From positions 9,610,001 to 9,674,000 of the forward strand of contig CP158635.1 of the NCBI GenBank assembly GCA_050273025.1: a stretch of DNA of 64,000 nucleotides, in the 5' to 3' direction. Below are positions 1 to 64,000 of the stretch, in pieces. The translations under genes were made by a program, and so were the position numbers. The notes beneath the pieces were generated by a model that did not search any database, was not told the DNA's origin, and saw only the letters and a program-made list of their open reading frames with translations. Positions within the stretch are counted from its first letter, which is position 1. Every line of letters starts with the position of its first letter. Source of the DNA: Cenococcum geophilum. Its lineage: Eukaryota.

Positions 1-15
1 CCCCGTCCCGTGACA
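1..15. mobile_element. Probable LTR terminus at the window edge (..CCCGTGACA), truncating the LINE to its right
   Basis: Ends in TGACA. CCCGTGACA is the reverse complement of the start of the solo LTR at 38416 (TGTCACGGG). Only 15 bp are visible. Confidence 0.35.
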
Positions 16-3000
16 GTGGCCTTATACTATAACTGCTCTTTATATAGTAGTAGTGTTAATATAAACGTCTAGTAGTAGGACTGCCGCTTCGCGTTTAAGT
101 ACGGCGCGTAGTATTCTCTTATAGGCCCCTATAGTTCTATATAGGCACTAGTTTTATAACTTAGTTAGTGGCGCTAGGGAGTTTTTTACTAGCACCTTAC
201 CGCCTAGTCCTAGGCCTTAGATCTAGGAGCTGTATAGCATTATTAGCCTTATAACTACTATATATAGTAGGCGTATAAGTCTAAAAGAGGGTCCCTATAT
301 TGTAACGTTTCCTATCCTAACGTCGCTATACGGCTAAAAAGACACGGAGTGCTTGCGAACTTGTTATAAGCGCGGCGGGATCTAATATATATACTCTTAT
401 AATTGCCCTCCCCCCTATAGCTTGGCGTTTAAGGACAAACGTATAGTAGGGAGGGCAATTATAAGAGTATATATATTAGATCCCGCCGCGCTTGCGATAA
501 GTTCGCAAGCACTCCATGTCTTTTTGGCCGTATAGCGACGTTAGGGCGGGAAATGTTACATATATTAAGGTAGCAATTTATAATACTGCTAAGAATGCGG
601 CTGCTCCCTTATAGGTTACCTGTGTAATATACTTATTCTAGTTTAGTCTAAAGTCTACCTAGACCTTTAGGATCTTAAGGGTAGCTTCTAGTTTTGCTTT
701 GCAGCCCTAGATGTTTACTATTAAGGCTAAGTTATTACTTGCCTTTCTTTTTATTATAAAGTGGATAAGTTAGTATTTGTCTAGTGCGAATTTAGTACTA
801 TATTATTTTATCTATGCGATATATCTGTTATATGCCTAGTTTAGCCTAGTGCAGTTTTCTACTACTATGTTTCCCTATATAATTAAGTTTATATCATCTA
901 TAAATCCTAGGGCTATTATATCCTAGCTATTATTAAATATCTTTAGTAGTTTAGATATAAAGAAGAGGAATAGGATTAATAAGAGGGGTAATCCCTATTG
1001 GATACCTGTGGGTATTAGTATTAATTTGTTTTTATATCCCTTAATTATAATTTTTATAATACGCCCTATTAGGAATACTTAGACAAACTTAATTATTTAG
1101 TCTAGTAGGCCCTTACTTCTTAAGATTTATGGGAGTCTCTTATATAATATGTTATTAAAGGCTCCGCTTAGGTCTAGGCTTAGTATAGATATAGTATATC
1201 CTAAGTAAGCTTACTATACCACTTAGACACTATAGGTAATTAGAAAGAGGGCTAAGAGGGTTAATTGTTTCTTCCTTGCGCCTATTTATATCTACAGTAG
1301 TAACTTCTATACTTCCGCCGCTTCTTATATACGTTTTATAACTATCTTTTTTAGAAACTTACCTAAGGCATTTTTTAGGGTAATTAGGCAGTAACTTCCC
1401 AGAAGGGAGTAGTTTTTTTCTTTACCTTTTATAGGATAACCGTAGATATTACTTTAAAGTATTTGGGTAGTTCGCCTCTCTAGAGGCAGGCGGATGTGGC
1501 CTTAGGAAGTAGTATTACTATTACTTTTACTATAGCTTTAATTACCTTATTTAGGATCTTATCTAGCCCTCGCGCTTTACTAATAGGGAGCTTTTATATA
1601 GTGTCCTTTATTTCTTTTACTAATATTATATGGCTTATTTTAATAGGTAAGGGGAGGGATTAACTACTAATGTCCTATAGGTCTACTTAGCCCATGCCTA
1701 GGAAGAACCTTTCTGCTAGTATTTTGATTTTTCCCTTATTATTATTTATATACTAGTCCTAATCTATTTAGCGAAGTGTGGGTAAATGGGGGTCCCCTAG
1801 CGTCTCTTTAGCGACTTATCTGCTCCATTTTAATATATACTAAAGTCCCTTATTTTATGGTTTAGTAGTATTTAAAGTAATTTTTTTTAGGAATTGGCGC
1901 TAGTTATTTCTACTCTCTTTCCGTATTATCTTCTTAAGCCTATTCTTTAAGGCCTTATAGCTCTATTAGTGGTGGGCTTTACCTATTACACCATACTATC
2001 GCCTTACCCTTTTTGTGCCTATAAGTAGCTAAGCCGCCTCTAGCGACTATTCGCGGCGGACGTGTTTACTAGATTGGGCCTTTAGGCAGTATTCTTCTAA
2101 GTAGTTACTTATAATCCTCTAGATATCTTCTAGCAATGCCTAAAGTATAGCTGCTAGCCTATTAGTAACTTCCTAGGTATATTTTTCCTAGTTAAGTTTA
2201 TTAGTGGCGTATCTCTAGCAAGTTTATTACGCTAGTGTAGTAATATTAAGCGCTATCTATATAGGTATATAGTCTGCAGTAGTTGCCTATGTATCCTTTA
2301 GTCCGCAGAACTCTAGTTAGTCTGTAAGCGTTTCTTATATAAATATAAGGTTAATTATACTCTCTTAGGTTCCTCTTTTTTAGGTAGGTTTACTAGTTAA
2401 AGTAATTAGGGCAAAGCCCCGCGTTTCTAGCTCGTTTAGTAAATGGGTCGCCTATACTTTATTTATAGCTTACTGCCCTCTCTATAATATATAGTGTGCG
2501 TTAAAGTCCCCTAAGACTATTACCTCGCCTTCCGCTATATTAATAGTCTGTTAAAGTAGTCCCTTATAGCGATTTGGGGCTTATTATCCTTTAGGTTATA
2601 AGTGTTAGTTATGCTGATTTAGCCCTAATTAGTAGCTAGTTATAGTTTATCTATATTAGGGCTAATACTATAGTAGTTTTATACCTGTATCTTAATGCGT
2701 TAACTAACTAGGAAGTATATATAGGTAGCCGGGTTTAGTTTATATAGGAGGTAGTATCCTTTTAGTTAGTATGTTTTATATATTTGCTTATTATATGCTA
2801 GTTTCTATAGAGCTATTATCTAATATTTTTCTAAGTCTAAACTATTAAATAGGGGCCGTATTACTCTATAGTTTAAGTGTCCGCAGTTATATTGTATTAT
2901 TATTAGTCTATTTATAGTATTAGTTAGTCTAATACCTTATAGGCGTCTTTTATTCGCCTCTAAAGCGTCTTATCTAGGGCCTTTATAATTAGGATTCTTT

Positions 3001-4420
3001 GCTAGGATAGGTCTCTAGAGGTATTAGTGCTGCCTTAGGGGCGTCCTACGCTCCGCTTTGCAGCTAGTTGGGCAAAGGGTGCCCCTATTAGGGTAGGTAC
3101 CCTAAATCTCTTTCTTTATGCGACTATCTAGCTACTATTACCTATTGTGCTTAGCTCTTTCTCCTTATATGCGTTTCCTTATAATATAGCTATAACCTAG
3201 TATAGTTTATCTTGTCTTGTCCTAATAGCTTCTAGGTATACCTAGAAGGTCTTATATACCGTCTTCTGCTATACTTTATATTCTTTACCGCAGTTTACGT
3301 ATCTGGCTCCCTTATCCTTAGGGTAGTCCTTTATCTTATATATGTCGGCATACCGCCTATACCTTTTCTATCTCCTGTATACACTCTAGGTATAGCCCTA
3401 CTGCTAGTATCTAAAGCATTAGTATATTTAGACTGAGCAGTGGTATAGCCGGGCTTTATATTAGAGGCTATCTATAACTATTCCTTTATATACTATAGCC
3501 GCTTATATCTCCTAAGTTAGTAGGTTAATTATTAGAGTGCTATGTATTTTAACCTTTTAGAACTCTAATAATACTCCTATATATATGGTGCGTACTTTAT
3601 AGAGTTATGCGACTCTAGATATTATAATTCCTAGGACTAATTTTTTAATAGCCTCTATAATCTTTTAGATAAGTTATAGATTTATAACGCCTTACCTGCT
3701 TTCTACTTATATATTAAGGGGTACTCTAATTACTTTAACTGGGTAATCCTAACGGAGGATCTTGTACTTAGGGATGTCTTCCTAGGTAATGGCCTGGTTC
3801 TTTACCTATTGGTTAGGAAGTATAACCTCTACGTTACTACTATATAGGACCTTTACTGCCACTACCTTTAGTATATATATTCTAATTAATATAAGGATCT
3901 ATTCTAGCTCTACTCCTACTACCTCTAGTATTTAGACCCTAACTATAGACCTTACTGGTACTACGCTAGGGAGGCGCTAAAAGGGCGCCGGTTGGGTACT
4001 AGCGGCAATATTAGCCTATAAGGGCTTTATTAAGTACGTTATTAGTATTCCCTATAATTTTATAGCATTCTTAATACGCATAAGCCTATTCTTTACGACG
4101 TTATAGTTTTTATTATACCTTGTCTATAGTTCCTAAGCGATCTATCCTGCCTATTAGGCCGCACGCGCTACCTCTACGCGTAGGTGTTTGTCTTTTCCCT
4201 TCCCTAGATCTTCCTTAATGTCTTTTAGGATGTCTATAAGTTTCTACCACTTCTAGTCGTTATCCTTTAGTTATTGTAGTTAGGTTACCCCCTATTAGGT
4301 TTGTTATAGTGTCGCGTTTTTCTATATATCGACCCACCTTTAAGTCTACTACGACCCTCCTATATTGCGTAGGCTTTTTAGCTGTAATACATATACTAGT
4401 TCTAAGGCATATTATACCAT
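16..4420 (-). mobile_element. Tad1-like LINE, RIP-inactivated (ORF1 about 4420-2930; ORF2 EN-RT about 2915 to <16)
   Basis: Minus-strand de-RIP translation gives the EN start IIQYNCGHSN (about 2870-2915), RT GIPQGSPLSPILFLF (about 960-1012) and gag knuckles QCFRCWQWGH..C / CVNCGKEH (about 3250-3430). Confidence 0.9.
301..560. mobile_element. 260-bp palindromic non-autonomous element (TGT...ACA, arms about 112 bp, 5-bp TSD TATAT)
   Basis: 301-412 is the near-perfect reverse complement of 449-560. TATAT occurs at 296-300 and 561-565. It interrupts LINE ORF2. Confidence 0.88.
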
Positions 4421-5100
4421 AAATTTAATTGGGAGTGGCTGTTTCTTTATTAGATAAGTATTAGGCGTATTTTATTACTGTAGCGGCTTAAACAAAGTAT
4501 ACTATATAGTTTTAAATTTATATAATATAGATTAAATAAATAAATAAAAACATTAATAATATAATATTATTAAAAATTAAAGTTTAAAGTATAGGATGTA
4601 ATAATTTTTATATAAAATGTAGAAAATATAAAAAAAACTAATTAATTAAGTAGTTAAGATTAATAATTAAATTTATTAAAAAGAAAGGGCTAATAAAGAT
4701 TAATATTAACCAGCTTAAGTGTACAGGGCACTATAGTAAATTTAAAAATTAATAGGTTATAGACTAGAGTTAATAGATTTTAATAGAATATAAAAGTTAA
4801 AAAAAAGTTTTTAAAATTAAAATAGCAAAAAGATAATAATAAAGGATTAAAAATTAATTAAAGGAGTATAGGCTAAATTAAAAACTCCAAAAAAATGTTT
4901 AAATAGATTTTAGAGTAAAACAAATGTTTTAAAAAACAGTTTATATAAAATATAAGAATAAAGATATTTTACTAAAAATTGTAAAAGTAATTAGAGTATT
5001 AATATAATAAAGGGTATAAAACAATTAAAAGATATAAGTGTATTAAAAGTTATTTAGGAATGTTTAATTAGAAGTTCTATATTTTATTATAATAATATAT

Positions 5101-6130
5101 ATTATTATTATTAATTCTATTTAATGCCCGATATGGTTTTTTTTAAAAGTCTATATAGACTTCTACCTTCTATATATAGGAAAAACCCCTAAGGGGGAAA
5201 ACCTAGGTATGTCCTTTTAGTTAGTCTTACGCACTCCGCCTTCGCCTAGCCTATATGCCTTTATACTATATCTGCCTTATATACTATACTTCTAAGGTAT
5301 TTTAAAAGATCTAGGGGGTAGTAAAAGAGTTTAGCGACTCGCCTTTATATCGCCTTTGCCTAAGTGGGGGCGTTTAGTCTCTAAGGGACTAGAAGGGAGT
5401 ATATCCTTTAGTATTATCCAGTTAAATCTTATTTGCTATCTAAAACTACTAAAGGACTTCTTAGCCTATAAACTACTGTGCTACTATATATAGACCCTTA
5501 CTTATAGAAAGCATTCGGGTAATATTATTTATACCTACCCTAGTAAATAACTGGTCTTTTACCGTACGGTAGCTGCAGAAGAGTAGTATGTAGCGTACTA
5601 ATAGTATAGGCTATCCGTATATATAGTGTAGTGTAGTATTTAGAATATAGATGCTTATTAGCTATGCGTTTAGTTTTAAGACCTCTATTTTTAGTAGGAA
5701 GACGGCTATAGATTTTACTTTCGTCTGTCCTTTATATAGGGGGAGAGTTAGTATTATCTATAGGGTGTTCTATATGGCTGCCTTCTGTATTTTTGCCGCC
5801 TTCTTTTATTGTTAGTTCTACTTAATATCTGCTATCTCGCGATATATATAGTAGATCTCCATATATACTAGTAGCCTCCTATCCTCTATTGCCGTAGCGG
5901 CGCTCTACTAGTATAGCGGTAGGTCTCTACTTAATGTTATAGAAGCTCCCGTATTTCCTATTCTTTCTTTACCGCTTATAGGCGGAGGGCTTCCTAGCTT
6001 ATAAGCTTAGACGCGTTGCCCCTCTAGAGGGCCCTTGCTCCTTGTATACGTTCTAGTATTTAGCATATATCCTTCTCCACTAGGTAGTCTTATACTATAG
6101 CTGCTTTCTATACAGCGATTGTATCTATAT
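5101..6130 (-). mobile_element. 5'-truncated Tad1-like LINE (ORF2 C-terminus, 3' UTR and tail)
   Basis: De-RIP frame reads AESTAVFLLRTEVLGLNAWL..CTCGWP..VRHMLLFC..AAQWFI..LQQF. The 3' end GGGCATTAAATAGAATT(AAT)n lies at about 5101-5130. No clear TSD. Confidence 0.75.
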
Positions 6131-6363
6131 TAATATAAATTATTAATTATAGAAAATTGGGTTAGATAAATTTAGGGGTATAAAAGAATTGGAAAATTAA
6201 TAAAATAAGTTATATTATAAGGAAAATATAGAAATAATAAATCTAAAAATCCAATTACAGTATAAAATTTAAAGGAATTAGATATAAAAAGTAATAAAAA
6301 AAGGCATAATAAGATTATAAAGACCTTAGAGATATAATATTAAGACAGATATTATATTAGGCC

Positions 6364-6463
6364 CTTCTTAAATAGAGTTTTCTCCCCACATGTAAATAAG
6401 GAGTAGTCTACGTGGGCCCAATAGGGATCTAAATTGGACGTTAAGCAATGAATAATAATAATA
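6364..6463 (+). mobile_element. 100-bp 3'-terminal fragment of the LINE family at 54473-60057, with a 13-bp TSD
   Basis: Matches 59964-60057 (TTCTTAAATAGAG...GGACGTTAAGCAATGAAT) and carries an (AAT)n tail. TSD ATTATATTAGGCC at 6351-6363 and 6464-6476. Confidence 0.9.
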
Positions 6464-6819
6464 ATTATATTAGGCCATAGAGACTTACTTACTATAACCA
6501 GCGTAGTGCAGAGAAGGCGTAAGCGAGGTGCCTATAAAACATCGGCAAAATATTGTCCCTTGTAAATGACCTCAGCTGCTAGAAGCTGGCGTTGTTGGCG
6601 GGCCATTAAGGGCATTAACTAACTTAACAAACCAGCCTATGTTAAGTTTATTTGACACGCAGCCTACGCGCAGCCTACGCATAGCCTACGTAACCTACGC
6701 AACCTACGCAACCTGCGCAACCTATATAACTTATAATTTTAGATAATAAAGGCTACTTTAAAGCCGTTTATAAAGCTATTAAGATAAATTGTATACACTT
6801 CTTTATATAATCTATTATG

Positions 6820-7120
6820 TCTATATCTACTACCTATCTGCATTATCTACCTATCTACATTACCTACCTATCTGTATTACCTACCTGTCTACATTACCTA
6901 CCTATCTATATTATCTACCTATTTATATTACCTACCTATCTACATTACCTACCTATCTGTATCGCCTACCTATCTACATCGTCTACCTATCTGCATTGTC
7001 TACCTATTTATATTACCTACCTATCTGCATCGCCTACCTGTCTATATCGCCTACCTATTTATATCGTCTACCTGTCTATATTGTCTACCTATCTATATTG
7101 CCTACCTATCTGCATCTGCC
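6820..7120. repeat. CTAC/CTAT-based degenerate minisatellite
   Basis: Repeating CTACCTATCTACATTAC-like units; a second patch lies at about 7675-7762. Confidence 0.85.
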
Positions 7121-7124
7121 TATA

Positions 7125-8005
7125 GTGTCTAATTTAATTTGGGGGAGAGGTCGGCCTAATTAAAGGCTCTAATTGATTCGAATTGTTCTCTATAGCCGTT
7201 CGCTAGCTATATATTTAAATAGTAGTTATCTAGGGTGCCTCCCTAGGAGGCCTTAATTCAATTCGATTCGGTAATAGGCTCTAGATTAATTTAATTAATT
7301 AATTAAATCGTTCGTGGTGTTCGCTGGCTGGTTATTTAAACGGTCGTCATCTGGTTCCGGTAACAGTCATCTACTAGTTCTGGCGACGGTCGTCTAGTTC
7401 TAGCAACGGTTATCTGGTTCTGGCGACGGTTATCTAGTTCTAGCAACGGTTATCTGGTTCTGGCGACGGTCATCTAGTTCTAGCGACGGTTGTCTAGTTC
7501 TAGCAACGGTCGTCTAGTTCTAGCGACAGTCATTTAGTTCTGGCGACGGTTATCTAGTTCTAGCGACATTTATCTAGTTTTAGCGACGGTTGTGGTTCTA
7601 GCGACGGTTATCTAGTTCTAGTAACGGTCGTCTAGTTCTGGTAACGGTTGTCTAGTTCTAGCAACGGTCCTCTTTTACCTGCCTACCTGCCTATCTACCT
7701 ACTTGTCTACCTACCTACTTATTTATTTACCTACCTATCTATCTATCTACCTACCTGCCTGCGTTAGTGTCTGGTTTAATTTAGGGGAGAAGTCGGCCTA
7801 ATTAAAGGCTCTTATTAATTCGAATTATTCTCTATAGCCGTTTGCTAGCTATATATTTAAACGATAGTTATCTAAAGTGCCTTCCTAGAAAGTCTTAATT
7901 TAATTTAGTAACGGGCCAATATTAAAGCTCTGGTTTAATTTAATTAATTAATTAATTAAATCGTTTATAGTGTTTACTGGCTGGTTATTTAAACGGTTAT
8001 TATCT
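7125..8005. repeat. Direct duplication of a block of about 230 bp (7125-7350 and 7766-8005)
   Basis: Both copies read GTGTCT..TTTAATTT.GGGGAGA.GTCGGCCTAATTAAAGGCTCT...TTAATTAATTAATTAAATCG...CTGGTTATTTAAACGG. Confidence 0.85.
7350..7670. repeat. 20-bp tandem repeat (TCTAGTTCTAGCGACGGTTA); second array at about 8000-8120
   Basis: Head-to-tail units with no spacers. Confidence 0.9.
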
Positions 8006-8231
8006 AGTTTTAGTAACGGTTATCTAGTTTTAGCGACGGTTGTCTGGTTCTAGCAACGGTTATCTAGTTCTGGCGACGATCGTCTAGTTTTAGCGACGGT
8101 TATCTAGTTCTAGCGATGGTCCTCTACTAGCTGCCGTTCTAGTACCTCCTAAGGTAGGGAGGATATAAGGAAGGGTAAAAAATAAGGTGGCTGTAAAGGG
8201 GGTAACTTAGTAGAGGTATATGCGGGGACCT

Positions 8232-8690
8232 AATATAGAGCTTTATATAGAGCCTCCGTATATAGAGCTTCGCGTAAAGCCTTGTGCAGAGCCTCTATAT
8301 ATAGAGCTTTATATAGAGCTTTATATAAAGCTTTATACAGAGCCTTGTATAAAGCCTCTATACGTAAAGCTTTATATAGAGCCTTATGCAGAGTATCTAT
8401 ACGTAGAGCTTTATATAGAGCCTCTGTCGTAGAGCTTTATATAGAGCTTTGTGTAGAGCCTTATGCAGAGCCTTATACAGAGCCTTTATTATAAAGCTTT
8501 ATATAGAGCTTTATATAGAGCCTCTTAAGTATATAACTTAAAAATAATATATTATATTACCTTAATTATATATTAAGGAATATATAAGTTAGTTAACTGC
8601 GTGTTATTTAACTTTTAAATATATTAAGTTGGTTAACTGCGTATTATTTGACTTTTAAATATGTCAAGTTGGTTAACTGCATGTCAATTA
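8232..8690. repeat. About 14-bp ATAGAGC(T/C)TT-type tandem array (8232-8525) and about 40-bp AAGTTGGTTAACTGC repeats (8585-8690)
   Basis: Tandem units visible directly. Confidence 0.85.
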
Positions 8691-10063
8691 CGCGAAACGC
8701 GCTTAACAAAGTCGACTTAAAACCCAGCCTGCGAATATTTTCCCGATAAATGTAGTTACCCTATATAGAAGAACAGTAGAATTTAGTTCTATTTTACTTC
8801 TTTACTAAGAACCAGATCCCTATTACAGTCTGCTACTATTATTACATTATTATATAACCCTAAGAGCCTTAGCGCTTTAGCAATTTTAAATTCTCTACCT
8901 TTTTAAGAGGTAACGGCCTAGTAATATAATAGTTTGTAAAAGGCTATAACTATATTACCTCTGTTAATAGACAACCCGTCTTTATTAGTTTATAGACCTA
9001 ATAGTAAGATATAGTTATAACACTAATATAGTATAGAGTATTGAGTTGGGGAATTAGCCTTAAGAAAACATAAGTCGAACTATATCTTAGTTAGAACTAG
9101 AAGCTATAAGTAAAAAGGACGTTATATAGAAAGTGATACAACGGCTAGAGAATAAGAAGCTATAACTCTTAAAGTAAAGAAAATTATAGCTGCTTAGGGA
9201 GAAAGTAAAAGTGCTATACTAGTATTAGTATAATAAAGTAATATTAACTCCTAATCCTAACCTATATCCACTACCTTAAAGTATCCTATTAAAGTACTTA
9301 AATAATATCTTAATGCATCCAACCCTTAAGCAGAAAATTACTAATATAATAGGTATTTTAGTAAAATAGGCCGTTAAGATAAAGAAAATTTCTCTATATT
9401 ATAACAAGACCATTTAGGAGTACTAAGACTTCTGTAATAGCTTAAAATTAACATTCTACCTAAAGCCTAATACCTTTATAAATAAAAATACTAAGATTGC
9501 ATTTATTATATAATATATAAAAGGACTAACTAAATCCTTTAGCTGTAATATAAAGATGACCACCTAGACACGCACTTATTTAGGAGAATCTTATAAAATT
9601 CCTATTTAATTAAATTAAAAGTCTTATTAATTAGGAGCTTTATATAGCTTTAACCTATATAAAAGCAATACAGTGACCTAATTAGTCTGTAAATAAGTTT
9701 ACTACTTACTTAACCACCTTAAAGGTATAAATTAACCCTTTTGCAAGGGATATTATTATAGTCCCCTTAAGGACCCCCTAGGGCAGCCCTTAGGCACTCT
9801 TTAAATAGTTGTTAGTTATATACCAGAGGTATATACCCTGTAGTATATAGTCTCTACAATCCTAGAGGCCTTACCTCCTTAAGGATTTATCTCTTTCCAA
9901 TCTATCCTATTCCTACCATCGTGCCTTATAGCCCCCTATCTATAGAGTTCCCTTATATTTAAATCCTTCCTACTTCTTTTAGAAGGGTAGCTAGCTTAAA
10001 GGACCAGATTATTTATTTATATCTTTTATTTATATTAACTATTCCTCTCTTAAAATCTTATAA

Positions 10064-10444
10064 TATTATAGGACTACCCTATAATACCTTTCACACGACT
10101 ACCCTTCTCTACTACATTTCATATGCCCTATATAATTCGACACTAGCAGAATATGGCAGACGCCGTATATTGCCCTTACGTTGCCGCATATTGCCTTTAT
10201 ATTATCCTGTTAGCAGAATATAGTAGAATATAATAGAATATAGCAGGATACACGCTTTAGTACTATTATGTATTCCGTACACCTATTGACCTAGTAACTT
10301 TATACTAATATATATCTCCCTTTCTACCTATTTCCTACCTTCTTTCCTTATATAACGTTTTAATTTTACTACGCAGTTTATATACGTAGCTTAATAATAT
10401 CTACTTCGCTATATATTATCGCCACTCGTACTTACTTTATAACA
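10064..10444 (+). repeat. 5' LTR of chromovirus A
   Basis: Direct repeat of 34616-34996; ends in TAACA. Confidence 0.92.
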
Positions 10445-10642
10445 CTACGTTGCGTTAACCTCTTATACTACTGTCGGAACATTAATCACGTGACGTAGTT
10501 ACGGGACTACGAAGCGAGACTAACTGTCTGACCTTGGAGCAACCCCTTTCTTCTAGACAATAATTAACTACTAACTTTAACACCGCATACGTACCACTAT
10601 AAGTGATATTCGTGCACGTTAATAAAGAGAGTTATACTAACA

Positions 10643-10651
10643 CTAATTAGT
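10643..10651 (+). promoter_or_regulatory. Palindromic conserved hairpin site in place of a tRNA PBS (GalEa-type)
   Basis: CTAATTAGT equals CTGATCAGT with two RIP changes and abuts the LTR's terminal CA. Confidence 0.7.
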
Positions 10652-11086
10652 AGATATATAGATTAGGAAATACGCAATAGCTAGCGCTTAAGAAGTAGTA
10701 CTAGAAATAGTTCATAATCGCCTAGTTCTTATCTATTTTATTAAAGGAGAAAGCTATATTACCCTTAAAGCTTAAGACTACGTATTAACTTAACTGCTAA
10801 CGCGTTAAATTGCCTAGAGAATTGTATCTTTACTTAGAGAAGATTATGACCTCCCTTAAGCTTAAGAGAATTTATACTGGCTTTATAGCTAATATAATAG
10901 ATCGCTAAGAGAATAGTAATCTTGCTAAGAACACTTTATAGGCCCGATAGCTATAGAGAATGTATATACTACCCTTAACCTCAACCTTAATCTTAACCTT
11001 AACCTTAACCCTTAACCTTAACCTTAACCTTAACCTTAAACCTTAAATCTTAAACCTTAAACCTTTATAACCTCTACCTAAATATA

Positions 11087-14000
11087 TCTAATATATACTA
11101 AGTTTGGGTTGAACCTGAGTGTCTAATTGGTTAAAAATTTGTCTGGTCACCTGATATAAGGGACGTGCTACCTTACGTGCTACCCTATTAAATTCCTTAC
11201 CTCGTGACCTTAAATCCTACCCCTTACTGCTCTCTACCTTCTACCCCAGTTGCTACTCCCTATTTACTGCCTAAATGCCTTCCAATTGTATATTTTGTAC
11301 TGCCTGTAAGCAGTATCGCTCTTCTACTAACTTTGCAACGAACCGTCGTGGAGCTCCGTATAAGACCTATAACTATTATAGGGTTAATCCTTTACTTACT
11401 CTTTTTTAACTTACTACCTTTCTAACTTTATATAGGAGAAAAGAAATAGACGGTCCCGATAACCTTTAGCGGACCTTCCATAGCCTATACCCCAAACTAT
11501 AGCCGCTACTGCTTCCGCTGCTGCCTCCGCTGCTACTTCTCCCCTTATACCGCCCGTATCGATCCAGTAACCGCCTATACTAATCTAGCCGCGACCACCC
11601 GCATTTATCCAGCCGTAACCGCCCGCATTTATCTAGCCATAACCCGCCATGGCCCGCCCTATTACGGGCCAGTTAAATATCGGGCCTATTACTATAGCCC
11701 GCCCTATTGCGGAGCAGCTAGATTGTGGTCTAATTACTACAGTCCGCCATATTACGGAGCAGCTAGATCTCGGTTCTATGGACGTTATCTATAACTTCTG
11801 TATAGCCCTACATTGGATTAATAAACGTGTTAGTATATTACCTGCTAGCAATTCACGCTTTAAAGCCTACTATAAGCACGGTAATGTAAACCTCCCTCTA
11901 TTCCAGCCACCGCCAAAATATCTACGCGATCTTTTAGAGTCCCGTAGTACTTCTGCTAGGTAGTTTAGGGAGCGGCTTCGCTCATATAATGTAGCATTGG
12001 CTTTTACGTCCGTAAACTGTACCGTTACTAACTATGGTATAGCCTGGGGCGGCCCAAATTGCTTCTAGATATATAGTGAGCTTTACCATCTATAGGGCCC
12101 GCTGGAGCCTCCTACCGATATTGCTCCGCGGTATGCCTAGCTATACTTTTACGACCCTAGTTATGCTATAGATGTCCGGCTACGGGCCCGTCCTAATACC
12201 TAGCTAGATGTAACCATTCTATGGTGCCTTACTGCTATGCTATCTGAGGTACGGAACCCTTTTATCGCCCTCTATTAAACCGTAAAGGAACGGCTTTAGG
12301 CTTAGCCCGTAACGACCCTGTTACGGATTATTTTAAACCCGTAGATGCAGCTTATCTTAGAGGCTGGTGCTGATTAGCGCTGTGAGAACCTCCTAATAAG
12401 TAATGAGGTGGCCGTTATTATACCGGACGAGTACGGTGATGCTAGCTTCCGCGATATTGTGCTTGCGGAGTGTTATACGCCTGACGAGCGGCCGCGATAC
12501 TGCCGTATTAACTTAACGCATGCCGTATATATGCCGCTCCACTACATGCTGCTCTTCCCCTGTAGTGATACTGGCTGGCACTGGGGTCTCTAGCTACGCG
12601 ACTCTAATTAAGCCCGCTAGTGAGACCGTTTGATGTAGTGGGCGTACTTTTGGTTCTACCTACACGTCCGTATTAACTCTAGGTTAGTCCCTTTTGCCTA
12701 TTGCCGGCTATTTTAGCAGTATGTTGTGGATGTATGGGCGCTATGTGATTAGAATAAGCTTAGCTGGATCCGCTCTAACCAAATAACCCTCTACGCGGAG
12801 CTGTATAATGGCGTTGCGGATGCTCTTACCCGCTATGATCTGGACCCTACCTTATTAGGCCGCCGTATAGTCCTTCTATCCAGTTTTCTTGGCGGAGCTT
12901 GCTTTATCGGCTAGTGCTATTAGGATTTAATGGCTATTGTCCGTAAATACGGCCGTCTAAGTATATTTATTACGTTTACTGCTAACCCTAAGTGGGACGA
13001 GATTACCCGCGAGCTACTACCTAGCTAGACCGCTATAGATAGGCCCGATCTGGTTGTGCGCGTCTTCCGTATAAAACTTATCTACCTTTTTTACGACCTG
13101 AAATGGAAGTAGATCTTCGGCCGGTACTGCGGCTCTGTCTGGACTATTAAGTACTAGAAATGGGGCCTGCCCTATCTATACCTGCTGCTCTTTCTGCATC
13201 CGTATGACCGCGATAGGCTGCTGGACCTAGCCGTTATCGACCGTTTTATATCCGCGGAGCTTCCGTAGCCTGAGGACGATCCTACTGGTCGTCTTACTAA
13301 GATTGTAAAGTTGATGATGGTTTATGGCCCTTGCGGCTCCTAGAATCTGCGAGCTCCCTATATAGTTTTGCTAGGGCTAGGCCTTCCGCTAACCTGCTTA
13401 AAGTAGTACCCTAAGCCTTTTAACCCTACTACTGTTGTATATGAGGACGGCTATCCAGAATACCGCTGTTGTAATAATCTGCGGTTGTGGTTTATCCGCT
13501 TACTAGGGGGAGCTATATTTGAAATAGATAACCGCTGGATTATTCCGTATAACTTGTATCTAACTATAAAGTATTATGCCTATATAAATGTTAAGGTCTG
13601 CGCCTTTGTAAAGTCCGTTAAGTATATCTATAAGTATATATATAAGGGGAACGACCGTACCACTTTACGACTTACGGACGGCGATAAGGTAAGCTAGTAT
13701 TTATAGGGCCGTTATATTAGCCCCTCCGAGGCTATCTAGCGGCTATTTGAGTTTCCCGTTTATAAGGAGTTCCCCCCTATAATCTAGCTTGCGGTACACC
13801 TTCTAGGTGAGCAGCCTGTATACTTTTAGCTAGACTAGTCCGTAGAGGAGATCTAGTAGCGCCTTAAGCTCTCTTACTTTACCTTAATGGCCTTCTTTAA
13901 GTATAACGCGGAGTATGATGATGGCCGTAACTGCCTATATTAAGACTTCCCTAAGCGCTACGTCTTTTATGTGAAGTAGTGGGAGTGGCGTCTGCGCTAG

Positions 14001-16205
14001 CGAGGCCTTGCGATAGGCCGCATATATTACTGCAGCCCCGTTGCGGGCGAGAGGTTCTACTTACGGCTACTGTTAACCTCCGTTCCCGGCCCTACCTCCT
14101 TTAAGGACCTCCGTACTGTTGCTAGTGTAGTCTATCTAACCTTTTAGGCCGCCTGCGTGGCTTTAGGGCTACTAGAGGATAATTGTGAGTGGATTGATTG
14201 CTTTACGGAGGCCGCCGTTTTTGCTGCTGGCGCCTAGCTACGCTCCTTATTTGTAACCGCTTTACTTTACGGCCCTATTATGGAGCTAGTTGCTTTATGG
14301 GACCGCTTTAAATAGTCTATCTGTAATGATCTGCCTCGCTTTTTGGCCCGCCAACCTAATGCTCCTCCTATAGTTGGCGAGGATGATAACGCCTATCTTA
14401 ATTACGGCCTATACCTTATCTATTAGATACTTGTGGATTACTAAAAGACGCTTATGGACTATAGCCTGCCCCAGTTCTAGCACTAGTGGGGTATTATTAC
14501 CGAGGCAAGTAACCCGCTTTTTATAGCGGAGCTACTGCAATATAACCCTATAGAGGAAGAACGCTAGTTTACTAAGCTACGCTAGCAGCTAAATGCGGAT
14601 CAGGCAGCGTGCTTTAATACTATTGTTGCCGCTATAGATACAGATCTATAAACCGCCCGCTTCTTTCTCTAGGGCTCTATAGGCACTAGTAAAACGTTTC
14701 TTTATTGCTACCTCTGCCACTACTACCGCTTGCGCGGTAAGATTATTCTTTATATGGCTTCTTCTAGTATTACAGCCCTTTTACTACCCGGCGGCCGTAC
14801 CGCCCATTCCCGTTTTTGGATACCTATTGATCTACATAAGGAGTCTACTTGCAATATCTCTAAAAGCTTAAATCTAGCTAAGCTCCTACGCCGTACCTCT
14901 CTGCTTATTTGGGATAAGGTGCCAATATAGCACCGCTATTACTTTGAAGCCGTACACCGTATGCTTACGGATGTCCGTTCTAACGACTCTACCTTTAGCG
15001 GACTCCCTACTATTTTAGGCAGTAACTTTGCTTAGATACTGCCTGTTGTCCTATGGGGGAACCGCGCAGCTATCGTAGGTGCTTACCTATAGCGGTTGTT
15101 CCTCTGGCCTACCTTCTATATCCTCTCCCTATAGTTAAATATGCGTGTTTGCCAGGGCGAGATAAACTAGTAGTTTGCCGCTTAGGTGCGAAGCTTATCC
15201 TATAATACATCCCTAGCTAATAGGGTTGGTATTTTACCTAGTATAGCCTAGTTCCGGTCCTAGAAATCCTTTTATGGGTATATATACCCTCCGTATCTAC
15301 TTACGCGGGCATACTATAACCTAGATGCCTTCCGCGATTGCGCCATCCTAACTGTTCGTAATAATACCGTTGCTAATATTAATGAGGCTATCCTTACGCA
15401 GCTCTACGGCTCCCTAAGCACCTTTTATTCTATAGACTTTGTGGAGTAAAATAGAGTAGAAGAGAGTTATATGGAACTACCGCCAGCAAAGCTCCTATAG
15501 ACATTTAACCCTAGTAGCCTACCTCCATTAAAGCTTTCCCTAAAGGTAGGCGCGCCTGTAATCCTTTTACGGAACCTTTACCCTAAGAAAGGGCTCTGTA
15601 ACAGCACCCGTATAGTTATTACGCGCCTAGGCCGCCGCTATATTGAGACTCGGGTACTTAGCGGTACCTTTCACGGGCAGCTACGGCTAATCCCTTGTAT
15701 TAAGCTCACCTCTACGGACAGAGAACTGCCGTTTATTATTAGTAGAAGGCAGTTTCCAATCCGGCTATACTTTGCTATAACCGTAAACAAGTCACAAGGG
15801 CAGTCTTTTAACTTTATTGGTGTTAATTTGCGTATACCAGTCTTTACGCATAGGCAGCTATATGTTGCACTATCAAGAGTAACGGATATACGCGGGCTTT
15901 CGCTATTACTGCCGCAGAATGGGGATGGTATGACTGCTAATATTATATATCCGGAGGTATTGCTGCACTCTTAGTATTTTACTGGCCGTTACGGGCTAAG
16001 ACGCGAGGGGACGGTATGGCAGCAGTGGCAGCAGTAGTAGTAGTGGCAGTGGTAATAGCAGGGCAGCAGTAGGGCAGACTGAGTTTAGAAGGCCAAAAGC
16101 CCGCCGCAGGCGCGAGAAATCCGTTAAATTTACCCAAGGACCAAAATTGCTGGCTGTAAGTCAGCAATTTTGAAATTTTCCTTGGAAAATTTAACGGATT
16201 TCTTG
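11087..16205 (+). mobile_element. Autonomous-type Helitron inserted in Copia gag
   Basis: 5' A|TC.. at 11087 and 3' ..CTTG|T at 16205, no TSD, 3' hairpins present, Rep-helicase ORF inside. Confidence 0.88.
11649..15974 (+). pseudogene. Helitron Rep (HUH-Y2) plus PIF1-like helicase, RIP-disrupted (start uncertain)
   Basis: FITFTANPKW (about 12967), de-RIP EYQKRGLPHLHLLLF (about 13149-13193), KYIYKYIYKG (about 13620), Walker A GTGKT (about 14682), IWDEVPM (about 14907), GDFAQILPVV (about 15020), FAMTVNKSQGQS (about 15771-15805). Confidence 0.92.
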
Positions 16206-19200
16206 TACTACTTTATACTACAATAGAGTAGTAAGAAAAGATATTAAAGCATAGTAATGGAATTACTGCTACTATAGCTTCTAAAGATAAGCTAGGAGAC
16301 TATGTAGCAATAAAGGTCTACGTATATATACAGGAGAACTTTACAGACTACACACTATGGATAGTATTTAAGGAGGAATTTAAAGGCTTTATTACTAAGA
16401 ATTTTAAACGCATATGAACCGATATAAGAGTAAAGTTACGCATCTATCTACTTAAGAGAGAAGTGTATATCGGAAAGTATAATAACAGATATTTAATCTT
16501 AGAAGCACTATTTAACCTCCTCTAAGAAGAAGAGTTTTATAAATAGACGGACGAAGAGATTAGTTTAGCCCTTAATAATATTAAGCTAATAATTACTGTA
16601 GCTCTGTAAGACTAACTTAATTCGACCTTAGATAAGCTTACTATAGCTCTATTGGCGTTAATACCTTTCTATAGTCCCTTACTAGCTATATAAGCATTAT
16701 TAGCTCTTTTACCAGCTATTTTAACTGCTATACCGCTAACTACTCTAATTGCTGCACTACTAGCTACTCTGATTGCTATACCGCCAGCTACTCCAATTGC
16801 TACCCCTACTACCCCTACTACCCCTCCCGGTCCTTAATCCTCTAATTATAACTAAATCCACACTCTTATTAACTAATTGCTATAGTTATAGCAACCACAG
16901 TAGCCGTAATAGCTACCTATATATATACTACCTAAACTAGTCGTGCCTAGTGTAGAGCAAGGACCTAGGCAAGGGCCTAGATATAGTAAGAAGGTAGCTA
17001 TAATTATAAAGATCTATACAGATAACTAAAAGTATGATAGAGTTAGTGACAGCTTTAACTTTAAGTTAACTATCTTCTATAATATCTGCAAGAGATCTAG
17101 CTTGCCACTAGAAGGCTATATAGTAGCATTCCCTAGTATGCTAAAAGGGCTTGCTTAGGACCACTACTATAATAGTAACCTTAAGTTAAGACCTTTTATA
17201 GAAGCCTGTAACTATATATAACAGTTCTTTAAAGGGCCAGAATACTACCGTAAGAACCTTACGGAGTGGAATAGTATGACCCTCTAAGGAGTTATAGACG
17301 AGAACCCTAATAAGTTAATCTATTAGAACTTCTAACTGCTTATAAATAAGCTACTAAAATAACGTTATGGACTATACCTAGACTTCCGTATAAACCGCAT
17401 TCTTATAAATAAGCTAGTTACTACTTGCTAGGGAGTACTAGTATGCTGTATTACTGTCTCTAACCCTTTAGAAGACCTTTCTTAGTTAATTAGTAAACTA
17501 TAATCCTCTATTGTTACGTAGGAAAAAGAATACCCCCTATAGGCCTTAATAAGATTGTCTTACTAAGCTTTTTTTTACGGATTAACGCTATTACTAAAAT
17601 GACTAGAATTGAGACCGAAACACTAACCGCTATAGTAGCAATCGCCCCTATAGAACTAACGGTAGACTAAAGGCTAAGTACTATATCTGTAAGAAGGAGG
17701 ACTGCCGTTTGTAGAAATATATAGAGGAGGAGCGTAATTGGTCTAGAGATAATTATAAGAGACGCTTTACTAATATTAAGGGCCGTAATAAGGGTAACTT
17801 TGATAACTACTTTAAGTAATATGTCGCTGCTTGCGAAAAAGATAAAGATAATAATTTAGACTTTAAAGCCTATATATAAGACACTAAAGACGCTAATGAC
17901 TTTAGGAACGATGCCGGAGAACCTAATAATAGTTCTGCCTATATTACTACCTTTAGAATACTTACTATAGAGGAAGCAACCTCTATAAGCGTAGAGCTAG
18001 CTAATAAGGCTTATATATACTTACTTATAGCTTTAGAACTTACTACGGAGTCTACTACGGAACCTTATACAGAGACCGACCTATTTGCCTATAGTACGGC
18101 TATAACCATAGCGTTATAATATACCTTAACGGTTTTTATGGGAATTATAATTAATATAGGTGCTTTGCGTAAGTCTACGGCTGGCTACGGCTAATTCTAA
18201 GCTCTATAGGCCGTAGACAAGTCCGTAAGTCTTAATATGTTAACTAAGGGTTAAGTAACTATCTAATTTGGAATTGGAGTATCTATGTCTATTAGAACTA
18301 TAGATGTTAATAGCCCTATAGGCAAGGTATAATTCTATATTGTTAAAGCAGATACTTTTTTCCTACTTTGCTTAGTAGATATAGATAGACTTTATATTAA
18401 ATACAATAACCTAAAGGACGTTATTATTACTCGCATTAAAAGGGTGCTAGTAGTTAGATAATTTGGCCACCTATTTCTCTTATAGAGCTTTTTCTTACAG
18501 TCTTATTTAGTTAAGTCTTTTAATATAAACCCTTGCTACTTAACTAATATAAAACTATAACGTTTATACCGTTAATTTGGTTACCCGTTAGTTAATAAAC
18601 TGTAAAAGCTTCTTAATAAGGCTGGCTACGGCTATAACACTAATAGATCCGCTATTAAAGAGCTAACTAGACTCTGCTACTATTACTAGAAGTATAGCAG
18701 ATCTCTAGGTAGATTTTGCTTTACCCTATAAGATAACGTTAATTTTAATTATAATATTATTGTTAATATTATATATATTAGCGGCTCCCCCCTACTATAC
18801 ATAGTTAACGAAGCAACTCGATTTTAAGCTAGTAGATAGCTATAAGATATTAGCGCTAAGCACACTTAGGACATTCTACGGATATACTGGATTAATAGCT
18901 ACTTAGGACTACTAGACCTAATTACTATAGACGCTAGGAAGAACTTTATTAGTAAGGAGTTTAAGCACTACGCTGCCACTATAGGAGTAACTATAAAGTT
19001 AGTTTTAGTTAAATTACACAATTCTATTAGAATGGTAGAGCGCTACTATGGTCCGCTATAACAAGCCTACTAAATTATTACGACTGAAATCCCTAAAATT
19101 AGTAAGGAGATGGCCCTATAAATAGCCTTTAAAGCTATTAATAATACGGCTGGCTTAGAAGGCCTAATTCCTATACTCCTAGTCTTTAGAGCCTACCCCT

Positions 19201-21397
19201 AAATAGTTAAATTGGACGCGCTATTACCTTTAGTTATATAGCGAGCTGTAGCTATTAAGAAAGTAATAGTGGAAATCTAAAAGCTATAAGCTAAACAATA
19301 GATTGCTAACGCTCTTAATATACAAAATGGACCATAAACTAACGCTATTTACGGCCTCCTACCTAGTTCGCCTGTCTTAGTCTAGAGAGAAGGCAATACT
19401 AGCTAGAGTGGTTATTGGGATGGGCTATATACGCTACTTGCCGTTAACGGTAAGACTTATACCGTAAAGTTACTAAATAGGCCTATAACCTTCCGCTCTA
19501 CGGTTATAAAATCTTACCTACTAAACCTATAAGACCCAGTTAAACTATAAGAGCCTATTAAATTAGCTAAACTAGTACCTTTACTAGCTAAACCTTAATT
19601 ATTACCTAAAGCTAAACTATAGCTACCGCTAAAGCGAGGTAGAGGTTGCCCCCGTAAATACCTATTACTTATAGCTGTCGCAAATACGGCTACTATAGAC
19701 GCTATAATAGATATAGGTGCTTTTATAGGTGATATTATAGATATTGCCGATATTGCTATCTACTTATAGAATGATAATAATACCTAATTTAGCGCTTTAC
19801 GATAAAAGGAGGTTACAGGCCTACTTAAGAAAGGCGTCTTTAAGATTATTAAGCTACACAATATACTAAAGGGGGTTAGACTCTTTAACTTATGGTTTAT
19901 TAATAAGATTAAGAATAAGGGAACTAATAGAGCCTTTAAGAAATTACGACTTATTGTATAGGCCTATAATAATTTGGAGAAAGAGCTAGTCCTTACTTAG
20001 TTACTAATAATTTAATGGGTTAGCCAGCGGCTAATTCTCTATATCGCTGCTATACTACCGCAGACATAACTCTACCTCTGAGATATTTTATAAGCCTACG
20101 TCCAGTCCACTATAAACCTAAACCGCGAGTTCTACGTATAACCACCACACGAGCTAAATAAATAATTGGGAATTAATACGGACTCTATTCTAAAGGTTAT
20201 AAAGCCACTTTACGGAGTACCTAAAGCTAGAAACTACTGGTTTAAGACCTACTATTTATACTACGTTAATTAGCTGCAAATAGACCAGTCTATATACGAC
20301 CCTTGCTTGCTTTACAGCAATAAGCCTTTTAGAATTATTGGCCTATAGACTAACGATATACTATTCCTTATAGATAATACCTTTATAAAGGCTAAATAAA
20401 GCAAACTATATAAGGCTAAATTTATAGCTAAGAAGTAAGAGTAATTAACCGCTAATATACTAATTAAGTTTAATGGAGGACTTATTTAATTAATATAAGA
20501 TAGGAGTATTACGCTAACGTAAAAGCGCTAGTATAAGAACCTTAGTGTGGTTAATACTACGCTAGTAGATAGTACTAGCTCTAAAGGAGTTACGCGTAGC
20601 CTACTTATGCTAAAGGACTAGTATATCGCTTAACGCGTTAAAGAAGCCTATATCGCCTTAGTCTATTAGCTAAAGGCCTTATTTAACTTATCCTTTATTG
20701 CCTAGGTAATTAACCTAGTTAAAGATAATATAAAGAGTCTTAATAAGTAATTAAGCTAGTAGATTAAGAACATAAATAGAGGCCTAAAGTTTGTTAAGCT
20801 AGACATTAATACCTTATAACTTCTGGTATTTATAAACGCTTCCTTTACCAATAATAAGAACTTATTTTCGCAAATTAGCTATATACTTATACTAGTAGAC
20901 GCCTTAAATAAGGCAAATATTGTTTACTGGTCCTTAATTAAGTGTAAAAGAGTTACTAGAAGTGTATTAGCCTTAGAGTTATACGGCATAGCATATGGTT
21001 TTAATATAGGCGCTATAATTAAATCTACGCTAGATAAGGTCTTATAGGTTAACTTACTACTTATTCTTTATACTAATTTAAAGTCTTTATATAACTATCT
21101 TATCTAACTAGGAACTACGTAAGAGAAACGCTTAATAATTAATATAATGTGCCTTCGCTAAGCTTATAAACGAAGATAGATTACTAAAGTTAAGTGGATT
21201 AATGGAGATACTAACCCTGCGGACGCTATAATAAAGGATAAGCCCTATACGGCACTATTATAGCTTATTAACACGAATTAAGTTAAATTATGGGCTGTAG
21301 GGTGGGTTAAGCGAACGGATTTAACTTTGGTTTAGCGTTGGCGCTAGTACTAAGCGAGCTAATAGCAATTTTCCATCCTAGGGATAAAGTTAGGTTC

Positions 21398-21527
21398 GGC
21401 AGAATTTGGTAGAATTCGGTAACATGGTAGAATTTAGCAGAATTCGGTATTATAGCAGAATTTAGTAGAATTCGGTAACATGGCAGAATTTGGCAGAATT
21501 TGGTAATATAGTAGAATTTGGCAGAAA
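21398..21527. repeat. 10-bp GGCAGAATTT/GGTAGAATTC tandem array in the Copia 3' UTR
   Basis: Tandem units visible between the RNase H stop and the 3' LTR. Confidence 0.85.
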
Positions 21528-24500
21528 GTTACTATTGCGTATACGTTACGAGTAGTCTAGAAGACTTAACTTTAGAGTATAGATTAGCCTTTTTTTTAGA
21601 GTTGCTCTAGTGTTGGAACATTAATCACGTAACGTAGTTATGGGGCTACGAAGCGAGACTAACTGTCTGGCCTTAGAGCAACCCCTTTCTTCTAGACAAC
21701 AATTAACTACTAACTTCAACACCGTATACGTACCACTACAAGTGATATTCGTGCACGTTGATAAAGAGAGTTATACCGATAACTACCTTTAAGATAAACG
21801 ACCCTAAAGTCCCCGTTATAGCTGCTAATATTATATCTATTCTCTAAAAATAAATAGTAAGTATATAGAAGTCCTTTATAGAAGCCTTTAAATAATATTA
21901 AACTACTATAGCCAAATAATAAGCTAAATAAAAAGTACGACATTAGAAAATAATTAAAGCCCTCTAGGAAGAAGTCCGCGCCCTTAAGATACCTATAATA
22001 AACCTCTAAGACTAAACGCTATTTTTAGAGGCTAATATATAGAATATAAGCCCTAAACTAGCTGTAGTTACCCAACCTATAGAACTAACTACTATACCGT
22101 AACAATCCAAAAAACTACTAGACCTCCCTATATTTACTAGTAAATAATAAGAGCTTTAGTTATTTTTAAGCCAGCTTAAACATAAGCTAAATAGTAACAC
22201 TAATTATTACCTAACTAAAGCCAACTAACTCTATTACGCTTTAAGCCGACTAAGAGGAGAGGTAGCTGACCTTATTAAATCTCTTTAGCTAAACTTAGTA
22301 CAAAGCCTAATAGGACTTCTTAAAGCTATATATAGTGACCTAAACTACTAAGTCACCGCTTAGAGAAAGATAAACTATATAGCTTAAGGAACGAAAAGTT
22401 TCCTAGTATATTTCTCCAAATTTAACTATTATATAAGAGAAATAGGTTAGAACAATTCCGTACTAATTAATAGCCTTATTAAATCTCTAAGCCCTAAACT
22501 AAAAACCTCCCTAATAAGCGTAGACCTACTAGGAGCTCTTAACGCCTACGCAAACGTTATTAATAAACGGTATAATAATATACTACGTCTAATACTAAAA
22601 CCCGCTTCTTAATATAATACAACTACCCTATAAATTCCCGTTAAGTTATCTTCTTAGCTTAAGTACCTTAATGCTATAGACATTAATACTAGGACCCTAG
22701 AGTACACTCTACTAGGGTCCCTTAAATAAGAATAACGTATTAAACTAGGCCTTTACTTTAAGTATAAAAGCAAAGATTATATCTTAAGATACTGTTCCAT
22801 CCCTATACCCTAAAACGATTTATAAATAGCTAATACTAGTAGCCATTTACTACACTAACCTTCTAGTTACTGACCCTAATCCTTATCTAGTTCCAGCTTC
22901 GCATCTAATAAGTACTACTTATAAGGACGAAGCTTTAACCGGCGTTCTATAGGAATCTCTCCCCGCTTGCCACTAAAAGAAGTATCCTAGAGTTAAGTCG
23001 CTCTTTAGAACAGCTATATTATAGGATCTCATTAAATATATTAAATGTCGTAAACCCTAACTGTTAGGATTGTAGTATAACTATTAACTGCCGTCTTTGG
23101 CAGAAAGGTTAATAGGCTAATACTTAAGTCTTAATTAATACAGGAGTTAGTAGTATAAGATTTATTAATAAGATCTTCGCGTAAGATAGTAGTTTTACCC
23201 TAATACCCCTTAACCAGTATATTAATATATTTAGATTTAATAGCAAACGCACTATTTTAGGCCGTATTACCCACGTAGCGGCCTTAAGACTTTAATACCT
23301 AAACCATAAAGAACTGATTAAGTTCTTCGTTACTACCCTAAGTTACTTAGTAATCCTTAGACTATCCTAAATAAAGCTATATAAGATGACCATTAATTAG
23401 AATAACCTTAAGCTTCTATTTACCGCCTCCCGTTATAAGCAGAAGTGCTTTATAATTTACTGCTTAGACCCTAAACTAAAATCTAGAAAATCCTCTAAGA
23501 TTTTTACTAACGTCTACCCTATACCTAAGAAATCCACCTAATTCTACTAGCCTAGGAATTTTACTAGATCCTATTGATATAAGATTTTTACTAATATCTA
23601 TTAAGGATCTAAAAATCCTACTAAACCTTATAAACCGACCCCAAATACCACACAGCCCTAAGCTAAGCGGAAGCTTAAGTATAAGCTTACTAAAAGAGTA
23701 TACTAGAAGAACTGGTATTCTATTATAAAAAGGATACTTAAAGAACTTAAACCCGAATCTAATACTAATTCTATACCTAATACTAAATAAAAAACTAAAT
23801 AAGAAACTATAAACAACTAGAGCTTACTTAATACCCTAGATATCCAAATAATTAGAGCTATCCCGTTAGTATAACTCGCTAAAAAACCTAAATATACGAT
23901 CTTTGCTATTATAATAGCTAATATTAAGAAGGCCTTAGCACTAAAGAAGCACACTAACCCTGTTATAAAAGTACTAGTATACCACTATAAATACCTAGAT
24001 ATATTCTTATAAAAGAAAGCCAATAAGTTGATAGAGTACCAATTATATAACTATAAGATTATACTTAAAGAAGGAAAACAGCCTAGATTCGGACCCCTAT
24101 ATAGAATATCTTAAAATAAACTTTAAGTGCTATGGAAATACTTAAACGAGATACTAAGTAAAGGATTTATTAGAGTAAGCTCTTTGCCTATAGCTGTACC
24201 TATAATCTTTATTAAGAAACCTAGCGGCAGTCTACGCTTCTATATAGACTACTAAGCTCTTAACGCTATTACTATTAAGAATTGGTACCCGCTTCCGTTA
24301 ATTTAAGAAGTACTATACTAATTAAATAAGGCTCGCTTTTATACAAAACGTAATCTTATCTACGTATTTAACCGCCTCCGTATTATAAAAGGAGATAAAT
24401 AGTTTACTGTATTCTGTACTAGATACGGACTATTTAAATGCTTAGTAACGCCATTCGGCCTTATAAATGCCCTATGTTTATTCTAACACTTTATAAATAA

Positions 24501-24677
24501 TACCCTATAACCCTACCTAGACGTTTTCTATACTGCTTATATTAATAATATCTTAGTATATAGTAATAACCTAGCTAAATATAAGAAATACATTAATCTT
24601 ATCCTATAAGCCCTGCGCGGAGCTAGCCTATAATTAAATATAGATAAATGCAAGTTCCATAAAACGGAAGTCCTATA

Positions 24678-25101
24678 ACGTGTTCCGCCACTAAGCGCAT
24701 TACACCACCGAGCGCATCACTTCAAAGAACTTCAAAAAGCCTAAATTTCAATCTTAAATATCTCAACCACTACTTAATAATAATTTTTAAAAATTTAAAT
24801 ATAAGCTCTAATATGCCTATTCTAGTGCTTATTATAATATAAAAGCATATAGTCTAGTGGTTGTTGAGATATTTTGAAATATTTCTATTTTTAGCCTCTA
24901 AGCTCTATATTATAATAACTATTAAGTTACACACTCTAATATTATAATATACACTAAAAAATATATATAAAAGCTTATATTTAAATTTTTAGAAAATATT
25001 ATTAAGTAGTGGTTGAGATATTTAAGATTGAAATTTAGGCTTTTTGATATTCTTTGAAGTGATGCACCCGGTGGTGTAATGCGCTCGGTGGTGGAACACG
25101 T
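24678..25101. mobile_element. Pogo/Fot1-type (Tc1-mariner) MITE in the RT of element A
   Basis: ACGTGTTCC...GGAACACGT termini, TA TSD (24676-77 / 25102-03) and long inverted arms. The host RT frame resumes on removal. Confidence 0.92.
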
Positions 25102-25782
25102 TACTTTAGACTTATTATTTCTATAGACGGCGTATAAATAGACCTAAAAAAGATTAAAGTAATTATAAACTGGTAAAATTCTAAGAACGTTAAGGACGTA
25201 AGAGCCGTTATAGGATTTGCTAACTTCTACTAACGGTTTATTAACAATTTCTCTGCCTTAGTCTTACCCCTTATAGCTCTAACCTAAAAGGATAAAGCCT
25301 TTATCTTTAATAAGAAATATAAGAAAGCTTTTACTTACCTAAAGGTTATATTTATTACCGCACCTATACTTTAACACTTTAATTTAAACTAAATAAGTGT
25401 TATAAAGGCCGACTTATCCAACTACGTTATTAGAGGCATCCTGTCTTATTATAGCGAGGAAGGAGTATTATACCCTATAGTATACTTCTTAAAACAACTA
25501 AGCCCAGCTAAATATAATTACAAGATCTATAATAAGGAATTGTTAGCTATTATTAGATACTTTAAATAATAGTAACCTAAACTAGAAGGTATTAGATTTT
25601 TAATTAAGGTTCTTAACAACTATAAGAACCTATAATACTTTATAACTATAAAACAGCTAAGCTACTATTAGGCTTACTGGTTAGAATATCTATCCCATTT
25701 CTAATTCTTTATTATATACCGCCTAGGCGCTTAAGGCTAGAAACCCAATACCCTAACCTAATATTTGTAAGACGCGCCAGTC

Positions 25783-25878
25783 GGAATAGCAATGATAGAT
25801 GTTAAACAATCAGATATTTAAAAATATATATGCAAAAAAAAACGAAAAGAAAACATTCGTAGTTTTAAAAATCATATT
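25783..25878. other. About 95-bp AT-rich foreign insert between RNase H and integrase of element A
   Basis: Retains many CA/TG dinucleotides, unlike its RIPed flanks, and interrupts the KPDALT..DAPV / EEARF pol text. Boundaries are approximate. Confidence 0.55.
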
Positions 25879-26968
25879 ATTAAAAGAAGCGCGTTTTTAT
25901 TATAACTAGACCCTACTTTACCCCGAATTATTTAACCCTTTTATTAAAGATTTTACGGTATACATCCTTAAAATAACTAATTAATTAATTAAATAGATTA
26001 TAATTAATAAATACTTAAATAATAAGTTTATTTAAAAGACACTTAAACTAATATAGAATGGCGTTAGACACTTTAAAAAGATTTCCCTAAGTAAGTACAA
26101 AGCTTATAGAAACTACCTGTATTACTAGAACTAACTAGTTATACCTAATTATAATAAACTTAAGCTTAAGCTCCTTAAATAAGTATATAACTTACTAGTA
26201 GTTAGCCACCTAGGCTAAGGAAAGATCCTAAAACTACTCCAATAGAAATATTACTAGCTAAATATATATAATATAATACAAAGATATGTCGCTAGTTGCT
26301 ATACCTGCTAATAAGCTAAAGCCTTATATAAAATATGCAATGGCCTTTTAAAGCTACTTCCTATCTTAGACCAAAGATAGAAAAATATCTTAATTAACTT
26401 TATTATCGGACTTCCTAAAAGTAAAGGCTATAAGAACATTATAGTAGTTATAGACCAACTATCTAAAATGAGATACCTAATTACCCACCCTAATATATTA
26501 GCACCTACCGTTATCTAACTATTCCTAGATTACGTATAGAAACTCTACAGACTCCTAAAAACGATTATTTCCAATAAAGGCCGCTAGTTTGTCTTTACGT
26601 TCTAAAAAGAACTAACCGCCTGACTCTGCATTAAAGTACTACTATCTACTACGTACTATATATAAATAGATAGTTAAACGGAATGTGTAAATGCTATAAT
26701 GGAATAGTATATCTAGATATACTCGTTATATCTATAGGATAACTAGATTAACTAACTTATATTTACTAAATTTACCATAAATAACTCCGTCTTAAAAACC
26801 ACAAAAGTCTTTCCGTTCTTAGCCAACTATAGCTAGCATCCTTAAATAGGTTTTAAACCCTTAAGTAATACCCCTTGCCCCGCATATTACGCCCTATAAG
26901 TTATAAAAATAGATAAATTTATAAAGAAGATAGAGGAACTATAGTAGTTCCTTACCAATAAGATAATA

Positions 26969-29900
26969 ATAATAATAATTCATTGCTTAACGTCCGATTT
27001 GGATCCCTATTGGGCCCACGCGGACTACTCCTTATTTATATATAGGGAGAAAACTCTATTTAAGAAAAATGAGAAAACCCCGTAATCCATTTCCCCGCCT
27101 TTTAGGACTCGCCTACTTAGCGCCTATAAGTTACCTATAGTGCTCTACTACCTTATTATTTAACCTCCTTAGGAACCACTGCTGCCGTAATAAGCCTATG
27201 GGCGCGCTAGTATTATAAACTATTACTCTACTACTATAGAGTTACTAGGGGGCACCTACTGCTCGCCCCCTTACCTTTTATTACTATTTCCCTTACAACC
27301 TAGAACTAATTTAGTATATTTTAACTAATAAGCCACTGGGTAACCGCCTTAAGGCCTTTTTATATTAAGAGCAGTATATTATAGTTCTCTATGCCAGCTG
27401 CTAAGAGTATTATTTCTTAATTAATGCGTAGGGGGTATAGCAGTATTACATATTTTGGTATTTATTTTGGCCAGCTATATTTATATCTTAGGCTACTTAC
27501 TAGGACACCCACCTAGTAAAGCCAATCTTTTAGTCCTATTATTCCTATTCTTAAGAGTGTTGCTATTATATTTTCTGCCTTTATTAGGCCTTCTTAGAGC
27601 CCTTAGGTATTTACCCCCTATAGCGTTAACCATACTATAGCTTAGGTTTGTCTTGCCTAAGTTAGCCTCTATACCTTTAACTCCTATTTACCTCTCTAGT
27701 GTTAGTCCAACCAGTATTACATTACGGTAGATAGTTTCCTAGCGTTCTTATGTGTTCTACTTTAGCTCCTTTCTCTATCTTACTGTTATCTTTACTAACC
27801 TCTTATACGTCTCCCTTCCTCCTCTATATAGGCCTGGGCCCTAAAGCGGTACCATTCTTCTTCTACTTTCTTTACCTATTTCTCTAATATCTCTTCCCTA
27901 CTTTAGGGTTATTAGTTTATTCTCCTATAGGGCACCCTAGGGTCTCTTTATAGTTTACTTAAGCGTATCTTAATATACTTTATAATATTAGAGTTACGTT
28001 TATTTTACGTCCTTTATATTACAGCGGCTTTAATATATAACTATAGGGGGGGAATATTAGATTCCTTCTTAAGTAGTGCTATAGCCGTTTGCTTATACCC
28101 GCCTATAATACTTTAAAGGTAGACTGTCTAGACCTTTTAAAGTAGTTTAAGGAGTAATTTAGGGGGGCTCTTTTTAGTTTCTCTAATGGCCTAAATACTA
28201 GATCTATATATTATAGTTAGCCAAACAACTGCTATATATAGTAGGCGTAACCTCTAGAAGTATAGACCCCATATAGAATTAATAATCCTAGATAAAGCGA
28301 TAAACTATACTTGGCCTTTATAGGCCGCTTACGCCGCATATATACTCTACCGGAGCTTACTGTCTACCTATACTCCTAATACCCTTAGGCCCTAAACTGG
28401 TTAACCCCTAAAGCCTTAGATGTGAATTATATACTAGAGATCTGTAGATTAGTTGCGTTTTCTTATAAAATAGATTAGCTAGTATTTCTCTAGTAAGAAT
28501 TAGACTCTATAACGTTTTGCCTATTCTATATAAGTGTTATAGGCTTTCTCTAGTATTCTATAATTCTCTGCGGCTATTAGCCCATATATAATTAGGTTTG
28601 TATTATTAATAAAGCCTATCCCCTAGGTCGCCCCTTCCTTAAAGGAGTTAAGTAAGTTGCTTATAAAGAAAAGGAAGAGTATAGGCAAGAGGGGTAATCT
28701 TTGTGGTATTCCTATTATAACTGTAATAGGGGGGCTCTGGTATCCGCTAAAGACTAATAATATTTCTTTCTGGCCTATAAACCCTTAGATAAATTATATA
28801 ATCTATTCTAAAAAGCCCTTTGCCCTAAGGATATATAGGAGACGCTTATGGGGTATATTATTATAGGTACCACTAATGTCTAGGCTAAGCATTAATACTA
28901 TAAAGTCCTTTTACATCGCCTATATAGATTTAATGGTGGTAACAAGTAGCGTAAGTACTAATAGTGTTAAGCGGTTCTTTCTTGCCCCTATTTAGCTTTA
29001 TAGTAGTAGGGCGTATTCCTCTACCGTATCTGCTATACGTTCCGCTATTACCCTTTTTAAGATCTTACTAAGGGTATTTTCTAAGGCAATAGGGCGGTAG
29101 CTTCCTGGGATTAAGTAATCTGCTTTACCTTCTTTTTATAAAATAACTGTTATTATAGATCTTCCGAGTCGCGGGTAGTAGCCTATAGCAAAGTATACTC
29201 TAGCTACATCTATAAGTTAAAGTGCTATAAGTGGCCCACAGGTTTTTAGGGCCTTATTTGGAATCCCATCTAGTCCTAGTGCTGTATTATTTAAAAGGCG
29301 GCTAATGGTTTTAGCTATTTCCTCTATTATTATATCGCTGTTGACCCGTAGGTAAGTCACTAGTATTTCGCCCGTAATATTACTAAGGTCTGCTAGAGCC
29401 GGTTAGGGGAAGAACCTTTCTATAAGGATCTTTACCTTCTTATTATTATTGTTTATGGCCTATAATTCTCCTACTCTTTATAGGGGTAGTAGGTATAAAT
29501 CTTCTACTAGGCGCCCTACCTTTTTCTTTACCTATTTTACTATAGCCTAAAGGCCCTTATTATAGGGGAGGCTCGGGTTAGAAGTATACTTATTTATAAA
29601 CCGTCTCCAGTTATTCCTTACTTCTTTTTTTAGGGTATTCTTTAGCTGGTTTCTTGTGTCTTTATATCGTCTCTTATCTTTAGGGTTGTAGCTGCTTATA
29701 TATTTCCTTCTTGCTTATTATTAGCTGGTAACTAGAACTGTGTATTATATAGACTATACGTGTCGCGCATAAGGGCCCGGTTTTAAGATTGGGTAGTACT
29801 CTTCCAGCCTATTTTTAATTGCTGCCTAGATCCTTTCTAGTCTTCGGTTAATTTCCTTAGGGGTAGCTAATAAGCCTCGCTTATTTAGTATTAGGTGGAT

Positions 29901-32900
29901 TTCTTCTAGGTTTTAGAGTTATTATTTAACTATATTAAGGAAACTGTCTATCTTAAGCTTCCTTATTATATATCTTTTTCTATTTAGTTACGCTTTAGTA
30001 TTTAGGTCTAGCTATATCTAGATAGGGATATAGTCTAGGGTAAGTGCCTATTCTTCTTTAGGGTTATACCTTTTAAGTCTTTAGTATAGGCCTTCGTCTA
30101 TAAATATAAGGTTAATTATACTTTTGGCGGTGCCTTATTGCCATATAATTGCTCCTAGGGGGGTAGCTAGCTTAAGGCCCCAGATATTTATAGCTCTTAG
30201 TAGGCACTCTAACTATTAATCTGCAGCAATATAGATACCCCCCTACCGCGGGTGGTAGAGGTTTATATCTCCTAGTAGGATAGACTCTATACCTTTAGTT
30301 TCTAGTAAGCTTATTACTAATATAATATTCTCTGTTTATGGGACCCCTTTAACCCTAGGGTTATACACATTAATAATTTATACCGGTCCCCTATATGTTT
30401 GGATTGTTATAACTGTAATATCTAGGTTAACTGCCTGCTATAACTATAAGGATAGGCTAATAGCCTTACTAATTATAAAGCACACGTGTGTGGCTGCTTT
30501 TAGTTTATATAGGAGCTGGAATCCTTAGGGGCAGTATATTAATTATATAAAGGTATTATAATACGGTTCTTATATAGTAAGGATATAATATTTCTCTAGG
30601 TCTAAACTGTCTAGTAGGGGCCTTATAAGGCGGTGGTTTGTGTTGCTGTAGTTATACTATATAATAGATAGGTAGCGGACCCCTGGTGAGGGTCCTTTAA
30701 CTCTCCTTCGTTCCTTACTTCTTCTATTTTTACTTTCTTTAGGATATTTAGAGCTTCTGTCTCTTGTATCTATACCCTAGTTACTACTTATTTTATATAG
30801 AGCTTTCCATTCCTATGTCTTATATTCCTGTTAGCGCTTCTATATCTAAATCTATTATTATTACTAGTTCTTCCCCTATTCTTACTAGTTGGCTATATAC
30901 CCTTTATAGGTCGGCTGCGAATATTATATTTGCCGTATTAAGTCTAATTCTTAATTATCCTGGTCTTAAGCCTACTATTGCTGTCTATAGGGGTCTTCCT
31001 ATAGGGCATCCTCTCCCTTATGTCCCCTGTGACCCTTATATCCTTAATTAGTCTGGTAATGTTATACGGCGTCGCTTCTGGCCCGTTAAGGCTTAGGATA
31101 GCTAGCCTAGCCCTCTAGTATTAAAGGTAGGAAATGCTAGGAAGGCGCCTACGTCCCCTTAGCTTATTGCCTGTTGTTTCCATTTATATAACCTAGCGTG
31201 CAGTTATTCCCATAGCTGTTAAGCCCTTGCCTTTCGTCTTCTATATTTAATGTAGTCTTCTCTCTTCTACGCCTTATATATGCTTTGGTGGTAGTTCGCG
31301 CATTTTATTTAGTTTTAATTTAAGTAATATCTTATATTATAGGGGCCTATATAGTGGCCGCAGCACACCTATACTGCGTATATAGATTAGGTGTGTCCCT
31401 ATTATATATAGCGATAGTATTATTCTAGGCGTAGTCTGTGGTTATAGAGCCTTATATTATATATAAGGCCATTTATAATTATTCCTTTTTAGATAAGGAG
31501 TTTTTGTATTCCTAGTATATATGTGCTAATAATAAGGGAGCTATGCGTTTATCCGGCGTCTCCCTAGCAAGTCTCTAGCAACCCTTATATCCTCTTATTA
31601 TTTTTATTATATGCTTAGTTTATATTTTCCTATTAAAGCTATTAGATTTGGGTGATTTTAAGTCCTAGTATAAGGCGTTTCATTTATCTTACTATCTCCT
31701 ATATAATTGCTGTGTTGTCTACCTAGCGTCCCTTTTCTACCCTAAGGCTTATAGGAACCGCTGGGACTTTAACTAGGTAATCCTTATAGAGTACTTTTAT
31801 GCCAATACGTTCTCCTAGCCTATCCCCTACCCTTACGGCTTATTCCTTTGCCTATTGGTCCTTTAGGGTAACTCTAATGTCTCTACTCTTAAGGTGTTGG
31901 ACTGTAATAGCGTTATAGACCTCTTTACGTATCTCTATAAGGACTTCTGTTTCTAATTATCCCCTAAGCCCCTCTACTTGTTCTATGTTTAGTTATATTA
32001 TAATTATATACCCGGTTATTAACTTAAGGGGAGTAGGTTCCCTATGCTATAAAAGCGCAGCTATAGCGGCCCAGGTACGGTTCGCCGGTAAGGGGGGGTT
32101 ATGCTTATTTTTAATTTTGCTTAGCCGTTAGAGGATTTAATTGAGGGTTTGCTGGAGGGGCGCCTAAGGTTCGCTAGACTGGCGGAGCCATTCTACTAGC
32201 TGCATTAGTTCGTTATGGCAGGTGGTTATATAGTAGAGTTTAACGTGCCTGCTTATCTAGGCCTCTACCCTAGTTTTTTAGTATTTATCCTAAACCTAGG
32301 CCTAAAGGCTTAGGGGCTTTCTATAAGCAGTTAGCTGCCACTACCTTAACGGGGGGTTTTACCAGTTCTTTTAGATATCTTATAATAGGTTAGCCTAAGT
32401 ACTAGTCTGCCCCCCCGCAGTCTATATAAGAGTCTCCTCCTAGAGTTAGTACGTTTTTGTACGGCTTAGGAGCCTTCTATAGCCTCTAGTTTTATACCTT
32501 TTTTATTATTTCCGCCGGTATAGGCATAAGCTGCCTTTTCCAGGGGTCGTAACTCCCGTCTTACGTGCCTATTAGCGTAATCCTGCAAAGGTGTTATAGC
32601 TATATCCTGCAATATAGAAGCCTTGGGTACCTTCTATAGTTAAGGCCTAGACTAAAAAAGCCTCCCCTGCCTAAGTAACTCCTATTTGCTCCTTAAGCGT
32701 ATTTTACTAGCGTACCGCCCTAAAGGCAAACGGTTCCGTCTATTAATATACTAATACGCGTATCCGTTCTCTTAAGCTACGTAGTAGTCTCTCCGGCTAG
32801 GATATAATCCTGCCTACCTACTAGGTGCACTAGGGGTTAGAGCCTAGCTAAGGGGTAAGGTCCCTAGAGCTAGCAGTGGCTACTACGTACTACGCCCTAT

Positions 32901-34071
32901 AAGAGGCTAGTAGAAGTATAGGGGCGTAACACCCTATACTACTACTAGTTCCCGTTTCGCGTTGCCTATAGGAGTCTTCTTATAATAGGCCGACTGTGTC
33001 TTATAGGAGGGGGGCTATAGAGACGCTAGGTCCCGCACCAGGCAACCTACTCCCCCCCCTCCTACTAACTAAGCTTGTGTCCCCTCTTTTTATAAGCTAT
33101 ACCTATATCTCTAACTATTAAGTCCTTGTCCAACTGGCCTATGTTTCCTCTGTAGCCTCCCCTATATATATGCATTAGGTTGCGTATACTACGCCTATTA
33201 AGACCCTCCTATAAGTCGCCTTATGTATATACGCATTAGGTTACGTATACTACGCCTATTAAGACCCTTCTATGAGTTGCCTGCGAGTCAACTATAAGCC
33301 GACTGTAAGTTAACTAAGTCGTACGCTATGGGGCCGTTAAAGCTAGCCTATGTTTCCGCTGCCTAGAGCTTTGCCCGTGTTTCCACCTCGTTAAGCCATC
33401 TAGTCGCCGTCGCGTTGCCGTCGCGTCGCCGTTGCGTCGCTGTCGCTGTACCAGGTCACGCGCACTACGCCTATTAAGACCCTCTTTTAAGTTACCTGGG
33501 TGTAACCAGATACCAGATAAACCCTCATGGAGGGGCCTTAATAAGTTCTCTAGGCAGGGCCTTAATAAGTTCTTTGCGGTGGCCTTAGGGCCTTAATAAG
33601 TTTCGTACGAAGTATCTGCGACGCGTTAACCTTAATAAGTTCTTATAAAAAGAGGATCCCTACGCCCTTATTGCGTATACTTTACGATCTTAGAGCTAGT
33701 ATAAGCCTAAGGGTGTCCTATTATACGCCTAGGACGCGTCCACGTTAACTAGCTGGATAAGGCCAGTTTCGGGCCTGGCTGCAAGCCAGGTAGTTGTATA
33801 TCGGGCGGTTTTCGTATCCCAGTTTCCCTTAATGGGCCTCCCTAGATGGTAGAACAGGAGCTCTAAGCGGAGGTAGTAAGGCTCCTGGTGTTATTAAGGG
33901 CGATACTTTGCACGCGTCGCGGGCTCATTACCACAGAGTCGAACGACAGCGCTGCACGCGCTGCGACGGCTCTCTACTATCGCCTCTGCACTTGGCCATT
34001 AAGAGGAATAGGATTCCAGATGATGTTTCCACCCGCGGCGACGTGGACGCGTGCAGTAGGGCTTCGCGGGC
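26969..34071 (-). mobile_element. Chimeric Tad1-like LINE: 26969-32219 homologous to 54811-60057, plus an unrelated 1.85-kb 5' part
   Basis: 14-bp TSD CCAATAAGATAATA (26955-68) / CTAATAAGATAATA (34072-85) and an (ATT)n tail. RT GIPQ..PLLPILF at about 28670-28715, EN at about 30660, gag knuckles at about 31290-31430. Confidence 0.9.
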
Positions 34072-34615
34072 CTAATAAGATAATATAGGCTTAATCTATC
34101 TATAAAGCCGCAGTGAATAAAAATTAAACCCCAGTACCGGCCTACTAAGTTAGTAACTTTATTTAGTTAGATATAAGAAATCTAAATACAAACTAACCTA
34201 CTAAAAAACTTAACTAAAAGAACGCCAGCCCTTATAAGGTTGAAAAGGTTATTTCTCCTTACGTCTACTAACTAAAGTTTCCTAATATGGTTAAAATCCA
34301 CCCTGTATTCTATATGTTAGTTCTTTACCCTACCGCCTCTATATTAGACGCCCTGTCTAGATAGATTTAAGACCCTCCCCTACTAGTTAAGGTAGATGGT
34401 AAGAATAAGTACTTTATTAAAAGAATTAACAACATTAAGTATAATAAACGGAAACGCTAATATATGTATCTTACGAAATAGAGAGGCTATATTAAGCCCT
34501 TATGGGAACCTATTAACTCTATAGAACTTACGTAAGCCGTAGAAGACTTTTACGAACTCTACCTAGAACTATTACAACCCCGTCTCGCAGAGTCTCGAGT
34601 TTAAGAGGGGGGTAC

Positions 34616-34996
34616 TGTTATAAAACTACCCCATAATACCTTGCACACAACCACCCTTCTCCACTACATTCCACCTACCCTATATAATTCGACACTAGTA
34701 GAATATAGCAGACGCCGCACATTGCCCTTACGTTGTTGCATATTGCCCCGCATTGCCGTATATTGCCCTTATATTACCCTATTAGCAGAATATGGCAGGA
34801 TATGCGCTCCGATACTATTATGTGGCCTATACACTTATTAACCTAGTAACTATATACTAATATATATCTCCCTTTCTACCCATTTTCTACCTTTTTTCCT
34901 TACACAACGTCTTAATTTTACTACGCAGTTTATATACGTAGCTTAATAATATCTACTTTACTATATATTATTGCCACATATACTTGCTCTGTAATA
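34616..34996 (+). repeat. 3' LTR of chromovirus A
   Basis: TGTTA start after the PPT; matches 10064-10444. Confidence 0.92.
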
Positions 34997-37039
34997 TATA
35001 ATAACCTAAATAGAAACTCTATAGATACCCTATAGAAGGCCGTCGCCAAAAGGTAAAAAGGTACCCCTAATTACGAGAAGTTGTAAGTGTATAAAGCGCT
35101 AGGTACGACGACCCTATAAGCCCTAGCACTTAAATACACTAGGAGCTCGAAGACTCTTATATACCTACAACTGTTAACAATGTCGAAGAAAACGTAGATA
35201 CCCTTTATAACGGTCGCAATATTGCTAAAAAGTAGCTGGAACGCCTCTGGCCCCACTTAGGCCAATTAGAAGACTAAGCGCAAGACGTAACTTTAAGATC
35301 TTCCCTTAAGTAGGAGATGCTAGATAAATACACTAATGTATTTAACTAGGGACCCAACCGGAACTCTCCTAAAGGACTATCGGCCTATAATTAGCACGGT
35401 AGTAGCGTATAGACAGCTCACGAGCTAAGCGGGTCTACCCCTTTAGGTAACCTAACTTATATACTAACTTAAGACCTAAGGCTTATAGGGAAACTCGTAC
35501 TAGCTACTAGCGCTAATACTACTCCTATAGTTAGAGTTCCCCTAAGCCTAGATTTAGGAAGTTAGGAGCCCTATACTAGTATTCTTTACAAAGGATATTA
35601 AGAAGCTATTATAAAACTTTTAGAAGCTATTATAAGACTTTTAGAAGCTATATAGGGAGGAGCTACTAATAAATATATTAGAACCCTTTAGGGGTAAATA
35701 TAGATCTAGTAAGACCTAATCTATACTAGATAAAAAATTTTATAACCTAACTAAGACTAAGGGCTTTTTAGGGGCTACTTAATACTAACCTAAAGAGGTA
35801 TAGAAGATTTAAAGAAGTATCTATATAATAAATAGAAGAAAGATATAAACTAATTGGCTAAGGCCTCTAATAGTCTAGAACTTCGCAATGGACCTAGGGC
35901 CTAATACTTGGACGATTGGGTCTATAAGATAGATAACTTCTTTAAGATGCTAATAATATAAGACGATACTAAAAAGTATACCTAGTAGATTATTAGTGAG
36001 ATTAAATATCAATTACTAAATTAGATTATATTTAATTAACTTAATAAAAAGTAGATTATTATATAGCTGTAACTATAGACCTTCCTAAAGAATTAGACTT
36101 AAGATCCGTATATTATATAAAATAATAATATAGAACTATTCTAGAACGCTATATATCGCGATAATAATAATTTCTGCCCGTTTATAAACTTTATAGAAAC
36201 TTAAGCTTAATAGATAAATCTAAAACCTTTTAAAAATAAGGACGGTAGTATTTATAAGAAAGAGAAGATTAGATTTATTTAGGCTAAGATTAAGTTAGTA
36301 ATTTAAGACGAAATAAAGCACGTAGGAGCCCTATTGCGGATTACTATATATATTAATTTTAAACAAGCAGTTCTAAATACTAAAGATATAGTAAGAAACT
36401 AGACCTCTTCTAGTAAGAATCTAGGGAGTTACTAGAAGTGTAGGCACTCTAGCAGTAATATAGGGTATACCTAACCTTTAAAGAAGCCTTTCTTAAAGAG
36501 GAGTTTAGATAGGCTAAGGTCGGGACCTAAAATAGCAGAAAAGACTCCTAGAGCCAATCTAATACCCATCTAGTACCCTTATAGGAATCTTTTAATAAGC
36601 TAAAAGGAAATTTTTTTAGAGGTAAAGCTTATTAGAAGACTAAATAGGGTAATAATTATACTAATAATTAAAAAAAAGAAAAGCCCTAGTTATAGACTTT
36701 TAGTTATAACTGGGGCAAGATATAGAAGAAAAGACCCTCTATATTATTATTAAGTTAAAAATAACACTCTCTATAGGTAAAAGGCGTTAGTTCTAAGCAC
36801 TATATAATAGTAGCGCAAAAATTAATCTTATATAATATAATTTAGCAAAAAAGTATAAACTTATCCCGTTATTATAGTAGCGGAAACCTATTATAGGCTT
36901 CCTAGATAAATATTAGATTAAACTATATAGCGTTTATAAGCTTATAGTATTAGTAGCCGATATATATAATAACACTAAGGTAGTTAGTCTATAACCCTTT
37001 TGGGTAGCTAACTTCGCAGGTTATAAGCTTATTTTTAGA

Positions 37040-37459
37040 TATAATAAACACTTGCAGTAGGAACTACGTTGTAAACACTAATGGGCTAGGTATATAAGTA
37101 AAGACAAGGGTACGACCTCTTAACTAGTAGAGTGTGTGCCTAATAAATTAACTCCAATTATATTCTGAAAATTACTACAAAGAAGGAACTATTTAGGCAG
37201 GGATCGTGGTCCTTTAAATACACAGCATAACTCCTAGGAAATCCTTCGTTATACGTAATATACGTTTATACGCTTGTACGTGAGTTTCCTTTATACATTC
37301 GTATATACGTATCTGCGTATAATATCATGTGACCTTGGTTACCATTCTTTATCACATGGTTCTACTGGGTCCATTATAGCCCGTGCCATAACTATCTCAA
37401 TAGCGCCCTCTATCTGTAGGTTTAGTAGCTATAACATTCTATTTAAAGCGTCTGTAACA
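37040..37459 (-). repeat. Isolated LTR related to the D/E family, flanks not matching
   Basis: Shares GGGCTAGGTA, GCCTAATA.ATTAACTCCAATTATATT, AAGGAACTAT, CCTT.AAATACAC and TTAAAGCGTCTGTAACA with the D/E LTRs. Flanks are TTAGA vs CTATT. Confidence 0.8.
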
Positions 37460-37619
37460 CTATTAAAATACGTAGGTATATCCTTTCGTTTTCTCTTATT
37501 ATAAGGCGGATTTAACAGTAGCTAAGAGGCTTAAAGTATAGTAGCCTAAGAAGAATAGATAATATCTAGTTAAGATAGTTATAAGATACTTAAACTAAAT
37601 AGCTAATCTAATATAGGTT

Positions 37620-38900
37620 TTATAGGTTATAGGAAACTTTAGATACAAATCTTAGTATCCCTTAAGGAGAGAATCTAATAGGCTGTTTAAATGTATATGC
37701 GGAGATTAATACTTAATACCTAGGTATCAATTAGAGCTCTATACTAGTCTTAGCTAAGTTAATAAATAAATAGAACGCTAAGGAATATTAAATACTAACC
37801 TGCTAAAGCTGTATTATATCTAAAACTAAGGGCGGAGACTGAATACTAGGCTGCTAAAGCTACGTCACATCTAAAACTAAGGGCCGGGATTAAACACCAA
37901 CTCGCTAATACTACGTTGTACCTAAAAGTAAGGGCGGAGATCGAGTACTAGGCCATAGGTTCTAAGCTACACCTAAATTAGAGGGTAGAGATTAAGTGCT
38001 AGGCTATAGGTTCTAAGCTACGCTAAGTTTAGAGAGTGGAGATCAAATATTAGACTGTAAATTCTAAGCCGCACCTAATTTAGAAGGCGGGGATTAAGCA
38101 TTAGTATGTAAATTCTAAACTACGCCTAGTTTAAAGGATAGAGATTAAGTATTAGCCTGCAAATCCTAAGCTTTAGAGTTTCCTAGGAGCGGAGATCTAA
38201 TGCTATATTACAAATTCTAAATTTTTAGATTTCCTATTATATAGGAACTAGTGCTACGGTATAGATCTTAAACTTTAGAATTTTTCGTAATCGGAGATCT
38301 AGTGCTGTATTGCGAATATTAAACCTTAGGCTTATCTAAAAGTTGAGACTTAGTATTACCCTATAAGCTCTAATACTTAGGCTACTCTAAAGATTTAAAT
38401 TTAGTACTGTACTATTGTCACGGGACTACCAAGTCGCTTGTCCATTCCGTGACACCTACGCACGTACCACTACTACCCCTATATCTTCGACCACGTTTCC
38501 TAATCTGTTCCTATTCTTTGTTAAACGTCTTAAACCATTACGCGTTAATGTACTTAGCACGATCAATAGCTAGCAATTAAGCTTATTCGCAACTGCTTTG
38601 TCAATCCGTAACAACTATAAGCTTTAATATTTAGATTACTCTAAAGGCTAAGACTTAATACTTTACTATAAGCTCTAATATCTAGATTATTCTAAGGGTT
38701 AAAATACGGAGCTACCTTGTAAGCTATAATACCTAGCCTACCCTAGAGACTAGTTTCTAATACTATAGTATAGACTTAGATATCTAGGAGCTATAGGGAG
38801 TTAATATCTATTATTATAGTATAGACTCTAATATTTAAGAGGTCGATACTTAATATTAGACAACTAATGCTAATTATTGCCCTAGAACTGTTAATACCTA
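37620..38900 (+). pseudogene. RIPed spliced gene: CxC motif (FKCICGDQY) followed by 17-aa (51-bp) tandem repeats
   Basis: Repeat period is 51 bp (e.g. 37830, 37881, 37932, 37983). Predicted intron 37724-37773 (GTATCA...AAATAG) puts the upstream motif in frame with the repeats. Ends are approximate. Confidence 0.6.
38416..38613. repeat. 198-bp solo LTR
   Basis: TGTCACGG...CCGTAACA with TSD ACTAT (38411-15 / 38614-18). Confidence 0.92.
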
Positions 38901-39299
38901 GCCTAACGTTAAACCTAAAAGCGGGCCTAACTTTAAGATCCTAGGTATCCGCCCTATATTAAAAACTAGATCTAATTATTGCGTTACTAGAACTAATATC
39001 TATTATAGGGTTTTAGTGTACTTAACCTAAAGGTATTCTGCTAGCTAGAGTTTAGGCTAGCTAGCTATATGTTTCTACTAGATATAGGCTAAGAAAGTAA
39101 TAGTGTTAGCAGCCCTATATAGAGATTTTTAGCGGATATCGATTAAGGTAGCTGGGCTACTTATATTTACAGACTTTAAGCTACTAATATAGTACGCCTC
39201 TCTGCTGTCTTAGACTGTGGTAATATCCGCTCTACACTATCTTTTAATTTACCTTTTCTACCTTAGCTTAAATAAAAGTAATAAACTTATTTAGATTAT

Positions 39300-41001
39300 T
39301 ACTAAACTAATTCCAATTCCAATTAAGTAGGTTTTTCTTAAGCGCCTTATAGTTAGTTATATACTAGGCGTAGCTATAAAGGGTGGCAATTTACTTATTG
39401 GATATAATATAGCTTAAGGTTAAATTCTAAATAGTGTATTAATATTTCTTCTCTATCTAGTTATAGAACTAGTTTTTTATGCTTACGGTAAAAGCCTTTT
39501 ATTATATCTTCTTTAGAATTCCCTTTATATATAGCTTGTAGATATTAAACTCTTTAAAAGCCTATAAAGTAGAATTACAGTTAGAGTAATATTACTAGCC
39601 ACTAGTGGACGGAGACTATTCCTTATAGTTCTCTAATATAATCTTTTATAAGCAGCCCTTTTCCTTATTTATAAGAGTATAAATATAATAGAAGAGATCT
39701 GCTCTTTTCTTAGTATTAGTCTTCAGGTACTATACTAGCTTCTTTTATAAAATATCCGTAAGTAGAATTACAGATATTCCACCTAGACTAAGTTCTCGCC
39801 CTATATTAGATGCGGATAGATTAGAATTAGTATTGCTGTATACGGACACTCTTAAAGATATATCGCTAGCAAAATCACTAGTCCCGTCCTCTTGCGACAC
39901 CTCTTATAATATCTCTTACTTGATACGATATTTATAGCTAAGTTAACTTAGCTAAGATTAGAAGGCTCTATTAATACAACTACAACTTTTAGCTAGCCTA
40001 GTAATATCCTTACGCGGACCTTTATACTAATCCTTGATTAGAAATATTACCTTACCTATTTAACTACTACTATAAGCAGCGCGTCTAAAGCGTTACTATA
40101 ATATATTAATAGACATATTTTTAAGTATACTATACTATACAACATAATTAATATTAGGAATATTAGCGCTATAGGAAAGCGCGTTAGAGGAGACTAAAAT
40201 ATAGATTTCTAAGTTAGGCTTTCTTAACTCCTTATATAGTCTATTTTTATCTATAATAGCTAATAATATATAATAAAGCTAAACTGCTCTTCTAGCCTAT
40301 ACTTCCTAGTACCTATAATATATTAACCACAAACGAATTAAGTCCCTACTTAGTAATATTATATCCTTTAAATTAAGAAAGATAATTATCTTTAGGATCT
40401 AGTAGGGAGTTGGCGTATATTAGATTCTCTGCTTGGCGGATATAGCGGATATCTAGCTAAATACCTATCCGATTAGCGTAGACGATAGATTCCTTACTAG
40501 AGCTTCTTTATACGCGCGGTCTATAATAAAGTATAAGCTCTTAAAGGACTTCTTATTTCCTCGCTTAACGTATTCTCTAATAATTAATAGATCTAGCTAG
40601 TTAATTAATATCCGCACTATATTAATATTATTTTAAAAGCCGGCTAACTCTTTAATAATTTTAAATATTATATTATTAAGCGTTGCAGTATAAGTAAACT
40701 AAGACTTCCGCCCCAATAACAACCGCACTTTTTATAACTATATATACGAACTTCAGAATAAACCCCCTTAAGTAGCTATAAGATATACCTTATTAATTAC
40801 TACTAAGCTAATATATATATAAAAGGTAGGGTTAATAAGAATCTTATAGAACCTTTTACTAACTAACAGCTCTAGTAATATTAAAATATAGGCGTATACT
40901 TTAATGCGGATTTCCCATAAAAGACATATGGATATTATCTTAGCGTATATATAAACTGGCCTTATTCTAGGAAGCTCCTTAATTTTTATCTTCTATTTTA
41001 T
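39300..41001 (-). pseudogene. RIPed gene remnant with an N-terminal F-box-like motif (CL.WEIRIEVYAYIL)
   Basis: The minus-strand de-RIP frame from about 41001 resembles the fungal LPxEIRxxIYxYxL motif (40882-40926). Coding-like text continues downstream; 3' end uncertain. Confidence 0.4.
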
Positions 41002-41075
41002 GCCAATTATATTAAGTAGTAAGATAATAATTACTACTAATGCCTAAAGAAGATATAGCATTACTTATATTATTA

Positions 41076-41673
41076 GGCCACTGCTAATTACATACCCCCT
41101 AATTACTGCGCGCACACCCCCCCGAAACAGGCTTAGATTCTTCCACTTCAAGTTAGAATATCACGTGTGTTTGACTTGTTTACACACAAATCGCGAAAAT
41201 AACACCACGCGCCCATACCAAGAGCCTGCAATTGTAGAGCGTCGTCGCGGTCGCGGTCGCGGTCGCGCGGCTGGCTGGCTCTACGGCTGGCTCTATAAAT
41301 CGCATCAATAACTCTACTCAGCGGGAGCTCTTAGTATTCGAGCGAAATACTGGCTGCACTACCCGTGGATACATGTGGGCACAAGTGCAGGCGCGGGCGC
41401 GGGCGCGGGTGTGTCCATGGAGGCAATCTACAGACGTCAAAATAGAGGCAGCAGCACCAAATCTAGTTCTTACAGCGCTTCGCAGAGCACTCCGCAGTCA
41501 GTCATTAGGTATGGGCGCGTGGTGTTGTTTTCGCGATTTGGGTGTAAACAAATCAAACACACGTAATATTCTAACTTAAAGTGGAAGAATCTAAGCCTGT
41601 TTTAGGGGGGTGTACGAGCAGTAATTAGGGGGTATGCGCGCAGTAATTAGGGGGTGTGTAACTAGTAGTGGCC
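41076..41673. mobile_element. Non-autonomous DNA transposon with long TIRs (about 140 bp) and 8-bp TSD (Mutator-like; hAT not excluded)
   Basis: GGCCAC...GTGGCC termini, TSD TATTATTA (41068-75 / 41674-81), GC-rich interior with (CGCGGT)n. Confidence 0.88.
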
Positions 41674-42197
41674 TATTATTATACTCTTACTAAATAAGGT
41701 TCTTATAATAAGTATTATATCTTTTTTTTAAACAGTAGCTATCTAAGGGTTTTAAGTTACTTTATATGTCTATAATACGGATATAAAATGCAATAGCTTT
41801 ATTAACCTTACTTAGCTACTAGGCGTTACTCTCTTTATAAAGCGCAATAAGCTAATCTTAAAAGTCCTATAGCTGGCGCTCCTATTCCATTCTATAACTC
41901 CTTTAAGTCTAATTATTTAATACCTAATACAACTACAGCTATTCTAGTACCTTATTTAACTTTCCCCCCTTTAGCCTAGTAGGTTTTAGCACTGGTATAG
42001 GTATATTTGCCCAGATATCCGTAACTTAGCAGTCGGCGCGTAATAAGGTTTTAGTAGGTATTACACCCTATAACGCCTATACTATATATTCGCTAGGCTA
42101 TAATAGGTTCTTTAAGGTAGCTATAATAAATCTATATAGGTTTTATATATATTAGCTAGCGTTTAGTAAAATTATAGAGGCTTAAGAACGTTAATAA

Positions 42198-45100
42198 TAT
42201 AACGAAGCCTTATAGGAAATATTATGGTAGACTCGCTAATAGGCTAGGTGTGTAGGTAAATAAAAAGTTAATAACGTAATAATAACTAGTAAAGTGGTTG
42301 CCTAATAGATTAACTCTAATTATATTCTAAGATTTACTATAAGGAAAGGAACTATAGGTCCTTAAATACACATCTATACTTCTAAGAAAGTTATTACTCT
42401 ATCTACTCTATCTGCTCTATTTACTCTATTATAGATTATATAGATTATATAGATTATATAGATTACATTATATAACCTTGCTTACTATTCCTTATTATAT
42501 AGTTCCACTAGTTCTATTCTAGACTATACTCCTATTAATTAACTAGCTTCTTTTAACTCTCCTCTAAGTAGCCATAGCCCTTTACTTAAAGCGTCTATAA
42601 TACTATCTCCCTCCTCTTTATCTTCGTCCTTAAAGATTCCTAATATCTCTAAGTTATTTTAATTAGAGGTGTAATGTCCGTCTAATTAATTTGGTTAATA
42701 TTATTGCTTATTATACCTAAAGTATCTTCTTCTTTATCTACAGCTCGTTAGTTTTATACCGTTACTGTGATATTATCTCTTAGTAAAATAATGCCATCTT
42801 TATATTCTTATTATGCAAAAGAGGGGTTAGTGTATATTGCGTTAGTAAGTCCTTTATTTTAGCAACCCTCTTCCTACTTAGAGTACACTAAAGTAAACGT
42901 TTAATCCTCCTGCAATGTTCGCTCTGTTTTTAATACTAAGTATACGCATTCTATTACTTTTAATAGCCTTTAAGTTCCCTAAGTAATTTATTATAGGGTC
43001 TTATATTTAATCTGCCGCTGTAAAACTTAATAATAAGCTCTTAGTAGTACTAGCTAAACTTTATTGTTCTTATAATACTAAAAGAGAGGCTGCTAATACT
43101 TAATAGCGTGCTCTTAACTCTTGCCTAGCTACGTCTACTTAGTTAATCTGTCTTAAGAAGGTTTATAAAAAGGTACGTTCTAAGGAGTATAAACTTATAG
43201 AATAAGGCCTTTAGGAACTTGGTAATAAAAGAACGGATTCTCTTCTAATAGAGAGGGAAATAACTCTAAATACCTTAGTAGCTGCTCCTCTTAGGTCCCC
43301 CTTAGGTAACTCGTTCTTTAGCGATCCTTCTTTATTAATACTACCTAACCTGTTTTTTTCTAATACTCCTGTACCTTTTTTATAGCGTTTTTTAAATTGT
43401 CTAGTGGCTCCTAAGTAGTCTTATTATAGCCTATCTACTTTACTTTATACTACGTTTTATTATTAATATCCTTATAACTAATAATCTTTAAAACTTTCTA
43501 GTTATCTTCCTCTTGTTCTTTATATATGTCTACCTTATAAACTAGTGGCTTAACATTCCTATATACTAGCTCTAGTATTACAATATACTATATAGGGAAG
43601 ATCTTTATTTTCTCTAGTAAGTTAAGTCTGTATATAACTTCTAAGATCTTTGCTTTAACTATAAATGGTTCTAGCCTAATATAGTCTAATTTCTTACTTA
43701 GTCGTCAACTCTTAAAATTTTTATATAGTAGCTATACTTTATCCCCCTCCTTAAGATCTGGTCCCTTAGATCTCTTAGTATTATAGTACCTTTTTATTCT
43801 TTCTTATACTAGTTTAGCTATTTCTTTAAGGTAATTATAAAGATTTATTAAGTTCTCCATTCTTTTTTTAGCTATGCTACTTGTTTTCTTTACTTAATAT
43901 AGCGATAACAATATTCTTAGCTTGTATCCGTAATTCGCCTTAAAAGGTAATATACCTATCCCTTTCTATGGTGTTGTATTATATATAAACTATATAACTG
44001 GTAATAATAATACCTAATTGTTTTATACGTAATTAATATAATGCCTTAAATACTATTCTAACGTTTGGTTTGGTCTTTCTATTTAACCGTCTATTTATAG
44101 GTAATATACTGTTAATATTACTGCTTAAGCCCCTTATTCTGCTAAGAATACCTCCTAAAATACTGCTATAAATCTTAGATCTCTATCTAATATAATTTTT
44201 ATTAGTGCTCTATATCTTACAAACACTTCTTTAATATAGATTCTAGCTATATCCTCTACTAAGATTTCTTCTGTATATGCTATAAAGTTGCCCTACTTAG
44301 TTAACTTGTCTACTATTACTAAGATCGCGTTATAATCTTATCTTATAATAAAATCTTTTAACTTTAGCAACTTTATAATAAAGTCCTATAATATAACCTC
44401 CTATAGTCTTTCTAGTATCTTAATAGGTTATAGCCCTCTATACAGCTTATACCTTATTAGTTTATTTCTCTAATAATCTAAATTTTTCTTTATAACTTAT
44501 CTTGCTAGTCCCTAAATTTCTTAAATAATATATTCCTCTTAAAGTCTTAATACTAAGCCTATAGCTCCGTTATATCCTTGTGTTATTCCCTTATAGAATT
44601 TACTAATAAACTCTTTTGCTATTAATTTTAGTATATATATTTTCTTAGTTCTTATACTACTCTAAGTCTAGATCCTTACTCTATACTTTTTAGATATTCT
44701 ATATTTATACGCTTTCTAGTAAATTATAGATTTGGCTAATTTCTCTTATTGCTATAATCTTAGGATAATTGTATCTAATTAATCTATCTTCGTCCTTTTA
44801 TAATATAGCCCCTAATGGTTTTTTATTATTTTATAATTCTGCCTTTCTACTAAGTGCGTCTGCCCTTATATTCTTAGTACCTTTAGTATACTAAATTTCA
44901 AAGTAATATTCTATAAGCATTTCCGCCCATTTAACCTATCTATAATTAAGTTCTTTTATTATTAGGAACCCTATTAGGTTCTTATAATCTATTTTAATTA
45001 TAAATAGTTTCTCTATACCTTATAAGAATGCTCTCTACTTTTTAAGTACTATAACTATACCTAATAACTCCTTATTATAGATGTTGTAGTTTAGTTCTAG

Positions 45101-48100
45101 TAGTGTTATTTTTTTAACTATAGTATGCTATTAGATGCTATGCGTCCTAGTGCTTCTATAGTAAATATGCTCCTAGTATAAAGTCTAATATATTTATTTC
45201 TACAACTATGTCTAGCTTTTGTTAATAGATCTTAAGAATTAGATCTTAGGTAAATAACTTCTTAAGTTTCTTAAATAGCTCCTTTTACTCACTTCCCTAT
45301 ATCTATAGTTCCTCTTTTTTTATAAGTCTTATAAATGGCTCTATATTCTTTAACTACTATATAATAAACCTCCTATAGTAATTACAGAACCCTAGAAACG
45401 ATCTTAACTATATAACATTCTTTAGTTCTTGCTAACTTACTATAGCTTCTACTTTCTTTAGGTCTATACTAATTTTTCCTAGTTTAATAATAAATCTAAT
45501 AAAATCGGTCTTTATAGTAAAGAACTCGCATTTCTTAATTACTATTAGTATTTATTCTTCTTATAGTCTCTTTAAGACCTATTTAATATATTCTCCGTGT
45601 TCTTCCTTACTCATTAAGTAGATAATAATATTGTTAAGGTATACTATAATAAATTTATTAAGGTGTTCTTCTAATACACTATTAATTTATTTCTAAAATG
45701 TTGCTAGTGCGTTTATAAGTCTAAACTATATAACTAATAGCTTATATAGTCCTTCCTTTAACCTAAAAGCTGCCTTCTATTTATTACCTTCCTTAATCCT
45801 AATCTAATAGTACGCCTATCTTAGATCTATCTTTATAAAGATTTACGTATTACCTATCTTGTCTTAAATTTTGCTAATTAAGGGTAAAGGATACCTATCC
45901 TTCCTAGTGATACTATTTAACTGTTTATAGTTAATACACATTCTAAGTTTTCCGTTTTTCTTTAGTATAAATAGTACTAGATATCCTGCTAATAACTATA
46001 ATGGTTTAATATATCCCTTCTATAAGTTCTCCTAGATAAACTCTTTAAGAGCTACTAACTTAGTTTTAGTAAGCTTATAGATTGGAAAGAGCCTTAGACT
46101 TATTCTTAGTTTTAACTCTATTTTATAGTCCTATACTATATACTTTAACAGCTTTTTACTTTTTAGTGACTATAACCTTTTACTATACTTATGGTATCTT
46201 TTTAGTATATAACTTAAGCCTTACTTAGTCTCTTTATATGTCGCTCTAACTTAGTACTATACTATCTTAGTTTATTATTGCATCTTACATTATTATATAT
46301 CTTTAATATTAACCTAACCTGTAACCTAATTAATTTTTAGATTATATTCTTATAACTAAGGTATTCCTAGTATCGCCTCGTCCCGTCCTAATAGTAGGAT
46401 ATTAAAAGATATCTTAACTTGTCTTTCTTTAATAGTTAATTAAATAGGTCCTATTTTAAGATTAATAATGCCTCCTCTATAGGCTATCTAATCTCCTAAA
46501 ATTATTATTAGTAAATAAAGGTGCTCTTTCTGTCTATAAGGTAACCCTATTCTTTTCACTACTACTAGTAATATATAGTTTCTTATTACTCTACTATTTA
46601 CTAACGCTTTAAACTTCTAATCTTGCTAATTAACTTATAAATTTAGGTGTCGTTTTATAATTTCTTTAAGGGTCTAAGGCTTTACTACTAGCTTCCTCTA
46701 GTCCTATAGGCCTTTACTTTTCCTAACTATTAACTACTTAATCTTAACTATACTTAGTCCTCCTTAGGCCAATACTTAGTTTATTTCTTTTTCTTAATAT
46801 ACTATAGATAAGTGTTTTCTAGGCACTCCTACCACTATTATCTATTTAGGCATTTTTCCATAAGGAATTTTTCTAGTTAAAGTATTAAGTTGCCTAACTT
46901 CTAAACTTCTACTAGGTGCTATTTATATATATACTTTATATTTCTATATTACTTTTCGTCCGTTATCTAATACATTCTTATTAGATACTTATAATATTTA
47001 TCCTTAGGTATTCTATATATATTACATATATTATCCACACATGCAATCTACACTAATGTGTAATACGCTAGGTGCTTTAGGTTAACTCTTAGCTTATCTT
47101 TATCCTTAAGTTTAAACCTTTCCCACGTTAATCTAAATACTGCTATATTGTTTACTAGTACTAATATCTATATTGTCTCTCTTTAGTCTATAGCTTGCTC
47201 TTCTAGATTCTTTAACATTATAACTAATGCCCCTTTTATATAGCTCATCTACTTCTTAGATATCTCTTAGTCTGTAATAACTTTCTTATCCAGCTATATA
47301 TAAAAATCTTCCCACTTATCATTTCCGCGTTGCTTATACCACTTTTAGTATAGCTTAGTAAGTGTATACAATCTGTCTATAAAGAAGTATCTCTTTATTA
47401 CTGCGTTGTTGCAACCTTTAGTATGTTGTTCTATAAATCTAGTTAGGATTCCTAAATCCTCTTCTTACTCTAGTTTATATAACTATTTAGCTCTTGGCGT
47501 TCCTACCCTCAGCCTATTTATAATTTTTTATATAGGTGCTCTGTCCTTAGTATATCCTAGCATAGCTAATCTCTAGTCTAGCTTTTATTCTTACTATATA
47601 ATAATCCGTTGTCTAGACTTATCTATAGTTTCTTTTAGTTTACGTCTTCTAAAAGGATCCTTAAAGTCATCTTGCTTCTTAATCACTATATTAACTTTTT
47701 AACCTTTAGGCTAAACACTGCGTTTGCCTAGAATTACTATTATAGTCCTTATTTGTTTTTTTAAAGTCTTAGCTCCCTAGAAATCTTCGTCCTATACTTA
47801 TTTATTTATCTTTAAACTAAGCCGCTGCCCTTTCCCATTAGTTTTTGTTTATTATGGGTCCTTAGGTATGTCTTATCTTATCTTAAGAATTTTAAGCTTT
47901 TAGCCTTTTGCCTTTATTAAGTAGTAAGCTAGCACTAGTAGTTATCTAGTACTTACTTAATCGTTTTTAGATATTACTCCTTTTATCTTATAAAGTGATG
48001 GATTCTGTATCTAACGGTATTATAATGCCTATTACTAAACCGCGTTTTGTAGTGGTCTTAGTCTCTACTTCTGTTACGTTATTAAGGTTTAAGTACTCCT

Positions 48101-49862
48101 AGCTAGTTCCTTTCTCTTCCTTATTGCTATTAATTAATAAGTGCTCTAACTCTATTATTATTATTACTAATCTTTGTCTATATATTGCTGTAATATCTTA
48201 ATCTAGCTTATAGAGTCGATCTTATTCTTTATTTAACTCTTAGGTTCTTCTAAGTCCTCTTAACTCTAGCTCTTATAGCTAATAGCTTACGCCATACTTA
48301 GCGTCTTTATAAACTTAGCATGCGTTATTATAATAAAACGTAAAACTGTTAATTAAACATTCTTTTATTTTTTATAGCACACTATTGTTCCTTTATATAT
48401 ATATGTCGTCTACTAGTCTGGTTCCCTTTACTATATAGTTACTCTAACCACCTCTATAGTCTTTAGCGAAATAATCTTATTTCCTATAGTTTATATAAGC
48501 TCCATCTCTAAACTACTAGTTTTATTATAGAGTCCGCCTAAACGTCTTCTACTATTAAGATCCCTAGTTTGGCCTCTACTCCTTAGTCTTATAATTACTA
48601 AATCCTTAACCTTTAGGTTTCTATAGTTTCTTACTCTATCTCTTAGATTTCTTGGTGCCGCTTAAGTCTATTAGCTCTGGCCTATTCCATAGTTTTTAAC
48701 TTTGGCTTTATTAATGCGTACTCTGCGCCTTATATAACTATAGAACTCTATCTTACCCTCTCTTAGCTTATTCCCTTTAGTAGATTCTATTATTAATCTT
48801 AATCGCTTAATTAATTAGATCCCTTATTATTTCCGTATCTTCTATTAGAATAATTACGTCCTAGACTTTAGCCTTAAGTCCCTATTTATACTATATTATA
48901 AGCGCCTTCTTATTCTACTTAACCTATACCAAAAGTGTCTAAAACTATATTATGTACTTAATTACTAACGTCCTTTATACTATATTTTGAAGTTTTTGTT
49001 CTACTATAGTTGTTGCCTTAGGGTCTCCAAATATCTGCGTAAGTTGCTCCGCGAATCCTCCCTAGCTTAAGAATATATACTTAACTTCTAAGTTAGTAGT
49101 TTGGTCCCCATATTCCTATATATTAGTAAGGTATAACTTAAACCATTTAAGTTCTCTTCCTAATAAGAACAATCTTATATAGACCACTTAGTCTATAGGG
49201 GTAGCTAACTTAACTCCCTCCTATAGTACCTTAAACTGCATTTATACAAGAAATCCTTTAAGCTTTAACTTCTCTCCTAAGAATCGTTTAACTAATAGTA
49301 GCTTAACCTTTACTGCTCCAATTCTATTAATTTGATTTTTAAGTATTTAATTATTATCTATTAACCAATTAACTATTTCCTGTAACTGACCTACCGTAAT
49401 AAGCTATGAGCTGCTATCCGCTATGCTAGTATATCTACTTATACCTAAGGTAGTTGCTGCCGTCAATGGCGTCGTAACTAGTGCTTTTAGTGGCATGTTA
49501 TTTGACTTTATTAATACCGTAACTAGGTAGTAAATGTATAATAAAGCCTTATAGGAAATACTACAGTAGACTTGCTAATAGGCTAGGTATGTAAGTAAAT
49601 AAGAAGTTAATAATATAATAATAACTAATAAAGTAGTTGCCTAATAGATTAACTCCAATTATATTTTAAGATTTACTATAAGGAAAGGAACTATCTAGGT
49701 AGGGACTATAGGTCCTTAAATACACATCTATACTCTTAAGAAAGTCGTTACTCTATTTGCTCTATCTGCTTTATCTACTCTATCGTAGATTATATAGATT
49801 ATATAAATTACACAGATCACATTATATAACCTCGCTTACTATTCCTTATTATATGGTTCTAC
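42198..49862 (-). mobile_element. Chromovirus D: 3' LTR 42198-42602; 5' LTR 49537-49862, truncated by insertion of E
   Basis: The two LTRs match. PPT (rc AGAGGAGGGAGATAG) at 42603-42617. Minus strand carries gag, PR, RT (YLDDII about 45625), RH, IN and a chromodomain ending at about 43319. Confidence 0.92.
42713..43418 (+). pseudogene. Antisense spliced ORF in the 3' region of D: Zn2Cys6-like cluster plus coiled coil
   Basis: De-RIP C-x2-C-x6-C-x13-C-x2-C-x8-C at 42803-42913. Predicted intron 42942-42996. Exon 2 reads WSRIQSAAAKLDDEL...RLIRLEKVRKKVRSKE..LVERGLQEL. Confidence 0.7.
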
Positions 49863-52800
49863 TATTACGGACGCTTTAAGTACAATGTTACGACTACTAG
49901 AAGAGGAGTCGGAAGAAGCTAGTTGGTTAATATAGGCACGGTCCAGGATGGAACCCGTAGAACCATATAACGAGGAATGGTAGCTAAGGTTATATAATGA
50001 GCTCTGTGAGCTCTATAAGATCTATAAGGAACGTCCTATATACCTTATATACCTCATATACCTCACGTATAAGAAGGATTTTATAGGAGTACGGTTGTGT
50101 ATTTAAAGACCCTTAGTCCCTACCTAGATAGTTCCTTCCTTGTAGTGATTCTTAAAATACAATTAAAGTTAATCTATTAGGCAACCACTCCACCAGTTAT
50201 TATTACGTTGTTAACTTTCTGCTTTACCTATATACCTAGCCCATTAACGAATCTACCGTAGTTCCTGCTATAAGGTTCCGTTACACAATCACTACCACAG
50301 TTATGGTAATAGAAGTTAAATAACATACTACCAAAAGCAGCTATAACGACGCTATTAATGGCAGCAACGACCTTAGGGTTAGGTAACAACACTAGTATAG
50401 TAGGTACTGACGCGCAACTAGTTATTATTGGACAGTTATAGGCGATAGTTAATTAGTTAATAGATAATAATAAGGCACTTAAATAAAGGGCCAATAGAAT
50501 AGGAGCAGCTAAGGTTAAGTTACCTTTAATTAAATAATTCTTAGGAGAAAGATCGAAGCTTAAAGGATTCCTAATGTAAATACACTTTAAAGTCACACAG
50601 GAAGGAGTAAGATTGGTAATACCTATGGATTAGGTAGCATACGCAGGATTATTCCTAACGGGAAGGGCGCTTAAATGGTTTAAACCCTACCTTATAGAAA
50701 TACAAGATAATGGTATAATAACCACTAATTAGGAAGTACGATATATATTTTTAAGCTAGACTAGATTTACGGAATAATTAATATAAATGTTTGGAGACCT
50801 AAAAGCAATAACTATAGTAAAAAGGAAGCTTTAGGACCTAATATAGCAAACCTTAACAATTAAATACACAACGCAGTTTTAGACATTAGCTATATAGGTT
50901 AAATGGAATAATAAGGCGCTTATAGTATAGTATAAATAGGGACTTAAAGTAAAAGTCTAAGACGTAATTATTCTAATAAAAGATGCGGATACCCTTAGGG
51001 AATTAATAGATTAAGTAATTAAGATTAATAATAGGATCTTCTAAAGGGAATAGGCTAAGAGAGGCTAGGATAGAGTTCTATAGTTATATAAGGTATAGAG
51101 TACGTAATAACTAAAGTTAAATTAGAAACTATGGTATAGCGCAGAGCTAATAGACCTAAGTAGTACTAAAGAAACCTGTAAGAGATAGGGAAAGCAACTA
51201 TAGAAACCTAGAAGTTAAGGATTAAGTAATTATAGGACTAAGAAGCATAGGCCAAACCAAGGATCTTAGTAGTAGAAGACGTTTAAGCGGACTCTATAGC
51301 AAAAGCAATGGTTTAAAGATAGAGCTTATATAAATTGCGGAAAACAGAGTTATTTCGCTAGAGACTGTAGAAGTAGTTAGAGTTATTATGTAGTAAAGGG
51401 AACTAGACTAATAATAAGTAATATATACGTATAGAGGGACGATAGTGTACTATAAGGAATAAAAGAATATTTAATTAAAAGTTTTGCGTTTTATTATAAT
51501 AATACATACCAAATTTATAAAGACGCTAAGTATGGCGCAAGCTATTAGCTATAAGAGCTAGAGTTAAAAGGACTTAAAGGAACTAGAGAGTTAGATAAAG
51601 AGTAAAATTAACTCTATAAGCTAGATTAAGATATTATAGCAATATACGGATAATAATTAGTAGTAATAATAATAGAGTTAGAGTACTTATTAATTAACAG
51701 CAATAAGGTAGAAGAAAGAACTAACTAGGGGTATCTAAACCTTAATAACGTAATTAAAGTAGAGACTAAGACCGCTATAGAGCAAGATTTAGTAACGGGT
51801 ATTATAATACCGTTAGATACGGCATCTATTGCTTTATAAGATAAAAGGAGTAATATCTAAAGACGATTAAGTAAGTAGGCGACTACTAGTGCTAGCTTAC
51901 CACTTAATAAAGGCAAAAAGCTAAAGGCTTAAAATTCTTAAGACGAGATAAGAGATGACTAAGATTCTTAAGACGAGATAAGGCACGCTTAAGGACCTAT
52001 AATAGACGATAACCAATAGAGTAGAGCAACAGCTTAGTTTAGCAATATATAAATAAGCTTAGGACGAAGTTTCCTAAATGCATAAGACTCTTAAGACGAA
52101 ATGAGTAAGATTTAAGACTTTTAAAATGAGATGAGAACACTAGTAAAGCCTAGTTAAATTAAGGCTAAAGCGCAGCTTAAGAAAGAAGTAAGCGCAAAAT
52201 TAAAGAATCTAAGGGACTAAGAATTTAGAGTATAAATAAAGACACCTATAAGCAAGAAGTAAGGAGCTTTATTATAGATTAGAGAATCTACAATATAAAC
52301 AGCAGTTAGACTAGGAGATAGATACATAGACCTAGAGGACTTACTAAGGGAATATAGTGTTTAGCCTAAAGATTAAGAAGCCGATACTATAATTAAGAAG
52401 TAAGAAAACTTTAAAGATCTAATTATAAGACGTAAATACTAAGAAACTATAGATAAGTTTAGAGCAAGAATCTTTATATAGTAAAAATAAGGACTAAATA
52501 TAAGAGCTAGCATACTAGATTGTATATAAGATAGAGCACTAGTATAAGGAATTACTAATAGGCTAAGAGTAGGTATACTAAGAGCTAAGTGGCTTACTAA
52601 ACTAGAAAATGAAGAGGATTTAGGGATTTTAACTAGGTTTAAAGAACGATATATAAAGGGCTATTACGACGCAGTAATAAGAAGATACTTCCTTATAGAT
52701 AAACTATATACACTCTAATAGCTATACTAAAGGTAGTATAGGCAAAGATATAATAATAAGTGGGAAGATTTCTATATATAGTTGGACGAGAAAGTTATTT

Positions 52801-55800
52801 ATGACTACCTAATTACGGAAAAAGTAATAAACTATATTAAGGGAGCCTTAATTATAACATTAAAGGATCTAAAGGAATAATTAGAGGACTAGAGAAGTGA
52901 AAGACGTATCTTAGTACCTGCGAATAAAGTTATAACGTTTAAATTAATATAATAAAGGTTTAAACTTAAGGATAAAGATAAGCTAAGAGTTAACCTAGGT
53001 TACTAAGCATATTATACCCTATTATAGATAGCTTATATAGATAATATAGATAATATATATAGAGCACCAAAGGATAAATATTAAAAATACTTTATAAGGA
53101 TATATTAGGCGCTAGATAAGCGATAGTATAGAAATGCTAAGTATATATACGGCTGGCATTTAGTAAAAGTTTAGAAGTTAGAAAACTTAATACTTTAACT
53201 AAAAAGATTCCTTACGGAAAAATACTTAGATGGATAATAGTAGTGGGAATGCCCAGAGAATACGTGTCTATAGTATATTAAGGATAAAAAGTAAATAAAG
53301 CATTAGCTAAAGAATAAGTTAAGTATATAAGGATTTAGCAGCTAATAGTTAGGAAAAGTGGAGGCCTATAGAACTAGAGGGAGCTAGTAGTAGAGCCTTA
53401 AACCCTTAAAGGAATTTAAGAACAACACCTAAATTTATAAGTTAAATGGCAAGATTAACAGTTTAAAGTATTAGTAGATAGTAGAGCAATAAGGAACTAT
53501 ATTTCACTAATAGTAGTTAAAAGGATAGGGCTACCGCATAGGTAAAAGGAGCACCCTTATCTACTAGTTATAATTTTAGGAGATCCAATAGCCTATAGAG
53601 GAGGCATTATTAATCTTAAAATAGGGCCTATTTAGATAACCATTAAAGGGAGATAAGTTAAGATATTTTTTAATATATTACTATTAGGGAATAATAAGGC
53701 AGTATTAGGAATACCTTAGTTATAGAAATATAATCCAAAAATTAATTAGATTATAGGTTAGATCAATATTAAGGATACTTAACGCCGTAAGACACAATAA
53801 TAAGCTAAGATGGTATAGTACTAAGTTAAAGCGATATATAAGGAAACTGAGAAAGGGTTAAGTTATATACTAAAGAGATACTATAAATACGGCAAGAAAC
53901 TATAGTTATTAAAAAATAAGAAGCTATTAGAATACGTAGTATAGGACTATAAGATAGAATTAGAACTAGGAATAAGTTTAAGGTTCTTTCTAATCTATAA
54001 GCTTACTAAGGAAGGAAGGAGAGCACTAAAAGAGTTTATCTAGGAAAACCTATAAAAGGGGTATATTAAACCATTATAGTTATTAGCAGGATATCTAGTA
54101 CTATTCGTACCAAAGAAAAACGGAAAACTTAGGCTATACATCAACTATAAATAGTTAAACAGCATCACTAGAAAGGATAGGTATTCTTTACCCTTAATTA
54201 GTAAGATTTAGAATAGGATTAGTAATATATAAATCTTTACGAAGATAGATCTAAGATAGGCGTACCATTAGATTAAAATTAAGGAAGGTAATAAATAGAA
54301 GGCAGCCTTTAGGTTAAAGGAAGAATTATATAAGCTATTAGTTATGCAATTTAGGCTTATAAACACACTAGCAACGTTTTAGAAACGTATTAATAATATA
54401 TTAAAAAAACACTTAAATGAATTTATTATAGTATACTTTAATAATATTATTATCTACTTAATAAGCGAGGAAAAGAGCGAGCCAATTACTATTAAACTCT
54501 CTTGACATTCGGAACAAAAGGAGCTCTTACTGCACTCGGCCTAAAAAGACCAAAACCAACCAAAAGAACCCTGAAAAACACCTAGAGAATCCCCCTAAGA
54601 TGCATGTATCGCAGGGGAGGCACACGTTAAACGACAGTGGCTCATACTCGCGCGCGACCGCTAGAACTACGCCTAGCAATGGCCCTCCATAATAAAGACG
54701 GGCGAATACCATATTATAAAGCGGAAATACCTCTATTAAGAAGGCATCTAATAAAATATAAAGCCTATTAGACGTGTCTAGTATCTAGAATTATAGGGGA
54801 GTAACCGTTAGCTATAACAAACTAATATAGCTAGTAAAATGGCTCCGCCAGTCTAGCAAACCTTAGGCGCTCCTCTAGTAAACCCTTAATTAAATCCTCT
54901 AACGGCTAAGCAAAATTAAAAATAAGTATAACCCCCCCTTATTAGCGAACCGCACCTAGGCCGCTATAGCTGCGCTTTTATAGTATAGGGAACCTACCCC
55001 CCTTAAGTTAATAACTGGGTATATAATTATAATATAACTAAATATAGAATAAGTAGAGGGGCTTAGGGGATAATTAGAAATAGAAGTCCTTATAAAGATA
55101 TATAAAGAGGTTTATAACGCTGTTATAGTCTAATACCTTAAGAGTGGAGATATTAGAGTTACCCTAAAGGACTAATAGGCAAAGAAACGAGCCGTAAGGG
55201 TAGGGGATAGGCTAGGAGAACGTATTGGCATAAAAGTACTCCGCGAGGATTACCTAGTTAAAGTTTTAGCGGTTCCTATAAGCCTTAGGGTAGAAAAGGG
55301 ACGCTAGGCGGACAATATAGCAATTATATAGGAGATAGTAAGATAAATGGAACGCCTTATACTAGGACTTAAAATCACCTAAATCTAATAGCTTTAATAG
55401 GAAAATGCAAACTAAGTATATAATAAGAATAATAAGAGGATATAAAGGTCATTAGAGACTTGCTATAGAGACGCTAAACGAATATATGGCTCCCTTATCA
55501 TCAGTATATATATACTAGGAATGCAAAAACTCCTTATTTAAAAAGGAATAATTATAAATGGCCTTATATATAATATAAGGCTCTATAACCACAGACTACG
55601 CCTAAAATAATGCTATTACTATATATAATGGGGACATACCTAATCTATATACACAGTATAGGTATACTGCGGCCACTGTACAGGCCCCTATAATACGAGA
55701 TATTGCTTAAATTAAAACTAAATAAAATGTATAAACTGCTACTAAAGTATATATAAGGCGTAGGAGAGAAAAGACTGTATTAAATATAGGAGACGGAAGG

Positions 55801-58800
55801 TAAGGGCTTAATAGCTGCGGGAATAACTGCACGCTAGGTTATATAAATGGAAACAATAGGTAATAAGCTAGGGGGACGTAGGCGCCTTTCTAGCGTTTCC
55901 TAACTTTAATACTAGAGGGCTAGGCTAGCTATCCTAAGCCTTAACGGGCTAGAAGCGACGCCGCGCGATATTATTAGACTAATTAGGGATATAAGGGTTA
56001 TAGGGGATATAAGGGAGAGGACGCCCTATAGGAAGACCTCTATGGACAGCAACAGTAGGCTTAAGACTAGGATAATTAAGAATTAGACTTAATACGGTAA
56101 ATATAATATTTATAGCCGACCTATAAAGGGTATATAGCCGACTAGTAAGAATAGGGGAAGAACTGGTAATAATAACAGATTTAGATATAGAAGCGCTAAT
56201 AGGAATATAAGATATGGGAATAAAAAGCTCTATATAAAATAAGTAGTAACTAGGGTATAGATATAAGAGATAGAAGCTCTAAATATCCTAGAGAAAGTAA
56301 AAATAGAAGAAGCGAGGAACAAAGGAAAGTTAAAGGACCCTCGCTAGGGGTCCACTACCTATCCATTATATAGTATAACTGCGGTAACACAAACTACCGC
56401 CTTATAAGGCACCTACTAGATAGTCTAGACCTAGAGAAATACTATATCCTTACTATATAAGAACCGTATTATAATACCTTTATACAATTAATATACTGCC
56501 CCTAAGGATTCTAGCTCCTATATAAACCAAAAGCAGCTATACGCGTATACTTTATAATTAGTAAGGCTATTAGCCTGTCCTTATAGTTATAGCAGGCAGT
56601 TAACCTAGATATTGTAGTTATAATAATCTAAATATATAGGGGACCGGTATAAATTATTAATGTATATAACCCTAGGGTTAAAGGGGTCCTATAAATAAAG
56701 AATATTATATTAGTAATAAGCTTACTAGAAACCGAAGGTATAGAGTTTATCCTACTAGGAGATATAAACCTCTACTACCCGCAGTAGGGGAGTATCTATA
56801 TTGCTGCAGATTAATAGTCAGAGTGCCTACTAAGAGCTATAGATATTTAGGGCCTTAAGCTAGCCACCCCCCTAGGAGTAATTATATAGCAATAAGGCAC
56901 CGCCAGAAGTATAATTGACCTTATATTTATGGATGAAGGCCTATACTAGAGACTTAAAAGGTATAACCCTAAAGAAGAATAGGCACTTACCCTAGACTAT
57001 ATCCCTATCTAGATATAGCTAGACCTAGATACTAAAGTGTAACTAAATAGAAAAAGATATATAATAAGGAAGCTTAAGACAGATAGTTTTCTTAATATAG
57101 TTAAATAACAATTTTAAGACCTAGAAGAAATCCACCTAATACTAAACAAGCGAGGCTTATTAGCTACCCCCAAGGAAATTAACTAAAGACTAAAAAGGAT
57201 CTAGGCAGCGATTAAAAATAGGCTAAAAGAGCACTACCCGATCTTAAAACTAGGCCCTTATACGCAATATGTATGGTCTATATAATGCGCAGTTCTGGTT
57301 ACTAGCTAATAATAAGTAAGAAGAAAATATATAAGTAGCTATAACCCTAAAGACAAGAGATAATATAAAGACATAAGAAACTAGCTAAAGAATACCCTAA
57401 AAAAAGAAGTAAGGAATAACTAGAGACGGTTTATAAACGAGTATACTTCTAACCTAAGCCTCCCCTATAATAAGGGCCTTTGGGCTATAGCAAAATAGGT
57501 AAAGAAAAAGGCAGGGCGCCTAGTAGAAGACCTATACCTACTACTCCTATAAAGAGCAGAAGAATTATAGGCTATAAACAATAATAATAAAAAGGCAAAA
57601 ATCTTTATAGAAAGGTTCTTCCCCTAACCGGCTTTAGTAGACCTTAGTAATATCACGGATAAAACACTAGTAACTTACCTATAGGTTAACAGCGATATAA
57701 TAATAGAGGAAATAGCTAGAACTATTAGCCGCCTTTTAAATAATATAGCACTAGGACCAGATAGGATTTTAAATAAGGCCCTAAAAACCTATAGGCCACT
57801 TATAGCACCTTAGCTTACAGATATAGCCAAAGTATACTTTGCTATAGGCTACTACCCGCAACTTAAAAGATCTATAACGACGGTTATTCTATAAAAAGAA
57901 AGTAAAGCAGATTACTTAATCCCAGGAAGCTACCGCCCTATTGCCTTAAAAAACACCCTTAGTAAGATTTTAGAAAGGGTAATAGCGGAACGCATAGCAG
58001 ATATAGTAAAGAAATACGCCCTACTACTATAAAGCTAAATAGGGGCAAGAAAAAACCGCTTAACACTATTAGCACTTACGCTACTCGCTACTACTATTAA
58101 ATTTATATAGGCGATACGAAAGGACTTTATAGTATTAATGCTTAGCTTAGATATTAGTAGTACCTATAATAATATACCCCATAAGCGTCTCCTGTATATC
58201 CTTAGGGCAAAGGGCTTCTTAGAATAGATTATATAATTTATCTAAGGGTTTATAGGCTAGAAAGAAACATTACTAGTCTTTAGCGGATACCAGAGCCCCC
58301 CTATTATAGTTACAATAGAAATACTATAAGGATTACCCCTCTCGCCTATACTCTTCCTTTTCTTTATAAGTAACCTACTTAACTCCTTTAAGGAAGGGGC
58401 AACCTAGGGGATAGGCTTTATTAATAATATAAACCTAATTATATACGGGCCAATAGCTATAAAGAATTGCAGAATATTAAAGAAAGCCTATAATACTTAT
58501 ATAGAATAGGTAAAACGTTATAGAGTCTAATTCTTACCAGAGAAATACTAGCTAATCCATTTTATAAGAAAACGCAACCAATCTATAGATCTTTAGCATA
58601 TAATTTATATCTAAGGCTTTAGGGGTTAACCAGTTTAGGGCCTAAGGGTATTAGGAGTATAGGTAAATAGTAAGCTCTAGTAGAGCGTATATGCGGCGTA
58701 AGCGGCCTATAAAGGCTAAGCATAGTTTATCGCTTTATCTAGGATTATTAATTCTATATAGGGTCTATGCTTCTAGAGGTCACGCCTACTATATATAGCA

Positions 58801-61800
58801 GTTATCCGGCTAACTATAATATATAGATCTAGTATTTAGGCCATTAGAGAAACTAAAAAGGGCCCCCCTAAATTACTTCTTAAACTACTTTAAAAGGTCC
58901 AGACAGCCTACCTCTAGAGTATTATAGGCGGGTATAAGCGAACGGCCATAGCACTGCTTAAGAAGAAATCTAATATTCCCCCCCTATAGTTATATATTAA
59001 AGCCGCTATAATATAAAGGATATAAAATAAACGTAACTCTAATATTATAAAGTATATTAAGACACGCCTAAGTAAACTATAGAGGGACCCTAGGGTGCCC
59101 TATAGGAGAATAAACTAACAACCCTAAAGTAGGGAAGAAATATTAGAGAAACAGGTAAAGAAAGTAAAAGAAAAATAGTGCCGCTTTAGGGCCCAGGCCT
59201 ATATAAAGGAGAAAGGGAGACGTATAAGAGGTTAGTAAAGACAATAGTAAGATAAAAAAAGGAGCTAAAGTAAAACATATAAGAATGCTAGGAAACTATC
59301 TACCGTAATATAATACTAGTTGGACTAACGCTAGAGAGGTAAATAGGAGTTAAAGGTATAAAGGCTAACTTAGGCAAGATAAACCTAAGCTATAGTATAG
59401 TTAACGCTATAGGGGGTAAATACCTAAGGGCTCTAAGAAGGCCTAATAAAGGCAGAAAATATAATAGCAACACTCTTAAGAACAGGAATAATAGGACTAA
59501 AAGATTGGCTTTACTGGGTAGGTGTCCTAGTAGGTAGCCTAAGATGCGAATATGGCTGGCTAAGATAGACACCAAAACATGTAATACTACTATGCCCCCT
59601 ACGCACCAATTAAGAAATAATACTCTTAGTAGCTAGCATAGAGAACTATAATACACTACTCTTAATATAAAAAGGCCTTAAGGCGGTTACCTAGTGGCTT
59701 ATTAGTTAAAATGTGCTAAATTAGTTCCGGGTTATAAGGGAAATAGTAATAAAAGGCAAGGGGGCAAGCAGTAGGTACCCCCTAGTAACTCTACAGTAGT
59801 AGAGTAATAGTTTATAATACTAGCGCGTCCGTAGGCTTATTACGGCAGCAGTAGTTCCCAAAGAGGTTAAATAGTAAGGTAGTAGAGCACTATAGGCGAC
59901 TTATAGGCGCTAAGTAGGCGAGTCCTAAAAGGCGGGGAGATGGATCACGGGGTTTTCTCATTTTTCTTAAATAGAGTTTTCTCCCTATATATAAATAAGG
60001 AGTAGTCCGCGTGGGCCTAATAGGGATCCAAATCGGACGTTAAGCAATGAATTATTATTAATAAGCGAGGAAGAGGACGGAGAATATATTAAATAGGTTT
60101 TAAAGAGACTACAAAAGGAATAAATGCTAGTAGTAATTGAGAAATGCAAGTTCTTTACTAGAAAGACCAATTTTATTAAATTTATTATTAAATTAGGCTA
60201 ACTTAGTATAGATCTAAAGAAGATTAAGGCTATAGTAAATTGGTAAGAACTAGAAAATGTTATATAGTTAAGGTCGTTTTTAGGGGTTTTCAATTACTAT
60301 AGAAGGTTTATAGCTTAATAGTTAAAGGACATTAAGCCGTTTATAAGGTTAATAAAGAAAGAAGAACCTTAGGTATAAAAAGAAGAATAAAGAAAACTAT
60401 TTAAGGAGGTTAAGAAGTTGTTTACTTAAGACCCAGTTCTTAAAATCTACTAACTAAAACTAGAGATAGTAGTTAAAACGGATATATTAGACTTTATACT
60501 AGGGGAATACTTTCTATAAAAATATAAAAATAGATGGCACCTAGTAGTATACTATAGTTAGAAGATAATACTACTAGAACTAAACTATAACATCTATAAC
60601 AAGGAGTTATTAGGTATAGTTATAGTACTTTAAAAATAGAGAGCATTCTTATAAGGTATAGAAAAACTATTTATAGTTAAAACAGATTATAAGAACTTAA
60701 TAGGGTTTCTAATAATAAAAGAACTTAATTAAAGATAAGTTAGATAGGTAAAGATGCTTATAAAATACCATTTTAAGATTTAGTATACTAAGGGTACAGA
60801 TAATACATAAGTAGATACTCTAAGTAAAAAGGCTAAACTATAAAATAACGAAAAGTTATTAGGGGCTTTACTACAAAAAGATACAGATAGTTTAATTAGA
60901 TATAATTATCTAAAAATTACAGTAATAAGAGAAATTAGTTAGACCTATAAATTATTAGAAAGTAACTAGTTATAAAAAATCTAAGATATATAGGCAGAGA
61001 ATCCAAACTTAGAGTAGTATAAAAACTAAGAAGTAATGTATATGCTAAGGGGCATTATAAAAGAATTTATTAAGTTATTTTATAAGGGACTAACTTAAGG
61101 ACATAATAGAGCTATGGGCTTAGTGTTAAGACTTTAGGAGGAGTATATTATTAATAGAATCTAGGGACTAGTAAGATAAGTTATAAAGAAATATCTAGAT
61201 TACTAAAAAAATAAACTAGCACGATATAAGCTATATAGAGGGCTATAACCTATTAAAATACTAAAGAGACTATAGGAGGTTATATTATAGGACTTTATTA
61301 TAAAGTTGCTAAAGTTAAGAGATCCTATTACCGGATAAGATTATAACGTAATTTTAGTAATAGTGGATAAGCTAATAAAGTAGGGATACTTTATAGTATA
61401 TACGGAAGAAATCTTAGTAGAAGATATCGCTAGAATCTATATTAAAGAAGTATTCGCAAGATATAGAGCACTAAGTAAGATTATATTAGATAGAGATTTA
61501 AGATTTATAGCAGTATTTTAGGAGATATTCTTAGCGGAATAAGGAGTTTAAGTAGCAACTTCTACCGTATATTATCCGCAGACAGATAGTTAAATAAAAA
61601 GATTAAATTAGACACTAGAATAGTATCTAAGGCATTATATTAATTATATATAAAACAATTAGGTATTATTATTACTAGTTATATAGTTTGCATATAATGC
61701 GACACCTTAAAAAGAAATAGGCATATTACTATTTAAGGCGAATTACGGATATAAGCTAAGAATATTGTTATTACTACGCTAGGTAAAGAAAATAAGTAGT

Positions 61801-62045
61801 ATAGCTAAGTAAAAAATAAAGATACTAATAAATCTTTATATATACCTTACGGAAACAGCTAAGGTAGTATAGTAAAGAATAAAAAAGTACTATAATGCTA
61901 AGAGATCTAAGGGGCTAGATCTTAAGGAGGGAGATAAAGTATAGCTACTATATAAAATTTTTAAAAGTTAACAACTAAGTAAGAAGTTAGACTACGTTAG
62001 GCTAGGACCTTTTAAAATTATATAAAGAATTTCACTAGTTATATC
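49863..62045 (+). mobile_element. Chromovirus E (relative of D): 5' LTR 49863-50285, 3' end lost at about 62045, LINE inserted in RT
   Basis: TATTACGGACGC..CCGTTACA LTR. gag knuckle (about 51325-51368), PR LVDSGA (about 53470), RT YFDDII (about 54433), RH and IN are colinear in inverted orientation with D. Confidence 0.92.
54473..60057 (+). mobile_element. Apparently full-length Tad1-like LINE (ORF1 from ATG 54600; ORF2 about 56350-59910), RIPed
   Basis: TSD TTAATAAGCGAGGAA (54458-72 / 60058-72) and an (ATT)n tail. EN LSIIQYNCG (56359), RT GSYRPIAL (about 57925) and PLSPILFLF (about 58337), C-terminal CECGW..TPKHV..LC. Confidence 0.93.
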
Positions 62046-63650
62046 TGTAAGAGTGGAACTGCATTAGGAAATGGAGGCTTCCGTTACAGGAAACCCCTCG
62101 CTTTACCCCTTGCCGCTTTTATTTGGCCCGTGCACCGACCTCATCACATAAAAGTGAACTTCCCTCGCCGGTTTACTTTCCCTCCTCCCTCTTCTCTTTT
62201 CCCCCAATACCGCGCTCACTCCTTATTGGACTCTCGACCGCATCTATGAGGCATTTTCTCTCCCCTTGGCATTCATGCAAGTACCTTTTCCATTCTTCGG
62301 TACCTTAGACTGACGATAGTACAAGCACCGCATCCCTCGGCGTTTCCGATAGTTTTGCTCGCGCTCTTCCCGTTTCTTGTCCAACTCTTCGGTCGTACCT
62401 TTTACTCACCTCGCACCCTTAGGAGTGGCATTTCTGCTCCTCCCTCTTTTCTCACGCTTAAAGCCATGTCTCTAGATTCTCCAACCCTTTTGCAACAGGA
62501 ATCACTCAAACAAGCTTCCATTCCCGGCCCCGGCCTCTCCCTCTCCATCTCCCTCCTAGTGTCAGGCTCCCCAATTTCCCTGGAGTGGACGCCCCCGTAG
62601 CGGCTTCACCCATGGGATCCTTAGTTACTGCCACGTCAGCAATCACACGAAACGGCAACGGAGACGGTCACGGACGCCCACGCCATGGCTCCTATCGTTT
62701 CGGCGGGGCTAAGTTCAGCTGCCTACTGCCTCTATGCCGTTTCAAGGAATTGGCCACATTGTCCATGGGATACGATTAGTCATGTACCTTTAAGTGTTAA
62801 TGCTAGCCGCCTTGCAATATCCGAGCCGGTTTCAGCGGAGTGGAGCGTAACTGTAGCCTGCAGCCTGCAACTTGATCCCTGACGGCACAGCTATAAACAG
62901 CTATGGGACTATACTAGGCCTCGGAAATGGATTCCTTCAGGCTATACATGCATCGAGTTGCGTGATACGTTGGTCTACATAAGCAACTGCCATGAGTGCG
63001 GCGTCGTATTGCAGCGTTGCAAACGTGGCGAAGCCGGGTGCTAGGGCGGGCCTTCGGCGAGGCACGACTGCGGACAGATGCCAATCACTCAGCAAGATTA
63101 GAGCTCCGCCGTCGGAGATTGGAAGCCCGGCCGCGGACTTAAGTCTGGACTTAGGTGTCAGTTTTGCCGACGATCTAAGAATCATATTTCAATCGGAAAA
63201 CCCGCCGGGCTGTCGGGCGGACTCTGGTGGAGAAGAGAGGCGTATCCGGTAGCACAGCCTGGCCTCCAACGGAGTTGGCGTCGCAATCCCCACTTTGGCT
63301 GACGAATACCGGTGGAAAATTCGCGTACCTTTTAATCTAGCAAAGGGGGGCTTCATGCGGGGGCTGTATCACAGCTGAAATGTCGCGGTTAGAGGGATAC
63401 GAACTTGGTCGCAATGCGCGAAGGCGATTCGACGCCAACCCGGTATTCCTCTGGCATGGACGCGTTTCGACCGCGGTCTCGTGCAGACTGATCTCTACTG
63501 AGCGCTAAATATCATTCATGTGAGCTCTCCAAGAATCTGTGCCGGTGATGGCTTCTCGACTGTGGGCCCTTCACCTACTTAAACCTCTCCATCTCCGCTC
63601 TTCTCTTGCACCACCAGGAATTATTCAAGGCAGCAGCAACGGCAGCAGCA

Positions 63651-64000
63651 ATGGCAACGTCTTTTAATACTTTCCGCCTCCCTCAGACGCACGTACACTC
63701 TCAGTTCATATATTATAACGGCTCCCCTGCGCCAAAAACCCCTCGACGTTACACCCCAAAAAATGCTCCGTCCATCGCCGATGAATGGCACGACATTGAG
63801 ATTCTGAGGACCGAGCTAGGATCGAACACCAAATCCGAGGATAGAGGAGTTCTCACACCCACGTCCAATAGAGCTGAATCTATGGATTTAGAATACTTAG
63901 GTAGGCTTCCCCACAGTGGCGAGGCAATGTTTTGTTTATATTAGCCTTGCATAATGCATAACATATACGCAGACGGCAGAATCGACGGTGAAATCGGTGG
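63651..64000 (+). CDS. 5' part of a host gene of unknown function (exon 1 63651-63900, intron 63901-63972, exon 2 runs off the window)
   Basis: Non-RIPed DNA with a CT-rich upstream tract and ATG in GCAATGG context. AG|GTAGGC donor, CATAAC branch-like site and CGCAG acceptor. The spliced frame stays open (..EYLDGRIDGEIG). Confidence 0.6.

Follow-up and report, generated by a model that had tools for sequence, protein, structure and literature searches.

Antisense genes of LTR retrotransposons and the C. geophilum locus

LTR retrotransposons are usually described as carrying gag and pol. Additional ORFs occur on the antisense strand of such elements, and the available part of one article treats their role as an open question (PMC7264820). 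The same source places Boty, an element of Botrytis and Sclerotinia, among those bearing an antisense ORF of unknown function between pol and the 3′ LTR, and mentions nuclear localization for some of the plant antisense ORFs found at this place (PMC7264820). The brtn gene is mentioned with no domain in the accessible text of two further articles (PMC8365987, PMC4227169). Transposon-borne fungal genes are also found in the REP9 DNA transposon of Zymoseptoria tritici, for which the accessible text of the source describes REP9-1 and REP9-2 (DUF3716) as cargo genes (PMC8232023). Among fungal regulators, the DNA-binding layout of Gal4 consists of a cluster, a linker, and a coiled coil, in this order; Lys18 of Gal4 contacts the CGG triplet, and Pho7 binds DNA without an equivalent of this residue, according to the part of the source available (PMC5559640).

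The window, i.e., the whole stretch of 64,000 nucleotides of Cenococcum geophilum DNA that was analyzed, contains on its + strand, between positions 42713 and 43385, what is with near certainty an accessory gene with two exons, typical of one fungal Ty3/Gypsy clade and here inactivated by RIP. The gene is located between pol and the polypurine tract (PPT)/3′ LTR of its element and encodes ~205 residues in the antisense orientation. The original prediction had proposed a third, spliced, antisense accessory gene encoding six cysteines and a coiled coil; such a gene was recovered in most copies of the element and is under protein-level selection.

Element D and its surroundings

The window belongs to a genome assembly of 178 Mb in 7 contigs, and its DNA consists of RIP-mutated repeats, with a TpA/ApT ratio of ~1.4 to 2.6 as far as 62 kb. 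At that point, the sequence shifts abruptly to GC-rich DNA devoid of the RIP signature and containing short ORFs only (62045 to 64000). Other repeats in the window include tandem arrays of 17-, 20-, and 12-nt units (6769 to 8551), the 17-nt array being the source of most of the chance Tyr/Cys spacings detected in the window; an inverted pair of 5.3 kb (26967 to 32228 and 54802 to 60063; 92% alike) in which another element is probably represented twice; and MITE-like inverted arms of 138 nt, 91% complementary and 270 nt apart (41091 to 41228 and 41499 to 41636).

The Ty3/Gypsy element hosting the antisense gene, element D, is RIP mutated and in its entirety occupies positions 49864 to 42198 of the − strand; its gag starts at ~49493 and is followed by pol. 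We take its gag, protease, reverse transcriptase, RNase H, integrase, and chromodomain-like end to be such from a reading of the motifs by eye. The 3′ LTR (− strand, ~405 bp; 42198 to 42602) forms a direct repeat with 49537 to 49864, and LTR matches at both termini of full-length relatives cover ~42197 to 42605. The adjoining purine run (− strand, approximately 42603 to 42620) is the PPT. The 5′ LTR is shortened by a related Gypsy element inserted head to head within it (49861 to 62044). This relative is itself split by an insertion (~54473 to 60057) and stops at a position equal to 43632, so that it lacks the antisense gene.

The 3′ end of pol (− strand, 43180 to 44301) comprises the end of the integrase, an SH3/GPY-F region, a segment at ~43345 to 43520 that we assume from its motif to be chromodomain-like, and a conserved tail. 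Pfam analysis of this mutated pol end returned SH3_Tf2-1 alone (E = 0.001), the chromo domain giving no match on the mutated copy of element D. Beyond the chromodomain-like segment, the pol frame is protein-like between 43180 and 43345 (− strand) and includes a basic stretch. Some copies carry sense codons at every stop column down to ~43180, and the true pol stop is probably no later than 43180. The last codons of the antisense gene overlap the end of the chromodomain-like segment, and both strands may be coding over ~200 nt. The predicted overlap with pol is real, as judged from codon tallies and from the ends of natural proteins.

Copies of the gene and their association with pol

Two DNA searches of the C. 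geophilum genome identified 60 loci, from which 12 duplicates were removed to obtain a set of 48 copies. An enlarged set of 76 copies was obtained by adding 28 copies retrieved with a Cys-rich query (2 duplicates dropped), this set being biased as a consequence of that query. Exon 1 has at least 150 matches in the genome (150/150 scored places, from 2775 candidates).

The gene is tied to the element. Opposite-strand pol was present within 1.6 kb in 69 of the 70 metagenome loci offering at least 900 nt of room, in agreement with the expectation that homologues would occupy the same position in related elements. Among 30 copies found by means of integrase DNA, 24 contained the whole gene. In the 6 others, the match breaks off inside pol or exon 2; they include the window's own truncated neighbor (L171) and a copy in which the LTR of another element is inserted (L180), and none displays the clean pol-to-PPT junction that would indicate clean loss of the gene. 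No relative was found among 77 pattern matches in viral contigs. The ESM Atlas returned Ascomycota clusters at 0.78 to 0.89, which are leads only.

Protein-level selection

RIP yields only transitions, and we therefore counted by codon position the alignment columns in which a transversion was common to at least two copies. In own-genome copies, exon 1 (42713 to 42940) contained 27/76 such columns at the third position versus 10/76 and 4/76 at the other two (P = 2e-6, a value that serves as a guide only, as do the other P values for codon-position bias, the copies being related). The same bias was observed at the start of exon 2 (7/14 versus 1 and 2) and between 43150 and 43240 (7/30 versus 2 and 2) in own-genome copies, as well as in exon 1 of metagenome loci (22/50 versus 14/50 and 6/50; P = 0.002; 69/80 loci aligned). 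None of the 76 own-genome copies carries a net indel in exon 1, and a deletion detected in the helix-coding part in 17 of them is in frame (21 nt). The frame is thus conserved across copies, as anticipated.

The region coding for the tail (43241 to 43330) behaves differently, with no third-position bias in the frame of the antisense gene (2/30 in own-genome copies; 8/30 versus 8/30 and 9/30 in metagenome loci), so that pol, on the opposite strand, may dictate the tail sequence. Own-genome copies provide a hint of pol constraint in this region (6/30 at pol third positions; P = 0.065), which metagenome loci failed to reproduce (P = 0.46). Together, the codon-position and indel data support protein-level selection on the antisense gene.

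Start, stop, and inactivation of the window copy

Exon 1 extends from 42713 to 42941 and contains in the window copy three in-frame stops (42749, 42860, and 42902). The likely start is at 42713, with a second ATG site at 42791. An ATG is found at 42713 in 7/76 own-genome copies versus 24/76 at 42791. However, the third-position bias begins at 42713 (16/26 transversion columns versus 8/26 and 4/26 in 42713 to 42790), making the longer start likely, and the alignment of the natural protein P0227 to the window starts at 42716. The 42713 start is 111 nt from the 3′ LTR, which lies upstream of it. The region from the PPT to the start (42560 to 42700) displays very low RIP-independent variation and could hold an antisense promoter or replication signals.

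Exon 2 extends from 42997 to 43385, ends with a natural TAG stop (43383 to 43385), and contains six premature stops in the window copy. Six natural proteins terminate at a place equal to 43379 to 43382, and column 43383 is a stop in 62/62 covered metagenome loci, establishing 43385 as the end of the gene. The end originally placed at 43418 was therefore revised, and the stop at 43416 was ruled out as the gene end by the same two observations. All 74 own-genome copies that span the gene have at least 4 in-frame stops (median, 9). The window copy makes no protein from the antisense gene; it is dead and has no local consequence.

Six conserved cysteine positions

The motif C-x2-C-x6-C-x13-C-x2-C-x8-C is located at 42803 to 42913 (+ strand). 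In the window copy, the codons at 42803, 42812, 42833, 42875, 42884, and 42911 are TAT, TAT, TAT, TAC, TAC, and TGC, i.e., five Tyr and a single Cys, and both this spacing and the 55-nt gap that follows are present in the window as described in the original prediction. Each shuffled window contained on average 2.8 loose Tyr/Cys spacings of such a type, whereas the exact one turned up in 1 of 30 shuffles. The pattern of a single copy is accordingly weak evidence, and it is the other copies that decide.

Cys codons were found at the six sites, in order, in 9, 7, 4, 6, 32, and 11 of the 48 own-genome copies, the remaining codons being TAT or TAC with two exceptions only. The corresponding numbers in the enlarged, biased set were 28, 27, 19, 14, 60, and 15 of 76, with no copy having all six Cys. 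In 201 related proteins that span the six sites, these were occupied by Cys or Tyr nearly throughout, and the six Cys were intact in 4 proteins, including P0227 and P0246. The interpretation of the TAT and TAC codons as RIP products of Cys codons is borne out by these copies, each site being a Cys in 4 to 32 of 48, and the opposite outcome, a consensus retaining Tyr, is contradicted by the Cys codons that natural copies carry. At each of two loci (L168 and L070), the six-Cys exon occurs a second time a few kilobases away or less.

An intron on the antisense strand

The two exons are separated by a phase-1 intron of 55 nt (42942 to 42996, + strand) that splits a Trp codon, ends with TAG, and has a dead donor (AT) in the window copy. 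In the 48-copy set, the donor was GT in 4 copies, the acceptor was TAG in 42, and the split codon was T/GG in all 48. In the 76-copy set, the donor was GT in 7 copies and AT in 68, the acceptor was TAG in 67, and the split codon was T/GG in 74. Of 80 metagenome loci, 51 had an exon-to-exon distance of 55 nt and 24 could not be measured; a single distance of 0 was an alignment artifact, and the candidate intron-less copy L142 was rejected, as it reads through into the intron. The intron occupies one site in relatives. In 16 diverged loci, picked for lower pol identity, a gap was found at the same codon in 16/16 cases with a length of 61 nt (4 loci) or 127 to 131 nt (12 loci), starting with GT in 8 and AT in 8 and ending with TAG in 14.

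Six natural proteins (P0227, P0246, P0248, P0251, P0252, and P0254) read straight across the junction (E-W-S-R/Q-V) exactly as predicted, P0227 mapping to 42716 to 42946 and 42999 to 43202 of the window. The contigs behind these proteins are 921 to 1423 nt in length. Most other protein matches continue into the intron sequence, indicating that the gene caller does not splice and that the six contigs have no intron. Spliced RNA in relatives would be the simplest reading of the absence of the intron from these contigs, which may be of transcript origin. In another natural protein, P0111, the junction between exons 1 and 2 is slightly altered, with three other residues, which may reflect a partial deletion of the intron or another splice.

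No joint at the intron was detected on a less mutated own-genome copy (L035:980-3100) in four runs for the organism, neither in three contig sets nor among 51 reads from ~12% of the one raw RNA run, none of which was at least 95% alike and whose number was too small to be informative. Reads over the gene and pol had their first mate on the − strand only, an observation that carries no weight at a depth of at most 3 and with strandedness unknown. When an intron lies on the strand complementary to the genomic RNA, copying does not remove it. The persistence of the antisense intron is explained in this way, the copied genomic RNA being the opposite strand, and no intron-less genomic copy was seen among those compared.

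Architecture of the protein

The protein comprises, in order, a short basic and hydrophobic leader, the six-cysteine module, a coiled coil of 55 to 70 residues, and an acidic disordered tail. The long charged helix (42999 to 43220, + strand) was predicted by AlphaFold in two models with a length of 75 to 100 residues and a pLDDT of 94 to 98. It contains no Pro, and its hydrophobic period is 3.5 to 3.55 in 5 of 6 natural proteins (P = 0.011 to 0.030; 0.107 for the sixth). Up to a conserved end motif, the helix measures 53, 64, or 67 residues in natural proteins and 60 in the subfamily of the window, with steps of 7, 11, and 14 residues, which suit a coiled coil. The tail (43221 to 43382, + strand), which overlaps the end of pol, is acidic, rich in Ser and Pro, and predicted to be disordered (pLDDT, 52 to 62), the tails of six natural proteins containing 7 to 14 Asp/Glu versus 1 to 5 Lys/Arg. 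The AlphaFold models sustain the long helix but lend no support to a cluster fold, since the Cys region reached a pLDDT of 50 to 70 only, with short helices at both C-x2-C sites. Foldseek found nothing at E ≤ 0.001, and the best Z obtained with VIA was 7.5, with every match on the long helix.

Zn(II)2Cys6 proteins follow the spacing C-x2-C-x6-C-x(5-16)-C-x2-C-x(6-8)-C. P0227 and P0246, with all six Cys, display such a spacing, and a coiled-coil helix follows after a short linker. These traits are shared with Gal4/Ppr1 factors, in which the six Cys form two C-x2-C-x(6-8)-C halves upstream from a short linker and a coiled-coil helix. In contrast to these factors, the antisense protein has an inner linker of 13 residues, a total of just ~205 residues, mostly Gly at the position of Lys18 (of 55 proteins with at least 4 Cys, 39 have Gly and 8 have Lys), and a Pfam score below cutoff. 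The match to Zn_clus (PF00172) was 13.6 bits (E = 0.075; cutoff, 21), and only 5 of 53 relatives had E ≤ 1 (best, 0.04). Since this match is limited to profile positions 18 to 36, the likeness of the first Cys triad is to the second half of a Gal4 cluster, the DNA-reading first half of the profile being unmatched. The best PDB sequence match, to the PPR1 cluster, concerned the same half and was nonsignificant (E = 0.56), and a PDB profile search returned a single nonsignificant match, on flank columns. A sole protein among 53 matched DUF3716 (PF12511), weakly and below threshold (E = 0.018).

Arg residues at the linker and at the start of the helix resemble the Gal4 layout, and conservation downstream of the cluster is highest at the end of the helix. 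The LTR plus leader shows no enrichment in CGG/CCG triplets relative to pol (8 in 592 nt versus 8 in 700 nt). The antisense protein is laid out like a miniature Zn2Cys6 factor, and "GAL4-like," as used in the original prediction, applies solely to its architecture, namely, six-Cys spacing, linker, and coiled coil; membership in the family was not sustained.

Proposed function

We tentatively favor, at slightly less than an even chance, a dimeric nuclear regulator encoded by the element and acting at the level of DNA or chromatin. An antisense promoter located in or just inside the 3′ LTR would direct synthesis of a spliced mRNA; the protein would bind two zinc ions, dimerize through its coiled coil, enter the nucleus, and act in trans on the copies of its own element. 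In the simplest form, it would be a small protein that activates LTR transcription, its acidic tail being the activation region. This reading is supported by the Gal4-like order, the nonsignificant PPR1 match, the nuclear localization reported for some plant counterparts, and the precedent of Pho7, according to which a protein mostly devoid of Lys18 may still bind DNA. It is weakened by the Zn_clus score, the restriction of the profile match to the half that does not read DNA, the prevalence of Gly at the Lys18 position, the low pLDDT of the Cys region, the lack of bias of the tail in its own frame, and the density of CGG/CCG triplets.

In a rather unlikely alternative, the protein would be an interaction adaptor or anti-silencing factor. 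Its Cys module would be a structural zinc knot, and its coiled coil would bind a protein of the host's chromatin or RNAi machinery, or the Gag or integrase of its own element, without reading the DNA sequence. The unmatched DNA-reading half of the Gal4 profile, the scarcity of Lys18, and the conservation of the helix end suit such an adaptor, and nuclear import and other accessory roles are discussed for antisense ORFs in the available part of PMC7264820. The cluster-linker-helix order and the Arg residues found in the linker and where the helix begins are, on the other hand, reminiscent of a Gal4 layout.

Self-restriction, or control of copy number, is improbable. Here the gene would repress the element that carries it, either by way of the protein or via an overlapping antisense RNA feeding RNA silencing, as double-stranded RNA could form where the transcript overlaps the end of pol. 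Codon-level selection shows that the protein matters, however, and the genome contains at least 150 exon matches of the family (out of 2775 candidates); moreover, an acidic tail suits activation better than repression. A self-restriction role has nonetheless been raised for antisense ORFs, as stated in the accessible part of PMC7264820.

More improbable still is a captured fragment of a host gene, or a cargo benefiting the host, with no role in the cycle of the element. The spliceosomal intron and the likeness to host zinc-cluster factors would fit a host origin, and the weak DUF3716 match points to the cargo genes of a fungal DNA transposon (PMC8232023, seen in part). Against this stand the presence of the gene in 24/30 copies, its overlap with pol, and its fixed place across elements whose pol ends are just 45 to 60% identical to that of the window; transduced genes, according to the available part of PMC7264820, occur in one or a few copies. 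Finally, a chance frame opposite a long pol tail, with RIP products overread, has a negligible probability, since the loose Tyr/Cys spacing common in RIP-mutated DNA and the 3′ overlap with pol, which would allow it, do not account for the natural Cys codons, the selection outside the overlap, the intron of varying length, or the proteins crossing the junction, which refute it.

Returning to the regulator, a bolder form of this reading is doubtful but conceivable. A widespread clade of ascomycete chromoviruses would encode a spliced antisense zinc-cluster trans-activator or anti-silencing factor, both halves of which would be like the second half of Gal4 and which would read a non-CGG site of the element. 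If true, the gene would be a fungal counterpart of retroviral regulatory genes, would help explain how families come to number hundreds of copies where RIP operates, and would provide a first testable biochemical function for the antisense extra ORFs of LTR elements.

Comparison with known systems

For fungal Gypsy elements, no antisense gene with a six-Cys coiled-coil product was found described in the literature, in which subscription papers were thinly covered, and the available parts of PMC3248453, PMC4595289, and bioRxiv 10.1101/2022.03.07.483234 make no mention of such a gene. The antisense layout is already known, whereas, as far as these sources reach, the defined spliced six-Cys coiled-coil product appears not to be in print. 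Proteins REP9-1 and REP9-2 are likewise small, fungal, and transposon borne, and their overexpression induced the other genes of the element in vitro according to the accessible text (PMC8232023), a functional parallel to the regulator favored here. REP9 differs in being a Class II element, and the sole tie is the single subthreshold DUF3716 match among 53 proteins.

Among the closest known systems is brtn of Boty, also an antisense gene in the interval between pol and the 3′ LTR of a chromodomain-bearing Gypsy element. In contrast to the gene reported here, the descriptions of brtn, in the parts available, contain no domain, cysteine motif, or intron, and no named BRTN was among the sequence matches to the antisense gene. 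The comparison thus concerns position and not sequence, and the two genes may belong to the same family or represent a parallel gain.

The gene also has the features of the aORF-3R class, namely, an antisense location between pol and the 3′ LTR, presence in most copies, and coding conservation. It shares with the plant aORF-3R genes (Grande gene23, RIRE2, Retand, and PvRetro13) position, orientation, presence in most copies, and a proposed regulatory role, as far as the available part of the source describes them (PMC7264820). Unlike the plant proteins, for which that text reports no clear database similarity, the fungal protein has a six-Cys module, a coiled coil, and a splice junction that natural proteins cross. 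Its gene, intron, stop, and domain layout are fixed by natural sequences, and the intact proteins P0227 and P0246 allow direct tests.
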